Assembly: GCA_002331185.1 (NCBI GenBank)
Contig: DCYW01000019.1
Location: forward strand, 1-55,346
Source of the DNA: Patescibacteria group bacterium UBA2100
GTDB lineage: Bacteria; Patescibacteriota; Minisyncoccia; Phycocordibacterales; UBA2100
Direction: 5' to 3'
Length of the DNA: 55,346 bases
Shown here: positions 1-55,346 of the stretch, piece by piece
Numbering within the stretch: the first letter of the stretch is position 1
How the letters are laid out: each line of letters starts with the position of its first letter
The notes under the pieces: generated by a model
What the model saw: the letters and a program-made list of their open reading frames with translations, nothing else
What the model was told of the DNA's origin: nothing
The model's database searches: none
Program-made: the position numbers and the translations under genes

Positions 1-692
1 AAACTTTCAAGCTTGATTATATTTACGCCGTGTTTAGCAAAAGAACCGAGCGATTCGTATAAAGCAGCTGGTTTGTCGAGTACATCGTACACAAGACTGG
101 TTATGCAATCGCCATTTAAGGGCTTGGTTGCAGGGTCTTTTGTCAGTACAAGAAAGCGCGTAACATTATCATCAGCGTCCTGCAGATTCTCCTGTACTAT
201 ATGCACAGTGTCATGAAGTTCCGCGGCATACGTAGATGCAAGCGCAGCGTAAGCCTCATTTCCTGTTTCTGAGACAAATGACACTGCTTTAGCAGTGTCT
301 CCATACGGAACTGGTTCTATGTTAAGCGCCCGTAGTGTGTTTGTGCATTGCGAGAGTGCTTCGCGGTGACTGTACACGTGTTTCACATCTTTCAGCGACG
401 CTCCCTTTAAAGCTATAAGAGCATGACGAATAGGTAGAAAATACTCAGCGATAACTGTCAAGCCGCTTTTTGGCAACAAGTGGTGTAAATCTGCAACACG
501 CCCTGCAGTTGAATTTTCAATAGGCAAGAATGCATGAGTTGCTTCATCATTTTGAACTGCAGCAACAACCGCATCAAATGTTGGATATCCAATACGTTCT
601 GCTTTTGGATCATATTCTGCAACAGCAAGGCTTGAATAAGAACCTTCTACACCTTGGTAGGCAATAGTACTTACGCCGTCGTCATTTTTCAT
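1..692 (-). CDS. pheA: Prephenate dehydratase (PDT domain plus start of ACT-like region); 3' end runs off the left window edge
   Basis: Own reverse-strand translation from the ATG at 692-690: MKNDDGVSTIAYQGVEGSYSSLAVAEY..FLPIENSTAGRVADLHHLL..VYSHREALSQC..TRFLVL, a PDT-like pattern. The frame stays open to the window edge, so it is absent from the ORF track. Confidence 0.75.
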   Translation of the reverse strand, partial: MKNDDGVSTIAYQGVEGSYSSLAVAEYDPKAERIGYPTFDAVVAAVQNDEATHAFLPIENSTAGRVADLHHLLPKSGLTVIAEYFLPIRHALIALKGASLKDVKHVYSHREALSQCTNTLRALNIEPVPYGDTAKAVSFVSETGNEAYAALASTYAAELHDTVHIVQENLQDADDNVTRFLVLTKDPATKPLNGDCITSLVYDVLDKPAALYESLGSFAKHGVNIIKLES

Positions 693-708
693 AGTCGAAG
701 AACGTATA

Positions 709-2238
709 TTATCGTGCGAACTCTATTGATCGACTTTCACGGATAACATTCACCTTTACCTCACCTGGATAATTAAGGTCACTCTCTATTTTGAGGGCGA
801 TATCTCGAGCGAGTGTTCGTGCCTCTCCATCAGTCACTTCTTCAGGCTTTACAAAGATGCGTACTTCACGTCCAGCAGAGATAGCATAGCTTTTATCAAT
901 ACCAGGGAAGCTGTTTGCAACACCTTCGAGCTCCTCAAGTCGTTTTATATAGTTTTCTACCGTGTCACGTCGTGCTCCAGGACGTCCAGCTGAAATAGCA
1001 TCGGCAACTTGTACGATATAGCTCTCAGGGTTTGTGTACGGATACTCTTCGTGATGCGCTTCCATTGCCTTGATGATTTCTGGGTCAACATCAAACTTAG
1101 CAAGAATACGACGTCCGATTTCTACATGCGTTCCTGTTACTTCATGGTCAACTGCCTTGCCAATGTCGTGCAAAAGAGCACCGGCGCGTGCAACGTGCAC
1201 ATTTGCACCCACTTCCTCTGCGATAATAGCAGCAATATGTGCCATTTCAGTTGAGTGAATCAGCACATTTTGTCCGTAACTTGTGCGGAAGTGTAATCGT
1301 CCTAATACAATAAGTAGTTTTGGATCAAGGTTATGCACACCTACTTCGTAGGCTGCCTCTTCACCACGTTTTTTGATGATGACGTTTATTTCTTCGCGCG
1401 CTTTTTCAACGGTGTCTTCGATTTTTGCAGGCTGAATACGCCCGTCTATCATAAGATTTTCAAGAGCAACTCGCGCAACTTGCCGACGGATTGGGTCGAA
1501 TGATGAAATAGTGATAGCGCCAGGTGTGTCGTCAACAATAACGTCTACCCCAGTTGCCCGTTCAAATGCTCGAATGTTTCGACCTTCTTTACCAATTATT
1601 TTCCCCTTAATTTCTTCATTAGGGAGCATTACTGTTGTTGAGAGTACATCTGCTTGCAGGTTATTACCGACTCGATGAATGGCTGTTGTAATGATATCTT
1701 GCGCCTTTCGCTCGTATTTTTCTACACCTTCGCGTTCTAATTTTTGTAAACGCACGCTCAGATCTTCTTCATAACTAGACTCCACTTGCTTTAACAGTTC
1801 GTTCTTAGCTTCATCAGCAGAAAGTCCGGCAATTTGCTGTAGCGCTTCTTCTCGCTCAGAGAGCTTCTTTTCGGCTTCTTCACGTAACTCTTTTATACGT
1901 TCTGCCTTCGTTTTTATTTCTTCGTGATCTTCATCGATATCTTCTTGACGTTTATCGAGCAATTCCTCTCTGCGAACTAGACGGTCTTCAGTTTTTTTAA
2001 GATCACCCTCTTTTTCTTTTAATTCACTTGTACGTTCGGTGATGATTTTTTCGGACTTCTTTTCTGCGTCTTCTGTGATGCGCTTTGCATCCTCCTTAGC
2101 TTCAAGCATCATTTGCTTGATTTGCAGCTCCATTGAGCCACGTTTACCTAGAGATACTATCCAACGAAGAAAGTATCCAAAACCAGTTCCAAATGCCGCT
2201 GCGAGGAGCAACAGCATGAGTATTACTTTTAATGACAT
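709..2238 (-). CDS. rny: Ribonuclease Y
   Basis: 509-aa ORF with an N-terminal TM helix, a K/E-rich coiled coil, a KH segment (GKIIGKEGRNIRAFE) and an HD domain (LLHDIGKA). Confidence 0.9.
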   Translation of the reverse strand: MSLKVILMLLLLAAAFGTGFGYFLRWIVSLGKRGSMELQIKQMMLEAKEDAKRITEDAEKKSEKIITERTSELKEKEGDLKKTEDRLVRREELLDKRQEDIDEDHEEIKTKAERIKELREEAEKKLSEREEALQQIAGLSADEAKNELLKQVESSYEEDLSVRLQKLEREGVEKYERKAQDIITTAIHRVGNNLQADVLSTTVMLPNEEIKGKIIGKEGRNIRAFERATGVDVIVDDTPGAITISSFDPIRRQVARVALENLMIDGRIQPAKIEDTVEKAREEINVIIKKRGEEAAYEVGVHNLDPKLLIVLGRLHFRTSYGQNVLIHSTEMAHIAAIIAEEVGANVHVARAGALLHDIGKAVDHEVTGTHVEIGRRILAKFDVDPEIIKAMEAHHEEYPYTNPESYIVQVADAISAGRPGARRDTVENYIKRLEELEGVANSFPGIDKSYAISAGREVRIFVKPEEVTDGEARTLARDIALKIESDLNYPGEVKVNVIRESRSIEFAR

Positions 2239-2493
2239 ATATTTGTATGCCCACTTATCTTACTTGTATGCTTTTTTGTTGGAGTGCTTCGGTTCTTGTC
2301 GGTATAGATTACAGGAGTTTCACTTGCACAAAAGAGTCAAAACGCGTCAGAAAGCGGGGAAATTTACTGAAAATGATTAAATTACAACCAGTGCGTATGA
2401 GGATACCAGAAATTTGACAATACGCAAAAAGAAAAGCATATCTTAAACAAAAAACTGGCGCTCAAAGATCGCCGGTTTGTATTCCAGAAGAGT

Positions 2494-2742
2494 TTAGATG
2501 AAATAGATTCTCCCTTCGTGTGTATTTTTGGACCCGTCCGCATAACGAGTCTTGATGCACCACTCACCAATAGTGGTGTGAAAGTAAACAGACTCAATAA
2601 ACTCGTCTGCACGTACAAACGGAATGTCGCTCTTGTCGAGCATGAGAAGGGTGAAGTCCGCTTCAGTGCTTTTGGTTATGCCAATGATTGTACGTTCGAC
2701 GGGCTCAACATGAAAAGTATATATGCATACCCTGCTACTCAT
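2494..2742 (-). CDS. Hypothetical 82-aa protein
   Basis: Only an ORF on the same strand as clpP and rny. No SD and no recognisable motif. Confidence 0.3.
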   Translation of the reverse strand: MSSRVCIYTFHVEPVERTIIGITKSTEADFTLLMLDKSDIPFVRADEFIESVYFHTTIGEWCIKTRYADGSKNTHEGRIYFI

Positions 2743-2902
2743 AAGTAACGAAGTTGCGTCAGTTATTTTTCATGCAGGCTGATGGACGCATCTAGTTTTT
2801 GTTCGCTATCTAGAGCTAGTTGTACCATCTTTAAATACTCCTTGAGTAGGGTGAACAAAGCTAGTGAGACAGTACCGCGAGCGCGGTTGTATTGTCAATG
2901 TT

Positions 2903-3505
2903 TTACGCGAGCACCTTGTCGATTATTCCGTACTTCTTTGCTTCATCTGCTGTCATAAAGAAGTCACGATCGACGTCTTTTTCAATTTGTGCGAGTTTTT
3001 GCCCGGTGTTCTTTGCAAGAATTTTGTTAAGGGACTCACGAAGGCGCAAGATATGGCGTGCACTTATTTCAATGTCGGTGGCCTGTCCTTGGGCTCCACC
3101 CATTGGTTGGTGAATCATTACTTCTGAGTTTGAAAGAGCAAATCGTTTACCATTTGTTCCGGCACTGAGTAATACTGACCCCATTGAAGCTGCCATACCT
3201 ACGCAGATAGTCGAAACATCTGGCTTGATGTGCTTCATGGTGTCGAGAATAGCGAGGCCGGCACTTACGTGACCTCCGGGGGAGTTTATATACAGTGCAA
3301 TGTCTGCTTTTGGGTCTTCAGATTGCAGAAAAAGAAGCTGTGCAATAATCACGTTAGCAACATGGTCGTCGATACCTCCGCCGAGAAAGATAATACGCTC
3401 TTTAAGTAGGCGAGAGTATATGTCGTATGCTCGTTCACCGTATTGACCTTTTTCAATAACCATCGGTACGAGTTGTGCGCTTGATGTGTGGGTTTCATTG
3501 TTCAT
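2903..3505 (-). CDS. clpP: ATP-dependent Clp protease proteolytic subunit
   Basis: ClpP motifs [11 protein letters not shown] and MIHQP. Start moved to the internal ATG at 3505 (MNNETH..), because the ORF-track N-terminus looks like a non-coding extension. Confidence 0.93.
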
Positions 3506-3623
3506 ATCCGCGAAATATACCATGAGTTTGCGGCAACTCAAACGGTAACAGTGCCTCACTGTCCGTACACCTTGTTTTCTGAACCTAAGAGCATCGTGGC
3601 ATCATTACATTTTTCGCTACATA

Positions 3624-3666
3624 CCCATCACAACTGAGGGCATCCGCTGCCCTCAGTTGTGATGGG
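3624..3666. repeat. Hairpin with 18-bp perfect stem and 7-nt loop
   Basis: cccatcacaactgagggc / gccctcagttgtgatggg. It lies between tig and clpP, with no U-tract on either strand. Confidence 0.9.
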
Positions 3667-3701
3667 TTGTACGAATAGTCTGGAATCACGTATACACATA
3701 T

Positions 3702-3733
3702 AACGAATGCCTCAATTGATTGAGGCATTCGTT
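3702..3733 (-). terminator. Hairpin downstream of tig
   Basis: 14-bp stem aacgaatgcctcaa/ttgaggcattcgtt, 16 nt after the tig stop. Confidence 0.6.
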
Positions 3734-3748
3734 GATTGTATGGCTTAT

Positions 3749-4831
3749 TTACTTACTCGAAAGGGATTCAAAGTGCTTAAATACCATTTCGTTGCGTTTT
3801 GTTGTCTCAGTATAGATTCTAATGTTTTGTTCGTCTGCTTGTGGGTAGGTTTGCTTTATGTGGTCGACTTCTCGTTGTACCTCTTCGGCATCAGGGGTAA
3901 TGTTTTGTTCTTTCGAAATCGTATTTAGTATCAGCTGCAATTTCCCGCGCTTTTCTGCTTCAGGTTTCCAATCCTCATGCAGCTCTTCAATAGTTTTCCC
4001 TACGTTTTTCAAATAGTCTTCTAATTTAGTACCAGTTTGCGCGATCTCGGATTCCATTTGCATTTGAATGCGTTGTATTTCTTGGTCAACAAGAATCTTT
4101 GGCAACTCAATCTTTGAATCAGCAATGATTTTTTCTACCGTTTCAATTCGTTTCTTCTCGATTCCACGAAGTTTCTTTTCCTCGAGGATATTTTCTTTCA
4201 CTTTTGCTTCAAAGTCGGCTACGGTCTTAAAGTCACCAAGTGTTTGTACAAATTCGTCGTTTAATTCAGGTAAATCTTCGTCTTTTATTTCTTCTGGAAC
4301 TTTTGGTTGTTCAGTACCTGCACTCTTTTGTTTTTCGTACGCATCGACTTGTGCTCGTTGGCGACGGATGTGGTTAAGGGTCTCTGTCAGTTCTTTGTCA
4401 GTGACTTCAAATGCTTCTTTTTTACTAAATATACTTTTAGCTATTTTTGTATAATCAGCGAGATTAATTTCAGGCATAACGGCAGTGGTCGCGGTAAATT
4501 CAAGGGGGTTACCTACTGCTAGTTTTGTAATTTGAATTTGTGGAGAGCCAATAGCGTCGATTTTTTCTTCAACTACAATTTGAGGGTATACATCAGCAAG
4601 TGCCATGTTTGCGGCACGCTCCATAACTTTGCTGTCACCAATGTGTCCTATAAGCATATCTTCAGGTACATGTCCTTTACGAAAACCAGGAACCTCTACA
4701 TTTGCCCCCAATTTTTTAAGTGCTTTCGTGCGATACTGTGTGATTACTTCAGCAGGTACGGTAGCTGATATTTCATATTCAGAGCCATCTAATTTTTTAG
4801 TTTTTACGTCTGTGTATTGTGTGTTTGTCAT
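3749..4831 (-). CDS. tig: Trigger factor (short form)
   Basis: N-terminal ribosome-binding signature PGFRKGHVP, an acidic helical C-terminal arm, and the tig-clpP neighbourhood. Start moved to the ATG at 4831. Confidence 0.85.
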   Translation of the reverse strand: MTNTQYTDVKTKKLDGSEYEISATVPAEVITQYRTKALKKLGANVEVPGFRKGHVPEDMLIGHIGDSKVMERAANMALADVYPQIVVEEKIDAIGSPQIQITKLAVGNPLEFTATTAVMPEINLADYTKIAKSIFSKKEAFEVTDKELTETLNHIRRQRAQVDAYEKQKSAGTEQPKVPEEIKDEDLPELNDEFVQTLGDFKTVADFEAKVKENILEEKKLRGIEKKRIETVEKIIADSKIELPKILVDQEIQRIQMQMESEIAQTGTKLEDYLKNVGKTIEELHEDWKPEAEKRGKLQLILNTISKEQNITPDAEEVQREVDHIKQTYPQADEQNIRIYTETTKRNEMVFKHFESLSSK

Positions 4832-4955
4832 GGGCGTGAGTGTATCAGCTGTTATATGACAATGCAAAACCACCTAGTCGTAACTTCGAGAAATAAGGAT
4901 TTCTATTGGTATAAAGTACACCTTGACGGTTTTGCACTACTTATATGCTCTGAAT

Positions 4956-5309
4956 TTAGAGATTCAATTCGAGTGATTCAAGATCAGCTTCGAGTTGTGC
5001 TTCGAACGAAGCAGTATCGAATGTACCCAAATCACTTTCTATTTGGTTTGGCTCATCGTTTGGAGTCGCTATACCCTCAGCAGGGTTCTCTTCAACAGTT
5101 GTATCTTCGTTGGGCACAGCATCTACACTTGAAAGAGAGTCCCAGTAATACAAACCACCAAATACAAGGAGGATAACGATTATGACGATTCCCACAAGAG
5201 GACCTGTGCCACCTGATTTATCAGATGTTTCTGCAACTGGTACATCTGTGTGTACTGGTTGTTCGATCGAGTTGCGTGTTGGGGGAGTGTTATTGTGTTG
5301 TTCTTCCAT
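4956..5309 (-). CDS. Hypothetical single-pass membrane protein with acidic tail
   Basis: One clear TM segment (LVGIVIIVILLVFGGLYYW) and a D/E-rich C-terminus. Confidence 0.5.
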   Translation of the reverse strand: MEEQHNNTPPTRNSIEQPVHTDVPVAETSDKSGGTGPLVGIVIIVILLVFGGLYYWDSLSSVDAVPNEDTTVEENPAEGIATPNDEPNQIESDLGTFDTASFEAQLEADLESLELNL

Positions 5310-5335
5310 ACGTTATTTTCTTTTAAAGAGAGTGA

Positions 5336-6280
5336 TTATTCAGTTTCCTCTGAACCATCAGTTGAGTTAGTAATGTCTTGTATTGCTCGCGTTGCGTCTT
5401 TAAGTGCACTGTGCGCTTCTTTTACCAATTCTGCTGCACTACGCACTGCTTTTTTTATTGAATCGAGATATTCTCGCGGAGCGTCTGACTCAAGAGCGTC
5501 TGTAAATATATTTCGTGCGTTGGCCACTGCACTTGCTGCTTCACTAATTGCTCGTTCTGCTTCTACAGCTGCAGTCGTCGCAGTCGTCGTATCAACTCCG
5601 TCTGCATCTAATTGTGCAAGTGTGTTATGTATACGGTCGAGAATCCTTGTAAAACTATCGAGCGCTCCACCAAGGCGACCCAGGATACCTTCTAATTGGC
5701 CTTTGATTCGGTTTCCGGCCTCACTCTTTATTTCGGCTCTTAATTCGCCACGTTGTTCGCGAATTTCTTCACGGAGATTTGCCGCACGTTCACGGAATCC
5801 ATCTCTTTTTTTCAATGCCTGTTCTCGCATTATGTCTCGTTTTGCCCGAGCTGCTTCCAGTATTACTTGTCGTTCCTCTGGTGTATCAGCTGCATCGAGT
5901 GCGTCTTTTACTTCATTTTTACGCATCTCCAATTCTTCTTTTGCCTGATCTCGCATGTCTTTACCTTCAGTAGTAAGCTCGTTACGCGTTTCAATAACAC
6001 GATTTTGAAATGCATCTCTCTTTTCTTTAATTGTATTCCGCACATCTTCGTTCTCTTTCTTTACGTTTTCTCTTGTTGCGCGAAATTCTTTTCGTACGTC
6101 TTGTTCCACTTTTTGTAGCGATCTAAAGGGAACTGGTTGTCCGTCAGGACCAAGGGGTTTTTCTGATCGCGGTGCTTGAAAAGCCTCTTGTGCCGAAGTC
6201 ACTTGCACTCCGACCATAAATGTTAGTGCAACAATTATTGCAAGCGTAATAGCAACCGATAATGAGTGAGTATTTGTCAT
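5336..6280 (-). CDS. Hypothetical secreted K/E/R-rich coiled-coil protein
   Basis: Signal-peptide-like N-terminus ending ..VTSAQE, then long charged helical repeats. Confidence 0.6.
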   Translation of the reverse strand: MTNTHSLSVAITLAIIVALTFMVGVQVTSAQEAFQAPRSEKPLGPDGQPVPFRSLQKVEQDVRKEFRATRENVKKENEDVRNTIKEKRDAFQNRVIETRNELTTEGKDMRDQAKEELEMRKNEVKDALDAADTPEERQVILEAARAKRDIMREQALKKRDGFRERAANLREEIREQRGELRAEIKSEAGNRIKGQLEGILGRLGGALDSFTRILDRIHNTLAQLDADGVDTTTATTAAVEAERAISEAASAVANARNIFTDALESDAPREYLDSIKKAVRSAAELVKEAHSALKDATRAIQDITNSTDGSEETE

Positions 6281-6351
6281 AAGATTTGTATATTACTAAT
6301 TTGTAACGTGCAGAAATATGCGACGGATGCCGCTTTTCTTACTCTATATGG

Positions 6352-6388
6352 TAACACCCCCTGCTCGCGTAGCGAGCAGGGGGTGTTA
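6352..6388 (-). terminator. Hairpin downstream of ppa
   Basis: 17-bp GC-rich stem taacaccccctgctcgc/gcgagcagggggtgtta. Confidence 0.65.
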
Positions 6389-6409
6389 ATTGAGCCTCAG
6401 TATAGTATA

Positions 6410-6940
6410 TTACTTCTCAAATTTCTCTTTGTAGATATTAATTCCCTCAGTAATTGCGTGTTTTGCAGCTTCTGCACCTTCAATACCGTTAACTTCTACC
6501 TCTTTATTCTGGAGTTTCTTGTATGTTCCAAAGAAGTGCTCAATTTCCTTCAGGGTATGAGGGTTAATATCAGACTTGTCTTGCACGGAATCCCATCGAG
6601 GGTCTTCTGTTGGTACTGCAATAACTTTGTCATCATTGTCGCCACCATCAATCATCTTTAGGAGTGCCACTGGGCGTACTCGAGCGAGTATTCCTGGGTA
6701 TAGTGGGTGTGTTGTAAGAACAATAACGTCAAGTGCATCGTCATCATGCCAATATGTTTGCGGTACGAATCCGTAATCAAATGGGTAGTCTTGTGCAGTG
6801 TGCATGACTCGATCGAGCGCAATCATACCTGTTTTCTTGTCGATTTCATACTTGTTTTTTGAGCCGCGGTTAATCTCGATAATGACGTTTGCTTCATCAG
6901 GCGTGTTTTCACCTGCGGTTACATCGTGCCAAAGGTTCAT
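6410..6940 (-). CDS. ppa: Inorganic pyrophosphatase (family I)
   Basis: 176 aa with the soluble PPase pattern (KYEIDKKTG.., DDDALDVIVL, DDKVIAV). Confidence 0.92.
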   Translation of the reverse strand: MNLWHDVTAGENTPDEANVIIEINRGSKNKYEIDKKTGMIALDRVMHTAQDYPFDYGFVPQTYWHDDDALDVIVLTTHPLYPGILARVRPVALLKMIDGGDNDDKVIAVPTEDPRWDSVQDKSDINPHTLKEIEHFFGTYKKLQNKEVEVNGIEGAEAAKHAITEGINIYKEKFEK

Positions 6941-6989
6941 AGTAGTAGTTTAGTTAGTTTTGTTAAAGATATTTACTAGCATAACGCAC

Positions 6990-8318
6990 TTATTCTTTTT
7001 CTGCCCCTTCTGACTGCTTTGCATGCGCAGACATGGCAGGTAGGTCTTCAGTGTCAGTATCTGTTTCTTTCTTTTCTTCTTGTTCCGTAACTATCTCTTC
7101 CTTATGATCTTCAGTTTCTTCCACTGCTTCTTTTGTTTCGGTTGGTGCTGGTATCTCAACTTCTCCCTCGCCGTCAGTTTCAGCAAGTGCTTCTCCGTGG
7201 GCTGATTTAATATCAATACCCCAACCGGTGAGCTTTGCAGCGAGACGTACATTTTGACCTCCGCGCCCAATAGCGAGTGATTGTTGGTCTTCAGTCACTT
7301 CAACGGCTGCTCGTTTTTCATCTTCTGAAATTTCTACCGAAAGAGTTTCTGCTGGCGAGAGTGCACGTTCAATAAATTCACGAGTGTCTTCCGACCATTC
7401 GATAATATCTATTTTTTCTCCCCCCAACTCACTGGTTACAGTAGAAACACGTACTCCACGTTGTCCGACGAGCGAACCAACTGGATCAATGTGATCATCG
7501 TGTGTTACTACAGCAAGCTTTGAACGAGAGCCAGCCTCACGTGCAACTTCTTTTATTTCTATTGTTCCATTTGCAAGTTCTGGAGACTCAAGTTCGAATA
7601 AACGTAACAGGAACTGTGGGTGTGAACGAGATAATTTAAGGAATGTTCCGCGCGGGCTTTCATCTACTTTATATAAAAGAGCTCGAATGCGCTCACCTTG
7701 ACGATACCGCTCTCCTGGGATTTGTTCTTCGTACGGCAAAATACCAGTTGCACGTCCGAGATCTACATAGAGGTTTCCACGTTCGAATCGTTGTACGTGC
7801 CCTGAAACGACCTGACCTTCGTGTTCACCAAATTCTTCTATAATAGATACTTTTTCTGCTTCACGAATCTTTTGCATGATTACTTGCTTGGCGGTTTGTG
7901 CTGCAATGCGACCAAAGTCTTCTTGTGCTTCAAGAGGGAAATCTACTTCGTCATCAAGTTCAACTCCTTTCTTAATGAGACGAGCATCTTCTATCATGAT
8001 GTGGTGTTCGGGATTAAAGCGTGTTCGTTCATCATCGGTTGCTATTTCAGCCGGTTCCTCTCCGCCAGCTGCCGGATTCTCTTCCTCTGGACGGACAAGT
8101 GTTTCATCTACGACAATCTTTATCTGCTTAAATTCTACGTCTCCCATTTCGGTATTAAATGCAGCACGAATGATTTGACCACGTTTTCCGTACTCTTTTT
8201 TATACGCCGCGGCGAGTGCCATCTCGATAGCGCTGATGACCTTCTCACGGGGGATTCCCCGGTCTTCTTCTAACTCACCAAGGACTGAATTAATTACTTT
8301 CAAATCAAATAAACTCAT
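6990..8318 (-). CDS. nusA: Transcription termination/antitermination factor NusA
   Basis: NusA N-domain, S1-like and tandem KH segments (GRGGQNVRLAAKLTGWGIDI), and an acidic tail. Confidence 0.92.
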   Translation of the reverse strand: MSLFDLKVINSVLGELEEDRGIPREKVISAIEMALAAAYKKEYGKRGQIIRAAFNTEMGDVEFKQIKIVVDETLVRPEEENPAAGGEEPAEIATDDERTRFNPEHHIMIEDARLIKKGVELDDEVDFPLEAQEDFGRIAAQTAKQVIMQKIREAEKVSIIEEFGEHEGQVVSGHVQRFERGNLYVDLGRATGILPYEEQIPGERYRQGERIRALLYKVDESPRGTFLKLSRSHPQFLLRLFELESPELANGTIEIKEVAREAGSRSKLAVVTHDDHIDPVGSLVGQRGVRVSTVTSELGGEKIDIIEWSEDTREFIERALSPAETLSVEISEDEKRAAVEVTEDQQSLAIGRGGQNVRLAAKLTGWGIDIKSAHGEALAETDGEGEVEIPAPTETKEAVEETEDHKEEIVTEQEEKKETDTDTEDLPAMSAHAKQSEGAEKE

Positions 8319-8541
8319 AATTTTTTAGGTTACCACACTGATTTTTGTAAAAAGAAAGACCGACACAAGGTCGGACTATTCATAAACAGTATGTACTACG
8401 CAGTATACCGACTACCCGAAACCAAGTCAATACTGTTCGATACTGGACCAAGAGTGTTTTTGCACAGTGAAAAGAGGGCTTTGAATGTATGATTTGATAT
8501 ACTTACGTACAAGAGGGTGCAATAAGCACCTGTGTTATCAC

Positions 8542-10287
8542 ATGTACATTAATGACGAACAACTTCGCGAATTTTTAAGCGACTCAGGACTTGTTTCGCA
8601 GAAAAAGTTTGATAACGCTGTTAAAACAGCTACTGAAAAAGGTATTACGGTGAGCGAAGTGTTGGTATCAGAAGGAGAAATTTCTGAAGATGATTTGCGA
8701 CGCTCACATGCCTACGTACTAGGTATTCCTTTTGTTAATTTATCTGATTCAAAACCAGACCTCAATACACTCGCTCTTATTCCAGAACCTATTGCACGAC
8801 GCAATAATATTGTAGCGTTTAGACAAGAGGAAAATAAGTTGGAAGTTGCCATGCTCGACACCGACGACTTAGCAGCAATCGATTTCGTAAAAAAGAAGAC
8901 ACAACTTACGATTTTGCCACGGCTTACTGATGCCACATCAATTAAACAGATGCTCCGTTTATATCAAAAGACGCTCCGTGACGAACTAGGAGATGTTATT
9001 ACCCGTGAATCACAAACACTTGAAAAATTTGGGAAATTACAACCAGAGAATGAAAATGATTTACGAAAACTTGCGGAAGGAGTGCCAGCTGTGCGAGTGC
9101 TCGATTCATTGCTGCGTCATGCAATTGTACAAAACGCTTCTGATATTCATATTGAACCGCAAGAAGAGGCTCTTTTGGTACGGTATCGTATTGATGGAAT
9201 TTTGCATGATGCCATGTCGCTTCCAAGCAGTGCGACTGCTTCAATTACTGCCCGAGTAAAAATCTTAGCGAACTTACGGCTTGATGAAAAACGACTTCCA
9301 CAAGATGGGCGATTTCGAATGGAGACAGACGGCGATAGGGTGTCGTTCCGTGTTTCAGTACTGCCAACGTATCATGGAGAAAAAACAGTCATGCGATTGT
9401 TGCGTGAAGATGTATCTGGTTTTACATTAGAATCTCTTGGTTTTCATGGTGAAGGGCTTGAACGATCACACGATGCGACTCGAAAGAAAACAGGACTTAT
9501 TCTGGTGACTGGCCCAACAGGTTCTGGTAAATCAACAACGCTCTACACCATGTTGGATATTTTAAATACACCAGACGTGAATATCTCAACTGTGGAGGAT
9601 CCAATTGAGTATCAGATGAAACGCATAAACCAAACACAAGTACGACCAGACATTGGGTTCACCTTTTCCACAGGACTTCGCTCACTCGTGCGTCAAGACC
9701 CAGATATTATTATGGTTGGTGAAATTCGAGATCGCGAGACCGCAGCGCTCGCTATAAACGCGGCTCTCACGGGGCACTTAGTGCTTTCAACACTGCACAC
9801 CAACTCGGCTGCTGGAGCAGTGCCTCGCCTTATTGATATGGGAGTAGAACCGTTTTTGCTCGCCTCAACCCTACAGGTGGTTATTGGTCAAAGACTTGTG
9901 CGTACACTATGTAACGATAGAGAAGAATATAAATTATCCGCCGCAGAAATGAGAGGTCTAGAAGAGATGGCCGACCTAGGAGCAGTTTTGAAAGCGTTAA
10001 AAGAGGAAGACATTGTTTCTCAAAAAAGTACGTTTAAAAGCGTCTCTCTTTCAAAAGAAAAACCAACAAAAGAATGTGAAACTGGCTATAGTGGACGAAA
10101 AGGTATTCAAGAAGTGCTGCCGGTGACAGAGGGAATTAAGAAAATGATTCTCTCTGGATCTTCTGCTGATGCAATTGAAGATCAAGCACGAAAAGAAGGA
10201 ATGCTTACTATGCTCGAGGATGGTATCTACAAAAGCGCTTCAGGAACAACAAGTCTTGCAGAAGTGTTACGTGTTGTAAGTGAATAA
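8542..10287 (+). CDS. pilB: Type IV pilus / type II secretion assembly ATPase (PilB/GspE family)
   Basis: Walker A GPTGSGKST, Walker B DPDIIMVGEIRD, His box LTGHLVLSTLHTN. Start moved to the ATG at 8542. Confidence 0.9.
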   Translation: MYINDEQLREFLSDSGLVSQKKFDNAVKTATEKGITVSEVLVSEGEISEDDLRRSHAYVLGIPFVNLSDSKPDLNTLALIPEPIARRNNIVAFRQEENKLEVAMLDTDDLAAIDFVKKKTQLTILPRLTDATSIKQMLRLYQKTLRDELGDVITRESQTLEKFGKLQPENENDLRKLAEGVPAVRVLDSLLRHAIVQNASDIHIEPQEEALLVRYRIDGILHDAMSLPSSATASITARVKILANLRLDEKRLPQDGRFRMETDGDRVSFRVSVLPTYHGEKTVMRLLREDVSGFTLESLGFHGEGLERSHDATRKKTGLILVTGPTGSGKSTTLYTMLDILNTPDVNISTVEDPIEYQMKRINQTQVRPDIGFTFSTGLRSLVRQDPDIIMVGEIRDRETAALAINAALTGHLVLSTLHTNSAAGAVPRLIDMGVEPFLLASTLQVVIGQRLVRTLCNDREEYKLSAAEMRGLEEMADLGAVLKALKEEDIVSQKSTFKSVSLSKEKPTKECETGYSGRKGIQEVLPVTEGIKKMILSGSSADAIEDQARKEGMLTMLEDGIYKSASGTTSLAEVLRVVSE

Positions 10288-10290
10288 TAT

Positions 10291-11499
10291 ATGAAATTTA
10301 CCTACAAAGCAGAACGAGATGGTGAGACGTACACCGATACCATTGAAGCAACTGATAGGTTTGAAGTATATAGACACGTGCGCGCCGAAGGAGGCGCGGT
10401 AATTTCAGTGATTTCAGAAAAGCAAAATAACTGGAGTGTTACCTATTGGAATTCAAAATTCTCAACAGTAAAGGAACACGACAAAATTGTGTTCGCATCA
10501 AACCTTGCAGCTATGATTTCAGCCGGGCTTCCTATATCGCGCGCGCTTTCAGTGGCAGAGAGACAGGCAAAAAACCCTAAACTAAAGAGCGTTATATTGC
10601 ATGTGCGAGGGGATATTCAAAAAGGAGGCACGTTTCATGAGGCGCTTGGTAGATTTCCAGATGTCTTTTCGAAATTATTTGTCGCAATGGTTCGCGCTGG
10701 TGAAGAGTCGGGGACACTCGATGAAGCGCTTACAACAGTTGGCAATCAACTTCAGCGTTCGTATGAACTAAAAAAGAAAATCAAAGGAGCACTTATTTAT
10801 CCAAGCATTATTGTAGTGGCCATAGTCGGTATTGGATTTCTCATGATGACTGAAGTTGTGCCAACGTTGTCAAAGACATTCACAGAATTGGGGGCCGATT
10901 TACCAAAGGCAACGCAAGCAATTATTAATGTGAGTGATTTCTTAGTTAATTACACACTGCTTGTTTTACTTGGAGTCTTAGGTGCAGTGGCGGGAGTATA
11001 TGGAATTTTACGAACAGCTGGTGGTCAGCGTGGCAGAGATAAGATTCTTCTTTCGACCCCGCTAATTGGTGAGCTTGTGAAAGAAATTAATGCAGCACGA
11101 ACTGCTCGAACATTTGCATCACTTCTGGCTGCAGGTGTGGACATTTTGACCGCACTTCAAATTACCGGCGAAGTTGTACAAAATCATTATCACAAGGACG
11201 TGCTTAAAGCAGCAGCAGAAAAGGTGCAAAAAGGAGGCCAACTGTCAGATACATTTATGAAACGAGAAGACCTCTACCCGCCGCTTATGGGGGAGATGAT
11301 AGCAGTGGGAGAAGAAACAGGTGCACTTGCCGATATGCTTTTGCGTGTCGCTACTTTTTATGAAAGTGAAGTTGAGCAAAAGACAAAAAATATGTCGACC
11401 ATTATTGAGCCGTTTCTCATGTTGCTTATCGGTGTAACGGTTGGGTTCTTTGCTGTTGCGATGATTGGTCCTATCTACTCTCTTTCCGAAGCGTTTTAA
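10291..11499 (+). CDS. pilC: Type IV pilus platform protein (PilC/GspF family)
   Basis: Two GspF-type repeats with three TM segments, 3 nt downstream of pilB. Confidence 0.9.
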   Translation: MKFTYKAERDGETYTDTIEATDRFEVYRHVRAEGGAVISVISEKQNNWSVTYWNSKFSTVKEHDKIVFASNLAAMISAGLPISRALSVAERQAKNPKLKSVILHVRGDIQKGGTFHEALGRFPDVFSKLFVAMVRAGEESGTLDEALTTVGNQLQRSYELKKKIKGALIYPSIIVVAIVGIGFLMMTEVVPTLSKTFTELGADLPKATQAIINVSDFLVNYTLLVLLGVLGAVAGVYGILRTAGGQRGRDKILLSTPLIGELVKEINAARTARTFASLLAAGVDILTALQITGEVVQNHYHKDVLKAAAEKVQKGGQLSDTFMKREDLYPPLMGEMIAVGEETGALADMLLRVATFYESEVEQKTKNMSTIIEPFLMLLIGVTVGFFAVAMIGPIYSLSEAF

Positions 11500-11510
11500 C
11501 GTAATGGTAA

Positions 11511-11558
11511 CAATACAAAGCACACCTACTGATGCATCAGTAGGTGTGCTTTGTATTG
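11511..11558. repeat. 48-bp perfect palindrome with core CCTACTGATGCATCAGTAGG
   Basis: caatacaaagcacacctactgatg|catcagtaggtgtgctttgtattg is its own reverse complement. It lies between pilC and the first minor pilin, with no U-tract after it. Confidence 0.95.
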
Positions 11559-11589
11559 CTGTGGGGTACAGCTGTGGTCAACAGTGCGT

Positions 11590-11595
11590 TACAAT
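11590..11595 (+). promoter_or_regulatory. -10-like TACAAT 8 nt upstream of the first minor-pilin ATG
   Basis: Sequence match only; no SD. Confidence 0.3.
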
Positions 11596-11603
11596 ACTAA
11601 GTA

Positions 11604-12065
11604 ATGAAGTTTCAGGTTCTTTATACGCGAGGAGTAGGATTGCTTGAGATTGTGGTGGGGGTGTCACTCCTGACAACCGTGTTTGTCGGCATGTTTGGGA
11701 TTCTACAACTTGGAACTCGGCTGGCGACAGATAACAAATCTCGTACTGGTGCACTTGCACTGGCGACTGAGCGAATGGAGTACATACGAAGTCTTGACTA
11801 TGATGATATAGGAGTAGTGGGTGGTGACCCGTCTGGTGCACTTGTTGCAAGTGTACCTATCAACCTCAATAACATCGCATACACGCAACGTACTTATATT
11901 GTATATGTTGATGACCCAAAAGACGGTATTGGGGGATCTGATTCAAACGGAATTACTGATGACTATAAACGGGTGAAAGTAGAAGTTTCGTGGATTGGGC
12001 CGAAAAACAACGTACGAGAGACCACGTTAGTAAGTGATATTGCATCGTTACTAATAGAATCATAG
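11604..12065 (+). CDS. Prepilin-type minor pilin (PilV-like)
   Basis: N-terminus ..TRG|VGLLEIVVGVSLL has the class III signal pattern (Gly, then Glu at +5, then a hydrophobic helix). Confidence 0.7.
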   Translation: MKFQVLYTRGVGLLEIVVGVSLLTTVFVGMFGILQLGTRLATDNKSRTGALALATERMEYIRSLDYDDIGVVGGDPSGALVASVPINLNNIAYTQRTYIVYVDDPKDGIGGSDSNGITDDYKRVKVEVSWIGPKNNVRETTLVSDIASLLIES

Positions 12066-12066
12066 T

Positions 12067-12663
12067 ATGAAGTATTACGCATCACAGCGCGGATTTACCT
12101 TATTGGAAGCAGTTGTATTACTCGGCATATTTGTTTTGATTGTTGGGGCGATTGTTTCTTCACTGCGGTATGTGTATCGAGGGCAGCGGTTTGCTTTCGA
12201 ACAGGCGGATGCTACTCGTTCAGCACGTACTGGTATTGAGCGAGCAGTGCAAGATTTGCGCGAAGCCTCAGATGCAGACAATGGTGCGTATCCGATTATT
12301 GCGATGGCAACAAGTAGTGTTTCTTTCTATAGTGATTACGATAATGATAATAAGATTGAGCAGATTCGATATTTTATAGATGGATCTGATTTTAAAAAAG
12401 GAATTATAGAATCAGCAGGAAACCCACCAACATATAATGCTGGAAGTGAGGTGGTTACTACTATCGCAACTGATGTTCGCAATAATGCAATTGGTACACC
12501 CATGTTTACTTACTATGATAAGAGCGGGGTGCTTATGAGCGATTATACTGATATAGCTCAATTAGCGTTCGTGACATTGCGACTTGTTGTTAATTTACAT
12601 CCAGAACGAGCTCCTGATGATTTCGAGCTCAGAAGTAGCGCTGCACTTCGTAACATTAGATAA
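12067..12663 (+). CDS. Prepilin-type minor pilin (PilW-like)
   Basis: Canonical QRG|FTLLEAVVLLGIFVLIV cleavage/methylation motif. Confidence 0.8.
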   Translation: MKYYASQRGFTLLEAVVLLGIFVLIVGAIVSSLRYVYRGQRFAFEQADATRSARTGIERAVQDLREASDADNGAYPIIAMATSSVSFYSDYDNDNKIEQIRYFIDGSDFKKGIIESAGNPPTYNAGSEVVTTIATDVRNNAIGTPMFTYYDKSGVLMSDYTDIAQLAFVTLRLVVNLHPERAPDDFELRSSAALRNIR

Positions 12664-12664
12664 T

Positions 12665-14068
12665 ATGAATCATTCTTCACAACAAGGAATCGTCATCATT
12701 TTAGTTTTGGTGTTTGCTGCAGTATTTGGTTTGTCAGTCTCAGCACTTACGAGTTTCATATTTAGCCAAGCGAAACTTGGAGCGGGAAAAGAAGTGCGTG
12801 AACAGGCACTGAATATCGCCGAAGCAGGGCTTGAATACTATCAGTGGTTCCTTACACATAATCCTGGCGATACTCAAGACGGGACTGGGGGTGTTGGGCC
12901 CTACGTGCGTACTTATTCTGATCCAGAAACAGGTGAAATAGGCTCGTTTAGTTTGGATGTCGTTGGTAATGAATCGTGTGGGATATTACAATCAATTGAC
13001 GTTACGTCAACTGGTACTGTGAACTCTGATCCCAAGTTTACTCGCACTGTTTTTGGAAGGCATGCTACCCCTTCCGTTGCAGAGTACTCATACATTATAG
13101 GCGATGATGTATGGGCTGGTGCTAATCGTGAAATTACCGGGCCGTATCATTCAAATGGAGGCATACGCATGGATGGGACTAATAATTCAGTGGTTACCAG
13201 TGCTGTCTCAAGTTGGTCAGAGAGCTTTAACTGCAACGGTGGGAGTGCGTCTCCTGGGGTGTGTGGCGATGGGCCAAATTCTACTTTGTGGCAATATCCA
13301 GGGTCGCCTATAAGTTTTGACGACATGGAGACATCTTTCCCGACAATAAAAACCGCAGCAACTACAGATGGTATTTATCTTGCTCCCTATGGCTCGACAG
13401 AGATAAATTGGTACGGATATATTTCTGCAGTTGACGGGTACCACCTCATCTTTAATGCAGACGGTACTGTTGATATATATCAAGTCACAGGTACGAATTG
13501 GACGTTTGGGTACCGCACTGGTATTGGGTATACACTCGATTACAATACTATAACCGCGGAGTCATTTATAGAACGAAGAACCATTCCCACTGACTGCCCA
13601 GTTATTTTTGTCGAAGATAAGGTATGGATTGAAGGAACCGTAAAAGGCAAGGTGACTGTTATCGCGGCTGACTTAGTAAACGCAGGGTATGATCCCGATG
13701 TCATTATTAATGACGATATTAATTACTCGGTACAAGATGGCTCCGACGGATTGACGGTCATCAGTGAGTTCGGCATTTATATACCACCGAACTCTCCAGA
13801 CAATCTTTCAATTAATGGTATTTTTGTTGCACAAGGTGATCGGTTTGGCAGACCATACTATGAAGGTGACGTGAAAACACAACTCACCATAAAAGGATCT
13901 ATTATTTCAAGTGGGCGAGTGGGGACTGCATGGTTATCTGGTTCCACAACTGTTTCTGGGTATCAAAATCGAGACAATATATATGATCGACTACAAACAA
14001 CAAATCCGCCCCCATTCACGCCATCGAGCACTCTTATTCCAGAATATATTCTTTGGCAGGAATTATAG
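12665..14068 (+). CDS. PilX-N-terminal-like large pilus-associated protein
   Basis: N-terminus QQGIVIILVLVFAAVFGLSV resembles the PilX N-terminal helix, followed by a 430-aa Gly/Thr/Asn-rich region. Start moved to the ATG at 12665, 2 nt after the upstream stop. Confidence 0.6.
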   Translation: MNHSSQQGIVIILVLVFAAVFGLSVSALTSFIFSQAKLGAGKEVREQALNIAEAGLEYYQWFLTHNPGDTQDGTGGVGPYVRTYSDPETGEIGSFSLDVVGNESCGILQSIDVTSTGTVNSDPKFTRTVFGRHATPSVAEYSYIIGDDVWAGANREITGPYHSNGGIRMDGTNNSVVTSAVSSWSESFNCNGGSASPGVCGDGPNSTLWQYPGSPISFDDMETSFPTIKTAATTDGIYLAPYGSTEINWYGYISAVDGYHLIFNADGTVDIYQVTGTNWTFGYRTGIGYTLDYNTITAESFIERRTIPTDCPVIFVEDKVWIEGTVKGKVTVIAADLVNAGYDPDVIINDDINYSVQDGSDGLTVISEFGIYIPPNSPDNLSINGIFVAQGDRFGRPYYEGDVKTQLTIKGSIISSGRVGTAWLSGSTTVSGYQNRDNIYDRLQTTNPPPFTPSSTLIPEYILWQEL

Positions 14069-14082
14069 TTGACGTGTGCTAC

Positions 14083-14118
14083 AAAAAGAAAGACTCTTGC
14101 AAAACGGTCTTTCTTTTT
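14083..14118 (+). terminator. Intrinsic terminator after the pilin operon
   Basis: Stem aaaaagaaagac/gtctttcttttt with a T-run. Confidence 0.7.
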
Positions 14119-14324
14119 GGGACCAACAATATATTACTGCATGGTTGGGGTGCCAGACGGTAAAGACATAAGATTGACGTGCAGATGTCTTGCGAAACGA
14201 TTCGCTGCTGCTTCACACAGGAATCTCTCTAAATCGTTTTCCAAATGGTTTATCCGACATAGTGAAAACTCCTTTTGCTGCACGTCTATCGGTATTAGAT
14301 AGAAAGACTTTCGATACTATAAGC

Positions 14325-14362
14325 GTTAACAGACCTACTGATGCATCAGTAGGTCTGTTAAC
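14325..14362. repeat. 38-bp perfect palindrome with the same 20-bp core
   Basis: gttaacagacctactgatg|catcagtaggtctgttaac. It lies 27 nt upstream of the tpiA ATG, after the pilin genes. Confidence 0.95.
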
Positions 14363-14373
14363 GAGTGGAGTGA

Positions 14374-14382
14374 TGGTATACT
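14374..14382 (+). promoter_or_regulatory. Extended -10 (TGgTATACT) 6 nt upstream of the tpiA ATG
   Basis: Sequence match only; no SD between it and the ATG. Confidence 0.4.
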
Positions 14383-14388
14383 TTCAAA

Positions 14389-15141
14389 ATGAAATCAGTC
14401 ATTTGTAATTGGAAAATGAATCCTGCTTCATTTGTTGAAGCAAAGCGACTCTTTGATGTAACGAAAACGCTTGCAGCATCTGTGAAGAAGGTAGATATCG
14501 TTGTTGTTCCTCCTGTTGTTTTCTTGCGCGAGCTTGCCAAAGGGTACCGAGGTACTCGTGTAGAATTTGGTGCACAGAATATTTCAACTGAAGGTAGCGG
14601 GTCGCATACTGGAGAAACTGCTGCAGCACACGTTCGTGATGCAGGCGCAACACATACTATTATTGGGCACGCTGAACGCCGTGCTCTTGGTGAGACAGAT
14701 GAGCGTGTAAGTAAAAAAGTGGTACGTGCGCTTGAAAATAAAATCGATTGTATCGTTGCAGTTGGAGAAAGCGAGCGTGATGAACATGGGGAATATGTAC
14801 AGATGGTACGTAATCAAATTGTTATCGCACTACGAGAAGTTCCTGCAGCGAGATTTAAAAATATAACTATTGCCTACGAACCGATATGGGCAATTGGGGC
14901 GCCAACTGCACCTGATGCAAACGAAGTGCATCAAATGATGTTATTGGTTCGAAAAACGGTACGCGATGCGTTTGGCGACAAAGCACTTAAAGCGATACGC
15001 GTTGTTTACGGAGGAGCAGTAAATGAAGAGAATGCGCATGATATATTGAGTGTTCCAGATCTGGATGGTGTATTGGTAGGGAGAGCGAGCTTAGAACCAA
15101 CTCAACTGAAGGCAATAATACAGGCTGCACAAAGCGCATGA
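14389..15141 (+). CDS. tpiA: Triosephosphate isomerase
   Basis: NWKMN start, IGHAERR, AYEPIWAIG, YGGAV motifs. Confidence 0.93.
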   Translation: MKSVICNWKMNPASFVEAKRLFDVTKTLAASVKKVDIVVVPPVVFLRELAKGYRGTRVEFGAQNISTEGSGSHTGETAAAHVRDAGATHTIIGHAERRALGETDERVSKKVVRALENKIDCIVAVGESERDEHGEYVQMVRNQIVIALREVPAARFKNITIAYEPIWAIGAPTAPDANEVHQMMLLVRKTVRDAFGDKALKAIRVVYGGAVNEENAHDILSVPDLDGVLVGRASLEPTQLKAIIQAAQSA

Positions 15142-16244
15142 ATATAGAATGGATAGATGAACAGAATGATTTAGCTGGCAAAGTGGTGCTAGTCCGTGCT
15201 GGGCTGAATACTCCTATAGAGAATGGAATGGTGCGTAATGATTTTAGAATACAGAGAGCTTTACCGACGTTACGTTTTCTTAGAGATCAAGGTGCCCGGA
15301 TAATTATTATTTCGCATATTGGACGTGATGGAACTGAAACACTGCAGCCTGTTGCAGATGCATTGCATGAACATCTTCCTGTCGCATTCCAAACAAGGGA
15401 GGAGTTAGTTGTTTCTACACTACAAAACGGCGATATCGTACTGCTTGAAAATCTACGACAGGACAATCGTGAAATAGAAAATGACGAAACATTTGCGCAA
15501 GAGCTGGCAGCACTCGCAGATATTTTTGTACAAGATGCGTTCTCAGTATGTCATCGAAAACATGCGAGTATTGTGGGAATACCACAATATATCAAAAGTT
15601 ATGGCGGTCTCTTATTGAGAGAGGAAATTGAAAAATTGGCGCAAGTTCTTGATCCAGAACACCCTGCCCTGTTTATTTTAGGAGGTGCAAAGTTTGAAAC
15701 CAAAGAGCCACTCATCAGGAAATTTATTGAGGTCTACGATACTCTCTTTATCGGTGGTGCATTACAGAATGAGCTACTCGCTGCCCGCGGGATAGAGGTG
15801 GGAGCGTCAGTTATCGGTGATGGTGAAATTGCCAAAGATATTTTGGAAAATGAAAAAATAGCTAGCGTGCACGATGTTGTTGTTGCGCATGTAGATGGAA
15901 GTTCTGAAACGCTTGCTATAAATGAAATAGGGAGCGAAGACACAATTGTTGATATAGGTGATGGCACAATGCAGGATCTTGTCGCAACATTTAATAGATA
16001 TAAAACCATTATTTGGAATGGACCGTTGGGCTGGTATGAAAAAGGGTATACTAGTGCAACAAAAACATGTGCACACGCACTTGCATTAAGTAGCGCAACG
16101 ACCGTTGTCGGAGGTGGAGACACCATCGCACTTATTCAAAAAGAAAAGTTAGAAAATGAGTTTGACTTTGTTTCAACAGGAGGTGGGGCAATGTTGGAGT
16201 TTTTGCTCAAAGGAACACTTCCCGGGCTTGAAGTACTGAAATAA
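15138..16244 (+). CDS. pgk: Phosphoglycerate kinase
   Basis: PGK N- and C-domain motifs (ALPTLRFL, STGGGA..LEFL); 4-nt ATGA overlap with tpiA. Confidence 0.93.
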   Translation: MNIEWIDEQNDLAGKVVLVRAGLNTPIENGMVRNDFRIQRALPTLRFLRDQGARIIIISHIGRDGTETLQPVADALHEHLPVAFQTREELVVSTLQNGDIVLLENLRQDNREIENDETFAQELAALADIFVQDAFSVCHRKHASIVGIPQYIKSYGGLLLREEIEKLAQVLDPEHPALFILGGAKFETKEPLIRKFIEVYDTLFIGGALQNELLAARGIEVGASVIGDGEIAKDILENEKIASVHDVVVAHVDGSSETLAINEIGSEDTIVDIGDGTMQDLVATFNRYKTIIWNGPLGWYEKGYTSATKTCAHALALSSATTVVGGGDTIALIQKEKLENEFDFVSTGGGAMLEFLLKGTLPGLEVLK

Positions 16245-16254
16245 GAAACACTCT

Positions 16255-16674
16255 TTACAGAGAGTCTTTTATTTTTGCTGCGATTTTCTCGGCAATAGTG
16301 GTCAATGTTTCGCTACTTGGATTCCCCTCTTTTCCTTCGAGTAATATTTTTGAAGTGATATCTTCGTGATCTTCTGTTGGTATAAGATGTACGTGTGTAT
16401 GTGGTACGTCCCATCCTGCGATGACCAGACCCATCTTTTTTGGTTTCAGCGCATTTTTGATTGCTCCAGCAAGAATGTGTGTAGCTTGCATGACATGCAT
16501 ATATACTTCGATCGGGAGTTTTTCAAAATTTGGCTCGTGTACTTTTGGTACAACAAGTAAGTGACCTGGGCGGATTGGATGGATATCCATAAATGCCAAT
16601 ACGGTTTCATTTTCGTACACTTTATACGAGGGCAGTTCATCTCTAACTATTTTACAAAAAATACATTCTTCCAT
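16255..16674 (-). CDS. HIT-family nucleotide hydrolase
   Basis: CIFCKI start and histidine triad HTHVHLIP. Start moved to the ATG at 16674. Confidence 0.85.
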   Translation of the reverse strand: MEECIFCKIVRDELPSYKVYENETVLAFMDIHPIRPGHLLVVPKVHEPNFEKLPIEVYMHVMQATHILAGAIKNALKPKKMGLVIAGWDVPHTHVHLIPTEDHEDITSKILLEGKEGNPSSETLTTIAEKIAAKIKDSL

Positions 16675-16680
16675 TAGTGC

Positions 16681-16688
16681 AGTATAAT
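16681..16688. promoter_or_regulatory. Overlapping divergent -10 boxes (TATAAT on +, TATACT on -) in the 22-bp HIT/recJ spacer
   Basis: AGTATAAT reads TATAAT toward recJ (ATG 8 nt downstream) and TATACT toward HIT (ATG 6 nt downstream). Neither side has an SD. Confidence 0.45.
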
Positions 16689-16696
16689 CCAAACAC

Positions 16697-18424
16697 ATGA
16701 CTAAATCCAAAGCATACACAGTACGAAAAAAACCGAGCGAAACAGTACGGAAAGCACTCAAAGAATTTCCAGATTTTGTACAGGAAATTTTGGCAGCACG
16801 AAACATAAAAACACATAAAGCTGCACAAGATTTTTTTAATCAAAACTACGATGAACACGTACATGACCCATTCCTTCTACGCGACATGGATGTTGCTGTT
16901 ACACGAATCATAAAAGCAATCGACAATAACGAACACATTGCTATCTATAGCGATTTTGACGCAGATGGTATTCCCGGTGGTGCGCTGTTACACGACGTAT
17001 TCAAAAAGATTGGCTACGAGCGTTTCACAAACTATATTCCACATAGAGATACAGAAGGATATGGTTTTCATAAGGAGGCAGTTGATACGCTCTTGAAGAA
17101 AGAAGTGTCGCTTATTCTAACGGTAGATGTTGGTATTACGAATGGTGAAACGGTTGCACATGCCAATACATTAGGCGTAGATGTAATTATTACCGATCAT
17201 CATATACCTAGCGAAACAGTACCTGAGGCGGTTGCTGTCGTGAACCCACAGCGCGAAGATGAAACATACCCATTTCGTTTTTTTTGTGGAACGGGGGTGG
17301 CGTTCAAATTGGCTCAGGCACTTTTTATTCGGGCGCGAGAGCTAGATAAAGAGTGGGTTAAAGATGTTCCGGAAGGTTGGGAAAAATGGCTCCTTGATTT
17401 AGTTGCTATCGCAACTGTGGGAGACATGGTTCCGTTGGTTGGTGAAAACAGAACACTGGTGCATTATGGGCTGACTGTGTTACACAAATCACGCCGACCG
17501 GGAATTGCTGCACTGTGTCGCAAGTTAGGTATCGGGCAGGCGTACATAACGGAAGATGACATTGGATTTTCTATTGCGCCACGAATTAATGCAGCCTCGA
17601 GAATGGGAACTCCAGAATTAGGATTTCGATTACTTACGACTGTTGATGGTGCCGAGGCTACTGGCGTCGCGCGCGAGTTAGAATCTCTTAATAATAAACG
17701 TAAAGGAAGTGTTGCGAGTATTACGAAAGAGTTAAAGAAACGTTTTGAAGGAAATTCCGATGGAGCAGTTCTTGTTGCAGGAAATCCAAATTGGAATCCA
17801 GCATTACTTGGACTTGCAGCGAACTCTCTTGTGGATACGTATGGCAAAACTGCATGTTTATGGGGAAGGGAAGGTACTGGAAGTATTAAAGGGTCATGTC
17901 GGGGGGATGGAAATGTAAATGTCGTAGATATGTTTAATCATGCAAGTCATACTCTTGTACAATTTGGCGGACACGAACATGCGGGAGGTTTTTCTGTCGA
18001 TGCAGACAAAGTGCACATTATGGAAGATGCTTTTAACAGTGCGTACAAGGAACTTACAAAAGGAGTCAAATTGTTAGTGCCAGAAGTCGATGCCGTTCTG
18101 CCGCATGCGTCATTACGTGAAACATATAAAATACTTTCACAATTCGCTCCGTTTGGTATGGGGAATTCCAAACCAGTATTTGTATATAAAAGTGCTCTTG
18201 TGCGTTCGCTGAAACAATTTGGAAAAGAAAAGGCACATATAGAATTGCATCTGGCAGCTGATGAATTTGAGAATACTGTTCGCGCGATTGCGTTCTTTAA
18301 AAACCCACAATCATTTTCACGAATCCCAGAACAAGATTGTGTCGTTGACGTTCTGTGCACTATAGAGCTCTCGCGTTTTGCTGGTCGCATAAATCTTGAG
18401 TTACGCATTGTGGATATTGTGTAA
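16697..18424 (+). CDS. recJ: Single-stranded-DNA-specific exonuclease RecJ
   Basis: DHH motifs (DFDADGI, ITDHH) and a DHHA1-like GGHEHAGG. Confidence 0.9.
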   Translation: MTKSKAYTVRKKPSETVRKALKEFPDFVQEILAARNIKTHKAAQDFFNQNYDEHVHDPFLLRDMDVAVTRIIKAIDNNEHIAIYSDFDADGIPGGALLHDVFKKIGYERFTNYIPHRDTEGYGFHKEAVDTLLKKEVSLILTVDVGITNGETVAHANTLGVDVIITDHHIPSETVPEAVAVVNPQREDETYPFRFFCGTGVAFKLAQALFIRARELDKEWVKDVPEGWEKWLLDLVAIATVGDMVPLVGENRTLVHYGLTVLHKSRRPGIAALCRKLGIGQAYITEDDIGFSIAPRINAASRMGTPELGFRLLTTVDGAEATGVARELESLNNKRKGSVASITKELKKRFEGNSDGAVLVAGNPNWNPALLGLAANSLVDTYGKTACLWGREGTGSIKGSCRGDGNVNVVDMFNHASHTLVQFGGHEHAGGFSVDADKVHIMEDAFNSAYKELTKGVKLLVPEVDAVLPHASLRETYKILSQFAPFGMGNSKPVFVYKSALVRSLKQFGKEKAHIELHLAADEFENTVRAIAFFKNPQSFSRIPEQDCVVDVLCTIELSRFAGRINLELRIVDIV

Positions 18425-18461
18425 GTACTATCAGTATTAAGTAAGGTACTATAATTCGTAT

Positions 18462-19472
18462 ATGAAAAGTTTTTCTAAAAAAGAAGCGTTTGTAGCTGGA
18501 TGGGAAAGTTTTAAGGAGCGTCCATTTTTTATCATTGGATTGTTTCTCATTACTACTATTATTTCAATCATTACTGGTTTGATTGCTGACGAAGTTTCAG
18601 GTGTTTTAGTTGGTGCAGTGATAAACATAGCTGATTTTGCAATACAGACTGTCATTGGTATGGGCATGACACTGATTCTTTTGCGTTTATACGACAGAGT
18701 CGAAACAGACTACACTGACTTACTCGAACCACTTCACTTATTCTGGAAGTATCTCGTTGCATCGATACTCGTAATGATAGTGATCCTGTTTGGTTTGATT
18801 TTGTTTATTGTCCCAGGAATTGTTGCAGGTGTGGCCCTACTTTTTACCTCGTACCTTATTATTGATAGGGATCTTGGCCCTGTTGATGCCATGAAAGAAA
18901 GTCTCCGCATCACTAATGGTCATCGTTGGAATATAGTCCTTTTCTTGCTGCTCGCTACTGGGCTCAATATCTTAGGAGCATTATTCTTTGGTATCGGATT
19001 ATTGGTAACTATCCCGGTATCAGCACTTGCATTAGTGCACATATATCGATGGTTGCTGGATCCACCAACAGAGACAGGAATTGAAGTATCGCTTCCAGTA
19101 AAGATTATTACCGTCTTCGCTATTGCTGTTATCTTCATCGGTACAGCGCTTCTTATTTTTGGAATTATACGTGGGTTCTTAAATGACTCAGAGTTACGAG
19201 ATGCACAACGTCGTACAGATGTTTCGTACATTAAAGAAAGTGCAGATAGCTACTTTGATAGTTACGGGACGTACCCAGAATCAGTTGCACTTCTTGTTCC
19301 AGACTTTATCTCGTATGTTCCTACTGACCCAATAACCCAAGTGCCATACGAATATCTTCTTCGTGAAGCGGGCAACGATTTTGAAGTGTGTACTATTCTA
19401 GAAAACGATGAGTTCGGGGGTATTTATTGTGAGTTTGGTGTGGAGCTTGGCGCCAACGCAGTAGATCAATAG
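18462..19472 (+). CDS. Multi-pass membrane protein with C-terminal pilin/GspG-like globular segment
   Basis: About 6 TM helices, then RDAQRRTDVSYIKESADSYFDSYGTYPESVALLVPDFISYVPTDP. This matches the start of T2SS/T4P pilin head domains (as I remember them). Confidence 0.6.
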   Translation: MKSFSKKEAFVAGWESFKERPFFIIGLFLITTIISIITGLIADEVSGVLVGAVINIADFAIQTVIGMGMTLILLRLYDRVETDYTDLLEPLHLFWKYLVASILVMIVILFGLILFIVPGIVAGVALLFTSYLIIDRDLGPVDAMKESLRITNGHRWNIVLFLLLATGLNILGALFFGIGLLVTIPVSALALVHIYRWLLDPPTETGIEVSLPVKIITVFAIAVIFIGTALLIFGIIRGFLNDSELRDAQRRTDVSYIKESADSYFDSYGTYPESVALLVPDFISYVPTDPITQVPYEYLLREAGNDFEVCTILENDEFGGIYCEFGVELGANAVDQ

Positions 19473-19529
19473 CTCTTATTTAAAACGTACTGATTCGACA
19501 CTGTAGAGAGCGGTCGGTATACTAGCTGC

Positions 19530-19937
19530 ATGAATAAAATTATTTGCTATACGGATGGTGCGTCGCGTGGGAATCCTGGATTGGCATCAGCAGGGGCGGT
19601 TATTTTTCAAGGCGAAAGTGTACTCGCTGAGATTCGTTCACCACTGGGTGTTCAAACCAATAACTGGGCTGAATATGAGGCAGTGGTACAAGTGTTGCAA
19701 AAAATTAGAGAGTTAGACGTGTCGGACAGACGCATTGAAATACGTATGGATAGTAAACTGGTTGCTGAGCAACTTTCAGGAAATTGGAAGATAAAAAAAG
19801 ATACACTGCGCGAGCAATACAATAAGATCCAAGACATTCTTCAAGATGGTTTTGGAGACGTTGCATACGTCCATGTTCGACGAGAAAAAAATACCTATGC
19901 AGACAGGTTGGCAAACGAAGCGCTAGACGCTCAGTGA
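19530..19937 (+). CDS. rnhA: Ribonuclease HI family protein
   Basis: YTDGASRGNPG.., NNWAEYEA, MDSKLV, ..ADRLANEA: an RNase H DEDD-type pattern. Confidence 0.85.
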   Translation: MNKIICYTDGASRGNPGLASAGAVIFQGESVLAEIRSPLGVQTNNWAEYEAVVQVLQKIRELDVSDRRIEIRMDSKLVAEQLSGNWKIKKDTLREQYNKIQDILQDGFGDVAYVHVRREKNTYADRLANEALDAQ

Positions 19938-21379
19938 GTATGTACCGATTTCTCCCCGTATTATTCGGGGCGTTTGCCTTGGGGGTTGCAGCACGATCAT
20001 TTTATGAAGTTGGTTTGGCTTTTGTAGGCCTTTTTGTTTTGAGTGCCCTGTGTATACTCCTGATATCACTGCGCCAACTGTTCGCGGCATGTGCGATAGT
20101 TCTTTTATTCTTTGCCTTGGGAGTTGGGCGTATGCATATCGCGATACCTACTGTGAATACAGACATGCACACAGAAGGCACTATTGTATTCGAAGGCGTG
20201 GTTGTAAGAGAACCAGATATTCGCGAAACATACACAAATATAGTTGTTGCACGAAATGATACAGCACAAAAAGTATTGGTAAGGACAACTTCTTTTGAGA
20301 ATATTTTTTATAAAGATAGCGTGCGAATACGTGGAACTCTTGAAGTTCCTGAAAATTTTGAAGGTGACGGAGGAAGGATTTTTAATTACAGAGCATATCT
20401 AGCAAAGGACGCTATTTACAGCATAATGGCGTTTCCTGAACTTGAAGTAATTACCAGTCGCTCAACCCCAACAGGATTTCTCTTGGCACTAAAAGGTAGG
20501 TACTTGGAATCATTAAAAGCTATTTTGCCTGAACCTTCAGCGGCACTTGCGGGAGGCATTACTGTCGGTGAGAGGCGTTCATTAGGCGATGAACTCACGC
20601 AAGATTTCCGTGACACAGGGCTCATACATATTGTAGTGCTCTCTGGTTACAATATTGCGATTGTCGTGTTGTTTATTGTTGCACTACTTTCATTTTTGCC
20701 GACTAAACCGAGGCACCTGGTTGCTATTGGAGGCATCATTTTATTTACTATTTTAGTTGGTGCTTCAGCAACAGTGGTACGCGCCGCAATAATGGGGAGT
20801 ATTGCCTCGTTGGGAGTTGTGGCGGGGCGCACCTCTACTGCACTCCATACGCTCATGCTTGCTGGATTTGCTATGTTGCTATGGAATCCGTATCTATTGA
20901 TATATGATCCATCGTTCCAGCTTAGTTTCGTAGCAACTGCCGGATTGTTACTTGGAGTTCCACTACTTTTACCTCATCTTTCTTTTATTCCTGAAAAATA
21001 CGCACTTCGAGACATTTTCGCAGCTACTATTGCAACACAAATCGCTGTACTTCCGTTATTGGTGTATATGATAGGTGATATTTCATTAGTGGCAGTACTC
21101 GTTAATCTCCTCGTACTTCCGACAATACCCTTAGCTATGCTGTTTGTATTTTTGACTGGTGTAGTAGGAATGGTATTTCAACCACTCGCACTCTTGTTTG
21201 GAGTCATCGCGTACGCTTTCTTGTCGTATGTGATTTTACTCGTAGAGTTTTTTGCTGATGTCCCATTTGCGGTTATGAGCCTGCCAACATTTTCTTTTGC
21301 GTTTGTGGTTCTTGCATACGGGTTACTGAGTGCACTCGTATGGTATATACAAAGAAAAAACGGCTCAGTACAGAATTAA
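19934..21379 (+). CDS. comEC: ComEC/Rec2 competence channel, membrane part only (DUF4131-like plus competence domain)
   Basis: GLIHIVVLSGYNIAIV motif and about 10 TM helices; no metallo-beta-lactamase domain. Start is GTG 19934 (GTGA overlap with rnhA) or ATG 19940. Confidence 0.8.
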   Translation: MSMYRFLPVLFGAFALGVAARSFYEVGLAFVGLFVLSALCILLISLRQLFAACAIVLLFFALGVGRMHIAIPTVNTDMHTEGTIVFEGVVVREPDIRETYTNIVVARNDTAQKVLVRTTSFENIFYKDSVRIRGTLEVPENFEGDGGRIFNYRAYLAKDAIYSIMAFPELEVITSRSTPTGFLLALKGRYLESLKAILPEPSAALAGGITVGERRSLGDELTQDFRDTGLIHIVVLSGYNIAIVVLFIVALLSFLPTKPRHLVAIGGIILFTILVGASATVVRAAIMGSIASLGVVAGRTSTALHTLMLAGFAMLLWNPYLLIYDPSFQLSFVATAGLLLGVPLLLPHLSFIPEKYALRDIFAATIATQIAVLPLLVYMIGDISLVAVLVNLLVLPTIPLAMLFVFLTGVVGMVFQPLALLFGVIAYAFLSYVILLVEFFADVPFAVMSLPTFSFAFVVLAYGLLSALVWYIQRKNGSVQN

Positions 21380-21392
21380 CTGTACTGAGCCG
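21361..21392. terminator. Bidirectional hairpin between convergent comEC and the orphan ORF
   Basis: 13-bp stem cggctcagtacag/ctgtactgagccg spanning the comEC stop codon. Confidence 0.6.
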
Positions 21393-21414
21393 CCTTATGT
21401 TTTTCTACAGAGGG

Positions 21415-22032
21415 CTAGTCTGCCGCCACGCTCACGTCGGACGATCCTTGGTTGTCATCTTGAATCGTCGAAGATTCGATTTTTTGACCAACCGCATGTG
21501 CGTCGATACGATGCTGCAAGCCAGTCATGGTGCCACGGAACCATTTCTTGTTCGTGAAACCAAGAAGTTTGGCCGTAGTTTGACACGTATCAGAGACAAT
21601 CTCGAGATCACTCGTTGGGATAGCGAATTCGTCGAGCACCATCAAAGCAGCGCGGAAGTGGATTCCTGACAACATTGAATTTTCGTTGATTGCTTCCATA
21701 AAGTTCATTACCGACTCATGCAGCAACATCAGATCTTCATGGTGTCCGATAGACATAGCCACGAGTTGTCCGTGTACGTCCGCAATGCGGGATATGAACA
21801 GCACACCGATGTGCTCAGCAGTCGTTTCGAACATTTTGAGCAGATGTCCAACTTCGCCATCGTCGACGGGAGATGTTGCATCCTTAGCAAAACGTGTCGT
21901 CGCAGCGATTGAGGCAATAGCAAACAATGTCTCACCAGGTGCTTCCCAGTCTGGCTGAGTCGCGATCGTTTCGAACAAGGTAGCAATTGCGGTGCTTGCA
22001 ACGAGCTGACGTTCGTGATTTCTTGATTTCAT
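21415..22032 (-). CDS. Hypothetical protein (orphan)
   Basis: 205-aa ORF from the ATG at 22032 (MKSRNHE..). No motif I recognise. Confidence 0.5.
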   Translation of the reverse strand: MKSRNHERQLVASTAIATLFETIATQPDWEAPGETLFAIASIAATTRFAKDATSPVDDGEVGHLLKMFETTAEHIGVLFISRIADVHGQLVAMSIGHHEDLMLLHESVMNFMEAINENSMLSGIHFRAALMVLDEFAIPTSDLEIVSDTCQTTAKLLGFTNKKWFRGTMTGLQHRIDAHAVGQKIESSTIQDDNQGSSDVSVAAD

Positions 22033-22150
22033 AACTGAAACCCTTCTTTTGAAAGAACAAACCACTCTCTTAGGGTGGTGTCCTGCAGGGTGCAGAACCG
22101 AGAAAAGGTATCATTCACCAATTATGTGTCAAGTTTTGTATGGATAAGTA

Positions 22151-22747
22151 TTACTGAGCAGAATCAAAACGTTCTGTAGCAACATCCCAATTGAGGTTTT
22201 TGAGGAACGCGTCAACGTGTTGCGCCTTTTCTGCGGGTAAGTAATCTACCATGTATGCATGTTCCCACATGTCTACGGTAAGGAGTATATCTATATCAGC
22301 AAGCATACCGAGTTCGTGATCTGTCGTCCACCAGACGTGTGGTTGCTTTGCTTTTTTATCCCAACCGAGTGTTGTCCACCCAGATCCTCGGCTCATGGCA
22401 ACTTGTTTAAAGTGCGTGACGAACTCTTCCCAGCTTCCATATTTTGTGGCAATCGCTGTGTCAAGTGCGGTTCCACGAGGTTCATCTGTTTTTCCACCTA
22501 CCCACTGCGAAAAATAGAATTCATGCATGCGCATTCCGTTAAATTCAAACCCTAAACGACGACGTGCTGATTCAATAGCAAACGCGTATTTCTCAGCATT
22601 TTCCTTCGTTAGATCGGCTACTTGCTCACGCAATATATTGATTTGTTTCACATACCCATTGTATAAACCAATGTGTACATCAAGTTGTTTTTCTGAAATA
22701 CCGTCTAGTTCTGGGAAATTAAATATTTGAGCTTCGTATGTATGCAT
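22151..22747 (-). CDS. Fe/Mn superoxide dismutase family protein
   Basis: C-terminal signature DMWEHAYMVDY and a typical length. Confidence 0.85.
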   Translation of the reverse strand: MHTYEAQIFNFPELDGISEKQLDVHIGLYNGYVKQINILREQVADLTKENAEKYAFAIESARRRLGFEFNGMRMHEFYFSQWVGGKTDEPRGTALDTAIATKYGSWEEFVTHFKQVAMSRGSGWTTLGWDKKAKQPHVWWTTDHELGMLADIDILLTVDMWEHAYMVDYLPAEKAQHVDAFLKNLNWDVATERFDSAQ

Positions 22748-22877
22748 ATAAATATAACTATGTGCTAATTACACGCATCATACCACGCACTTTTTGATAT
22801 ACCATCATAGAACACATAAGAGTAGCGACTTCATTCCCGTCTTTTGCTAAGTTTTTTGTGCACACGTATATATTGTA

Positions 22878-22901
22878 AATATACTGATGCATCATTATAT
22901 T
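22878..22901. promoter_or_regulatory. 24-bp near-palindrome AATATAcTGATGCATCAtTATATT (one mismatched pair) at the TrpR/YerC-like gene start
   Basis: Same TGATGCATCA core. It overlaps a TATACT -10-like hexamer (22880-22885) and the first candidate ATG. Confidence 0.6.
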
Positions 22902-23345
22902 GACACTATGGCTTTCGTGTCCAAAAAGGTTTTTTCTACAGAAACGCAGAAACGTATTCGACAGCAGTTTATTGAATTATTTGCACGACAAAGAACGCGC
23001 AAAGCTATAGCGACCGTTCTTGATCAACTTCTTACTGATACTGAACGAATGATGGTGGCAAAACGGATTGTTTTGATTCTTATGTTGCATAACAACAGTT
23101 CGTACTATGAGATATACGAGGCGCTTGGCATTAGTACCGACACATCTGCCAGATGGCACACACTACTTAAAGCAGGGGAATTAGAGGCAATCACGAAAAG
23201 TCTAAAGCAGAAAAAAAGCAGGGAACATTTATTGGATACAGTGGAGATTATTTTACGCAGCGGTATGCCACCTATTGCTGGGAGAGATCGTTATTCGAGA
23301 ACATTCCAACTTATAGCTGAGGTGAAACAAAAAAAGCGTTGGTAA
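22887..23345 (+). CDS. TrpR/YerC-YecD-like helix-turn-helix DNA-binding protein
   Basis: LLTDTERMMVAKRIVLILML..SYYEIYEALGISTDTSARW matches the YerC/TrpR-like HTH pattern. The start could be ATG 22887 (inside a palindrome) or ATG 22908 (MAFVSKK). Confidence 0.6.
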   Translation: MHHYIDTMAFVSKKVFSTETQKRIRQQFIELFARQRTRKAIATVLDQLLTDTERMMVAKRIVLILMLHNNSSYYEIYEALGISTDTSARWHTLLKAGELEAITKSLKQKKSREHLLDTVEIILRSGMPPIAGRDRYSRTFQLIAEVKQKKRW

Positions 23346-23349
23346 TAAC

Positions 23350-23367
23350 ATAATGATGCATCATTAT
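23350..23367. promoter_or_regulatory. 18-bp perfect palindrome ATAATGATGCATCATTAT at the start of the ComEC-MBL gene
   Basis: It shares an identical 17-mer, TGATGCATCATTATATT (23354-23370), with 22885-22901. Confidence 0.6.
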
Positions 23368-24234
23368 ATTTCGGGAAATAGACTAAAGATTAGCGGAGTG
23401 CTCATATGCATGATGTTGGTGATCACAATAATTATTTGGTATCCGATTCTTAATACTGAGAATCACAAAACTCTTTCTGTTTCGTTTCTTGATGTAGGGC
23501 AGGGCGATGCAATTTTTGTTACGACTCCAAGCGGTAGGCAGATACTGATAGATGGGGGAAAAGACAATAGTGTGTTACATCAACTCAATGACGTGATGCC
23601 ATTTTGGGATCGGTCGATTGATGTTGTTGTTGCAACACACCCAGATGCCGACCACATAGGTGGGCTCGTTGAGGTGCTGAAACGCTATCGTGTTGCCACT
23701 TTCGTTTATTCTGGGGTGGAACAGGACACACAAGAAAATAATGCGATACTATCTTTAGTTCTTGAAAAAGATATTTATTCAGTTGCTGCGAGAAGAGGCC
23801 AGACCTATGATTTTGGAGATGGGGTCACCATGACTATACTGTTTCCAGATAGGGAAGTACGTGAGCTCGAATCAAACGCGGCGTCAGTTGTTGCACGAGT
23901 TGACTTTGGCGCGCATTCGTTTCTGCTCACGGGGGACGCCCCAAAAATGATAGAAGAGTACCTGCTTTCTTTAGGGAATGATCAATTGCAAAGCACAGTA
24001 CTTAAAGCAGGACACCATGGGTCAAAGACATCAAGTTCTCCTTTGTTTGTTGGATTTGTAGCACCAGAGTATGTAGTGATGTCGCGTGGGTGTAATAACA
24101 GATACGGACATCCACACGAAGAAGTTATAGCTGTATTGAATAATTTTGAGATTACTACATTCGATACCTGTGATGATGGACGAGTTACGTTTACTAGTGA
24201 CGGGCAGATACTACAGATTGAGGGATTTGACTAA
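23353..24234 (+). CDS. ComEC-type metallo-beta-lactamase domain protein (detached C-terminal ComEC module)
   Basis: One N-terminal TM helix, then FLDVGQGDAIFV.., VVATHPDADHIGG, GHHGS: the ComEC MBL nuclease-like domain. Confidence 0.8.
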   Translation: MMHHYISGNRLKISGVLICMMLVITIIIWYPILNTENHKTLSVSFLDVGQGDAIFVTTPSGRQILIDGGKDNSVLHQLNDVMPFWDRSIDVVVATHPDADHIGGLVEVLKRYRVATFVYSGVEQDTQENNAILSLVLEKDIYSVAARRGQTYDFGDGVTMTILFPDREVRELESNAASVVARVDFGAHSFLLTGDAPKMIEEYLLSLGNDQLQSTVLKAGHHGSKTSSSPLFVGFVAPEYVVMSRGCNNRYGHPHEEVIAVLNNFEITTFDTCDDGRVTFTSDGQILQIEGFD

Positions 24235-24253
24235 ATATATATTTGTGTAATAA

Positions 24254-24279
24254 TTACCTCCTGTCTTAAAAGGAGGTAA
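24254..24279 (+). promoter_or_regulatory. Hairpin pairing an anti-SD (TTACCTCC) with the SD (GGAGGTAA) of the 134-aa secreted-protein gene
   Basis: 8-bp perfect stem with a 10-nt loop; the ATG is at 24283. Confidence 0.5.
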
Positions 24280-24282
24280 GAA

Positions 24283-24687
24283 ATGCGAACAGTTCTTTTT
24301 TTGATTATTGTCGGGATATTTCTAAGCATTTCAAAAGTCTCTGCGGATGACTTTGAATGGTTAGAAACAACTGATGATTACTGGGTGAATGAAATCGGTT
24401 GTAGTGTTTCTCGTAACCCAATCAGTAGCCGTTGGGAGTTTGGCTATGAACAAACGTGGATTCTCAGGGAAATTGATTCGGGAAGATTCCAGTATGGGGA
24501 TGAAGCGTCCTTTCAAGAATTTCTCAGCCAATGTGGAACATTTTCTGTTATTCAGGAGCTACAGCAGGATTGGGAAAAGGAAAACCAAACGCCTCCGACG
24601 AATTCGCCTCAACATGAAAAAAGGCCGGAACGTTACGTTCCGGCCTTCTTCTTTTTCAATGTGCTTAAATCAATCCAGCGGCTTTGA
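24283..24687 (+). CDS. Hypothetical secreted protein
   Basis: Strong SD (AAGGAGG) 5 nt upstream and a signal peptide ending SKVSADD. The 3' end reads through the rpmB terminator hairpin. Confidence 0.55.
   Translation: MRTVLFLIIVGIFLSISKVSADDFEWLETTDDYWVNEIGCSVSRNPISSRWEFGYEQTWILREIDSGRFQYGDEASFQEFLSQCGTFSVIQELQQDWEKENQTPPTNSPQHEKRPERYVPAFFFFNVLKSIQRL
24621..24647. terminator. Bidirectional terminator downstream of rpmB
   Basis: 12-bp stem aaggccggaacg/cgttccggcctt, flanked by an A-run on one side and a T-run on the other. Confidence 0.7.
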
Positions 24688-24907
24688 GTGTTTTATACAC
24701 CCCGTTCTTGTTTATAGTTTTAATTGCTTTAGTTGAGATAACCGTGGTTACCTTTTTACCAAGCTCTGGCACAAAGAAGGTTTTCTTTTGAAGGTTCACA
24801 AAGCGACGTTTTTTTCCGCCGTGGTTAAACTGCGTTGCACGCGTACGGTTACTGTAGCGTCCACCTACTTGAGATTTTTTTCCTGTCACCACACATTCCT
24901 TTGCCAT
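24665..24907 (-). CDS. rpmB: 50S ribosomal protein L28
   Basis: MAKECVVTGKKSQVGGRYS..: an L28 pattern. Start moved to the ATG at 24907. Confidence 0.88.
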   Translation of the reverse strand: MAKECVVTGKKSQVGGRYSNRTRATQFNHGGKKRRFVNLQKKTFFVPELGKKVTTVISTKAIKTINKNGVYKTLKAAGLI

Positions 24908-24950
24908 AGTGGACGCCATGTTACCATAGGGGTACTTAATAGGCAATGAT

Positions 24951-25577
24951 ATGGGAGCAGATATACTTTTTCTTATAGCAATTTTAGTTGTTTCAGTGAT
25001 TATTCATGAGGTATCTCACGGGTTTGTTGCTAATTGGCTTGGCGATCCAACTGCGCGACTAGAGGGGCGACTGACGCTGAATCCGGTGAGTCACATCGAT
25101 CCAATGGGTTCATTGGTGCTTCCAGCGATTCTTGCACTTTCCAGTTCACCATTTCTTTTTGGATGGGCAAAGCCAGTACCGTATAATCCCTATAATTTGC
25201 AACGTGGAGGCAGGTGGGCCGAGGCGCTAGTTGCAGGCGCAGGCCCAGCAGCGAATGTACTCATTGCGGTGGTGTTTTCAATACTCATTCGAATAGATGT
25301 ATTGCCCGCTGCTACAGTGAGTCTGGCAGTGTCAATAGTGTTCCTCAACATACTTCTTGCACTCTTTAATCTACTTCCTATTCCACCACTTGATGGATCA
25401 AAAGTGTTTCCTCAGTTGTTACCACACAATCTTGCAGTTCACTATCACCGGTTACGCATGGTTCTTGAACAGAATCTTTTCCTTGGGTTTGGTGTGGTCA
25501 TTGTATTCATTTTGGTGTTTGGTTCATGGTTGGCGTCGCTGATTACGGCTATTACTCGGTTTTTAATTGGTGCTTAA
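24951..25577 (+). CDS. Site-2 protease family (peptidase M50) membrane metalloprotease
   Basis: HEVSHG zinc motif inside a TM helix, and a later NLLPIPPLDG motif. Confidence 0.8.
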   Translation: MGADILFLIAILVVSVIIHEVSHGFVANWLGDPTARLEGRLTLNPVSHIDPMGSLVLPAILALSSSPFLFGWAKPVPYNPYNLQRGGRWAEALVAGAGPAANVLIAVVFSILIRIDVLPAATVSLAVSIVFLNILLALFNLLPIPPLDGSKVFPQLLPHNLAVHYHRLRMVLEQNLFLGFGVVIVFILVFGSWLASLITAITRFLIGA

Positions 25578-25578
25578 T

Positions 25579-26817
25579 ATGTTTGAAGGATTACGTAAGA
25601 AAATCGGAGAGACTTTTAAAGAAGAGATGGTAGAAGAACACATTGTTGTCGATGTAAATGAAAATAATCCAGAGCAGATGGCTAGTACAACTGCATCTGA
25701 TCTGGCTGCTGTGCGAAACCGTGTTGCTACAGCACGAGCTGCAGAGGAAACAAAAAGAGTTCCTAAAGAAGTGCTAGAAGCTATGGCGAGTATTACAAAC
25801 GATGTTACCGCTATGGAGTCTGAGGTAAAGGGACCGATTGTTTCAGAAACACTGCCAAGTAAAACGACACTGCCTAAGGATTTTCAAACATATACTCCAC
25901 CAGCTTCACCCCGTCAACCGATACATGTTTCGCCTGCTGAAGCACAACCTTCTTTAATCACTGACCAGATAAAAGAGACAGCTGGTGACCGTGGACATCT
26001 TGCAACCATGGCACATATGCGCGAGGAAGCTGCAAAAGAAACGGGTATAAAACCATCCTCACTTAGTATCGATTTGGGTTCACTGGATGCACCGCTACCA
26101 CTGCCTACGAAAGAAACGATTGGTGCAAAAAGTGTAGAATCAATAAAGGAAGAGCCAGTTATTAAAAAAACAATAAGAGAAAATAAGCCAGTTAATGAAG
26201 GAGGCACTTCTGAGATTGAGGCAACACTTGCTGCTATTAGAGGTGAGGATGTTCATATAAAAACTTCTGCCAACGAAATCATTACTGATGTACCAGTTAA
26301 TAAAGTTTTATCTGAAACACCAACAGAAAAGAAAGATGCGCTTATAGAAGCAACTGTTTCTGCTGAGAGTAACGATGCAGAAAAACCAGTAACAGAAGAA
26401 GCTGAAAAAAAGACTATACCAACTCGTATTGAATCACGGGAACCTATTGAAGAAGTGATAGAAGAGAATCCGCAAGCTAGTGTGGAAGGGGATAACCCCA
26501 CTGTAATTACAACGCCTACGCCTGAGAAAAAAACAACAAAAGAATCGAGCTTGTTGCTACCTACCGAGCTCGAATTAGAACGTATATTAAGTGGAGCACA
26601 GAATGAAATTGATGCTGAAAGAAAAGAGGAAATTAAAGAAGCGTTAGCACTCTATATAGCAAGCGATATGAATCTCAGGGAGCTTTTAGATGGTGTGGTA
26701 ACAGAAGATAAAAGACCATTGATTGAAATGGTAAAAGGAGCTGGTCATGCCTCGGCAGATAAACAGGAGCTTGCGAAGGTAATTAATCGGGCGGGAGAAA
26801 TGAAACAAGCTGCTTAA
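25579..26817 (+). CDS. Hypothetical acidic E/T/K-rich protein
   Basis: 412-aa ORF starting 2 nt after the M50 stop. Low complexity, no motif. Confidence 0.5.
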
Positions 26818-26831
26818 ATACTAAAGAGCTG

Positions 26832-26860
26832 TTGCATTTAAGAGATGAGCGTAGTATATT
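26832..26860 (+). promoter_or_regulatory. Candidate sigma70-type promoter for rpsL (TTGCAT-17-TATATT)
   Basis: Hexamer match and spacing. Confidence 0.35.
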
Positions 26861-26894
26861 TTGCGCACTGCCTATTCGGGCGGCTTTGTATTAT

Positions 26895-27311
26895 ATGTCA
26901 ACAATTAACCAATTGGTTCGAAAGAAACGAAAAAGTGTTGCACGGAAGAGTAAGACAGTGGCTCTTCGACGTGGGTTCAACAGTTTGAAAAATAAGCCGT
27001 CCCGATACGCGTCTCCATTCAAGCGAGGAGTGTGTACTAAGGTAACAACAAAAACTCCACGTAAGCCGAACTCAGCTATTCGTAAAATTGCTCGTGTGCG
27101 TCTTACAAACGGAATGGAAGTTACTGCATACATCCCTGGAGAAGGACACAACCTACAAGAACACTCCGTAGTAATGATTCGCGGTGGTCGTGTTAAGGAT
27201 ATTGGTGTGCGATACACTGTTGTTCGTGGACGTCTTGATGCAGAAGGGGTTGGAAAGCGCCGAAGCGGACGTTCTAAATACGGAAACAAGAAACCTAAGG
27301 GCAACGAATAA
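26895..27311 (+). CDS. rpsL: 30S ribosomal protein S12
   Basis: [12 protein letters not shown].. and PKKPNSA-like KPNSAIRK; start at ATG 26895. Confidence 0.95.
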
Positions 27312-27316
27312 TATAT

Positions 27317-27787
27317 ATGCGACGACCACTTAAGAAAAAGCACATACTTGTAGAAGACTCTGTGTATGGATCAGTTAAAGTAACCAAGCTCATCAACTAT
27401 ATTATGGAGCGAGGGAAGAAGGACACTGCTCGAAAGATTGTATACATGGCTTTTGAAGAACTAAAAGGCAAAGATGGAAAAGAAGATCCACTAGCACTTT
27501 TTGAAACTGCTATTAAAAATGTCGCTCCTCTTATGGAGGTTCGCTCACGTCGAGTTGGTGGTGCAAACTATCAAGTTCCACGTGAGGTGCGTCCAGAACG
27601 CCGTCTTGCTCTCGCTCTACGATGGATTGTTGAAGCAGCTCGAGCAGGTAAGGGGAACGAAATGTACAAACGACTTGCAGATGAAATTCGCAAAGCGGCT
27701 ACCGAGGAAGGTGAGGCAGTGAAGAAGCGTGAAAACACACATAAAATGGCAGATGCTAACAAAGCCTTTGCTCACTTTGCGTGGTAA
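27317..27787 (+). CDS. rpsG: 30S ribosomal protein S7
   Basis: Conserved S7 sequence (..VRSRRVGGANYQVP..). Confidence 0.95.
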   Translation: MRRPLKKKHILVEDSVYGSVKVTKLINYIMERGKKDTARKIVYMAFEELKGKDGKEDPLALFETAIKNVAPLMEVRSRRVGGANYQVPREVRPERRLALALRWIVEAARAGKGNEMYKRLADEIRKAATEEGEAVKKRENTHKMADANKAFAHFAW

Positions 27788-27807
27788 TTTAAAATTTTTG
27801 TATTTAG

Positions 27808-27841
27808 AAAAACCGCGAATCGCTATGATTTGCGGTTTTTT
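27808..27841 (+). terminator. Intrinsic terminator after rpsG
   Basis: aaaaaccgc..gcggtttttt. Confidence 0.75.
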
Positions 27842-27902
27842 GGAAGATGTTTTCATGGCACTGTATTTTACAGAGTTCGTATACTTTTTTGGAGGATAAC
27901 TA

Positions 27903-28253
27903 ATGTTTAAGTCGAAAGAACCCGTGCCTATTAACCCATGGGCTGGTGCTGAGGGTTCATATGTCTATGGTTTCCGGAACGAGCTTCGCATGATGGCTGA
28001 AAACCTAACACGGCAGTTCCGTGTAAAAATCAAAGACCCTTACTCGATACAAGTACGCTACGCTCCTTGGTCAAAAAAGGCTGAGCTATTCATCGGAGAT
28101 GAGGTACTCGCCCGAGTCTCTGTTGAAGGCGAGGTCAGCACCCCATCGATTATGATAGTCGAAACGTATATCGCAGAGCAGTACCACAAAATTTTTACCG
28201 ATGCGGTGTATTTACGCGTAAGGTTTATGCCAATGCTCCGGTTGGGTGAATGA
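27903..28253 (+). CDS. Hypothetical 116-aa protein inserted between rpsG and fusA
   Basis: GGAGG 7 nt upstream of the ATG, bracketed by two intrinsic terminators. No motif recognised. Confidence 0.55.
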   Translation: MFKSKEPVPINPWAGAEGSYVYGFRNELRMMAENLTRQFRVKIKDPYSIQVRYAPWSKKAELFIGDEVLARVSVEGEVSTPSIMIVETYIAEQYHKIFTDAVYLRVRFMPMLRLGE

Positions 28254-28256
28254 AAA

Positions 28257-28282
28257 AGAGGCGACACTTCGGTGTCGCCTCT
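28257..28282 (+). terminator. Intrinsic terminator after the 116-aa insert gene
   Basis: agaggcgacac-ttcg-gtgtcgcctct, then tcactttt. Confidence 0.75.
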
Positions 28283-28393
28283 TCACTTTTAGTTCATTTT
28301 AAGGTACTCTTGTGCCACGCCGTTTTTGGGCGTTTTTATTTTATTGTAGATTTCTACAACGCATACAACTATTAATTATTTAACTTATAAAGT

Positions 28394-30535
28394 ATGGCTC
28401 GTAAACTTCCACTAGATAAACTCCGAAACTTCGGAATCGTTGCTCACGTTGACGCTGGTAAAACAACAACCAGTGAGCGTGTTCTTTTTTACACAGGAAT
28501 GAGCCACAAGATTGGTGAAGTGCACGATGGAGAGACGGTCACTGATTGGATGGAGCAAGAGCGAGAACGTGGTATTACTATTACTGCAGCTGCTATTTCA
28601 TGTGATTGGCAGCCTACCTACGACAGAGAAGACGAAAGCAAGAAGCATGCATTTAACATCATCGACACACCTGGACACATCGATTTTACCGCAGAAGTAA
28701 AGCGTTCTATGCGCGTACTCGACGGAGCAGTTGTTGTGTTTGATGCTGTTGCCGGAGTTGAACCACAGTCAGAAACAAACTGGCGATACGCTGAAGAAGC
28801 GAACGTGCCACGTATTTGTTTTATCAACAAACTAGACCGAACAGGAGCAAGTTTTGAGCGTTCATATCAAAGTGTTCTTGATCGTCTTTCAAACAAGGCA
28901 ATTCGCGCGCAAATCCCTATTGGAGAAGAAGATAACCATGAAGGAGTGGTAGATTTGCTCACCATGAAGGCTTTCCGATTTGAAGGGCAGATGGGAATGG
29001 ACATCATTGAGGGAGAGGTCCCAGAAGAACTTAAGGCTGACGCAGAAAAATATCGTGCGGAATTGGTAGAAAAAATTGTTGAACAAGATGAAGAGGTAAT
29101 GAACGCGTATTTAGAAGGAACCGAACCTTCAGTTGATGAGCTAAAGAAGCTCCTTCGTAAGGCAGTTATCGCAAACGATGTATTCCTTGTGTACTGTGGT
29201 TCAGCTTTGAAGAACAAAGGAGTGCAACTTGTACTTGATGCTGTTGTTGACTATCTACCATCACCACTTGATCTTCCTCCGGTAACTGGAACAGACCCAA
29301 AAACCGGCGAAGAAGTGAGTCGGGCACCAAGTGATGAAGAACCGCTTGCAGCACTTGCCTTCAAGTTACAAACAGATCCGTTTGTTGGGCAACTTACATT
29401 CTTCCGAGTGTACTCAGGAGTATTTAAATCTGGCTCATACGTATATAACGCATCAACTGGAAACAAAGAGCGGGTTGGACGTATCGTCCGCCTTCAGGCT
29501 GACAAACGCGAAGAAGTTGAAGAGGTATACACAGGAGAAATTGCAGCCGCTGTTGGTTTAAAAGACACAAAAACAAGCCACACACTCTGTGATGAGGCAA
29601 ATCCTATTGTGCTTGAGGAGATGACATTCCCAGAACCTGTGGTTGCAGCTCGAATTGAACCAAAGACGAAGCAAGACCAGGAAAAAATGGGTATTGCACT
29701 CAATAAGCTTTCAGATGAGGATCCTACTTTCAAGGTATCTTCAGATCCGGAAACAATGGAAACAATCATTGCAGGAATGGGTGAGCTTCACTTAGAAATT
29801 CTTGTAGACCGTATGAAACGAGAGTTCAACGTTGAAGCAGATCTTGGTAAACCACAAGTAGCATATCGAGAAACAATCCAGGGAAATAATGAAGCAGAAG
29901 TGAAGTACATTAAACAAACAGGTGGTCGCGGACAATATGGACACGTTAAGTTGCGCATTAAGCCACTTGAAGAAATTGACCCAGAAGAAAAAATCGCAAA
30001 GAACATTGATCGCGAAGATCACTTTGAATTTGTTAACAACATTAAGGGAGGTGTTATTCCAAGCGAGTACATGCCTGCTATTAAGAAAGGTATTAAAGAA
30101 GCAATGGAGCGAGGTATTGTTGCAGGCTACGCAATGGTAGATATTTCAATAGACCTCTATGATGGTTCTTTCCATGATGTTGACTCATCAGAAATTGCCT
30201 TCAAGATTGCAGCTTCCCAGGCGTTCCAAGAAGCAGCAAAAGGAGCACAGCCAGTATTGCTAGAACCTATTATGAAGGTTGAGGTAACTACACCAGAGCA
30301 ATTTATGGGAGACGTAAACGGAAATCTAAACTCAATGCGAGGACAGGTGGAAGGTATGGATGACCGTGGTAACGCAAAGGTTATTACAGCAAAAGTGCCC
30401 CTCTCAGAAATGTTTGGGTACACAACAACACTACGGTCTATGACCGAAGGACGAGCAAACGCGACGATGGAATTTTCACACTACGCTGTGGTTCCACACA
30501 ATGTTGCCGAAGAAATAAAAACTGCTCGTTCGTAA
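28394..30535 (+). CDS. fusA: Elongation factor G
   Basis: GTPase motifs [18 protein letters not shown]; full EF-G length. Confidence 0.96.
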
Positions 30536-30559
30536 CATTCGTAACAGTAGGGGAATTAT

Positions 30560-30597
30560 AAAAACAAAACGACACTCTTCAGTGTCGTTTTGTTTTT
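30560..30597 (+). terminator. Intrinsic terminator after fusA
   Basis: 17-bp stem aaaaacaaaacgacact/agtgtcgttttgttttt. Confidence 0.8.
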
Positions 30598-30782
30598 ATA
30601 CAGTTTCTCTTGACTCAGCACATGGTTTTGCTACCATGTGTCCACGCGTGTTGCGCGCTTTTTTATATTGTGTGCGCAGTGTGTAATTAATAATGCGATT
30701 GCACAATGTAGGGTAGCAGTTCTCGCGCCTCTACGTTGGGTAATCGTCGGGATGTACTCCCACTAATAATAAACGTAATTTT

Positions 30783-31979
30783 ATGGCAGAAGCTTTTGAT
30801 CGTTCAAAGCCTCACCTAAACGTTGGAACAATTGGTCACGTTGACCATGGAAAGACAACGCTTACAGCGGCTATTTTGAACTCACTTCACCTTTCAGGTA
30901 ATACTGTAAAGATGAAGAAAATCGATGAAATCGATAATGCTCCAGAAGAAAAGGAGCGAGGTATTACCATTGCACTCTCACACAACGAGTACGAAACTGA
31001 AGGTCGTCACTACGCACACATTGATGCGCCTGGTCACGCCGACTACATTAAAAACATGATCACTGGTGCCGCACAGATGGACGGTGCTATTCTTGTGGTG
31101 GCCGCAACTGACGGTTTGATGCCGCAAACACGTGAACACATTCTGCTTGCAAAGCAGGTGGGTGTTCCACGAATCATTGTTTTCTTGAACAAGACAGATA
31201 TGCCCGATGTTGACGAGGAAATGATCGAACTTGTTGAAGAGGAAATCCGTGAAGATCTTACAAAGTACGGTTTTGACGGTGCAAACACACCATTTATCCG
31301 CGGTTCAGCTCTTAAGGGGTCTGAAGCGACTGATGTAAATGACGAATGGGTACAAAAGATTCTTGAGCTTACAAAGTCTATGGACGAGTACTTTGAAGTA
31401 CCAAAGCGAGAGACTGACAAGCCATTTCTCATGCCTATCGAGGACGTATTCTCAATTGAAGGGCGAGGTACAGTTGTTACTGGTCGTATCGAACAAGGTA
31501 AAGTAAAGATTGGTGAAGAGGTTGAAATCGTTGGTATAAAAGAGACTACCAAGACAACAATCACTGGAATCGAGATGTTTAACAAGCAACTTGAAGAGGG
31601 TCTTGCAGGAGACAACGCAGGAATCCTACTCCGTGGTACAAAGAAAGAAGATGTACATCGAGGACAAGTTCTTGCAGCCAGTGGTTCAATCACACCTCAC
31701 ACAGAATTTGAAGCGGAAGTATATGTACTTTCAAAGGAAGAAGGCGGACGTCACACTCCATTTTTCTCAGGGTACAAGCCGCAATTCTACATGCGAACCA
31801 CAGACGTCACTGGTGAGGTAACACTCCCAGATGGAACTGAAATGGTTATGCCGGGAGACACTGCAACCTTCAAGGTCAAGCTTGTTGGACCTATTGCTCT
31901 TGACGAACAAATGAAGTTTACTGTTCGTGAAGGTGGACGTACCGTTGGTGCAGGTGTGCTAACAAAAATAGTTGCCTAA
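30783..31979 (+). CDS. tuf: Elongation factor Tu
   Basis: [22 protein letters not shown]; 398 aa. Confidence 0.97.
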
Positions 31980-32041
31980 CAACTAATGGAGCTACAAACT
32001 TGCAATAAACACAACTACACAGTATTGTGTGCGAACGTTCT

Positions 32042-32395
32042 ATGACAGTAACAGAGAAAAAAACAAAAAAACCGGCAGTAAAGGGAGGCGCAGAACGTCT
32101 TCGAATACGGGTTCGTGCATACGAACACAAGCTGTTGGATGTATCAGTGAAGCAAATCATCGACACTGCATTTCGCTTTGAGGCTGAAGTTCGAGGTCCG
32201 GTACCACTTCCTACAGAAATTAAGAAGTACACAGTAAACCGTTCAACTTTTGTCCACAAAGATGCGCGAGAACAATTTGAAATGCGTGTGCACAAGCGAT
32301 TGATTGAAATTCTACACCCAACTCCTAAAGTTATTGAGGCACTTACAAACATCAGTTTGCCAGCAGGAGTCTCAATTGACGTTAAGATGGTGTAA
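32042..32395 (+). CDS. rpsJ: 30S ribosomal protein S10
   Basis: LRIRVRAYEHKLLD..RGPVPLPT; start at ATG 32042. Confidence 0.93.
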   Translation: MTVTEKKTKKPAVKGGAERLRIRVRAYEHKLLDVSVKQIIDTAFRFEAEVRGPVPLPTEIKKYTVNRSTFVHKDAREQFEMRVHKRLIEILHPTPKVIEALTNISLPAGVSIDVKMV

Positions 32396-32419
32396 TAATT
32401 CTCTGCGAAAGCTACTAAC

Positions 32420-32449
32420 AAAAAAACCGCCCCTAGGGGCGGTTTTTTT
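32420..32449 (+). terminator. Intrinsic terminator after rpsJ
   Basis: aaaaaaaccgcccc-ta-ggggcggttttttt. Confidence 0.85.
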
Positions 32450-32533
32450 GCATACCCTATGTTTTTACTATGTTTAAAATGATACACTCGTTAGCAGGTT
32501 GTTTCTTATTCAGTCAGCATTGGAGGTATGCAC

Positions 32534-32680
32534 ATGACTAAGAAAAAGATTAGTTCGAAGTTTAAGGAGTGGATCACTAGTGGCTGGAGGCTCACTACGC
32601 TATTGCGTATAGCCCTTTTTTTGGTGCTTGGTGTCTTGATTCTGGTGATATTTTCACCAGCAGGTGTTGATATCATCTAA
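32534..32680 (+). CDS. Hypothetical 48-aa basic/hydrophobic membrane peptide
   Basis: Own translation: MTKKKISSKFKEWITSGWRLTTLLRIALFLVLGVLILVIFSPAGVDII. GGAGG lies 7 nt upstream and an intrinsic terminator follows at 32727-32760. Too short for the ORF track. Confidence 0.45.
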   Translation: MTKKKISSKFKEWITSGWRLTTLLRIALFLVLGVLILVIFSPAGVDII

Positions 32681-32726
32681 GAATTATCGAAGCCATCGGC
32701 ACTCAAATGAACAAAGAGACATCACG

Positions 32727-32760
32727 AAACCACCTGAGCATACATTCTCAGGTGGTTTTT
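32727..32760 (+). terminator. Intrinsic terminator after the 48-aa peptide gene
   Basis: aaaccacctgag..ctcaggtggttttt. Confidence 0.75.
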
Positions 32761-32949
32761 CTAAAAAGGACGACATTTCAATTCACTGTTCAGTACAAAA
32801 TTTCTTTAGAAACACCTTTTATCTTGCCAATAGAGAAGGAAAGAAAATGAATGGATTTTATTCGATTTGGTTTTTGTTTCCAAAGGAACACAGGTGTGTT
32901 ACTACTGTTCCACCACTATCGTGTGACGATATATTTCGGAGGTAAAACA

Positions 32950-33258
32950 ATGTCCTTAATGGATGATTTGACACTATTTTGTGAAAAGCTCGGCGAAGTT
33001 CGTACGGCGAATAAAAAGATTCAGCACAAAACAGGCCTCCCAGGAGCGCAGCTTGTCGTGCTTAGCTTCTTATGTGATGGAGAGAAGCAAACGCTTCGCG
33101 ATATCCATGACGCCACTTTCCTTCATTGGTTTGTGATGTCGCACGCTGTTTCCGTCCTTACTAAAGAGGGCTCTGTTATCAAAAGCAAAAGCATGCGGAG
33201 TATTACGGATGAAGGACTTCTTATCCTTGAAAAAGCCGAAAAAGAATACACGGAGTAA
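32950..33258 (+). CDS. Small MarR-like winged-helix protein
   Basis: GGAGG upstream of ATG 32950. QLVVLSFLCDGEKQTLRDIHDAT...VSHAVSVLTKEGSVIKSK..ITDEG resembles a minimal MarR wHTH. A terminator lies at 33268-33302. Confidence 0.5.
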   Translation: MSLMDDLTLFCEKLGEVRTANKKIQHKTGLPGAQLVVLSFLCDGEKQTLRDIHDATFLHWFVMSHAVSVLTKEGSVIKSKSMRSITDEGLLILEKAEKEYTE

Positions 33259-33267
33259 AAGGCAGAG

Positions 33268-33302
33268 CAACCACGGCGCGATTGAAACGCGCGCCGTGGT
33301 TG
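33268..33302 (+). terminator. Intrinsic terminator after the MarR-like gene
   Basis: caaccacggcgcg..cgcgccgtggttg, followed by a T-rich run. Confidence 0.75.
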
Positions 33303-33327
33303 TATTATTTTTAAACTTAGGTATACT
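33300..33327 (+). promoter_or_regulatory. Candidate promoter for rplC (TTGTAT-16-TATACT) giving an about 200-nt leader
   Basis: Hexamer match and spacing, directly after a terminator. Confidence 0.35.
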
Positions 33328-33535
33328 CTTTGAGTCTTAGAAGACGGCTATGTCCCCTTGAGAGTGTTCTCATGAGGAACCAATGGCACTCAGCAAGCTG
33401 CTCAGTGTTATTGAGTAGCATTTTTAAATGAGCAAACGAACGTAAGCGACTATTGCGAATTTATGTCCGAATTTCCTTTTTTCAAAGAGGAAATTCCTGG
33501 ACGAGACATACAAAAAACAAATCAACTCAATTTCA

Positions 33536-34144
33536 ATGAAATTCATTCTTGCAACAAAACAGAAGATGACTCAGATATTCGATGAAACAGGAAAGGTATT
33601 TCCTGCAACTGTTGTAAGTGCTGGTCCAGTTACTGTTACTCAAGTAAAGAACGCAGACGTAGATGGTTACGAATCTGTGCAGATTGGTTTTGGTGAAGAA
33701 AAAGAAAAGAATTTAAAGAAAGCGCAAAAAGGACACTTTGGAGATCTTGGATCTTTCAAGACACTTCGAGAATTTCGAGTACCAAACGGCAAGGCACAAA
33801 AGGGAGATGTTATTGATGCTACTGCTTTTGAAGTAGGCGACAGGGTTACCGTAAGTGCTATCAGTAAAGGTAAGGGGAACCAAGGTGTGGTAAAGAGGCA
33901 TAACTTTGCAGGAGGAAACCGAACGCACGGTAACAAGCACTCAGAGCGACGCCCTGGTTCTATTGGCTCCACTGGTCCACAGCGCGTACTAAAGGGTCTT
34001 AAAATGATGGGGCGAATGGGTAGCGATCGTGTTACCGTAAAGAACCTGAAGGTTCTACAAATTGACAAAGACACCAACACGCTGGTAATTTCAGGGGCAA
34101 TTCCTGGTCGCCCTGGAACATTAGTTGAGATTCATCACGCATAG
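33536..34144 (+). CDS. rplC: 50S ribosomal protein L3
   Basis: Conserved L3 sequence and operon position. Confidence 0.95.
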   Translation: MKFILATKQKMTQIFDETGKVFPATVVSAGPVTVTQVKNADVDGYESVQIGFGEEKEKNLKKAQKGHFGDLGSFKTLREFRVPNGKAQKGDVIDATAFEVGDRVTVSAISKGKGNQGVVKRHNFAGGNRTHGNKHSERRPGSIGSTGPQRVLKGLKMMGRMGSDRVTVKNLKVLQIDKDTNTLVISGAIPGRPGTLVEIHHA

Positions 34145-34147
34145 CCT

Positions 34148-34834
34148 ATGAAATCAGATATTTACACACAAGAAGGAAAGAAGAAGGGCAGTGTTGAATT
34201 ACCAACATCAGTATTTGAGGCTGCATGGAAGAGTTCACTTGTACACCAAGTGGTAGTAGGAATGCAGGCAAACGCACGTACTCCAATTGCACACACAAAA
34301 ATTCGTAGTGAAGTAAAAGGTGGTGGAAAGAAGCCTTGGAAGCAAAAAGGAACTGGACGAGCACGACATGGTTCAAGCCGAAGTCCTATCTGGCGCGGTG
34401 GTGGAGTAACATTTGGTCCACGAAACGACAAGGTTTTTGCGAAAAAGATAAACCGTAAAGAGCGAGCACAAGCACTGTACAGTGTACTTTCTCGAAAAGT
34501 TAAGGAAGGGCAAGTTCTCTTTGTAGATTCGCTTACTTTTGAGGCACCAAAGGCATCACACGCACATACTGTTATTGCTAATCTTGCAGGTGTATCAGGA
34601 TTTGAAACCTTGGCATCAAAGAAGCACAATACAGCACTGATTGTTCTTGCAGAAAAGAATACAAACACACAAAAAAGCTTTAGCAACTTTGGTAATATAA
34701 AGGTTGGTCTTACAGAAAACCTCAACACAGTAGATGCACTCAAGTACAAGCATCTTATTATCGTTTCACCAGAAGAAAGTATTAAAGAACTTGAAGCGCG
34801 AGCACAAGTATCTCGTGTAAAAGCAACAACATAG
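34148..34834 (+). CDS. rplD: 50S ribosomal protein L4
   Basis: KPWKQKGTGRARHGS motif. Confidence 0.95.
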   Translation: MKSDIYTQEGKKKGSVELPTSVFEAAWKSSLVHQVVVGMQANARTPIAHTKIRSEVKGGGKKPWKQKGTGRARHGSSRSPIWRGGGVTFGPRNDKVFAKKINRKERAQALYSVLSRKVKEGQVLFVDSLTFEAPKASHAHTVIANLAGVSGFETLASKKHNTALIVLAEKNTNTQKSFSNFGNIKVGLTENLNTVDALKYKHLIIVSPEESIKELEARAQVSRVKATT

Positions 34835-34837
34835 CGT

Positions 34838-35260
34838 ATGGCAGCATTATTTGGAAAAAAAGAAGAAAAGAAAGAGGTTGAGGGAGCTACATCAGTAGTT
34901 GAGACAACTAAAAACCTGCCTGAGCAGGAAGGAGAAGCAAAGAGTGTCACAGCACATAATCAAGTTGTTGATGGAAGCGAAGATCTTGCGCGTGTTTTGA
35001 CACACCCACGTATTACAGAAAAAGCAACAAATGGCATTGAGCATGGAGTGTATGTGTTCAACGTTGCACCCAACACAAACAAGAAGCAGATTAAGGAAGC
35101 GATCAAGCTCATATACAATGTAGACCCAGTTAAAGTGCACGTGACCACAATTCGTCGAAAGAATGTTCGAAATTCACGTACTGGCGTGAAAGGAATGAAG
35201 TCAGGAGGTAAAAAAGCGTACGTGTATCTTAAAAAGGGTGACACCATTTCAATAATGTAA
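34838..35260 (+). CDS. rplW: 50S ribosomal protein L23 with about 50-aa N-terminal extension
   Basis: L23 core from ..LARVLTHPRITEKAT. The ATG lies 3 nt after the rplD stop, with no later start available. Confidence 0.9.
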   Translation: MAALFGKKEEKKEVEGATSVVETTKNLPEQEGEAKSVTAHNQVVDGSEDLARVLTHPRITEKATNGIEHGVYVFNVAPNTNKKQIKEAIKLIYNVDPVKVHVTTIRRKNVRNSRTGVKGMKSGGKKAYVYLKKGDTISIM

Positions 35261-35262
35261 GT

Positions 35263-36105
35263 ATGAAAAAGCATAAACCAATAACACCAGGTCGTCGTGG
35301 GATGACACGAGTTTCATACAAAGCAAAGGTAACAACAAGCAAACCGCTGAAGTCGCTTACTCGTGGTTCTAAGCGAGCTGTAGGGCGCAATTCAGCAGGG
35401 CGTATTACTACCCGACACAAAGGTGGTGGACACAAGCGCCGATGGCGAGAGATTGATTTCAAGTACGATAAGATGGGTATTCCAGCTAAAATTGAAACTA
35501 TTGAATACGATCCAAATCGAACTGCATATATTGGCCTCGCGCTGTATGCAGATGGTGAGCGACGGTACGTAGTTATTCCGAAGTCTGTAGAAGCTGGGCA
35601 CGAATTTCTAATTGCAGAAGACGCACCAGTGAAAACTGCGGGACGTCTACCGTTAGGTAAGATTCCAATTGGTACATTTGTATACAACCTTGAAATTAAA
35701 CCAGGTGGAGGAGCAAAGCTTGTTCGTTCAGCTGGAAACTACGCAGAAGTTATTGCACACGATGCTGGATACACACAAATTAAGATGCCATCATCTGAAG
35801 TTCGAAAGATTTTGAGTACTGCATGGGCATGTGTTGGTGAAGTTTCAAATGATGAACACAAACTTGTAACTATTGGTAAAGCAGGGCGTGCACGACACAT
35901 GGGACGTCGTCCAACAGTTCGTGGTGCTGCCATGAACGCTGTAGATCACCCACATGGTGGTGGTGAAGGTAAGGCAGGACGCGGACACCGTCGAGCACGA
36001 AGTAAGTGGGGTAAGCCTACAGGAAAGGGACAAAAGACTCGAAAGGCAAAGAAATATTCAAACACACTTATTGTTCGACGCCGAAAGGTTGGCAAGAAGC
36101 GATAA
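35263..36105 (+). CDS. rplB: 50S ribosomal protein L2
   Basis: Conserved L2 (..MNAVDHPHGGGEG..). Confidence 0.96.
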   Translation: MKKHKPITPGRRGMTRVSYKAKVTTSKPLKSLTRGSKRAVGRNSAGRITTRHKGGGHKRRWREIDFKYDKMGIPAKIETIEYDPNRTAYIGLALYADGERRYVVIPKSVEAGHEFLIAEDAPVKTAGRLPLGKIPIGTFVYNLEIKPGGGAKLVRSAGNYAEVIAHDAGYTQIKMPSSEVRKILSTAWACVGEVSNDEHKLVTIGKAGRARHMGRRPTVRGAAMNAVDHPHGGGEGKAGRGHRRARSKWGKPTGKGQKTRKAKKYSNTLIVRRRKVGKKR

Positions 36106-36114
36106 TAAAAAAAC

Positions 36115-36138
36115 GACAGCGTAAGCTGTCTTTTTTTT
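36115..36138 (+). terminator. Intrinsic terminator after rplB
   Basis: gacagc-gtaa-gctgtc followed by T8. Confidence 0.75.
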
Positions 36139-36152
36139 ATTCAGATAAAGTA

Positions 36153-36184
36153 AAAGGCCTCACGAATACGTTCGTGAGGCCTTT
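36153..36184 (-). terminator. Hairpin downstream of the purC-like gene
   Basis: aaaggcctcacgaa/ttcgtgaggccttt. Confidence 0.65.
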
Positions 36185-36201
36185 CTGGAGTTTGAAAGAG
36201 C

Positions 36202-37035
36202 TTAGAGATCGATGAGCTTTCGGCTCATCTCCGCGATCTCTTCATAGATTGCGGCAACTTTTGCGAGCAGCTCAGGATCAAGTTCACCGTCGCGGTACAC
36301 CTGTTTGTCCATATTCTGTCCGTTTTTGAGTAGTCGCCACGAATCACTGTCGAGGACATCGGCAAGAACAAGCTTGCCATCCGCGGTCAATCCGAACTCT
36401 AACTTAAAATCGACTAAGGTATAGCCGAGTTTATCCCAGCGGTCTTCCAGAATATGAAAAACCTGTCGTGCATGGTGATGCATTGAAGCATACTTATTTT
36501 CACCACCGATTTCACCCAAGATCTTATTGAGAAAGATGCTTGCAAAGAACTTACCTTCTGCCTGCCTTGGATCGAAGAGGTATGCCGATCCAATCGCAAA
36601 ATTGAACTCAATAAGCGGATCGTCACACGGAAGCGACAAACCTTCCCATACACAGTCATTGGTCTTAAGGTAAAATTCTACGATAAGAGCATCGAACCGA
36701 TGTCTTTTTTTCAGATTCGGATGGCGTTTGAGATATGATCCATATGCTTCACGACGCACGACCACTTCAAGTGGGATCATCGTGCAGTTGAGAGCATAGA
36801 AAGATACATCATCTCGCGCATGATTGTATGCGACAGGAATGCCGTGTGCCTGAAGTAGGTTGAAGACACAGCATGTTGTGGTCGTAGACCAACCACCTTT
36901 TCCGGGCAGTGTATCACATCGTGCACCATCACCAGCTGTGATGTTGTCGTTTGAAACGATAAGCACCTCTTTCGGACTAACCGTACTATAAATTGTCTTG
37001 GTCTTACCCTTTGCGATAACTTTATCTGGTTCCAT
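36202..37035 (-). CDS. purC: SAICAR synthetase (PurC)-family protein, antisense to the ribosomal operon
   Basis: Aligns by eye along its length with E. coli PurC: GKTKTIYST, NDNITAGDGAR, IPLEVVVRREAYGS, LVDFKLEFGL, DSDSWRL. Confidence 0.8.
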   Translation of the reverse strand: MEPDKVIAKGKTKTIYSTVSPKEVLIVSNDNITAGDGARCDTLPGKGGWSTTTTCCVFNLLQAHGIPVAYNHARDDVSFYALNCTMIPLEVVVRREAYGSYLKRHPNLKKRHRFDALIVEFYLKTNDCVWEGLSLPCDDPLIEFNFAIGSAYLFDPRQAEGKFFASIFLNKILGEIGGENKYASMHHHARQVFHILEDRWDKLGYTLVDFKLEFGLTADGKLVLADVLDSDSWRLLKNGQNMDKQVYRDGELDPELLAKVAAIYEEIAEMSRKLIDL

Positions 37036-37112
37036 AACGTAACTCCTTGTTTCATGGGTTTGAGCTAAACTAATCTACGTGAACTATACAAATAAACACG
37101 GCTAACGCAAGA

Positions 37113-37147
37113 AAAAGTGCCTGACGTAAAGATTGTCAGGCACTTTT
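37113..37147 (-). terminator. Intrinsic terminator after the 76-aa gene
   Basis: aaaagtgcctgac/gtcaggcactttt, with a T-run on the minus strand. Confidence 0.7.
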
Positions 37148-37157
37148 CAACAGGCAC

Positions 37158-37388
37158 TTATTTCTTGGTGCGAATGAGCAATAGTTCCTCGCGGTACTTT
37201 CGTAAGTACTGATTCAAATAAAGAACATCTGCTCCTTTGGCCTCTTCGAGCGCTTCTTCGATACGTCCTATTGCAATATTGAGCGCAAATACACGCGTGA
37301 AAGCTTCTCGTGCGTGAGCAGATACATCTTCAGGACTAAATTCTTCGATGGATTTACCATCTCTAGAAACAGTGTAGCGAGTTTCCAT
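37158..37388 (-). CDS. Hypothetical 76-aa helical protein
   Basis: AAAGGAG SD 7 nt before the ATG at 37388 (METRYTV..). A terminator lies at 37113-37147. Confidence 0.45.
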   Translation of the reverse strand: METRYTVSRDGKSIEEFSPEDVSAHAREAFTRVFALNIAIGRIEEALEEAKGADVLYLNQYLRKYREELLLIRTKK

Positions 37389-37485
37389 GTACAAGCTCCT
37401 TTCTGTACAAGGCACATTCAAGGTACCAAAACTCATAATATGCTCCATCTGTAGTTTCGCAAGTACGTGCAGGAGCACAATAAGA

Positions 37486-37514
37486 TTGACTTATCGACCA
37501 ATTTCGCATAGTAT
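37486..37514 (+). promoter_or_regulatory. Candidate promoter for rpsS (TTGACT-17-TAGTAT)
   Basis: Near-consensus hexamers with 17-nt spacing, about 85 nt before the rpsS ATG. Confidence 0.45.
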
Positions 37515-37598
37515 ATGCGGCACGCCACTGAGGCGGCTTTTTATTGCAAAGCGAGAGGAGCTCACAAGCCTCTCTGTACAGGCAATATATCCAAAAAT

Positions 37599-37928
37599 AT
37601 GACACGATCAATAAAAAAAGGACCTTACATCGACGCTAAGTTGATGAAAAAAATTACCGGGAAAACTCCAGAAAATAGTGGGGTAATTAATACGTGGGCA
37701 CGTGGAAGTGATATCGCACCAGAAATGGTAGGTTTCACTTTTGGTGTACATAACGGACGAAAGCATATTGAAGTATTGGTAACTGATGACATGGTAGGAC
37801 ATAAGCTTGGTGAATTTGCACCAACCAAGACCTTCCATCGACACGGAGGTAAGATGCAGAAGGAGCTTGAAGTAAAGAAGAAAGAGGCTGAAATTACTGC
37901 AGCTAAAGCTGCAAAAGCAGCAGCGTAA
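37599..37928 (+). CDS. rpsS: 30S ribosomal protein S19 with K/A/E-rich C-terminal tail
   Basis: [12 protein letters not shown]..; start at ATG 37599. Confidence 0.94.
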
Positions 37929-37936
37929 TACGTACT

Positions 37937-38266
37937 ATGAAGGCATTTTTGAAGAACTATTCACAATCACCACGCAAGGTACGTCTTGTAGCTGATTTGA
38001 TTCGCGGAAAAGATGTGCAGCATGCACGGGCTATCCTTTCATTTATGGACAAAAAGTCAGCACCTGATCTTAAGAAACTTCTTGAATCAGCACTTGCTAA
38101 CGCTGAAAACCAAAAAAAGAATACAGAAGATTTGGTAGTCAAGGAAATTTTTGTTGATTCAGCAGGAGGCGCACTACGTCGATGGCGTCCACGTGCTTTC
38201 GGTCGCGCAGCACCATTTCGCCGTCACTCAAGTAAAATAACCCTCCAATTAGGGGAAAAACAATAA
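37937..38266 (+). CDS. rplV: 50S ribosomal protein L22
   Basis: Sequence and operon position. Confidence 0.94.
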   Translation: MKAFLKNYSQSPRKVRLVADLIRGKDVQHARAILSFMDKKSAPDLKKLLESALANAENQKKNTEDLVVKEIFVDSAGGALRRWRPRAFGRAAPFRRHSSKITLQLGEKQ

Positions 38267-38267
38267 T

Positions 38268-38936
38268 ATGACACACACTGTACATCCATATGCCCACCGT
38301 TTAGGAGTTATTCGTGACTGGAAGTCACGATGGTTCGGCACAAATGCGAAACAATATCGCGATAATCTTCGTGTCGACACAATGGTACGTGAGTATCTCA
38401 CAAAAAGATTACGTGGGCTCTATGTAACCGCTCTTGAAATTGAACGAGGAGAAAAAGAACTTCGTTTAAATATCAAAACCTCACGTCCTGGTATGGTTAT
38501 CGGCCGCTCAGGAGAGGGCACACAGAAACTTCTTGCTGATATCACTAAGCAGCTACAAAAACTTCGTCTTGGTGACGAGATGCCAAAGGTAAAGATTGAT
38601 GTTGAAGAAGTACGTTCGCCAGAATCTCATGCTGCCATTGTTGCGTACATGGTTGCTGAAGGTCTCGAGAAGCGAATGCCACACCGACGTATTCTTAAGC
38701 AAACAGTTGAAAAGGTTATGGCCAACCGAGACGTTAAAGGAGTACGTGTTGCGCTCGCTGGACGACTTGGAGGAGCTGAAATGGCTCGTCGTGAAGAGAT
38801 CAAGCGTGGCAGGATTCCTCTGCAGACATTCAGAGCAGACATTGATTATGCAAAAGAAAAGGCGTATCTCCCATACGGCATCGTTGGAATTAAAGTGTGG
38901 GTATACCGAGGGGATATTTTCGAAGATACTAAATAG
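38268..38936 (+). CDS. rpsC: 30S ribosomal protein S3
   Basis: KH and S3-C motifs (GRLGGAEMAR). Confidence 0.95.
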   Translation: MTHTVHPYAHRLGVIRDWKSRWFGTNAKQYRDNLRVDTMVREYLTKRLRGLYVTALEIERGEKELRLNIKTSRPGMVIGRSGEGTQKLLADITKQLQKLRLGDEMPKVKIDVEEVRSPESHAAIVAYMVAEGLEKRMPHRRILKQTVEKVMANRDVKGVRVALAGRLGGAEMARREEIKRGRIPLQTFRADIDYAKEKAYLPYGIVGIKVWVYRGDIFEDTK

Positions 38937-38945
38937 ATTGAGCGT

Positions 38946-39365
38946 ATGTTATTTCCTAAAAAAGCAAAATACCGAAAGTGGCAAACTGGCCGCAAAAATG
39001 CCAAGAAGCTTACGCGTCCAGAAACACGTGGGGTAGAGGTAGCTTTTGGTGCATACGGTCTCAAGGCAATGGGGCAAGCACGTATTACCTCAAATCAAAT
39101 TGAGGCATCACGAAAGGTTATTACTCGTACTATTGGGAAGCTTGGAAAGATGTGGATTCGCATCTTTCCAGACCGACCATTTACTCAAAAAGCTGCTGAA
39201 GTAGGTATGGGAAAGGGTAAAGGTGATCCGCAAGGGTACGTGACTGACGTTCGAGCTGGACGCATTTTATTTGAAGTTGATGGTGTGTCAGAAGAAGTTG
39301 CTCGTGCTGCACTGCGTAAGGCGAGTATGAAGATGCCAATCAAAACTAAGATTGTGGTTCGATAA
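38946..39365 (+). CDS. rplP: 50S ribosomal protein L16
   Basis: MLFPKKAKYRK..MGKGKG. Confidence 0.95.
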   Translation: MLFPKKAKYRKWQTGRKNAKKLTRPETRGVEVAFGAYGLKAMGQARITSNQIEASRKVITRTIGKLGKMWIRIFPDRPFTQKAAEVGMGKGKGDPQGYVTDVRAGRILFEVDGVSEEVARAALRKASMKMPIKTKIVVR

Positions 39366-39370
39366 TTTGT

Positions 39371-39562
39371 ATGAAAGATTTAAAGAAAAAAAGCGATAAA
39401 GATTTAGAGAAGCTCGTACGTGAAAAGCGTGAAGAGTTACGGGAGTTCCGCTTTAAGAGTGCTGGCTCGCGTACACGAAATGTCCGAGAAGGACGCACTA
39501 CACGAAAAGAAATTGCACAAATTTTGACCGAACTTACTCTTCGGACTAACGTAGCTAAATAA
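39371..39562 (+). CDS. rpmC: 50S ribosomal protein L29
   Basis: 63 aa, LREFRFK pattern, operon position. Confidence 0.9.
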   Translation: MKDLKKKSDKDLEKLVREKREELREFRFKSAGSRTRNVREGRTTRKEIAQILTELTLRTNVAK

Positions 39563-39564
39563 TT

Positions 39565-39849
39565 ATGGAAGACACAAACATACAAAAAGCAGGTCTGCCT
39601 GCGCAGGCAGGAAAGACATTGCGCGGCACAGTAGTAGGTGTTGATATGAAAGATACTGCAAAAGTAGCTGTTGCTCGGTACGTAAAGCACCCTAAGTATA
39701 AAAAATTCATCAAACAAGTGAAGAAGTTCTTGGTGCATGATCCAGAAAATATTGCTTCAGTTGGGGACAAGGTGGTTATTCGTGAATCACGTCCAATATC
39801 AAAGCGTAAAAACTTTGTACTCGAGAGCAATGAAAGCGCAACTAAGTAA
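39565..39849 (+). CDS. rpsQ: 30S ribosomal protein S17
   Basis: LRGTVVG..KTAKVAV..HPKYKK. Confidence 0.93.
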   Translation: MEDTNIQKAGLPAQAGKTLRGTVVGVDMKDTAKVAVARYVKHPKYKKFIKQVKKFLVHDPENIASVGDKVVIRESRPISKRKNFVLESNESATK

Positions 39850-39854
39850 CGTAT

Positions 39855-40226
39855 ATGATTCAACCGCAAACAATAGTAAAAATAACTGATAATTCAGGAG
39901 GTAAAATAGCCCGCGTCTTCAAAGTACTCGGTGGATCAAAACGACGCTACGCACGTATTGGAGACGAAGTGGTTATTGCAGTACAGAGTGCTGAACCACG
40001 CAAACAAGTAAAGAAAAAAGATGTATTGCGCGCTGTTGTAGTTCGACAAGTACAGCCGTTTCGCCGTCGTGATGGTTCGTACATTCGCTTTGATGAAAAT
40101 GCTGTAGTTATTGTTGAGAAAGGCAAAAAAGAACCAAAGGCAAACCGCGTATTCGGTCCTATTCCTAGAGAGATTGCAGAGCGTGGTTATCAGAAAATCG
40201 TGTCGCTTGCACCGGAAGTAGTATAG
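39855..40226 (+). CDS. rplN: 50S ribosomal protein L14
   Basis: MIQPQT..DNSGGK. Confidence 0.95.
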   Translation: MIQPQTIVKITDNSGGKIARVFKVLGGSKRRYARIGDEVVIAVQSAEPRKQVKKKDVLRAVVVRQVQPFRRRDGSYIRFDENAVVIVEKGKKEPKANRVFGPIPREIAERGYQKIVSLAPEVV

Positions 40227-40235
40227 ATTTTGAAT

Positions 40236-40544
40236 ATGAAGATTAAAAAAGGAGACAAAGTAATAGTTATCGCAGGGAAAGACAAAGGAAAGTCTGGAGT
40301 AGTGCTTCGGGCACTCCCAAAAGAAGACAAGGTGATTGTTGAAGGGGTAAACGTTGCAAAGCGTCACCAAAAATCACGCCGCGGAGGAGAAAGCGGGCAG
40401 ATTATTGATAAAACACTTCCCGTACACATTTCAAATGTTGCACTAGCCGACCCTAAGGGAGGGAAGCCAACTCGTATTGGTATTGAGCGCAAAGACGGAA
40501 AGCGCGTACGAGTTGCTAAAAAGAGTGGAACAGTCATTAAATAA
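40236..40544 (+). CDS. rplX: 50S ribosomal protein L24
   Basis: [22 protein letters not shown] 40236 is preferred over the TTG at 40230. Confidence 0.93.
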
Positions 40545-40555
40545 TTGGAAGTAAT

Positions 40556-41101
40556 ATGGAAACACTAGCTGAAAAACAAACAAATATGTTCAAAGCGCTT
40601 AAAGAGCGTTTTGGATACAAGAGCATTATGCAAACACCAAAGCTCGATAAAATCGTTATCTCTGCGAAGGTTGGCTCAATGAACGACAAAAACAAGGTCG
40701 CACTTGTCGTTGATCGTCTTGCTAAAATTACTGGACAGCAGCCAAAAGCAAACCCTGCTAAGAAATCAATTGCTACGTTCAAATTACGAGAAGGAACTAT
40801 TATTGGGTACTCTGTAACGCTTCGAGGTCAAAGAATGCGTAACTTCCTCGACAAGCTTATTCATGTTGCACTTCCTCGAACACGTGACTTCCGAGGATTA
40901 GAGGTAACTGCAATTGATGAGATGGGTAACTACACTATTGGTATTAAAGAACACACTATTTTTCCTGAGACGTCAGATGAAGATTTGCGAGACGTATTTG
41001 GTTTAGGTGTTACGCTCGTAACAACAGCAAAAACAAAAGAAGAAGCAGAAGCCTTCTTGCGAGAAATTGGACTTCCGCTAAAGAAAAAAACAGCAGAATA
41101 A
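40556..41101 (+). CDS. rplE: 50S ribosomal protein L5
   Basis: Conserved L5 sequence. Confidence 0.95.
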   Translation: METLAEKQTNMFKALKERFGYKSIMQTPKLDKIVISAKVGSMNDKNKVALVVDRLAKITGQQPKANPAKKSIATFKLREGTIIGYSVTLRGQRMRNFLDKLIHVALPRTRDFRGLEVTAIDEMGNYTIGIKEHTIFPETSDEDLRDVFGLGVTLVTTAKTKEEAEAFLREIGLPLKKKTAE

Positions 41102-41252
41102 ACAAAAAAATCGACCCTTAGGGTTAGTTTTTCGCATTTACGTAGATATCTACGTAGGTACATGATTATTACATTTAGAACGTTACACCATCAGAATGCA
41201 CGCATTCCGGGCTTAACTATTATTGTACACATAAATATTCTGACCAGTTTTA

Positions 41253-41281
41253 TTGACTTTACTTAGTGCCTCAGGTACTAT
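41253..41281 (+). promoter_or_regulatory. Candidate promoter (TTGACT-17-TACTAT) inside the rplE-rpsN gap
   Basis: Near-consensus hexamers with 17-nt spacing; it would give an about 280-nt leader before rpsN. Confidence 0.45.
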
Positions 41282-41565
41282 GCTCGCACCTGAAGAAGGT
41301 CACAGTTTCATGCGTGCAAGAAGGATTGCACAAAACACAGCTACAAAGTTTCTTTGTAGAGAGCATGAGCGACCTTTAATCAAAGGTCAATATTTAAATT
41401 AAGGAACAGAGTTTTACAAAGTAAAACGACAATTCCGAATTTATGCCGCACCACACCGGAGTACTTCCATTCTTTCTATGCACTTCGTGCGAGAAAAATT
41501 GGTCGCGCACTTCGTGACGTTTAGGAACGTTAGTGCAGCCGGCTAAAAAGGACATATCAATACTT

Positions 41566-41751
41566 ATGGCAAAGAAATCAATGATTGCACGAGCACAAAA
41601 GGCACCGAAATTCCTTTCGCGTGTTGTTCGTCGTTGTTTCAAGTGTGGACGCCCCCGAGGCTACATGCGCGCCTTCGACCTGTGTCGTATCTGTTTTCGC
41701 GAAGAAGCATTAGAAGGACACATCCCAGGAATTAAAAAATCATCATGGTAG
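41566..41751 (+). CDS. rpsN: 30S ribosomal protein S14 type Z (zinc-binding)
   Basis: 61 aa with [16 protein letters not shown] (CxxC..CxxC); start at ATG 41566. Confidence 0.93.
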
Positions 41752-42140
41752 GCGACCCAATCGGAGACTTTATAGTGCGTTTAAAGAACGCAGGCGCAGT
41801 AAAGCACAAAGGTGTGGCTCTTCCTCATTCTAAAATGAAGATGGCGGTAGCCGAGGTTCTTAAGGATGCTGGATTCCTCAAGTCTGTTGAGAAGCAAGGA
41901 AAAAAGATTCGAAAAACTATTCACGTTGAACTGATGTACAAAGAAGATGGAACACCACGTATTACAGAAGTGAAGCGTGTTTCAAAGCCAGGACGTCGCG
42001 TATACAAAGGGGCAGACGAAATTTTCCCTGTTCGATATGGAAAAGGAATGTTGGTACTTTCAACTCCCAAAGGCATTTTGACAGACTCACAGGCACAAAA
42101 GGAACGAGTTGGAGGAGAGGCGTTATTTGAAATTTGGTAA
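41745..42140 (+). CDS. rpsH: 30S ribosomal protein S8
   Basis: [13 protein letters not shown]..; 7-nt overlap with rpsN. Confidence 0.94.
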
Positions 42141-42141
42141 T

Positions 42142-42678
42142 ATGAGTCGAATTGGTAAACAAGCTATTGTTATTCCTGCGGGAACTGAAGTATCTGTTAC
42201 AGATAATGTTATTTCAGTGAGGGGTAAAGGCGGGGAGCTGCAAAAAAAACTTCACGATGATGTTTCTATCGTTGTTAAAGGGGATTCAGTTATTGTCACT
42301 CCTAAAAATGAAACACGAACAGCTCAAGCGCTGTGGGGAACATTCTCTTCTCACATGAAAAATATGATTGATGGTGTGAATACACCGTTCGAAAAAAAGC
42401 TTATTGTAGAAGGGGTTGGTTTCAAGGTTGATCTTAACGGTTCAAAGCTTGTGCTCAATATTGGTTTTTCACACCCAGTAGAAATGACTGTTCCTGAAAA
42501 CATAGACGTTTCTGTTGAAAAGAACGAAATAACGATTAAAGGAGCAAACAAAGAAGCGGTCGGACAGTTTGCCGCAGATGTACGTGCAAACAAGAAGCCA
42601 GAACCATATAAAGGTAAAGGGGTTCGTTATAGCGATGAAGTGGTTCGTCGAAAAGAAGGTAAGCGCGCAACCGCATAG
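42142..42678 (+). CDS. rplF: 50S ribosomal protein L6
   Basis: MSRIGKQAIVIP..; start at ATG 42142. Confidence 0.94.
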   Translation: MSRIGKQAIVIPAGTEVSVTDNVISVRGKGGELQKKLHDDVSIVVKGDSVIVTPKNETRTAQALWGTFSSHMKNMIDGVNTPFEKKLIVEGVGFKVDLNGSKLVLNIGFSHPVEMTVPENIDVSVEKNEITIKGANKEAVGQFAADVRANKKPEPYKGKGVRYSDEVVRRKEGKRATA

Positions 42679-42691
42679 AGCATAATTACGT

Positions 42692-43039
42692 ATGGATACT
42701 CAAATTAAAACATTACGACGAACACGACGAAAGAATCGCATCCGAGCGAAGGTTGTAGGAACTGCAGCTCGTCCGCGTCTTGCAATGTACCGCTCAAATC
42801 GACAGGTTACTGCACAACTTATTGATGATGAAGCAAACGTTACCATTGCTTCAGTAAGCACAGCGACTCAAAAAGGAGACACTCCAAAGGAAAAATGTGT
42901 TGCAGCAGCTGGCGCATTAGCAGCAGCAGCAAAAGCAAAAAAGGTTACTTCGGTAGTTTTTGACCGCGGAGGGTATTTGTACACTGGTAACATTAAAGTC
43001 TTTGCCGATGCGGCGCGTGAGGCAGGCCTGACATTTTAA
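42692..43039 (+). CDS. rplR: 50S ribosomal protein L18
   Basis: Sequence and operon position. Confidence 0.93.
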   Translation: MDTQIKTLRRTRRKNRIRAKVVGTAARPRLAMYRSNRQVTAQLIDDEANVTIASVSTATQKGDTPKEKCVAAAGALAAAAKAKKVTSVVFDRGGYLYTGNIKVFADAAREAGLTF

Positions 43040-43044
43040 ATAGT

Positions 43045-43671
43045 ATGACTGACGAGATAAAAAAAACAGAAGAGGGTGAAGTAGCGGTTGCAACAACTGA
43101 CGCAGCACCACAAAAAGCTCAAGATACAAAAACTGGAATGCTAACAGCGCGCACTGGAGGAAGTCGTACCGGACGAGGAAGTCGTGGATCACAGCGTAGT
43201 GGTGGACGTAACTCACAACGTGGAGATCGAGGAGACAGAACTCCAGAATTCGCACAAAAGATTATCGGTATTCGCCGAGTAACTCGTGTTATGGGTGGAG
43301 GTCGCCGATTTAGTTTTTCTGTGGCTATGGTTATAGGAGACAAGAAGGGACGTGTTGGTGTTGGTACTGGTAAAGCAGGAGATACTGCATTGGCAATCGA
43401 AAAGGCTATACGAAATGCGAAGAAAAACATGATTACTATTCCACGTACTGAAACAAACAGCCTCCCACATAATACAGAGGCAAAATATGGATCCACAGTA
43501 ATCGAAATTCGTCCCGCGCAGGGTCGCGGACTCGTAGCAGGGGCTTCTGTTCGAACAGTGCTTGAGCTTGGTGGGGTAACAGATGTTACGACGAAGATTC
43601 TTTCACGAAGTAAAAATAAGACAAACATCGCTCGTGCTGCAGTAGTTGCACTACAGAAACTAGAAAAATAG
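43045..43671 (+). CDS. rpsE: 30S ribosomal protein S5 with RG-rich N-terminal extension
   Basis: S5 core from ..KIIGIRRVTRVMGGGRRFSF, preceded by about 60 aa rich in R/G/S. Confidence 0.94.
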   Translation: MTDEIKKTEEGEVAVATTDAAPQKAQDTKTGMLTARTGGSRTGRGSRGSQRSGGRNSQRGDRGDRTPEFAQKIIGIRRVTRVMGGGRRFSFSVAMVIGDKKGRVGVGTGKAGDTALAIEKAIRNAKKNMITIPRTETNSLPHNTEAKYGSTVIEIRPAQGRGLVAGASVRTVLELGGVTDVTTKILSRSKNKTNIARAAVVALQKLEK

Positions 43672-43675
43672 GAAT

Positions 43676-44131
43676 ATGACTGGATTACATTCACTTACAA
43701 AAAGCGCAAGCCAAAAAACAAAGCAACGAATCGGTCGTGGTGGTAAACGTGGTAAAACAAGTGGTCACGGACACAAGGGACAAAAGCAGCACGGACGCCA
43801 TGGTATTCGACCGGAGATGCGTGACATGATCAAGAAGTTTCCAAAGTTGCGCGGGCACGGTATCAACCGTTCTCGTACTGTAAACAGTAATCGTGTTTCT
43901 AATACTCCCGTGAACCTTTCACAGCTTGAAGAAGCATTTACAGCAGGAGAGACAGTAACACCAACGACGTTGGTAGAAAAGAAAGTGATTTCAAATCGAG
44001 CAGGAAAAGCACCTCAGGTAAAGATTCTTGCACGAGGCACACTTTCTAAAAAACTTACAATCGAACATTGCACCGCTTCTGAAACAGCGCTGAAGGCAAT
44101 TGAAGCTGCAGGGGGGAGCATAAAAGCCTAA
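43676..44131 (+). CDS. rplO: 50S ribosomal protein L15
   Basis: GRGGKRGKTSGHGHKGQK pattern, immediately after rpsE. Confidence 0.94.
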   Translation: MTGLHSLTKSASQKTKQRIGRGGKRGKTSGHGHKGQKQHGRHGIRPEMRDMIKKFPKLRGHGINRSRTVNSNRVSNTPVNLSQLEEAFTAGETVTPTTLVEKKVISNRAGKAPQVKILARGTLSKKLTIEHCTASETALKAIEAAGGSIKA

Positions 44132-44137
44132 CCGCGT

Positions 44138-45412
44138 ATGATTGGAGTATTTTTCCAAAAATTAAAACTTGTAATCAGAGATGAATCGCTACGAAATCGC
44201 GTACTATTTATGCTTGGTGCGCTTATCCTCTTTCGTATACTTGCGACTATTCCGATTCCGGGAGTTGACATTGCTCGTCTTGATCAATTTTTCGCAAACA
44301 ACCAATTCTTAGGACTGCTCAACATCTTCTCAGGAGGTGGGCTTTCTAACCTTTCGATCGTGATGCTTGGGGTAGGGCCATTTATTACTGCATCAATCAT
44401 AATGCAGCTGCTTACTGTGCTTTCACCAAAAATGAAGGCAATGTATCAAGAAGAAGGAGAGGCGGGACGCATCAAGTTCACTCAGTGGTCACGATATCTT
44501 ACTGTTCCTCTTGCGTTTATGCAGGGGTTTGCATTTTTGACGCTTTTGCAACAAAACGGTATCGTACCTCCGTTGGAATTCGCTGCCATGATGACGAACG
44601 TTATGGTTATCGCAACAGGGTCACTTCTTCTTATGTGGCTTGGAGAACTTATCACCGAATTTGGTATCGGAAACGGAGTTTCGTTGATTATTTTTGCGGG
44701 CATCGTTGCAACTTTACCAAGTACAGTAAGTCAACTTATTTTCACATTTGATATTTCACAAATACCATTGTACTTAGGATTTGCTGCTGCTGCTGTTGCA
44801 GTGGTTGCTGGAGTAGTCTTTATTACTGAGGCGGAGAGACCTATCCCTATCACCTACGCACGGCAGACTCGTGGTGCAAAACAATCAGGTGGTATTTCTA
44901 CCTATTTACCGCTACGAGTAAACCAAGCAGGTGTTATCCCAATCATTTTTGCACTTTCAATTCTTCTGTTCCCACAGGTGCTCGCAGCATTTTTTGTGAA
45001 TAGTGCATTCCCAATTATTGTAACTATTGCAACAGCAATCACAAACGGACTTGCAAACCAGATGATTTATGGAAGTCTCTACTTTGCTATGGTCTTCTTC
45101 TTTACCTATTTCTACACTGCAATGACATTTGACCCAAATCGAATTGCTGACAACCTTCAAAAAAGTGGTGCATTTATCCCAGGAGTTCGACCAGGAAACC
45201 ATACGTCAGAACACGTAGGAAACATTTTGACTCGGATTACACTTGTCGGCGCACTTTTCCTTGGTGGTATTGCCGTCCTTCCTATCATTATGCAAGGAAT
45301 TACTGGTATTACGACACTAACTATTGGAGGAACCGCACTGCTTATCGCTGTATCTGTAGTGCTTGATATCGTAAAACGAATTGAGGCCCAGGTTTCTGTT
45401 CGCGAATACTAA
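44138..45412 (+). CDS. secY: Preprotein translocase subunit SecY
   Basis: 10-TM SecY pattern and operon position. Confidence 0.95.
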   Translation: MIGVFFQKLKLVIRDESLRNRVLFMLGALILFRILATIPIPGVDIARLDQFFANNQFLGLLNIFSGGGLSNLSIVMLGVGPFITASIIMQLLTVLSPKMKAMYQEEGEAGRIKFTQWSRYLTVPLAFMQGFAFLTLLQQNGIVPPLEFAAMMTNVMVIATGSLLLMWLGELITEFGIGNGVSLIIFAGIVATLPSTVSQLIFTFDISQIPLYLGFAAAAVAVVAGVVFITEAERPIPITYARQTRGAKQSGGISTYLPLRVNQAGVIPIIFALSILLFPQVLAAFFVNSAFPIIVTIATAITNGLANQMIYGSLYFAMVFFFTYFYTAMTFDPNRIADNLQKSGAFIPGVRPGNHTSEHVGNILTRITLVGALFLGGIAVLPIIMQGITGITTLTIGGTALLIAVSVVLDIVKRIEAQVSVREY

Positions 45413-45428
45413 TTTCTTTTAGCTTTTT

Positions 45429-45462
45429 CAAAACACCTCACTGCCTTCAGGGAGGAGTTTTG
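45429..45462 (+). terminator. Imperfect hairpin after secY
   Basis: caaaacacctc/gaggagttttg with one mismatch. Confidence 0.4.
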
Positions 45463-45532
45463 AATTACGTAGAGATGTGGTGTAGCAAAAAACAAGACTG
45501 GATTCTAGCGTTTGCTTTGGTACACTCTTTGC

Positions 45533-46123
45533 ATGTATGGAAAGAAACAAGTCTTGGTTATTGCAGGACCTACCGCAAGTGGAGAGAGCACGTTTACTCA
45601 CGAACTCATAGATTCTTTTGAGAACTTTACAAAACTTGTTTCAGCAACGACCCGTAAACCACGGCTCAATGAACAGCATGGTATCGATTATTATTTCTTT
45701 ACTAAAGATAAGTTTTTTAAGGAAGTTGAAGCAGGTAACATTATTGAGCACACACACGTAGCAAACAGAGATGCCTATTACGGTTCGTACAAACCAGATC
45801 TCGATGCGAAGCTCGTTAAACATCTTAATGTTATAGTAAACACTGATCCGAGAGGTGCTCAGTTTTTTAAAGATAATTACGGGGCAACAACAATTTTTTT
45901 GCAACCAAAATCTTTAGAGGTTCTCGAAGAGAGACTGCGACGTCGTGATCCAGATATTACAGAAGAAGAAGTGCACAAGCGCGTGTTGAGCGCCAAAAAA
46001 GAAATAGAAGAGGCACAGGGGCGATTCGATTATATGGTATGGAACACAGACGGAGAGTTTGCTGATACATTATTTGATGTGGTTGAGATTTTGAAGCAAG
46101 AAGGCTACAGTATTCCCGAATAA
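45533..46123 (+). CDS. Guanylate kinase family protein (divergent paralog)
   Basis: P-loop GPTASGEST, TTRKPRLNEQHGIDYYF; start at ATG 45533. Confidence 0.75.
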   Translation: MYGKKQVLVIAGPTASGESTFTHELIDSFENFTKLVSATTRKPRLNEQHGIDYYFFTKDKFFKEVEAGNIIEHTHVANRDAYYGSYKPDLDAKLVKHLNVIVNTDPRGAQFFKDNYGATTIFLQPKSLEVLEERLRRRDPDITEEEVHKRVLSAKKEIEEAQGRFDYMVWNTDGEFADTLFDVVEILKQEGYSIPE

Positions 46124-46128
46124 CCAAT

Positions 46129-46698
46129 ATGCAATTGAATAATATAGTAATTATTTCTGGACCTTCGGGGGTAGGCGAAGACTCTGTTATTGAAGGCCTG
46201 CGCACTACTACAGCTATTAATCGCGTGGTCACTACAACAACTCGCGCACCTCGAAAAGAAGAAAAAGAAGGTCATCCATACTCTTTTATTTCCAAAGAAG
46301 AGTTTGAACAGAAAATAAAAGATGGAGAAATGGTTGAATGGGCTAAGCAATATAATGGAAATTTCTACGGAGTAACAAAAGAAGAGTTGCAACGCGTTAA
46401 CGATTTAGAAGGAGTGGGTGTGTGGAAGATTGAGTATCAAGGCGTTATTACGGCCAAGAAGTTGTTTCCAGAAATTAAGGCGATTTTGCTTTCGGCAGAA
46501 TCATTAGAGGTCCTTGAAGAGCGCATACGTAGTCGTGGCGAAGTGTCGGACAAATTTGTTGCTGAACGTATACAATATACGCAAGAATGGCTCAAACACG
46601 TTGATATATACGATTATACGGTTATTAATAAACAGGGGTTGTTACGCGAGACCATACAGGAGGTCGTGGACATTCTTCGTAAAGAACAGTATCTTTAA
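46129..46698 (+). CDS. gmk: Guanylate kinase
   Basis: GPSGVGEDS, TTTTRAPRKEEKEGHPYSF, NFYGV. Confidence 0.8.
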   Translation: MQLNNIVIISGPSGVGEDSVIEGLRTTTAINRVVTTTTRAPRKEEKEGHPYSFISKEEFEQKIKDGEMVEWAKQYNGNFYGVTKEELQRVNDLEGVGVWKIEYQGVITAKKLFPEIKAILLSAESLEVLEERIRSRGEVSDKFVAERIQYTQEWLKHVDIYDYTVINKQGLLRETIQEVVDILRKEQYL

Positions 46699-46705
46699 GG
46701 GCGTT

Positions 46706-47302
46706 ATGAATGAAACAAAGGCAAAGACAGTTCTCTTTTTTGGGCCATCAGGTGCAGGAAAAGGAACGCAGGTGGAACTATTAAAGGAGCATCTTAAGAA
46801 GCAGTCAGAGAGGAAAATGGTATACATTGAAATGGGTGGATTGCTGCGCGGAATGGTTGCCCGTGGTGACCTAACTGGAAAACTCACAAATGAAATTATT
46901 TCAAATGGTAGGCTGATGCCGAGTTTTATGCCCATTTATTTAATGACGCAGTATCTTGTCGATCATTTTACTGGACAAGAACATATCGTTGCTGACGGAG
47001 TTACTCGGCGTGAAGGGCAGGCGCGTGCCTTTGATGATGCAATGGTATTTTACGGTCGAGAAGACTACGAAGTTGTTTCAATTGAGCTTTCTTCTGAAAA
47101 AATAATCGAACGACTGCTTGCCCGAGGTCGCAATGATGATTCTGAAGAAAAAATACAACGAAGAATTGATTGGTATAATAAAGATGTACTTCCTGCACTT
47201 GGGGTTATGGAAGGGCGCGGACGAACTATTCATCGAATTGATGGGGCTCCAGAAGTTGAGGAAGTACACCAAGAGATTTTAAAGGCATTGGAACTTACAT
47301 GA
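46706..47302 (+). CDS. adk: Adenylate kinase
   Basis: FFGPSGAGKGTQ P-loop; start at ATG 46706 (the ORF-track start lies inside gmk). Confidence 0.9.
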   Translation: MNETKAKTVLFFGPSGAGKGTQVELLKEHLKKQSERKMVYIEMGGLLRGMVARGDLTGKLTNEIISNGRLMPSFMPIYLMTQYLVDHFTGQEHIVADGVTRREGQARAFDDAMVFYGREDYEVVSIELSSEKIIERLLARGRNDDSEEKIQRRIDWYNKDVLPALGVMEGRGRTIHRIDGAPEVEEVHQEILKALELT

Positions 47303-48048
47303 TTCTTCGAACAGAAACAGATCGAGATAACTTACGCGAAGGAGGGCGACGCCTTGCTACTATTTTACACCAGGCTTCAGAAAAAGCGGCTGCAGGTATA
47401 ACGTTAAAGGAGATAGACGCATACATACTGTCGCTTATTGAAGAGTATGGTAATACGCCGTCGTTTACTGGGTATGGAGACCCACCGTTCTCTGGAGTAT
47501 TTTGCTTGTCAGTAAATGACGGAATCGTACATGGCATTGCAAATGATTACGAACTCATTGAGGGTGATGTATTAAAAATTGATGGAGGAATTTGGCATGA
47601 AGGTTTGTGCACCGATTCGGCAATCACTGTAGGTATTGGGACTATCGCAAAAGAAGACCAAGAACTTATATGGGCAACGAAAGAAGCGCTTGATGCACAA
47701 ATTGCTGTAGCAGTAGCAGGGAACACCATAGGAGATATCGGGCATGCTGCTGAAGCGATTGCAAAGAAACACGGATATGGCTATCCAAAAGAGCTCGGAG
47801 GTCATGGAGTTGGTTTGAAAGTGCACGAACCTCCCTTTATTGCCAACTATGGAAAGAAGGGGAGAGGCGAAGTGTTAAAAGAAGGTGACGTACTCGCGCT
47901 TGAGCCAATGTTTTCCCGAGGATCCGGGAAAATACGTCTTGCAAATGATGGGTGGCTCTACTCCATGGTAGATGGCTCACAAAGCGCACACTTCGAACAC
48001 ACTGTTATCGTGGGCGAAACAGAGGCAGAAGTAGTCACACAAGTGTAA
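47299..48048 (+). CDS. map: Methionine aminopeptidase type I
   Basis: Metal-ligand pattern (D..D..H..E..E: KIDGG.., GHGVG, LEPM, FEHTV). Confidence 0.92.
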   Translation: MILRTETDRDNLREGGRRLATILHQASEKAAAGITLKEIDAYILSLIEEYGNTPSFTGYGDPPFSGVFCLSVNDGIVHGIANDYELIEGDVLKIDGGIWHEGLCTDSAITVGIGTIAKEDQELIWATKEALDAQIAVAVAGNTIGDIGHAAEAIAKKHGYGYPKELGGHGVGLKVHEPPFIANYGKKGRGEVLKEGDVLALEPMFSRGSGKIRLANDGWLYSMVDGSQSAHFEHTVIVGETEAEVVTQV

Positions 48049-48146
48049 TACGAGGTTGTAATGATTAAGCGAGTTAGAGTTTATTTATTTCTCGCAGAAT
48101 TGAACCTTAATATGATTAATTTTTTTACTAGACTGGGGCTAGATAG

Positions 48147-48535
48147 TTAAGCTGCACGATGTTTTATGAAGTAATCTTCTGGTGCATTAGTTATTGTTAC
48201 TTGTATTCCCAATGAGAGCGCATACAAATCGTCATTTTTAAAACTTGTATACGTGCTAGTCCAGTTCATCGATCGATTTATTTCATATAAGTTCGTTAAG
48301 TACTCGACGGTCGCCGTAAACTTATTGGGAGCACTCTGATATTAATATCTACATCTCCTTTCGTGAGCAAACCAGGAGCAGGTGTTCAACCTACGTGTTG
48401 GATGTCCACAAAATAAAGTTGGGTCGAGAGTTTTTTTTGGTTCTCAAACAATTGGCTGGCATGTTCTCTGAAGTTGTCACTTTTTCGTAACCCTACTATT
48501 TTCAATGTTTGCATTCTAATCTTCATCCTCACCAT
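48147..48535 (-). pseudogene. Decayed nucleotidyltransferase-fold gene (GrpB-like by motif memory) with an in-frame TGA and at least one frameshift
   Basis: Own reverse translation: M(VR)MKIRMQTLKIVGLRKSDNFREHASQLFENQKKLSTQLYFVDIQHVG*TPAPGLLTKGDVDINIRVL. After a frame change it continues ..PNKFTATVEYLTNLYEINRSMNWTSTYTSFKNDDLYALSLGIQVTITNAPEDYFIKHRAA*. The H.G(S)T..PGL..K..(I/V)DI pattern resembles GrpB-type proteins. Confidence 0.4.
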
Positions 48536-48580
48536 TGTTTTGTATAGTAGCGATCAATCATTACATTTTGCTAAACTGTT

Positions 48581-48625
48581 TCAACCATCTGTGACCAAGG
48601 TCGAACCTTGGTCACAGATGGTTGA
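48581..48625. repeat. Hairpin with 20-bp perfect stem and 5-nt loop
   Basis: tcaaccatctgtgaccaagg / ccttggtcacagatggttga, in the non-coding region after map. Confidence 0.9.
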
Positions 48626-48786
48626 CCCTTGATTAAAGACCTTGATTTGATGCCTTATCAACTATACCAATTAATTAGTATAGTTGGGACTGGATATGTA
48701 GGCAGATATGCAGATGGCTAGCTGTGTAAGGAGTGTGTAATAACTTGCAAAATGTGTGTACTAGTTATCGACACCAGTAGAAGGAA

Positions 48787-51762
48787 GTGCGATATACTAT
48801 GTGTATGCCACATATTGAAGGAGTGACACCAGATGTATCTACAACAGAACCTGTTGAGCGGTTTCGTACGCCAGAGGAAGAACTTGCGTACTTGCGCGAA
48901 CGTGTACGTATAAAAGAAACTGAACTCGAAGGCGAAAAGTCAGGTTTCGAGAAGGACAGAATTGCGAAAAGAGAAATTATCAAATATCACGATACTCCAG
49001 CTAAAGATGTTCTACACGACCGGTATCAAACCTCAGAAAGTCATATATTACGCGAAAAACTACGTCTCGAACCTGAAGAGCATGATGTACAGATTGACGA
49101 GCTTTTAAAAATGGTGGCAGATAAAGGTATTAAAAATACTCTTGCGGTGGTAAGTAAGATGGGTAGTGCACACCTTGAAGATGATTTACATCGAGCACTT
49201 ATCCAGTATGTTGCCGAAGGTTTCCCAACACAGGATGTCCGCAAAGGTTCTGAAGATTGGAAGGCATTACACATGGTGCTCTATGAGGTCTCACTTCCAG
49301 CACAAACTGCAAACGACAAGAATAATCAAAACCAAGATCTTGAAAAACTGCTTGCATCTATGGAGCAATTTTATGCCGGGATGTTGAGTGTGATGGGTAA
49401 AGGAAAGTTACAGAAAAAGGATATTTTTTCTGTTGAAATTGCGGTCCATCAAGGAAGCGAAGAGGCGATTTTTTATGTCGGTGTTCCACGCAAAAAGAGA
49501 GATTTGTTTGAACGGCATCTTATTTCTATCTTCCCCAATGCGCAAATCGAAGAAGTGCGCAGTGATTACAATATTTTTAGCTACGGCGGCGTTCATGCTG
49601 GAGCGTACGGCGTGCTCGAAAGAAGTCCTGTGTATCCAATAAAAGAATATAAAGATTTTGTGCATGACCCGTTAAATATTGTACTTTCCGCATTTAGCAA
49701 ACTTAAAAAACATGGAGAAGGGGCAGCTATTCAATTTATAATCGGAGATGATGGTGATTCATATAATCGGCAATATAAAAAAGTAGTTGATTATCTACGG
49801 GATGGGAAAAATGCGAAGAAGGCAATTAGGCACGGTACTTCGCCCTTTAGTGAGGCTATCGATGCTTTGGGAGAGAATTTGGTAGATATAGTAATGAACC
49901 GCTCAAAGAACACGCTCAACGATAAAGCTGTTGATCAGTTAACTCTAGAAACAGTTACCAAGAAGGTTAATAGCCGCATCGTTCCAGTGAACATTCGTAT
50001 ACTTGCTTCAGCACAAGAAGAGGGCCGAGCAGAGGACATTATTGAAAACATTGCATCAACATTCAACCAATTCGAGGAAGCTCAAGGGAACGCAATTAAG
50101 TTTATCCATGAACGTGGTGCAGCATTACGGAAATTTATGCACGCATTTACTTTCCGGACACTCAACTTTAAAAGGTTGCAGCCATTTTCGCTTACCGAAC
50201 TAACTTCTATGTATCACCTTACAGGTCAAGGAGTTTCAACATCACGTGAACTTAAACAAACGCGTGCGAAACATGTTTCAGCTCCTATCGAAGTATCTGC
50301 AGATGATGCCGACCAAGAGCAGGTACGAAATGAAACTCAGTCAGCAACACCTACTCCTGTCGAACAGGTGGAAACAAAGAGCACTCAAACATCAGAAGCG
50401 AGAACGCAAAAACGCCGAGGTGTAATTCTGGGTAAGAACACGTTTGGTGGCACTGACACGACGGTCAAGTTCTTAGCGGAAGACCGCATGCGTCACTTCT
50501 ACGAAATTGGACAAACGGGAACAGGTAAAACAAACCTGATGAAGAATATGATTATTCAAGATATTAAAAACGGGGAAGGTTGTTGTTACATTGACCCGCA
50601 TGGTTCAGATATTGTTGATATTTTGGCGGCTATTCCACCTGAAAGACACGACGATGTTATCTATTTTGACCCGAGCTATACACAACGCCCGATGGGGCTA
50701 AATATAATGGAATATAACCCAGAGTTTCCTGAGCAAAAAACGTTTGTAGTAAACGAAATCTTCAGTATTTTTGAGAAGTTGTTCTTAGCAAAGTCGCCTG
50801 AATCACTTGGTCCGATGTTTGAGCAATATTTCCGCAACGCAGCACTCTTAGTGCTGGAAGGAATGCCAGTAGGTACCGCAACAATGGCTGATATTCCACG
50901 TGTGCTCGCTAACGATGACTTTAGACACAAATGTCTTGCTAACTCACAAAATCCGCTCGTAAATCAATTTTGGGAAGAAATCGCCGAGAAAGCTGGTGGC
51001 GAAGCATCGCTTGAAAATATTGTGCCGTATATTACAGCGAAAACTGATATTTTCTTGAGTAACTCAACAATGCGACCAATTATTACACAGGAAAAATCAT
51101 CATTTAATTTCAGAGAGATAATGGATGGCCAAAAGATTCTGCTCGTGAATCTATCCAAGGGCCGGTTAGGAGACTTAAATGCCGAACTGCTTGGTTTGAT
51201 TATCGTGGGTAAGTTCTTGCAGGCTGCACTGTCACGTGTTGATGCTGTTGCCAGTGGCAGTACAGACATCAAAGATTTTTACCTCTATATTGATGAGTTC
51301 CAAAACTTTACGACTCCATCTATTGCAACGATTCTTTCTGAAGCACGTAAGTATCGGTTGTCGCTTAATATCGCACATCAGTTTATCGCGCAGCTTGATG
51401 AGAAAATTCGTGACGCGGTATTTGGTAATGTGGGAACTAAATGTGTGTTCCGTGTTGGTAACGAAGATGCTGAGTTCTTAGAGAAACAGTTCCAGCCAGA
51501 CTTTACTGCTGCTGATATTGTAGGCCTTGATAACTTTAATGCATACGTGGCACTCTTGGTTGATGGTAAACCAGTACGTCCATTCAATATGCACACATTA
51601 CCCCCTGAACCTGTTGATTTCGGTACAATTGATCATATCAAACAACTTTCATATCAGCGATATGGACGCGAATCGGCAGAAGTCGAAGCGGCTATTGAAA
51701 AAAAATACGCAAAGAAGGAAACTGAACCAAAGAACGGATTGAATCCGTCTGACTTCATTTAA
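48787..51762 (+). CDS. Orphan VirD4/TraD/TrwB-like (type IV secretion coupling-protein family) P-loop ATPase with an about 560-aa uncharacterised N-terminal region
   Basis: Walker A GQTGTGKT (50509-50532), Walker B-like FYLYIDEF (51277-51300), then ARKYRLSLNIAHQF. This is the TrwB/TraD nucleotide-binding pattern. No TM helix is visible. The start is ambiguous: GTG 48787, ATG 48799 or ATG 48805. Confidence 0.75.
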   Translation: MRYTMCMPHIEGVTPDVSTTEPVERFRTPEEELAYLRERVRIKETELEGEKSGFEKDRIAKREIIKYHDTPAKDVLHDRYQTSESHILREKLRLEPEEHDVQIDELLKMVADKGIKNTLAVVSKMGSAHLEDDLHRALIQYVAEGFPTQDVRKGSEDWKALHMVLYEVSLPAQTANDKNNQNQDLEKLLASMEQFYAGMLSVMGKGKLQKKDIFSVEIAVHQGSEEAIFYVGVPRKKRDLFERHLISIFPNAQIEEVRSDYNIFSYGGVHAGAYGVLERSPVYPIKEYKDFVHDPLNIVLSAFSKLKKHGEGAAIQFIIGDDGDSYNRQYKKVVDYLRDGKNAKKAIRHGTSPFSEAIDALGENLVDIVMNRSKNTLNDKAVDQLTLETVTKKVNSRIVPVNIRILASAQEEGRAEDIIENIASTFNQFEEAQGNAIKFIHERGAALRKFMHAFTFRTLNFKRLQPFSLTELTSMYHLTGQGVSTSRELKQTRAKHVSAPIEVSADDADQEQVRNETQSATPTPVEQVETKSTQTSEARTQKRRGVILGKNTFGGTDTTVKFLAEDRMRHFYEIGQTGTGKTNLMKNMIIQDIKNGEGCCYIDPHGSDIVDILAAIPPERHDDVIYFDPSYTQRPMGLNIMEYNPEFPEQKTFVVNEIFSIFEKLFLAKSPESLGPMFEQYFRNAALLVLEGMPVGTATMADIPRVLANDDFRHKCLANSQNPLVNQFWEEIAEKAGGEASLENIVPYITAKTDIFLSNSTMRPIITQEKSSFNFREIMDGQKILLVNLSKGRLGDLNAELLGLIIVGKFLQAALSRVDAVASGSTDIKDFYLYIDEFQNFTTPSIATILSEARKYRLSLNIAHQFIAQLDEKIRDAVFGNVGTKCVFRVGNEDAEFLEKQFQPDFTAADIVGLDNFNAYVALLVDGKPVRPFNMHTLPPEPVDFGTIDHIKQLSYQRYGRESAEVEAAIEKKYAKKETEPKNGLNPSDFI
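48793..48798 (+). promoter_or_regulatory. -10-like TATACT abutting the start region of the VirD4-like gene
   Basis: ATG 48805 lies 6 nt downstream, compatible with a leaderless start. Confidence 0.3.
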
Positions 51763-51842
51763 ATTGAGTGAAGGAAAACGCTACACAAGAGAGTTAAATA
51801 TGGTAGAGTTGCGCTATTATTTTGTAGATTTTTAGAATTACT

Positions 51843-52448
51843 ATGGCAAACAAAAAAGAGAGAACACTTGTTATTATAAAACCAGATGGCGTACAACGAA
51901 GCCTTATGGGTGAAATTCTTGGTCGTTACGAACGCCTTGGCCTCAAGTTGATTGCGGCAAAGTTTGTGTTGCCAACTCCTGAAAAAGCAACAGAACACTA
52001 CATGGTAGGTGGTGAAGAGTGGCTTGAAAATGTTGGGAAAAAAGCAGCAGCAGCGTATGAGAAAAAAGGATTAAAGTCACCGTATGCAACATCTCGAGAA
52101 AACGGCATGGCTATTCTTAAATCTAATGCATCGTACCTTGCATCAGGTCCAGTGTTGGCAATGGTATGGCAAGGAGCTCACTCTGTTGAAGTGGTACGCA
52201 AAATAACTGGTAGCACTGAACCTCGTACTTCTGACATTGGAACTATTCGTGGTGACTACATGCTCGACTCATACCAAATGGCAGATACTGATGAACGTTC
52301 AATACGAAACCTTATTCATGCCTCAGGTGAGGTTGATGAGGCAGAGAAGGAAATTCCAATCTGGTTTAATGATGATGAACTTATCGAATATCGAATTGCA
52401 CAAGAGCGAATACTGTACGATGCAGACTTTGGTGGTATCCTTGAGTAA
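51843..52448 (+). CDS. ndk: Nucleoside diphosphate kinase (long form with insertion)
   Basis: ERTLVIIKPDGVQR, GTIRGD, NLIHASG (active-site His). Confidence 0.85.
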   Translation: MANKKERTLVIIKPDGVQRSLMGEILGRYERLGLKLIAAKFVLPTPEKATEHYMVGGEEWLENVGKKAAAAYEKKGLKSPYATSRENGMAILKSNASYLASGPVLAMVWQGAHSVEVVRKITGSTEPRTSDIGTIRGDYMLDSYQMADTDERSIRNLIHASGEVDEAEKEIPIWFNDDELIEYRIAQERILYDADFGGILE

Positions 52449-52485
52449 GTAATCTAAAAAACATATGGTACTCACAAGAGGTGAC

Positions 52486-52656
52486 ATGGACAAAAAAATA
52501 ATTGAAGCAGCAAATTACCTTAAGAAGAAGGTGGTTGAAATGGAGAATTCGGAAAACACTGGTATAGGAGAGGGTAGACAGCGGGCTCATATAAAGCTTG
52601 AGGAATTAAAAGGCGTGTTTTCATATTTTGAGAAGGACTTGAAAAATCGAGAATAG
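52486..52656 (+). CDS. Hypothetical 56-aa protein
   Basis: AGAGGTG 4 nt before ATG 52486. Helical, charged, no motif. Confidence 0.3.
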   Translation: MDKKIIEAANYLKKKVVEMENSENTGIGEGRQRAHIKLEELKGVFSYFEKDLKNRE

Positions 52657-52682
52657 TTTCCAGGTTCCCTTTCCTCCATTCG

Positions 52683-52691
52683 TGCTATAAT
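52683..52691 (+). promoter_or_regulatory. Extended -10 (TGcTATAAT) in front of a structured untranslated segment
   Basis: Consensus TATAAT with an upstream TG. Confidence 0.35.
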
Positions 52692-52805
52692 GAGAAAAGC
52701 CGGAGGGCATTCCTGCTTAATTGCATTTACAGGGAGATTGAATTGTTCACTACCGTGGTAGCTGATACTGAAATCACCCACCTGGTATTCTCCAGGTATG
52801 CCCAC

Positions 52806-52848
52806 GGCACGTAAAAACTCGCTAGATTCTAGCGAGTTTTTACGTGCC
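52806..52848. repeat. Hairpin with 20-bp perfect stem and 3-nt loop
   Basis: ggcacgtaaaaactcgctag / ctagcgagtttttacgtgcc, 33 nt upstream of the beta-CASP RNase ATG. Confidence 0.9.
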
Positions 52849-52862
52849 GACACAAAGAGACA

Positions 52863-52871
52863 TGATAGAAT
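52863..52871 (+). promoter_or_regulatory. Extended -10 (TGaTAGAAT) 9 nt upstream of the beta-CASP RNase ATG
   Basis: Sequence match; no SD. Confidence 0.35.
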
Positions 52872-52880
52872 ACATGTTAC

Positions 52881-54251
52881 ATGCAGAAGAACCAATCGAA
52901 ACTTACCTTTGTCGGTGGCGCAGGGACTGTTACAGGCGCTAACTTCTTATTTGAAACAGGGAAGAAACGCGTACTTATAGATTGCGGTATGCTCCAGGGT
53001 TTTACACAAAGAATGAACGAGAATTACGAAGATTTCCCGTACAATCCTTCAACGATAGACGCAGTATTTGTAACCCACGCACATGCCGACCACATAGGGC
53101 GCATTCCTAAATTAGTACGAGATGGTTTTCGGGGAACCATTTACTCAACTTCAGCAACTCGAGATCTTGCGGAGGTTATGTTTGCTGATGCAGTTCGTAT
53201 TTTGCGAGATGAGGCAAAGAAACTAGGAGTTCCTCAAATGTATGAGGTGCAAGACATCGAACAAACATTAACGTTGTGGCAAACACGTAATTACCACGAA
53301 TCGTTCGATATGGGCGATGACGTTGCTGTTCGATTTCTAGATGCAGGACATATTTTAGGAGCCGCTATGGTCGAATTTACGCGACGTGGAAGAAAGTTTG
53401 TTGCATCAGGAGACTTAGGGAACTCTCCTGCACCACTATTACGAGATACCGAACCCGTTGTTGGCGCACACTACTTGTTAATGGAGAGTGTATACGGTGA
53501 TCGTGTGCATGAAAACAGAGAAGACCGAGTTAGTTTACTACGTGATGCGATTATGGATACTCATAAAAATACCGGTACGTTGCTTATACCGTCTTTTGCG
53601 ATGCAGCGCACACAACTACTGCTGTATGAGATAAACAAAATGGTTGAACAAGGTAGTGTGCCAGCAATACCAGTGTACTTAGATTCACCTCTTGCGAGCA
53701 AGGTGACCGATATATATAGGAAACATACCAATTTATTTAACGACAATGTACAAAAAGAAATTGCAGCAGGGGATGATATTTTTGAATTTCCGCGTTTCAC
53801 TATAGTGCGCGATGCGAAAGAATCTCATTCGCTGTTACGTGCACCATCACCAAAGGTCATTATCTCAGCTTCAGGCATGTCTGTTGGAGGGAGAATAATT
53901 ATGCACGAAAAAAGACTACTCACTGATAAGAACACGACAATTTTGTTTGTAGGGTATCAAGGAGTGGGTACGCTCGGGCGACGTATTCAAGATGGAGCAC
54001 AGAATGTGACCATCGAAAAAAAGAAAGTTCGCGTAAGAGCGCGACGTCAAACCATTCGTGGATTTTCAGCACATAAAGACCGAGAAGGACTCATAGATTT
54101 TGTAGAAAATTCATCTGAAACTCTTGAGGGGGTTTTTGTAGCAATGGGTGAGCCCAAATCGTCGTTATTTCTAGTACAGCGATTACGTGACTTTCTTTCA
54201 GTGCCTGCTAGTGCTCCCGAGCGGGGGGATATAGAGATATTAAACTTTTAA
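52881..54251 (+). CDS. Beta-CASP family metallo-beta-lactamase ribonuclease (CPSF/RNase J-like)
   Basis: VTHAHADHIG motif, beta-CASP-length insert, and a C-terminal ..GFSAHKD motif. Confidence 0.8.
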   Translation: MQKNQSKLTFVGGAGTVTGANFLFETGKKRVLIDCGMLQGFTQRMNENYEDFPYNPSTIDAVFVTHAHADHIGRIPKLVRDGFRGTIYSTSATRDLAEVMFADAVRILRDEAKKLGVPQMYEVQDIEQTLTLWQTRNYHESFDMGDDVAVRFLDAGHILGAAMVEFTRRGRKFVASGDLGNSPAPLLRDTEPVVGAHYLLMESVYGDRVHENREDRVSLLRDAIMDTHKNTGTLLIPSFAMQRTQLLLYEINKMVEQGSVPAIPVYLDSPLASKVTDIYRKHTNLFNDNVQKEIAAGDDIFEFPRFTIVRDAKESHSLLRAPSPKVIISASGMSVGGRIIMHEKRLLTDKNTTILFVGYQGVGTLGRRIQDGAQNVTIEKKKVRVRARRQTIRGFSAHKDREGLIDFVENSSETLEGVFVAMGEPKSSLFLVQRLRDFLSVPASAPERGDIEILNF

Positions 54252-54253
54252 TT

Positions 54254-55153
54254 ATGAAGCAACATCAGATACACATATTGCTAGGAATTCTTGGGCTCTG
54301 CGCACTAGCTCTTGTTGCGTCTTTATATGGATTTTATCGTGGGCAGCAGAAAAATAAAGTTGTATCAACTCAATTACAACAAGCGCAGGTGCAGATAGAG
54401 GATCTCGCACGTACTCTTGAAAATAAAAATGAAGAAATAGAAGTGCATAAAGAACTGCTACGCAGTGTTCGACAAGAGGTTACGAACTCGAATTACGATC
54501 TTTCCCAAATGCTGTCACTTATAGAGTCAGCAACACAAACAGTAGAAGATATAAAGAAACTTGAAGAAGCTGACACTGAGTTGCTTGCAAAATATTCAAA
54601 AGTTTTCTTTCTTAATGAATATTATGAACCTGCACAACTCGCGTATATACCGAGCGATTTAGTTTCCTCCGACAACAATCAGCAAATTTCATCCGAAGTC
54701 CTACCGTTTTTGCTTTCTATGACGACTGCTATGAAAAGTAGTGGATTACAGCCGCGTATTATTTCTGCATTCCGTTCATTTGGATATCAGGGCAATCTCA
54801 AGCAGAGCTACGCAGTTACTTACGGCACGATAGCAGCGAATCAATTTGTTGCTGACCAAGGTTATTCTGAGCATCAGCTTGGTACTACTATCGATATGGT
54901 GACTGCATCAATAGGTTCAGACATGCTTGCTTTTGATACTACACCTGAGTATATGTGGATGCTGCAAAATGCATACAAATATGGATTTATACTTTCGTAT
55001 CCTGAAAACAATGAGTACTATGAATTTGAACCATGGCATTGGCGTTTTGTGGGAAAAAAATTAGCGACAGATCTGTATAATAAAGGTACGACTTTTTATA
55101 ATACGCCACAAAGAGATATCGATACGTATCGGCTTACTATGTTCGAAGAATAA
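54254..55153 (+). CDS. Membrane-anchored D-alanyl-D-alanine carboxypeptidase (peptidase M15B/VanY family)
   Basis: N-terminal TM plus coiled coil, then SEHQLGTTIDM and EPWHWRFVG zinc-peptidase motifs. Confidence 0.8.
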   Translation: MKQHQIHILLGILGLCALALVASLYGFYRGQQKNKVVSTQLQQAQVQIEDLARTLENKNEEIEVHKELLRSVRQEVTNSNYDLSQMLSLIESATQTVEDIKKLEEADTELLAKYSKVFFLNEYYEPAQLAYIPSDLVSSDNNQQISSEVLPFLLSMTTAMKSSGLQPRIISAFRSFGYQGNLKQSYAVTYGTIAANQFVADQGYSEHQLGTTIDMVTASIGSDMLAFDTTPEYMWMLQNAYKYGFILSYPENNEYYEFEPWHWRFVGKKLATDLYNKGTTFYNTPQRDIDTYRLTMFEE

Positions 55154-55155
55154 GT

Positions 55156-55346
55156 ATGTTTAAGTTAATATATTCAATGTTCGATGAGTTCCATGAGATA
55201 GTGGGGTGGGTGGGTATGCTTTTGATACTACTTGCGTACGCAGCTATTAGTCTTGGGTTTATTACATCAGGCACTCTTGAATATCAGATGATGAACTTAG
55301 TTGGTGCCGCAGCGCTTTTGTATTCGGCAGCAAAAACAAAATCATA
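55156..55346 (+). CDS. Hypothetical membrane protein, 3' end off the window
   Basis: Own translation MFKLIYSMFDEFHEIVGWVGMLLILLAYAAISLGFI..NLVGAAALLYSAAKTKS; open to the window edge. Confidence 0.4.
   Translation, partial: MFKLIYSMFDEFHEIVGWVGMLLILLAYAAISLGFITSGTLEYQMMNLVGAAALLYSAAKTKS

Follow-up and report, generated by a model that had tools for sequence, protein, structure and literature searches.

The window, a stretch of 55,346 nucleotides from a marine ultra-small bacterium of the Patescibacteria (UBA2100), carries type IV pilus genes and part of a DNA-uptake channel, beside which lie four copies of a palindromic motif. Type IV pili and ComEC are regarded as central to the host-dependent, DNA-scavenging lifestyle of Patescibacteria, and to our knowledge little of the gene regulation in this group, the candidate phyla radiation (CPR), has been charted. 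Natural competence has been shown for the Saccharibacteria (PMC10187176). The features that matter here are:

8485..11499, plus strand: pilB (T2SSE ATPase, Pfam T2SSE 4e-122) and pilC (T2SSF platform, Pfam T2SSF 4e-63), directly upstream of palindrome 1
11511..11558: palindrome 1, putative operator core at about 11522-11547, PWM 36.5 bits
11604..14068, plus strand: minor-pilin cassette of three genes, proposed target operon
14069..14323, minus strand: lineage-specific, strain-variable insert holding a decayed HIT-like gene and a terminator hairpin (14082-14119)
14324..14363: palindrome 2, putative operator core at about 14331-14356, PWM 35.5 bits, specific to this species
14374..15141, plus strand: tpiA (Pfam TIM 5.5e-67), ATG at 14389
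22877..22902: site 3, within the predicted promoter of the TrpR-like gene, PWM 36.6 bits
22908..23345, plus strand: 145-aa HTH protein of the TrpR family (Pfam Trp_repressor), extended at the C-terminus, proposed regulator
23346..23371: site 4, directly past the TrpR-like stop codon (23343-23345), PWM 36.5 bits
23356..24234, plus strand: metallo-beta-lactamase (MBL) domain of ComEC, the DNA-uptake channel, as a separate gene, proposed target

The minor-pilin genes (11604-12065, 12067-12663 and about 12665-14068, the last PilX-like) are recognised by weak N_methyl, PilX_N and ComGE/ComGF matches and by gene calls in conspecific contigs, and their predicted -10 element (TACAAT, 11590-11595) is kept next to the ATG in relatives. 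The decayed HIT-like gene reads on the minus strand from an ATG at 14260 (MSDK...), and palindrome 2 lies between this start and tpiA. The whole insert is missing from the relatives L012, L013 and L017 and is represented by a diverged allele in L009. tpiA has a predicted extended -10 element, TGGTATACT (14374-14382), 6 nt before its ATG, and TGGTACAAT is kept before the tpiA ATG in the same three relatives that lack the insert. The gene at 23356..24234 matches positions 418-663 of the 663 in the NCBIfam ComEC_Rec2 profile (E=1.1e-39) and also Pfam Lactamase_B.

Two long palindromes with a common core

Palindrome 1 is a perfect 48-bp palindrome composed of two 24-nt arms without a loop, exactly where a sequence-only reading of the window had placed it. 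The same reading gave palindrome 2 as 38 bp (14325-14362), which falls one base short on each side, as the symmetry is perfect across 40 bp. The two palindromes do share the 20-bp core ascribed to them, CCTACTGATGCATCAGTAGG (11525-11544 and 14334-14353), which finds no match in 100 shuffles even with three mismatches allowed. Identity between them reaches 22 bp (ACCTAC...GTAGGT), and the first pair outside this core differs symmetrically, being C/G in palindrome 1 and G/C in palindrome 2. The 10-mer TGATGCATCA occurs in four exact copies (11530, 14339, 22885 and 23354) against 0.08 expected, a count reached in no shuffle, which bears out the earlier claim of two further copies at 22885 and 23354 and of their rarity by chance. 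A 17-nt direct repeat, TGATGCATCATTATATT, is further common to these last two sites. The window is rich in long perfect hairpins, and the distinctive feature is the shared core rather than palindrome length alone.

The motif can be written as a dyad of about 26 bp with the consensus halves AAAYMTAMTGATG and CATCAKTAKRTTT. PWM scores are 35.5-36.6 bits at the four window sites, against 4.0 at the next best position in the window and a maximum of 17.5 across 20 shuffles. Comparison of 15 sites from the window and its relatives shows that the central 10 bp never vary, even at the third-codon positions of the MBL gene start, while the outer arms do; judged from these alignments, a fixed centre with variable arms fits sequence-specific recognition better than a structural stem. 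Sites of one genome share lineage-specific flanks, and those in the promoter of the TrpR-like gene have a perfect arm of only 5-10 bp. Literature matches to the 10-mer were confined to unrelated primers and sequences.

Palindrome 2 had been described as lying just after the last pilin gene and 27 nt before tpiA. It is in fact 256 nt beyond the PilX-like stop codon (14068), from which the terminator hairpin and the decayed minus-strand gene separate it, and 25 nt lie between its last base and the tpiA ATG. Its centre is about 33.5 nt upstream of the tpiA -10 hexamer and that of palindrome 1 is 55.5 nt upstream of the predicted -10 of the minor-pilin operon; together with a distance of 6.5 nt at site 3, these values reject a single fixed site-to--10 geometry.

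A TrpR-like protein and the sites beside its gene

The protein encoded at 22908-23345 matches Pfam Trp_repressor above the curated threshold (PF01371, 34.8 bits vs a cutoff of 27, E=1.8e-8). Its AF2 model has a pLDDT of 76.4, and all 11 Foldseek PDB matches with a probability of at least 0.9 are TrpR structures, either that of E. coli or a putative one of S. aureus (best probability 0.99, target-normalised TM-score 0.62-0.74, rmsd down to 2.6 Å, with weak E-values of 0.4-2). As modelled, the protein has a TrpR-like, all-helical fold. It scores below the NCBIfam equivalog cutoffs of both TrpR (TIGR01321, 24.7 vs 67.25) and YerC/YecD (TIGR02531, 17.1 vs 42.2) and is therefore placed in a separate subfamily. 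A C-terminal extension of about 40 aa (..GMPPIAGR..RW) is conserved. The family comprises 1108 clusters at E<=1e-10, and some of the relatives carry a YerC label from their sources. Viral contigs yielded no relatives with the profile of the protein and no matches to the 20-mer.

The predicted promoter of the TrpR-like gene consists of a -35 element, TTGTAA (22873-22878), and a -10 element, TATATT (22896-22901), and the 17-nt spacer between them is filled by site 3. The ATG at 22908 is apparently leaderless, as predicted from the sequence. Site 4, at the other end of the gene, takes in the start codon of the ComEC MBL gene at 23356.

Operators of the TrpR family are palindromes of 20 bp whose consensus varies by lineage, and autoregulation is common (PMC9413887). 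The 20-bp dyad described here has TrpR operator geometry, with TACT, 8 bp and AGTA, and both the TACT register and the 8-bp spacer agree with the consensus operator of E. coli TrpR, TGTAcTnGTnnACnAgTACA (PMC9413887). Across 30 half-sites the positions -8 to -5 read T, A, C/A, T around a fixed 8-bp centre, GATGCATC, and the half-site of L012 when symmetrised reads TGTACTGATGCATCAGTACA.

Like E. coli TrpR, which has operators at trpEDCBA, aroH and trpR, the window protein belongs to the same Pfam family, shares the predicted fold and has a predicted operator within its own promoter. Unlike E. coli TrpR it is 145 aa long with the C-terminal extension, scores far below the TrpR equivalog cutoff, has a central 8 bp fixed as GATGCATC and is predicted to target pilus and ComEC genes instead of amino-acid biosynthesis; moreover, a second site always follows its gene, and free-standing sites reach 40-48 bp of perfect symmetry. 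A further described relative is HisR (YerC/YecD), the TrpR-like histidine repressor of Firmicutes, which binds lineage-specific 20-bp palindromic operators and autoregulates in about half of cases (PMC9413887). HisR is likewise a small TrpR-family repressor, and some relatives of the window protein carry YerC labels, but its motif is cacTTTAnnnnnnTAAAgtg, HisR proteins are shorter than 100 aa, the window protein fails the YerC cutoff and his genes are absent nearby.

Gene and sites among relatives

The TrpR-like gene is carried by five of the loci compared, those of the window, L012, L017, L018 and L029 (protein identity 61-100%), and TGATGCATCA stands exactly on both of its flanks in all five, in the predicted own promoter and at the stop codon. 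The layout of site 3 is repeated in the other four carriers, and with a different motif in L030, and site 4 is kept in the same four. Eight syntenic loci are without the gene in the DNA covered (L013, L014, L016, L020, L021, L022, L024 and L027); these represent seven distinct lineages and about 130 kb together, L019 being a duplicate of L013, and the SOD/MBL junction where the gene is expected is covered in only four of the loci, L013, L014, L021 and L024. None of the eight contains an exact site, the best PWM score being 14.9. Site counts and co-occurrence refer to these loci rather than to whole genomes.

More distant homologues, L028 (41% identity) and L030 (31%), are bracketed by their own GAT-NN-ATC variants (TTCGATGTATCGAA and TACGATATATCGTA), and the upstream copy in L030 again sits in a promoter spacer (TTGTAA-17-TAGTAT). 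From these loci it appears that the family, with more than 1000 sequence clusters, is one in which each gene is bracketed by its own palindrome.

This bracketing of the gene in every lineage, whatever its neighbours, could also mean that a small mobile or selfish HTH-gene unit has the motif as its terminal repeat, with palindromes 1 and 2 as solo MITE-like copies. The patchy distribution of the gene among close relatives would agree with such a unit, as would palindrome 2 as a recent extra copy with a 22-bp core identical to that of palindrome 1, the flanks shared within a genome, which resemble concerted evolution, and a weak match to an IS630 transposase HTH (E=3e-4, far below cutoff). However, no catalytic transposase domain or recombinase was called nearby, target-site duplications were not seen, the outer arms vary among copies unlike those of MITE families, and the viral contigs are without matches. 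All five close lineages have the gene at one and the same SOD/MBL position, and the pilin site keeps its exact spacing across species, a pattern indicative of vertical descent with losses. On the SOD+MBL tree carriers are intermixed with non-carriers, so the gene and its sites have probably been lost jointly more than once. A mobile unit is judged quite improbable. Dispersed palindromic elements of the REP and MITE type are marked by numerous copies of the entire element, by independence from particular genes and by a cognate transposase (RAYT/DDE). In the loci covered here the copies share only the core and occupy conserved regulatory positions, and no transposase was called in the window region. 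The intragenic copy in L029 was considered as a MITE-type insertion and ruled out by an indel-free protein alignment, in which homologous codons differ by substitutions.

DNA-uptake sequences (DUS/USS) occur at high density (about 1 per kb), also within genes, in all genomes sharing the uptake machinery. The sequence-only reading had suggested a DUS-like role, noting that Neisseria DUS also occur as inverted pairs. In such a role the motif would mark self DNA for the competence pilus. The sites adjoin pilus and ComEC genes, and like the Neisseria DUS pairs and intrinsic terminators they are inverted-repeat hairpins after genes. They differ from these in having a conserved centre with variable arms, in the absence of a U-tract and in their far too low density, with four copies over 55 kb, each at a gene boundary and none inside a gene body, and no PWM scores between 36 and 4 bits. 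Their presence tracks the regulator gene and not the uptake machinery, since no copy occurs in about 130 kb from relatives that keep these uptake genes but show no TrpR-like gene in the DNA covered. A scan of 185,579 GTDB representative species genomes with the 18-mer CTACTGATGCATCAGTAG gave only six matches, in unrelated taxa, where by a back-of-envelope estimate about nine are expected by chance. The uptake role is thus very hard to sustain.

The pilin site is conserved in a different manner from palindrome 2. In L012, whose tpiA is 88% identical, a 24-bp palindrome lies in the same 104-nt spacer between pilC and the pilin genes, its centre at the window's own distance of 55.5 nt from TACAAT despite diverged flanks; the region is covered in two gene-carrying lineages and the site is present in both. 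Palindrome 2 is absent from L012, L013, L017 and L027, and in the closest sister species only 18 nt separate the PilX-like gene from tpiA. The bracketing of the pilin cassette, which the earlier reading had emphasised, is therefore incidental, given that palindrome 2 is missing from the sister species and belongs to a strain-variable insert. The same absence weighs against site-specific recombination between the palindromes that would invert or excise the cassette in phase or antigenic variation; a recombination or inversion role had been offered earlier. Identical 22-bp cores stand on either side, pilin loci are classic for such switches, and two assemblies break at 14331. These breaks, however, reflect a diverged allele on the left (about 70% identity, vs 99.9% on the right), all four conspecific contigs or scaffolds reaching the cassette are co-linear over the DNA held, with none inverted or deleted, no recombinase gene was called within about 10 kb, and the motif also flanks the regulator gene and occurs without any cassette. 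Inversion is highly improbable.

Finally the palindromes may act as RNA hairpins, that is as U-tract-less terminators, processing sites or stabilisers that separate the pilBC genes from those of the minor pilins and also insulate tpiA, with the core as an apical stem-loop. For either strand a highly stable fold is predicted (palindrome 1, -37.2/-39.1 kcal/mol; palindrome 2, -32.7/-30.1 kcal/mol; z-scores from -7 to -10), palindrome 1 begins 11 nt past the pilC stop codon, the window has more long perfect hairpins between co-directional genes, and the arm differences, both between palindromes 1 and 2 and between the window and L012, are symmetric and keep the pairing. Yet no U-tract follows either palindrome, as had been noted before, though ordinary A/U-flanked terminators occur in the window; the terminator reported at 14083-14118 is a genuine hairpin, at 14082-14119. 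The orthologous palindrome in L012 folds weakly (-12.4 kcal/mol, z -1.8), and in relatives without the TrpR-like gene in the DNA covered the pilC/pilin spacer is hairpin-free and can be as short as 27 nt. The apical 10 bp are constant in 15 sites where a stem would allow compensated changes, the own-promoter sites precede the predicted transcription start, palindrome 2 is upstream of both predicted divergent -10 elements, and an Rfam search of the window matched no family anywhere. A function as RNA is unlikely. Assignment of the palindromes to the intrinsic terminators was rejected because the T-run is missing after both hairpins, strong as they are, and the terminator scan called neither.

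A proposed operator and its long arms

It is proposed, with a probability of roughly 0.65, that the shared core is the operator of the 145-aa TrpR-family protein. Of the roles suggested earlier, that of an operator for a dimeric regulator is the one favoured by the co-occurrence of gene and motif, the TrpR-type geometry and the site in the predicted promoter of the regulator. A dimer of the TrpR-like protein, perhaps in response to a ligand, would bind the dyad of about 26 bp. Binding to site 3 in the spacer of its own promoter would lead to autorepression, although the direction of regulation in general could be repression or activation. Site 4 lies at the stop codon of the regulator and the start of the ComEC MBL gene, palindrome 1 upstream of the minor-pilin promoter just past pilC, and palindrome 2, which would have been gained in this species alone, between tpiA and the decayed HIT-like gene. 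Through the four sites a single regulator, encoded 8.5 kb from the two palindromes, would probably be tied to the type IV pilus with its minor-pilin operon and to part of the DNA-uptake channel. Palindrome 1, centred about 68 nt before the likely start of transcription, does not occupy the place of a classical repressor site.

The link to DNA-uptake genes is plausible; a literature search found no described TrpR-family regulon in Patescibacteria. The window offers a concrete candidate pair of regulator and operator, with a 26-bp motif, four sites, a minor-pilin operon and a ComEC nuclease-domain gene; if it is confirmed, regulons could be predicted in many uncultured genomes.

About 20-26 bp are enough for an operator, and protein binding leaves the perfect symmetry of 40-48 bp unaccounted for. 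Palindromes 1 and 2 have 7-11 bp of extra perfect symmetry per arm outside the conserved motif. Quasipalindrome template switching, described in E. coli and yeast, is a replication error by which an imperfect inverted repeat becomes perfect (PMC7202029, PMC3820800). It is conceivable that such switching lengthens a pre-existing perfect dyad where promoter or coding constraint is absent, although this origin of the long arms is a guess and the weakest step of the proposal. It would account for perfect, site-specific arms around a shared core and for arm growth at constant spacer length, which is 104 nt in the window as in L012. In L009 the allele of palindrome 2 is a 26-bp palindrome only, and the extra 7-nt left arm of the window matches it at about 2 of 7 positions, compared with about 73% over the neighbouring 26 nt or so (rough binomial p of about 0.03), in an allele that is mostly diverged over about 250 nt. 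In this alignment the local excess of changes in the arm is suggestive of a template-switch trace. At palindrome 1 the L012 flanks are, by eye, about 38-44% identical on both sides and uninformative on the ancestral arm. The growth of free-standing operators to perfect palindromes of 40-48 bp is relevant to the formation of palindromes, and their tolerance, in reduced genomes.

A rather doubtful possibility is that the long arms are selected, the TrpR-like protein, through its C-terminal domain, reading or being switched by an operator extruded as a cruciform or hairpin, or else reading the same hairpin in ssDNA. Free-standing sites would then be supercoiling- or ssDNA-sensitive switches for pilus and DNA-uptake genes, and the family would be a large, uncharacterised and Patescibacteria-wide one of operator-bracketed regulators. 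Excess symmetry recurs in free-standing sites of other lineages, as in L029:2106, where the site is a 30-bp quasi-palindrome, and structure may matter.

The shared core and its copies in the window

The source genome is that of a marine member of the Patescibacteria, Parcubacteria/Kaiserbacteria-like, with a G+C content of ~43%, and near-identical contigs were found in TARA and further ocean assemblies.

Features of the window
8485-10287: pilB
10291-11499: pilC
11604-14068: three minor-pilin-like genes
among the genes around the palindromes: tpiA and pgk
19934-21379: ComEC N-terminal gene
minus strand: SOD
22908 (true start ATG): TrpR-family gene
23356-24234: ComEC metallo-beta-lactamase (MBL) domain, in a gene of its own
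within the proposed operator core: the stretch GATGCATC

ComEC is split, its DUF4131 and Competence part (19934-21379) and its MBL part (23356-24234) being separate genes ~2 kb apart, with SOD and the TrpR-like gene intervening in some lineages. The cumulative GC skew reaches its minimum at ~8000-8500, and between nusA (6990-8318) and pilB (8485) the genes turn from the minus to the plus strand; the region may be a replication origin or terminus.

The 48-bp palindrome that the sequence-only reading had placed upstream of the pilins (palindrome 1, 11511-11558) is indeed perfect, with two 24-nt arms and no loop. Palindrome 2, given there as 38 bp at 14325-14362, is also perfect but extends one base further on each side, to 40 bp (14324-14363). 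Both contain the same 20-mer, CCTACTGATGCATCAGTAGG, which has no match in shuffled windows even at 3 mismatches; the two palindromes are identical over 22 bp, and the next outward pair differs symmetrically, C/G in one against G/C in the other. The central 10-mer TGATGCATCA occurs four times (11530, 14339, 22885 and 23354) where 0.08 copies are expected. Long perfect hairpins are not rare in the window (e.g. 52805-52849, 48581-48625, 30557-30600 and 3623-3667), and it is therefore the shared core, not the length alone, that is unusual.

Thirty half-sites from 15 sites yield the consensus AAAYMTAMTGATG; none departs from it at position -8 or at -5 to -1, and 29 have A at -11. Scored with a PWM of the 13-nt half-sites, the window's four sites reach 35.5-36.6 bits, any other window position at most 4.0 and shuffled windows at most 17.5, a gap that makes the motif sites all-or-none.

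The TrpR-like protein and its putative operator

The protein encoded between the third and fourth copies matches Pfam Trp_repressor over threshold and scores well under the cutoffs of the NCBIfam TrpR and YerC equivalogs. For its AF2 model (pLDDT 76), the best PDB matches in Foldseek are E. coli TrpR structures, with probabilities of up to 0.99 and target-normalised TM-scores of 0.62-0.74, although the E-values are weak. Compared with TrpR it is ~40 aa longer and carries a conserved C-terminal ..GMPPIAGR..RW segment. Word-based search returned few relatives, whereas an exhaustive profile search gave 1108 clusters at E<=1e-10, mostly of 130-145 aa, some labelled YerC and one from Ca. Wolfebacteria.

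The dyad has TACT at -8 to -5, with half-sites 8 bp apart, and the E. coli TrpR operator, consensus TGTAcTnGTnnACnAgTACA, shows the same register of TACT and 8-bp gap; the half-site of the closest sister genome, L012, when made symmetric, reads TGTACTGATGCATCAGTACA for comparison with the E. coli consensus. Operators of the TrpR family, HisR/YerC included, are 20-bp palindromes whose consensus varies by lineage, and autoregulation applies to about half of the hisR genes (PMC9413887). Systems of this general kind, in which a TrpR-family regulator has a palindromic operator for autoregulation, are already known; the literature searched held no description of the present subfamily or its motif, nor of its site-gene-site layout or its probable link with pilus and ComEC genes in Patescibacteria.

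The favoured reading, with a probability of about 0.65, is that the TrpR-like protein binds as a dimer to the dyad, its operator. An operator for a dimeric regulator was among the roles put forward in the sequence-only reading, and it agrees with what is observed: the sites, how they are conserved and co-occur with the TrpR-like gene, the geometry of the dyad and the fold of the protein. Binding itself, whether it represses or activates, the ligand and the promoters are presumed. TATATT lies 6 nt before ATG 22908 and TTGTAA 17 nt upstream of TATATT, and the motif occupies the spacer, where a bound dimer between -35 and -10 would cause autorepression. The fourth copy begins 8 nt past the stop codon of the regulator and has the MBL start codon inside it; it may block read-through, be joined to the upstream copy by looping, or serve to regulate MBL. 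At palindrome 1, just past pilC and upstream of the predicted core promoter of the minor pilins, a bound dimer might stop read-through from pilBC like a roadblock, or activate the promoter from upstream. The -35 zones of a predicted pair of divergent promoters overlap palindrome 2.

In the first minor pilin, tpiA and the TrpR-like gene (11590-11606, 14374-14391 and 22896-22910) the ATG follows a good -10 element by only 6-8 nt, and a Shine-Dalgarno sequence is lacking. Relatives keep this close layout, which suggests that leaderless mRNAs are common in the clade.

Sites in relatives

With tpiA as the anchor for relatives, the pilin region and the regulator region fall within a single 20-kb locus. 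The closest sister, L012, is CP070993.1, a complete genome of Ca. Kaiserbacteria (687,746 bp; tpiA 88% identical), and holds the exact 10-mer at three orthologous places, namely the pilC/pilin spacer, the regulator promoter spacer and the regulator stop codon. The copy in the pilC/pilin spacer is a 24-bp palindrome, AACATACTGATGCATCAGTATGTT, and in both species this spacer measures 104 nt, with 55.5 nt from the palindrome centre to TACAAT. The loci L017, L018 and L029 (regulator identity 73%, 61% and 61%) carry the exact 10-mer on both sides of the gene. L029 has four motif copies in 3.5 kb, one of them a 30-bp quasi-palindrome with ACCTAC...GTAGGT-type flanks like those of palindromes 1 and 2.

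More distant homologues have their own versions of the motif. That of L030 (31% identity) is flanked on both sides by TACGATATATCGTA, the upstream copy lying inside a TTGTAA-17-TAGTAT spacer, and two further copies nearby sit in perfect palindromes of 30 and 28 bp whose outer arms differ. That of L028 (41% identity) has TTCGATGTATCGAA-type copies on both flanks, with a LexA-like gene and ComEC adjoining. The site-gene-site order is thus kept across the family, with a centre of the general form YGAT-RY-ATCR and a motif that varies with the protein, which is the pattern expected of a regulator and its operator. In L028 the gene is divergent from the LexA-like (Peptidase_S24) gene, with an SOS-box-like GAACGTTCGTTC between them (1730-1750) and ComEC nearby. 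In L030 the homologue adjoins apparent tRNA genes, recognised by eye, near four T4SS-pilin-like genes (1100-1450 and 4900-6620), which is another DNA-transfer context for the family.

The TrpR-like gene was not seen in the covered DNA of eight loci from seven distinct lineages (L013, L014, L016, L020, L021, L022, L024 and L027; L019 represents the L013 lineage a second time), of which only L013, L014, L021 and L024 extend across the SOD/MBL junction, the place of the gene in carriers. The ~130 kb of these loci, in which pilus and ComEC genes are kept, contain no exact copy of the motif, which makes a DNA-uptake sequence very improbable, and the pilC/pilin spacer is down to 27 nt in such lineages. 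On a neighbour-joining tree of SOD and MBL, carriers and non-carriers interleave (a clean split in 0/200 bootstraps), so that gene and sites would seem to have been lost jointly, several times. The top sub-threshold PWM match among relatives, ACATATGGAGTTGCATCATTAGATGT at L022 2243-2268, scores 14.9 bits, inside the shuffle range, and the regulator region is outside that contig's coverage.

The palindromes fold strongly, as an RNA hairpin or terminator would; such a role is nevertheless unlikely, as no T-run follows either palindrome (here the sequence-only reading was correct), the apex never varies, the sites in the regulator's own promoter precede the predicted transcription start, the L012 orthologue folds weakly and the hairpin is missing from relatives without the regulator in the DNA covered. 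A mobile or selfish unit with MITE-like solo copies would account for a gene bracketed by the motif, the patchy distribution and a recent extra copy; it is quite unlikely given that no transposase is called nearby, that positions and spacing are conserved and that the intragenic copy of L029 came from substitutions, not insertion. This 20-nt copy, AACCTAATGATGCATCAGTA, lies within the MBL coding sequence (3139-3180) and arose in codons that are homologous to but differ from those of other species (LESNAASV to LEPNDASV).

Palindrome 2 and the origin of the long arms

The sequence-only reading had the two palindromes bracketing the pilin cassette and named a recombination or inversion site among their possible roles. 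Window positions 14069-14388 are an insert relative to L012, L013, L017 and L027, comprising the conventional terminator hairpin noted earlier (real, at 14082-14119), a minus-strand HIT-like gene remnant (MSDK..., ATG 14260) and palindrome 2. The latter is absent from L012, where 18 nt separate the PilX-like stop from the tpiA start. All four conspecific contigs or scaffolds that reach the cassette run co-linear with the window for as far as their DNA extends, and no recombinase was called near the palindromes. An inversion or excision switch is accordingly a most improbable reading, and the bracketing is a lineage-specific coincidence.

Two alleles occur within the species, L009 and the window being ~70% identical left of 14331 and 99.9% right of it; the L009 allele has only a 26-bp palindrome, and the boundary explains why contig L011 and a gap in scaffold L007 both end at exactly 14331. 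The decayed HIT-like gene likewise exists as two alleles ~30% diverged with this sharp boundary. The PilX-like/tpiA spacer is a hot spot of small variable inserts (window 14069-14323; L009 150-560), with unrelated ones in L014 and L016 and none in L012, L013 and L017. In the Logan contig L027 (5106 bp), pilX-tpiA-pgk is followed by its own inverted copy, pgk-tpiA-pilX; this fold-back duplication probably arose as an artefact of assembly at a palindromic terminator after pgk.

The conserved motif ends at ~+/-13, and perfect symmetry continues to +/-24 in palindrome 1 and +/-20 in palindrome 2 with unrelated sequences. Sites overlapping a -10 element or coding sequence mostly have perfect arms of 5-6 bp (9-12 bp in three cases), and the longest symmetry belongs to the free-standing sites: palindromes 1 and 2, L012:7429 and the quasi-palindrome L029:2106. 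Part of the length of the L030 copies at 151-180 and 245-272 is A/T-rich outer consensus. Quasipalindrome template switching, a documented error of replication by which inverted repeats become perfect (PMC7202029, PMC3820800), is the preferred account of how the long arms may have arisen. It fits the unchanged spacer length during arm growth, the symmetric C/G to G/C difference between the palindromes and the local excess of changes, relative to the L009 allele, in precisely the 7 nt of the extra left arm of palindrome 2 (rough p ~0.03). Alternatively the long arms may have a structural role, as a cruciform or RNA hairpin. Growth of free-standing operators into giant perfect palindromes is the part of this system that could prove more than ordinary.

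A 37-nt perfect hairpin, TAACACCCCCTGCTCGC gta GCGAGCAGGGGGTGTTA, without a U-tract, lies between two minus-strand genes at 6352-6388 and at 2256-2292 of L012, with both 17-nt arms identical in this sister species; it was not found in more distant relatives. Hairpins with perfect arms of 20-22 nt, loops of 1-5 nt and no U-tract also stand between co-directional genes at 52805-52849, 48581-48625 and 3623-3667, which suggests a genome-wide tendency toward long perfect palindromes.

Follow-up and report, generated by a model that had tools for sequence, protein, structure and literature searches.

Why should a small regulator gene carry the same palindromic sequence just ahead of its start and again just past its end, and what could such a pair of boxes do? 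The question is raised by a locus in a stretch of 55,346 bp, which was analysed as a whole and is called here the window, from a marine, Kaiserbacteria-like lineage. The gene order at this locus is the ComEC N-terminal part (+), a 216-aa ORF (-), a superoxide dismutase gene (-), the HTH gene (+) and the MBL gene (+), and its elements are the following.

19934-21379, + strand: ComEC N-terminal part (DUF4131 and Competence domain), a gene separate from the MBL part
22151-22747, - strand: Fe/Mn superoxide dismutase (SOD) gene, oriented away from the regulator
22873-22901, + strand: promoter-like pair TTGTAA (22873-22878), 17-nt spacer, TATATT (22896-22901), with the ATG 6 nt later
22878-22901, no strand: box 1, 24-bp near-palindrome AATATACTGATGCATCATTATATT (11/12 pairs), with a 16-nt core at 22882-22897
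22908-23345, + strand: TrpR-like HTH regulator gene, 145 aa, beginning MAFVSKK
23347-23370, no strand: box 2, AACATAATGATGCATCATTATATT, with a perfect 18-bp palindrome inside (23350-23367)
23353-24234, + strand: protein with the C-terminal metallo-beta-lactamase (MBL) domain of ComEC, anchored in the membrane by its N-terminus

The 17-mer TGATGCATCATTATATT is found twice in identical form, and exact matching over the window places them at 22885-22901 and 23354-23370, as the original prediction had stated. With up to 3 mismatches allowed, 0.26 occurrences are expected by chance and the observed count was reached in 0 of 100 shuffles. The 10-mer core of the box is repeated at 11530 and 14339, and a scan of the window with TAMTGATGCATCAKTA returned four core sites with 0 mismatches each, no site with 1-2 mismatches, and two sites with 3 mismatches, which is the background level. 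Since sites with 1-2 mismatches are absent from the window, the four sites form a discrete set and not the tail of a distribution. No known RNA family and no tRNA was found in the window. The centre of box 1 lies 18.5 nt 5' of the regulator ATG, and the symmetry around it reaches 22870-22909 at 87%. Box 2 begins about 2-7 nt past the regulator stop codon, with its centre 13.5 nt past it, and its perfect palindrome overlaps the start of the MBL gene, as had been proposed, with ATGs at 23353 and 23356.

The peptide M(M)HHYI can be read from both boxes, and the repeat might be fortuitous or might come from a duplication of coding sequence, both ORFs beginning MHHYI. We give this explanation practically no weight. 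The shuffle, flank-sharing and mismatch-scan statistics speak against a chance repeat, and the homologues of the regulator begin at MAF or MxH, not in the box. The regulator had first been drawn from the first ATG, at 22887, as a protein of 152 aa; its true start is 22908 and its length 145 aa, the homologues aligning from residue 1-2, as do the 606 representatives of the family with MAFVSKK. In two relatives, L002 and L117, a TAG in frame with the ATG of box 1 closes the box 1 frame after 5-6 codons. Because the regulator starts at 22908 and not at 22887, box 1 is non-coding, and a coding duplication as its origin is refuted by this and by the in-frame stops. The 24-bp near-palindrome attributed to box 1 was recovered, while its supposed overlap with the start codon of the regulator was not.

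Box 1 fills the spacer between the -35-like and -10-like hexamers of the promoter-like pair, an assignment made from consensus matches that are no commoner than in shuffles. TATATT at 22896-22901 is a likelier -10 hexamer than the TATACT originally proposed, and both elements, as TTGYAA and TAYATT, are kept in L005, L002 and L117. The position of box 1 inside the spacer supports autorepression, and the geometry of promoter and ATG suggests a leaderless or near-leaderless mRNA for the regulator. Mirror-image promoter-like sites on the - strand face SOD, whose control may run through the box 1 region as well. That the TrpR-like protein autoregulates through box 1, its candidate operator, had been part of the original prediction, and it is now well supported by comparison of sequences: box 1 stands out as a phylogenetic footprint between divergent genes, the two hexamers enclose it, and in CPR homologues a palindrome is found equally far from the ATG.

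The protein itself belongs to the TrpR fold. Pfam Trp_repressor (PF01371) matches residues 26-98 of the 152-aa ORF with 34.8 bits (cutoff 27, E 1.8e-8), and the AF2 monomer model (pLDDT 82) is an all-helical TrpR-like fold with an HTH. The top 29 Foldseek matches in the PDB are all TrpR, 3KOR or 3FRW, the best being E. coli TrpR, with target-normalised TM scores of 0.65-0.74 (0.67-0.74 for E. coli TrpR) and weak E-values (at least 0.17); by sequence, the closest solved structures are 3KOR, 3FRW and 3G1C. The protein falls below the cutoffs both of the TrpR equivalog (NCBIfam TIGR01321, 24.7 bits for 67.25) and of YerC/YecD, that is HisR (TIGR02531, 17.1 bits for 42.2). The CPR family, which comprises 606 representative clusters at 50% identity and is CPR-wide, is distinguished by a C-terminal GMPPxxGxGRW motif and two extra C-terminal helices, and has a conserved N-terminus, MxH[VI]SKK. 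The N-terminal HVSKK had raised the possibility of a serine recombinase, which was rejected: the model is all-helical, without an alpha/beta catalytic domain. Neither the window nor the related loci contain a trp or aro gene, the kind of target that TrpR proper controls with L-Trp as co-repressor; the trp, aro and his pathways are largely missing from CPR genomes. Our literature search found no description of this CPR regulator family or of its twin palindromes, only work on the HisR/YerC sister branch. In that branch, YerC is HisR, the histidine repressor, which binds 20-bp palindromes and often autoregulates, and TrpR and HisR relatives in general bind palindromes of 18-20 bp with frequent autoregulation (PMC9413887). 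The conserved 16-24-bp palindromes beside the CPR gene are consistent with the binding of a dimer to a palindromic operator.

Both boxes are present in the close lineages L005 (HTH 73% identical), L002 (HTH 87% identical) and L117, the latter being the closest genome, CP070993.1, a complete 'Ca. Kaiserbacteria' genome of 687,746 bp with 84% nucleotide identity. The SOD-HTH spacer contains only two conserved blocks, one of which is box 1 with TTGYAA, and elsewhere in this spacer L005 cannot be aligned. The core of box 2, at the HTH-MBL junction, is invariant in the four lineages (window, L005, L002, L117) and the N-terminus of MBL diverges. In L117 both boxes read TGCTGATGCATCAGTACATT and bear an identical change relative to the window; judged from these alignments, the two copies change together within one genome. 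The expected conservation of the box at orthologous comEC genes thus holds in L005, L002 and L117 and fails in L112, L113 and L114, which possess neither the HTH gene nor the box. These three lineages (69-73% nucleotide identity) match the gene order of the window between nusA and the genes for ribosomal proteins, and in them SOD abuts MBL directly, at a distance of 38-65 nt; no palindrome was found beside their pilin cassette and no HTH homologue within the 18-21 kb read, so that all four sites are missing there. L005, which is as distant from the window as L112-L114, carries the box-gene-box unit, and the unit would therefore have been lost or moved whole.

This block-wise behaviour could mean that the unit is a relocatable cassette, or a derivative of one, whose palindromes would be ends or recombination sites and whose dispersed copies, the giant palindromes and solo boxes, would be footprints, in loose likeness to REP sequences with their RAYT gene. 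Its presence or absence as a block against the constant gene order of L112-L114, the concerted evolution of the two copies (both L117 boxes are altered alike) and the differing genomic context between lineages all fit with such an origin, as do a weak similarity to the HTH of the IS630 transposase and a solo palindrome of L005, of another lineage's box type, at the PGK-HIT junction where L024 has a full cassette. We nevertheless consider a cassette rather unlikely. The protein (145 aa, all-helical, TrpR fold) has no catalytic domain, and an HTH-only protein without a transposase catalytic domain sets the unit apart from insertion sequences and transposons; identical multi-copy insertions are absent, the paralogues within one MAG being divergent; the context is stable in close relatives (window/L117/L005/L118; L006/L007; L026/L028); no target-site duplication was seen; and the window holds merely four sites in 55 kb.

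The pattern is not restricted to these relatives. A protein-similarity scan with a 5-sequence alignment, at one genome per species, yielded 28 loci of 25-40% identity, labelled mostly as Patescibacteria with a few Gammaproteobacteria or Lysobacterales, and two further lineages of 46-49% identity were added by look-up. Near-identical palindromes flank the regulator gene on both sides in 28 of the 32 complete homologous loci, which represent Saccharibacteria, Nomura-, Kaiser-, Levyi- and Woesebacteria, Paceibacterota and others. The centre of the upstream palindrome lies about 18 nt before the ATG (16.5-21.5 nt in most loci), the downstream palindrome lies 5-55 nt past the stop codon, and the two centres are 393-529 bp apart. 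Of the 23 regulator genes compared, 20 have an exact word of at least 15 nt in common between their 5' and 3' flanks; among the 389 other ORFs of at least 100 aa that served as controls, only 3 do. The commonest core is CGATATATCG, with TCATATATTAATATATGA, TATCAGTTAACTGATA and CGATTAATCG as others, and the window core TGATGCATCA fits the general form YGAT-NN-ATCR. The flanks of the core vary between lineages and match between both copies of one genome, the differences from copy to copy are often symmetric or compensatory (L013, L016, L020, L029), and the box class follows the protein clade. The 3' copy just past the stop codon belongs to the regulator gene throughout the family.

The reading that we favour, and to which we grant a fair though far from overwhelming probability, is that the boxes are predicted double-stranded DNA operators of the adjacent TrpR-like protein and that, with the gene between them, they make up an operator-gene-operator module conserved throughout a CPR-wide family. 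The palindromic symmetry often extends to +-13-21 nt, more than one dimer should need, which counts against an operator, and so do the compensatory differences between copies, which could equally indicate selection for pairing or template-switch correction. The helical phasing of 25 spacings (393-502 bp) shows no preference (Rayleigh p 0.1-0.24), which is neutral for loops longer than 400 bp and lends looping no positive support.

Could the palindromes act instead as hairpins, in RNA or single-stranded DNA, the HTH protein being incidental? The roles proposed for such hairpins are a terminator after the regulator, masking of the MBL start codon, and 5' and 3' stabilising stems. The 3' box does stand at the position of a terminator, also between convergent genes; long stable palindromes occur in several lineages (-14 and -16 kcal/mol in L007, z about -6 to -7); the window genome employs long perfect hairpins as terminators; and the compensatory differences point the same way. 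The boxes of the window, however, fold no better than shuffles (box 1, -5.4 kcal/mol, z -1.8; box 2, -3.7 kcal/mol, z -0.6) and yet are conserved in sequence, and the terminator scan does not call them; neither shows the stable G+C-rich stem with a U tract behind it that marks an intrinsic terminator. In 2 of 11 lineage sites the bases at +-6 do not pair, so that it is the sequence which is kept rather than the pairing. Box 1 cannot be a terminator since it lies between divergent genes, and its place upstream of the likely transcription start makes its transcription unlikely. From the poor RNA folds, the divergent setting of box 1 and the mismatches at +-6, boxes 1 and 2 behave as sequence-specific duplex sites. 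A hairpin would also leave unexplained why the same sequence stands on both flanks and why box class and protein clade match, and on the whole we find this explanation improbable.

The concerted change of the copies admits a further reading, namely that the module is not an ordinary repressor but a relocatable 'palindrome-plus-keeper', ancient in CPR, or a phylum-wide chromatin-loop or insulator element. The protein would then maintain, copy or recombine its own palindromes and seed copies that turn terminator-like elsewhere, and the concerted evolution of the palindromes together with their block-wise presence or absence would thereby be explained. We assign a low probability to this reading. 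It recalls the REP/RAYT systems, in which a small gene likewise lies between palindromic repeats with more copies at intergenic, terminator-like positions; the CPR protein differs from a RAYT in being an HTH protein of TrpR fold with no HUH/Y1 catalytic domain, and the CPR box, apparently of very low copy number with four in 55 kb, differs from the REPs, which are dispersed by tens to hundreds.

Under the operator reading, the following mechanism can be proposed. A dimer of the regulator, with whatever effector it might respond to, would bind box 1 and cover the -35/-10 spacer and the -10 region, thereby switching off the regulator's own, probably leaderless, promoter; the sign of the regulation would thus be negative. 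A second dimer would occupy the near-identical box past the stop codon. The two bound boxes might cooperate in a loop of about 470 bp around the gene or act as independent roadblocks, and in the roadblock version a low-level, autoregulated gene would be insulated from neighbouring transcription. In the window lineage, box 2 would also gate MBL, and the copies at the apex of the terminator-like palindromes that flank the pilin cassette may bring the pilin genes into the regulon.

The case of MBL deserves attention, since the original prediction had the regulator controlling its downstream neighbour. The first six codons of MBL (MMHHYI) come from box 2, with the start codons at 23353 and 23356, and a conserved positively charged region ahead of the hydrophobic helix is found downstream of the box ATG only; because this basic stretch precedes the membrane helix, the box 2 ATG is the only plausible start. 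As box 2 supplies the start codon, transcription of MBL would pass through the repressible module or begin in it, and MBL is probably co-regulated with the regulator in the window lineage. An effect on MBL is therefore likely, as predicted, but box 2 does not exist for it. The HTH-MBL adjacency is limited to the relatives of the window, out to 49% identity. Elsewhere the downstream neighbours are EF-P, RNase J, M16/M48 peptidases, NUDIX, HIT or release factor, in seven loci the downstream neighbour is convergent, and the upstream neighbours include RecA, RmuC, aminoacyl-tRNA synthetases and PGK. Since the 3' copy is kept whatever the neighbour, convergent ones included, box 2 is not MBL-specific; it would not owe its presence to ComEC-MBL, and the effect on MBL would be a by-product of the layout.

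The other two core sites lie some distance away, around the pilin-like genes:

11511-11558, no strand: giant palindrome 1, perfect over 48 bp, its apex formed by the box core, starting 12 nt past the pilC stop
11604-14068, + strand: pilin-like cassette of three genes with N-terminal methylation or PilX_N signals, between the giant palindromes
14324-14363, no strand: giant palindrome 2, 40 bp, perfect, its centre 45.5 nt before the triosephosphate isomerase (TIM) ATG

The presence of the core in both giant palindromes was confirmed, at 11530 and 14339, inside the 48-bp and 40-bp palindromes respectively, which share the 20-bp apex CCTACTGATGCATCAGTAGG. The first of them is centred some 70 nt upstream of the first pilin-like gene. 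As RNA they would fold with -36.7 and -30.0 kcal/mol, with weak T tails, and are as stable as the ordinary terminator-like hairpins of the window (-25.7 and -22.8 kcal/mol), a stability that favours a hairpin role. At the position of giant palindrome 1, CP070993.1 carries a 24-bp palindrome, AACATACTGATGCATCAGTATGTT, 24 nt past pilC, with the same core and other flanks. Giant palindrome 2 lies inside a stretch of about 300 nt unique to the window genome and was not found in CP070993.1, L005, L115 or L112-L114. The small pilus/ComEC regulon that had been suggested is thus sustained at one end, where the site after pilC is kept in CP070993.1, and weakened at the other, where the pre-TIM site is window-specific. 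At about -45 and -70, neither giant palindrome is placed as a repressor site would be, and one lacks conservation, which speaks against reading them as operators. The pilC-side site looks functional from this comparison, and the giant palindromes may have a double role, in termination and in binding. One search of metagenomes with YMTAMTGATGCATCAKTAKR produced 78 loci; an HTH homologue was present in none of them and any similarity to the window in only two, which is essentially the chance background and delimits no regulon.

The vicinity of ComEC and of type IV pilus genes, and the ATGCAT within the core, could also suggest that the boxes are the sites of another system, such as restriction-modification or methylation (ATGCAT, GCATC), DNA uptake, or replication and segregation. 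This we judge very unlikely, the pattern following the HTH gene family-wide and not the competence genes. Each of these systems was considered and rejected in turn: ATGCAT is not avoided (19 observed for about 17 expected), which speaks against a restriction or methylation site; four copies in 55,346 bp are far too few for a DNA uptake sequence, known uptake sequences having a density of roughly one per kb; and no turn of the GC skew occurs at the locus, which speaks against a replication origin or terminus.

Compared with known regulators, the operator-gene-operator module shares most with E. coli TrpR (1TRO) and the YerC/HisR branch: the fold is common to all, the protein is small and probably dimeric, the predicted operators have palindromic symmetry over about 16-20 bp, and one site lies over the gene's own promoter, as in many TrpR/HisR genes (PMC9413887). 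The operator of the window lineage can be written nACT-N8-AGTn, which resembles the half-site spacing of TrpR. The differences are equally clear. The CPR regulator is about 40 residues longer than TrpR/YerC and carries GMPPxxGxGRW and MxH[VI]SKK; HisR/YerC (TIGR02531) has about 100 aa and recognizes the motif cacTTTAnnnnnnTAAAgtg upstream of his genes, whereas the CPR regulator has 145 aa and another motif; no trp, aro or his targets lie near the CPR gene; and an operator past the stop codon is undescribed for TrpR or HisR.

Two similar operators hundreds of bp apart, one of them at a promoter, are likewise found with LacI (O1/O2), GalR (OE/OI) and lambda CI (OL/OR), and in lambda the OL/OR pair brackets the repressor gene cI as the boxes bracket the CPR gene. 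Looping repressors bridge two sites as tetramers or larger assemblies, and they use at least two operators at least 100 bp apart; such a pair of sites is found here, a spacing of about 420-480 bp being favourable. These repressors belong to unrelated protein families, and in the CPR family, unlike in them, nearly all lineages have the second site directly behind the stop codon, and the two sites hardly differ over 16-30 bp. PurR at purB and the intragenic sites of CcpA and CodY also place an operator past a promoter, at a gene junction, and a similar block of the polymerase before MBL would be possible; the CPR site differs from these roadblocks in being a copy of the autoregulatory operator, kept even with a convergent neighbour.

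The most useful result of this analysis is, in our view, the family-wide operator-gene-operator signature, which would be a new variant of TrpR-type autoregulation. Its conserved layout offers a clean natural case of autoregulation from bracketing sites. CPR/Patescibacteria represent a large share of bacterial diversity and, to our knowledge, possess few transcription factors; the module opens a first way into the study of gene control in ultra-small bacteria. The probable motif of each lineage can be read from the two flanks of the gene, and regulons could therefore be predicted by scanning CPR genomes. In the window lineage, the module could gate DNA uptake, since it is directly linked to the nuclease half of ComEC and lies beside type IV pilin genes; ComEC is usually split in CPR, and CPR organisms are thought to depend on DNA uptake for nucleotides (PMC6744442). 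In the genetically tractable Saccharibacteria, the orthologue of the regulator lies between recA and efp and provides a concrete target.

The box, the palindromic candidate operator whose copies flank the TrpR-like regulator gene, also occurs outside this arrangement. In L005, a relative of the window, AAAAACCTATCAGTTAACTGATAGGTTTTT forms a solo terminator-like palindrome between the convergent PGK and HIT genes (2746-2775), and its 20-nt core is the same as that of the boxes around the regulator gene of L118, which belongs to a different lineage. The whole box-gene-box unit is found in L024 (4960-5464), placed exactly between PGK and HIT. The L005 palindrome could be the scar of a lost cassette, or a site targeted by a second paralogue. 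Third copies of a locus's own box are also present in other lineages, and all these intervals are listed below.

Intervals of L118 compared with the L005 solo palindrome, and extra box copies in other lineages
L118, 611-648, 765-806 and 1243-1270: intervals compared with the solo palindrome
L017, 8634-8663: third box copy, about 80-110 nt upstream of the gene of a 751-aa M23 peptidase
L010, 4863-4880: the second of two upstream copies, which lie 110 nt apart
L120, 929-956: second downstream copy

Two metagenome contigs, L047 (about 1300-1400) and L077 (about 2350-2450), carry palindromes about 90 bp long whose apex is again TACTGATGCATCAGTA; no ORF is present near either palindrome, and these could be artefacts of assembly or hairpin elements of an unrelated kind.

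The spacer between SOD and the regulator gene holds a second conserved block, GTGCTAATTAcaCGCATCATACCA (window 22765-22790), which is also found in L117 and L005 (alignment A4) and contains GCATCAT, half of the box. About 22 nt past this block, the window and L117 carry CCATCATAG, which resembles the GCATCAT half-site. The block and CCATCATAG could represent half-operators, or else the promoter of SOD.

ComEC is split in the window into a Competence-domain gene (19934-21379) and a membrane-anchored MBL gene (23353-24234), with about 2 kb between them. The closest genome, CP070993.1, lacks two stretches of the window, and the features concerned are as follows.

Window stretches missing from CP070993.1, with the hairpin that one of them carries
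21415-22065 (-): 216-aa ORF without family match, between ComEC-N and SOD
14069-14388: about 300 nt preceding TIM, with giant palindrome 2 and a separate hairpin
14082-14119: this terminator-like hairpin, distinct from giant palindrome 2, before TIM

The PilC proteins of the window (10291-11499) and of CP070993.1 (L115 10001-11209) are 98% identical, against 84% for the DNA of the whole region, which reflects either a very strong constraint or a recent exchange of pilus genes.

Long perfect inverted repeats with loops of zero to five nt are numerous in the window (3623-3667, 6352-6388, 30557-30600, 32419-32450, 48581-48625 and 52805-52849). Of these, at least the repeats at 30557-30600 and 32419-32450 come after gene ends, and unusually long perfect hairpins seem to serve the genome as terminators. 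The GC skew switches sign within 8000-10000, at the divergent nusA(-)/pilB(+) junction; gene orientation alone may account for it, but an origin-like switch is possible. Finally, L114 (19319-19886) is the only relative with a PemK/PhdYeFM toxin-antitoxin pair inserted 3' of the S12-S7 ribosomal protein genes.

Follow-up and report, generated by a model that had tools for sequence, protein, structure and literature searches.

What does a coupling-protein-type ATPase do when it is encoded among housekeeping genes, apart from any T4SS gene? This question is raised by one gene in a 55,346-nt stretch of DNA from Patescibacteria group bacterium UBA2100 (contig DCYW01000019.1), which was analysed as a whole and is called the window here. 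The preliminary description had reported an open reading frame of 991 aa at 48787-51762, with a Walker A motif, a Walker B motif and a downstream coupling-ATPase block. The open reading frame list and the translation bear out this frame, and the probable start is somewhat shorter: because a database twin with 100 % identity (P0002) is 987 aa long, the ATG at 48799 is the likely start, giving 987 aa. With residues counted from the GTG, the protein is divided as follows.

48787..51762, plus strand: whole gene, 991 codons from the GTG at 48787, stop at 51762 (open reading frame list and translation)
48868..49218, plus strand: fused N-terminal helical module, residues 28-144 (hhalign, n10 HMM, AF2)
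49234..50301, plus strand: core of the N-terminal domain, Pfam PF26449, residues ~150-505 (Pfam labels of homologues, AF2, Foldseek)
50302..50418, plus strand: variable linker rich in Q, T and E, residues 506-544 (column identity 0.01, low pLDDT)
50419..51666, plus strand: coupling-protein-type P-loop ATPase domain, residues 545-960 (Pfam, NCBIfam, Foldseek)
50509..50532, plus strand: Walker A, GQTGTGKT, residues 575-582 (translation, invariant columns)
50719..51126, plus strand: all-alpha insertion between Walker A and Walker B, residues ~645-780 (AF2, structural alignment with TrwB)
51277..51306, plus strand: Walker B, FYLYIDEFQN, residues 831-840, including D836 and E837 (translation, invariant columns)
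51343..51384, plus strand: ARKYRLSLNIAHQF block, residues 853-866 (translation, invariant columns, Pfam TraG-D_C match at 831-895)

The ATPase domain carries the three motifs that had been pointed out before, and all of them are invariant across 60 relatives: G575, Q576, T577, G578, G580 and K581 in Walker A, D836, E837, F838, Q839 and N840 in Walker B, and the ARKYRLSLNIAHQF block, a conserved motif of coupling proteins that includes R854, K855 and Q865. The Pfam models TraG-D_C (29.7 bits, GA 22) and TrwB_AAD_bind (22.3 bits, GA 20.5) score above their gathering scores, as does DUF87, and a profile search of the PDB returned TrwB and DotL as the best matches. The C-terminal half is therefore a VirD4/TraD/TrwB-type ATPase, as first proposed. 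The best NCBIfam matches are also TraD/VirD4-like and are sub-threshold, with 13-40 bits against cut-offs of 250-800 (39.6 against 366 for SXT_TraD, 36 against 250 for CD1115 and 24.8 against 648 for TOL TraD); none of the matching models reaches the curated NCBIfam T4CP cut-off. In the predicted structure, the all-alpha insertion forms seven helices (residues 650-758) and is equivalent to the all-alpha domain of TrwB. The Pfam TrwB_AAD_bind match to this insertion is weak. In the Foldseek search, TrwB matched over the ATPase with a target-normalised TM-score (TMt) of 0.58-0.66 at 16-18 % identity, and Cagβ and HerA matched as well.

We also compared the domain with the other motors of this genome. 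An FtsK/SpoIIIE identity was rejected, as PF01580 has no match at the locus and the FtsK of the genome is a separate gene (C8, 217 bits). The VirB4 model TIGR00929 gives 15.8 bits on the window protein against a 643-bit cut-off, and hhalign was insignificant both for a CPR VirB4 profile against the family relatives and for the family profile against VirB4s. The real VirB4 of the genome is a different gene, which matches VirB4 profiles at 99-100 % in hhalign. By its sequence, the ATPase is thus coupling-protein-like and not VirB4-like, and, to judge from the 49 % identity that it keeps across classes, it is under purifying selection.

The first ~560 residues had been described as matching nothing. 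In precomputed annotation, the twin P0002 and nearly all of the 120 homologues listed carry the label PF26449 there, followed by PF12696 (TraG-D_C), so this half contains a catalogued Pfam domain, for whose accession we found no mention in the literature. The AF2 model of the N-domain has a pLDDT of 87.6 (AlphaFold models overall, 83-88) and predicts a core of two alpha/beta subdomains with a fold like that of the VirB4 N-terminal domain (NTD). Foldseek, which had been suggested for both the N-terminal half and the full-length protein, placed TrwK/VirB4 on top in either case: the top 14 PDB matches of the N-terminal model are all TrwK/VirB4 (E 6e-7 to 2e-4, prob 1.0) with a TMq of only 0.31-0.34, and the full-length model matches TrwK/VirB4 at E 1.8e-15 over 907-956 columns. 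Sequence searches of the PDB, one using the single protein and another an N-domain profile, returned nothing below E 0.01; their best matches, a PsaK chain and uS19 ribosomal proteins (E 0.014-0.6), were taken as chance. The N-domain gave no hhalign signal against the VirB4 and TrsD-like proteins of this genome, whether single sequences or alignments of 21 sequences each were used. Since no profile similarity links the N-domain to CPR VirB4 or TrsD, its likeness to the VirB4 NTD comes entirely from Foldseek, with modest TM-scores.

Within the N-terminal domain, E193, E217, Y261, N262, F264, D294, K305, Q316, K393, R404, Q428, R457, E471 and H477 are invariant across the phylum. The linker that follows is probably disordered, given an AF2 pLDDT below 50 at residues 508-542. 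The family combines a PF26449 N-domain, with a predicted VirB4-NTD-like fold, and a VirD4/TrwB/TraD-type ATPase. VirB4 proteins usually have no TM helix of their own. VirB4 (TrwK of R388; PDB 7o42, 7o43, 8rtb and 8rtd) shares the layout of an N-domain and a C-terminal ATPase and is the best full-length structural match, whereas the ATPase of the window protein is T4CP-like by sequence and the two N-domains have no sequence similarity.

Two TM helices are usual in canonical T4CPs. In the window protein, a Kyte-Doolittle scan over 19 residues at a time found none, in line with the preliminary description, and it found none in 75 relatives from the same order; the sole hydrophobic peak, near residue 797, lies within the conserved ATPase core. 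In the 20 loci from other classes, 18 of the 23 family members begin with a single strong TM helix, the place of which is occupied by the fused helical module in the window's order. Residues 28-144 are homologous to n10, a soluble protein of 150-165 aa that is encoded by a separate gene directly upstream in other Patescibacteria classes (hhalign of A1 against A3, 95.6 %, E 1.2e-8, 117 columns), and the n10-family HMM matches 57 long members of the window's order; the AF2 model has a pLDDT of 83-91 at residues 100-150. This match to a separately encoded upstream protein indicates a gene fusion, and hence that, in the window's order, the membrane anchor was replaced by a fused small partner protein. 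The alternative upstream small protein of other classes, n4, has no similarity to the N-terminus of the window protein, and neither n4 nor n1, a conserved downstream small protein of those classes, has a detectable homologue in this genome.

Compared with T4CPs (TrwB of R388, VirD4, TraD, Cagβ and DotL), the window protein has in common the P-loop ATPase of the FtsK/HerA superfamily, the all-alpha insertion and the TraG-D_C block, and its orthologues in other Patescibacteria classes are also anchored in the membrane N-terminally, by one TM helix. It differs from T4CPs in having no TM anchor, no T4SS linkage and no detected relaxase, and in carrying ~500 extra N-terminal residues that comprise the fused module and PF26449.

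The N-terminal domain of the family is present in 396 of the 401 sampled Patescibacteria genomes, with 2-4 copies per genome and most often 2-3. Close homologues number more than 1,172 and cluster representatives 2,806, so the earlier label of an orphan fits the local neighbourhood and not the protein overall. Contrary to what had been supposed, the motor is also not alone in its genome: contig C16 contains a T4SS cluster of PrgI (PrgI/VirB3-like), TrsD-like and VirB4 genes. The proposed search for T4SS and relaxase genes elsewhere in the genome was thus positive for the former, and the relaxase Pfams PF03432, PF01076, PF03389 and PF08751 had no match in this 95 %-complete genome. VirB4 itself was found in 387 of the 401 genomes. 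VirB4 was undetectable even at E ≤ 1e-3 in five genomes, of which four have a completeness of 99 % or more; these five keep 3-4 family copies, each genome with at least one intact full-length open reading frame (828-888 aa).

In the survey by Quiñonero-Coronel et al. 2025 (PMC12102498), 5,713 VirD4-like homologues are counted in 2,918 of 3,035 Patescibacteria genomes, about 2 per genome; 148 of these 5,713 'T4CP homologues' lie near virB4, and their function is left unexplained there. These are very probably the family of the window protein. The gene is thus no lone novelty but belongs to a near-universal family that has been counted already, and the family itself is not new but catalogued. 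The N-terminal domain with its predicted VirB4-like fold, the swap of TM helix for fusion, the conserved synteny and the non-CPR relatives are not described in the available part of the survey. The survey reports that in S. epibionticum the T4CP homologue is non-essential in Tn-seq and the T4SS essential, and an earlier account likewise gives the T4SS as essential in the tested species, with no coupling protein recognisable in the T4SS cluster (PMC10633639). The several paralogues per genome (2-4) could account for the non-essential homologue of S. epibionticum.

We then considered the neighbourhood of the gene. By Pfam annotation, the window contains secY, two gmk genes, adk, map, ndk, a β-CASP nuclease and VanY near it, of which the following bear on its position.

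47299..48048, plus strand: map (methionine aminopeptidase), end of the spc ribosomal cluster (Pfam Peptidase_M24)
51843..52448, plus strand: ndk (Pfam NDK)
52881..54251, plus strand: β-CASP metallo-β-lactamase nuclease (Pfam Beta-Casp, Lactamase_B, RMMBL)

Synteny was assessed in 80 species-level relatives and 20 loci of other classes. Among the 80, map lies upstream of the family gene in 40, ndk downstream in 40 (directly adjoining in 26) and the β-CASP gene 2-6 genes downstream in 29. About half of these relatives show the order map-[gene]-ndk, and the position is conserved across dozens of genera. Because map-[gene]-ndk-β-CASP is kept across the order, the break after map is ancestral, and what had been taken for a rearrangement scar is not a local one. 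The 738-bp gap at 48049-48786, searched with all neighbour proteins, yielded nothing convincing. A consensus scan of 47900-53000 found promoter and terminator sites no commoner than in shuffles and no terminator between the family gene and ndk.

Within the order, the survey of neighbours thus bore out ndk and the β-CASP gene, the latter of which had been put forward as a partner. The β-CASP gene is absent from all 20 loci examined in other classes; a gene for a 200-aa uncharacterised protein and dnaX lie downstream there, and the neighbourhood also includes a GtrA-like gene and dnaB. We rejected it as an obligate partner, since its synteny is restricted to the window's order. No VirB4, relaxase or other T4SS gene is annotated in the window, as stated before, and across the 100 Patescibacteria loci (1.8 Mb in total) the 10 kb on either side of the family gene contain no T4SS gene. 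The gene lies on the chromosome among conserved housekeeping genes and is unlinked to the T4SS cluster at all 100 related loci.

Such a setting would suit a T4SS-independent housekeeping translocase, an exapted motor that would move or remodel DNA or RNA inside the cell or at a different envelope machine, for example the ComEC/pilus uptake route, and would work with its conserved neighbours, not with VirB4. T4SS synteny at 0 of 100 loci is consistent with this, as are the spc cluster, the NMP/NDP kinases and the β-CASP nuclease around the gene in the window's order, the 200-aa protein, GtrA-like gene, dnaX and dnaB in other classes, and the DNA translocase HerA among the structural matches. 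The five genomes that keep the family while having no detectable VirB4 point in the same direction, and exaptation is considered possible in PMC12102498. However, the neighbourhoods vary between classes, so that the small n10 protein is the sole conserved candidate partner; a genuine FtsK is already present in the genome; and the absence of VirB4 in 14 of 401 MAGs may reflect an assembly gap. On this evidence a housekeeping translocase is a tentative alternative, possible but rather improbable.

The relatives outside CPR speak further to this question. On the Natronorubrum aibiense plasmid NZ_CP045489, a pilin is followed further along by a VirB4-like gene, an N-domain-only protein and a T4CP-like ATPase (hhalign 99.3 % for the VirB4-like protein; 95.1 %, E 3e-8 for the 395-aa N-domain-only protein; 99.7 %, E 9e-27 for the ATPase). 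On the Haladaptatus halobius plasmid NZ_CP085340, a VirB4-like gene precedes a fused N-domain and ATPase gene (hhalign 99 %, E 9e-18 over 677 columns). Bacillus phage G encodes a 'VirB-like' protein, gp155, and directly after it gp156, which matches both halves, the N-domain by fold at E 7e-17, and a Pontibacillus megaplasmid has a decayed family copy 7-14 kb from a pilin/VirB6/VirB4 cluster. The haloarchaeal plasmid modules and gp155-gp156 share the order of N-domain and ATPase, as fused or adjacent genes; they differ from the window gene in being mobile-element genes right after a virB4-like gene, and they are 20-30 % identical to the window protein. SPO1-like phages encode VirD4-like relatives of about 900 aa. 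A tblastn search of 50,697 phage records with the N-domain gave no match, and the phage kinship is visible solely by fold and via the ATPase half.

All non-CPR relatives with an informative context adjoin a virB4-like gene, which argues against a T4SS-independent translocase. The preliminary description had named two findings that would go against a motor of an undescribed system, namely relatives in ordinary conjugative or T4SS loci and a known domain in the N-terminal half that accounts for its role; the virB4-adjacent relatives and the known N-domain with a VirB4-like predicted fold go part of the way on both. Because relatives occur on plasmids and in Bacillus phages, and an ATPase-only paralogue on contig C21 adjoins an IS200-like transposase, the gene might also be viewed as a non-functional relic of an integrated conjugative element or prophage. 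Its intact open reading frame, its invariant catalytic residues and a chromosomal position kept across dozens of genera led us to reject this, and no integrase, repeat or relaxase is associated with the gene; a relic is extremely improbable.

The ATPase half has many further matches on Bacillus plasmids (278 records), and its closest plasmid relative, from Bradyrhizobium at 34 % identity, lies between CHAT and TPR genes. This context and the best PADLOC match, mad8 at E 2e-13, would fit a defence or conflict ATPase like the T4CP/HerA-like NTPases of the MADS, Dnd and Sir2-HerA systems. The mad8 match is confined to the generic ATPase core, and in the window the neighbours are housekeeping genes with no other defence component adjoining. 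Defence genes are patchy and mobile, whereas this family, which 396 of 401 genomes carry, lies in synteny with ribosomal genes and has retained 49 % identity across classes; neither presence/absence variation between close strains nor co-localisation with defence islands was seen. A defence role is thus very unlikely, and we rejected it.

We suspect instead that the window protein is a domesticated coupling-type ATPase serving the genome's chromosomal T4SS, a candidate role to which we give about an even chance. The partner machine would be the monoderm-type (MPF-FATA-like) T4SS encoded on another contig, with its PrgI/VirB3-like, TrsD-like and VirB4 proteins. In favour of this role are that T4SS cluster itself, the presence of VirB4 in 387 and of the family domain in 396 of the 401 genomes, and the non-CPR relatives beside virB4-like genes; against it are the lack of T4SS genes around the family gene at 100 loci, the mere 148 of 5,713 homologues near virB4, the non-essential S. 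epibionticum homologue, the five genomes that have no detectable VirB4 and the lack of profile similarity between the N-domain and CPR VirB4 or TrsD. A hexamer of the window protein would sit at the cytoplasmic face of this machine, dock by means of its VirB4-NTD-like domain together with the fused module instead of a TM anchor, and hydrolyse ATP to recruit or push a substrate. Since no relaxase was detected, a DNA strand piloted by a relaxase would be the less likely substrate, and a protein or a nucleic acid that has not been processed the more likely one.

Conceivably, the motor might not be a secretion component at all but a translocase that imports or processes nucleic acid from the host. 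In the window's order it would then be inherited together with enzymes for converting RNA or DNA into NTPs: the β-CASP nuclease, gmk, adk and ndk, joined in relatives by a cmk-like gene, pyrH and a SLOG protein. An RNA-feeding lifestyle has been proposed for Patescibacteria, with the uptake mechanism left unsettled (bioRxiv 10.64898/2026.06.21.733656). We consider such a role very improbable; if true, it would supply the uptake step missing from that proposal.

Patescibacteria are dependent on host bacteria. Abundant VirD4-like genes lie elsewhere in their genomes and were left unexplained by the later survey (PMC12102498). Across the phylum, the architecture runs from a TM helix or fused partner through a domain with a predicted VirB4-NTD-like fold to a T4CP-type ATPase. 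On two haloarchaeal plasmids, and also in Bacillus phage G, this module comes after a virB4-like gene, and in one order the membrane anchor has been swapped for a fused small protein. This leads to testable predictions: a docking surface on the machine, a small partner protein and a redundancy of paralogues that masks essentiality. A T4CP-type motor whose N-domain has a predicted VirB4-like fold is also relevant to the divergence of the two T4SS ATPases.

In the ORF list and translation, the gene under study is an uninterrupted plus-strand frame of 991 codons that opens at GTG 48787 and closes with the stop codon at 51762. Because a database protein of 100% identity has a length of 987 aa, the true start is probably ATG 48799; residues are numbered here from GTG 48787. 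The C-terminal half carries the motif blocks of a coupling-type (T4CP; VirD4/TrwB/TraD) ATPase, and their residues show no variation in 60 relatives, nor in a 59-sequence alignment across several classes.

Motifs of the gene product and two related copies
Residues 575-582 (gene at 48787-51762, plus strand): Walker A, GQTGTGKT, in the C-terminal half
D836/E837 (same gene): Walker B, FYLYIDEFQN, in the C-terminal half
Residues 853-866 (same gene): third motif block, ARKYRLSLNIAHQF, in the C-terminal half
C21:2544-4232 (locus L007): ATPase-only paralogue on another contig of the same genome, 562 aa, 45% identical to the gene product
L131:7881-11160: decayed N-domain and ATPase copy on the Pontibacillus sp. 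ALD_SL1 megaplasmid NZ_CP062975

A Kyte-Doolittle scan found no TM helix in the gene product or in 75 relatives of its order, Phycocordibacterales; in all of them the sole hydrophobic peak, near residue 797, lies within the conserved ATPase core. In the window the gene is preceded by secY, two guanylate-kinase paralogues, adk and map, followed by ndk, a β-CASP nuclease and VanY, and has no T4SS genes among its neighbors. The motifs, the hydropathy scan and the neighbors therefore agree with the preliminary description of a VirD4/TraD-like protein lacking a membrane anchor and any T4SS genes in the window.

The same description called the gene an orphan and recognized no match in its first ~560 aa. 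Neither holds: more than 1,172 full-length homologues were found (50-85% identity), most of them unnamed and all named ones from Patescibacteria (CPR), and they bear the precomputed Pfam label PF26449 in their N-terminal half (the N-domain, residues ~150-505). At least 593 species-level genomes encode relatives. Searched against 1.84 billion proteins, a profile of the N-terminal half matched 2,806 cluster representatives; in 401 genomes drawn evenly from the phylum, it detected the N-domain in 396 genomes and 318 of 320 genera, mostly in 2-3 copies per genome. In a few complete genomes, one of them of the same order, the N-domain form is absent and an ATPase-only paralogue alone is kept. The median identity between classes is 49% for the ATPase domain (residues 545-960) and 24% for the N-domain, where twelve polar residues are invariant phylum-wide (E193, E217, N262, D294, K305, Q316, K393, R404, Q428, R457, E471 and H477).

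ORFs predicted in 80 related loci were grouped into families by BLASTP. The order shows a recurring arrangement, rplO-secY-(cmk-like)-(gmk)-adk-(pyrH)-map-[gene]-ndk-(136-aa unknown)-β-CASP-SLOG, with rplT and infC coming next on the opposite strand. Of the 80 loci, 40 have map upstream and 40 have ndk downstream; many of the others are truncated. The recurrence indicates that the break in the ribosomal cluster after map is ancestral to the order, so that the proposed local "rearrangement scar" beside the gene can be set aside. The junction itself varies, with purD, a PaaX-like gene or small ORFs inserted in some genomes. In the window it is a 738-bp non-coding gap, in which the neighbor proteins of relatives found no match. 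About 170 bp ahead of the gene, the gap contains a perfect inverted repeat of ~19 bp at 48582-48624, with arms at approximately 48582-48600 and 48606-48624; the repeat could be a terminator of the ribosomal cluster or an operator. NMP/NDP kinases are concentrated at this end of the spc cluster (two gmk, adk and ndk; 45512-47302 and 51843-52448), and in relatives (L008-L087) they are joined, beside the β-CASP nuclease, by pyrH, a SLOG-family protein and a cmk-like gene. The grouping has the look of a nucleotide-salvage super-cluster that the order has conserved. At its longest, the adk ORF (TTG 46514) shares ~185 bp with the second gmk (46514-46698); the Pfam ADK match begins at residue 76, and the true start is therefore probably near 46730.

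The 20 loci from other classes have a distinct context: cysS on the opposite strand, a 150-180-aa protein of the n10 or n4 family, the family gene, the small protein n1 and dnaX, often with a GtrA-like membrane protein between the last two; dnaB, dus and corA are nearby. The n1 protein (~200 aa) has a coiled-coil N-terminus followed by a β-rich part with the motif YPVPANYASKSKLVEGD. Its position between the family gene and dnaX recurs in 16 of the 20 loci (L091-L110); it matched no Pfam family and no homologue in the window's genome. The n4 family, which alternates with n10, carries the motif LPGINxFFLEQEAKIKTD.

In these loci, 18 of 23 family members have one strong TM helix at the start (19-residue hydropathy of 2.4-3.5 within residues 5-50), directly preceding the N-domain; among the proteins of 802-862 aa, 18 of 19 begin in this way. 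The gene product instead has, at residues 28-144, a segment homologous to n10 (hhalign 95.6%, E 1.2e-8, 117 columns), which in other classes is a separate gene immediately upstream of the family gene. An HMM of five n10 proteins matches 57 long proteins of the window's order. The lack of a membrane anchor, true of the gene product and its order, is thus a lineage-specific state and not a property of the family, and the sequences indicate that the TM segment was replaced by fusion of a partner protein. Nothing else points as strongly to a functional partner of the motor as this fusion does.

Pfam assigns the ATPase to TraG-D_C, TrwB_AAD_bind and DUF87, slightly over gathering scores; among NCBIfam models the TraD/VirD4-like ones score best, all far under cut-offs, and VirB4 is much weaker. 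In a search with a family profile, the best matches of solved structure were TrwB and DotL, and the CPR VirB4 profile and the gene-family profile each recognize their own kind alone, separating the two ATPase families cleanly. AlphaFold2 models built from 60-sequence alignments had a pLDDT of 83.2 and a pTM of 0.70 at full length, and of 87.6 and 0.81 for residues 25-510. The full-length model matched whole VirB4 (907-956 columns, E 1.8e-15), followed by TrwB (TM-score normalized to the target 0.58-0.66, 16-18% identity), Cagβ and HerA; the seven helices modeled between the Walker motifs are the predicted counterpart of the coupling-protein all-alpha domain. For the N-terminal model alone, the top 14 PDB matches were all TrwK/VirB4 chains of the R388 T4SS (E 6e-7 to 2e-4, ~410 columns, TM-score normalized to the query 0.31-0.34), and those beyond were unrelated and weaker than E 5e-3. 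Since the N-domain has no sequence-profile similarity to CPR VirB4 or TrsD, its likeness to the VirB4 N-terminal domain is structural only. The gene product thus resembles VirB4 (TrwK) in predicted overall architecture but differs in ATPase family by sequence: the motor is coupling-protein-like and the architecture VirB4-like.

The genome does contain T4SS genes, outside the window. Contig C16:21259-24267 (locus L006:10260-13268) encodes PrgI (VirB3-like, 143 aa), a TrsD-like 221-aa protein and a 632-aa VirB4-like ATPase, flanked by unannotated proteins of 684, 679, 368 and 426 aa. VirB4 was detected in 387 of the 401 sampled genomes and, at 50-60% identity across the phylum, is better conserved than the gene family. 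No relaxase was found with four relaxase Pfam families in the 95%-complete assembly, and genuine FtsK is a separate gene on contig C8. The ATPase-only paralogue has neither a TM helix nor an N-domain. Its contig is 5 kb long, and its neighbors there are a DUF4015 glycosyl-hydrolase-like gene on one side and an IS200-like transposase on the other; a hydrophobic, possibly TM, stretch is encoded by a short ORF directly upstream. In other genomes, paralogues of this type follow a diverged N-domain that has its own gene (446-500 aa).

Outside Patescibacteria, a search of 72,556 plasmids by tblastn with the N-domain gave two matches, both confirmed by profile comparison; three plasmids with the N-domain are described in what follows. 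On a Haladaptatus halobius plasmid, a 1,221-aa two-domain protein (99%, E 9e-18, 677 columns) directly follows a gene for a 1,115-aa VirB4-like protein (99%, E 2e-18 against the CPR VirB4 profile). A Natronorubrum aibiense plasmid has the order pilin, further genes, VirB4-like (99.3%), N-domain-only protein (395 aa, 95.1%, E 3e-8) and T4CP-like ATPase (1,014 aa, 99.7%, E 9e-27). A ComEC/Rec2-family (metallo-β-lactamase type) gene at L135:14370-15380, ~3 kb downstream of this module, has a counterpart in the MBL-fold β-CASP nuclease that follows the gene in the window's order, which may be coincidence. Among phages, the N-terminal model matched Bacillus phage G gp156 (E 7e-17, TM-score normalized to the query 0.47), proteins of JL and Slash, and gp155, and the ATPase half matched gp156 (26%, E 8e-28) and ~900-aa "VirD4-like" proteins of SPO1-like phages. 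The gene immediately before gp156 in phage G is the "VirB-like" gp155; in all, the N-domain and T4CP-like ATPase module directly follows a virB4-like gene in three mobile elements, two haloarchaeal plasmids and phage G. The Pontibacillus copy has an intact N-domain ORF (97.8%, E 1.3e-12), while all that remains of its ATPase is a 184-aa ORF and additional fragments that the plasmid table leaves unannotated; 7-14 kb away is a Gram-positive T4SS-like cluster (Mbov_0395 pilin-like, TrbL/VirB6-like, CD1110-type VirB4, cell-wall hydrolase). This megaplasmid also bears a complete flagellar gene set. Despite such relatives, it is unlikely that the gene is a mobile relic; it is an ordinary, intact member of a catalogued, functionally unexplained family. 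For the ATPase half by itself, the nearest relative on a plasmid (Bradyrhizobium, 34%) lies between CHAT and TPR genes, and the best PADLOC match is mad8, indicating that this motor type is also used in conflict systems; for the gene itself, with its recurring housekeeping neighbors, a defense function is likewise unlikely.

We give roughly even credence to the gene product being a domesticated coupling-type ATPase of the chromosomal T4SS. The motor would be hexameric and would dock on a VirB3/VirB4/VirB6-type inner-membrane platform via the fused n10 module together with its VirB4-NTD-like domain; the TM helix of other classes may help to hold it there. It would energize recruitment or transfer of a substrate other than a relaxase-piloted DNA strand. 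The essential T4SS of S. epibionticum has no recognizable coupling and relaxase proteins (Wang et al. 2023, PMC10633639). Quiñonero-Coronel et al. 2025 (PMC12102498) surveyed 3,035 Patescibacteria genomes and report 5,713 VirD4-like T4CP homologues, spread over 2,918 of them; just 148 homologues lie near virB4, and relaxases are rare. The paper describes the S. epibionticum T4CP homologue as not essential and raises exaptation as possible. In our literature search we met no account of the N-domain, of its fold, of the anchor swap or of relatives outside CPR.

Against a T4SS role, the family gene is unlinked to a T4SS in 100 of 100 loci, no homologue of the C16 cluster genes having been found within 10 kb (1.8 Mb). 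The reported non-essentiality also speaks against it, although 2-4 paralogues per genome could mask essentiality. In addition, five genomes without detectable VirB4 retain 3-4 copies, each set with at least one intact full-length ORF. The few complete genomes without the N-domain form count against a T4SS role as well. The absence of linkage and the retention without VirB4 suit the main rival, a nucleic-acid translocase with a T4SS-independent housekeeping role; the virB4 adjacency outside CPR suits the coupling role, and we regard the rival as less likely. The preliminary interpretation is thus partly supported: the coupling-type ATPase without anchor or local T4SS stands, while the orphan of an undescribed system does not. 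The gene deserves note as a variant of the coupling proteins rather than as a system of a new kind.
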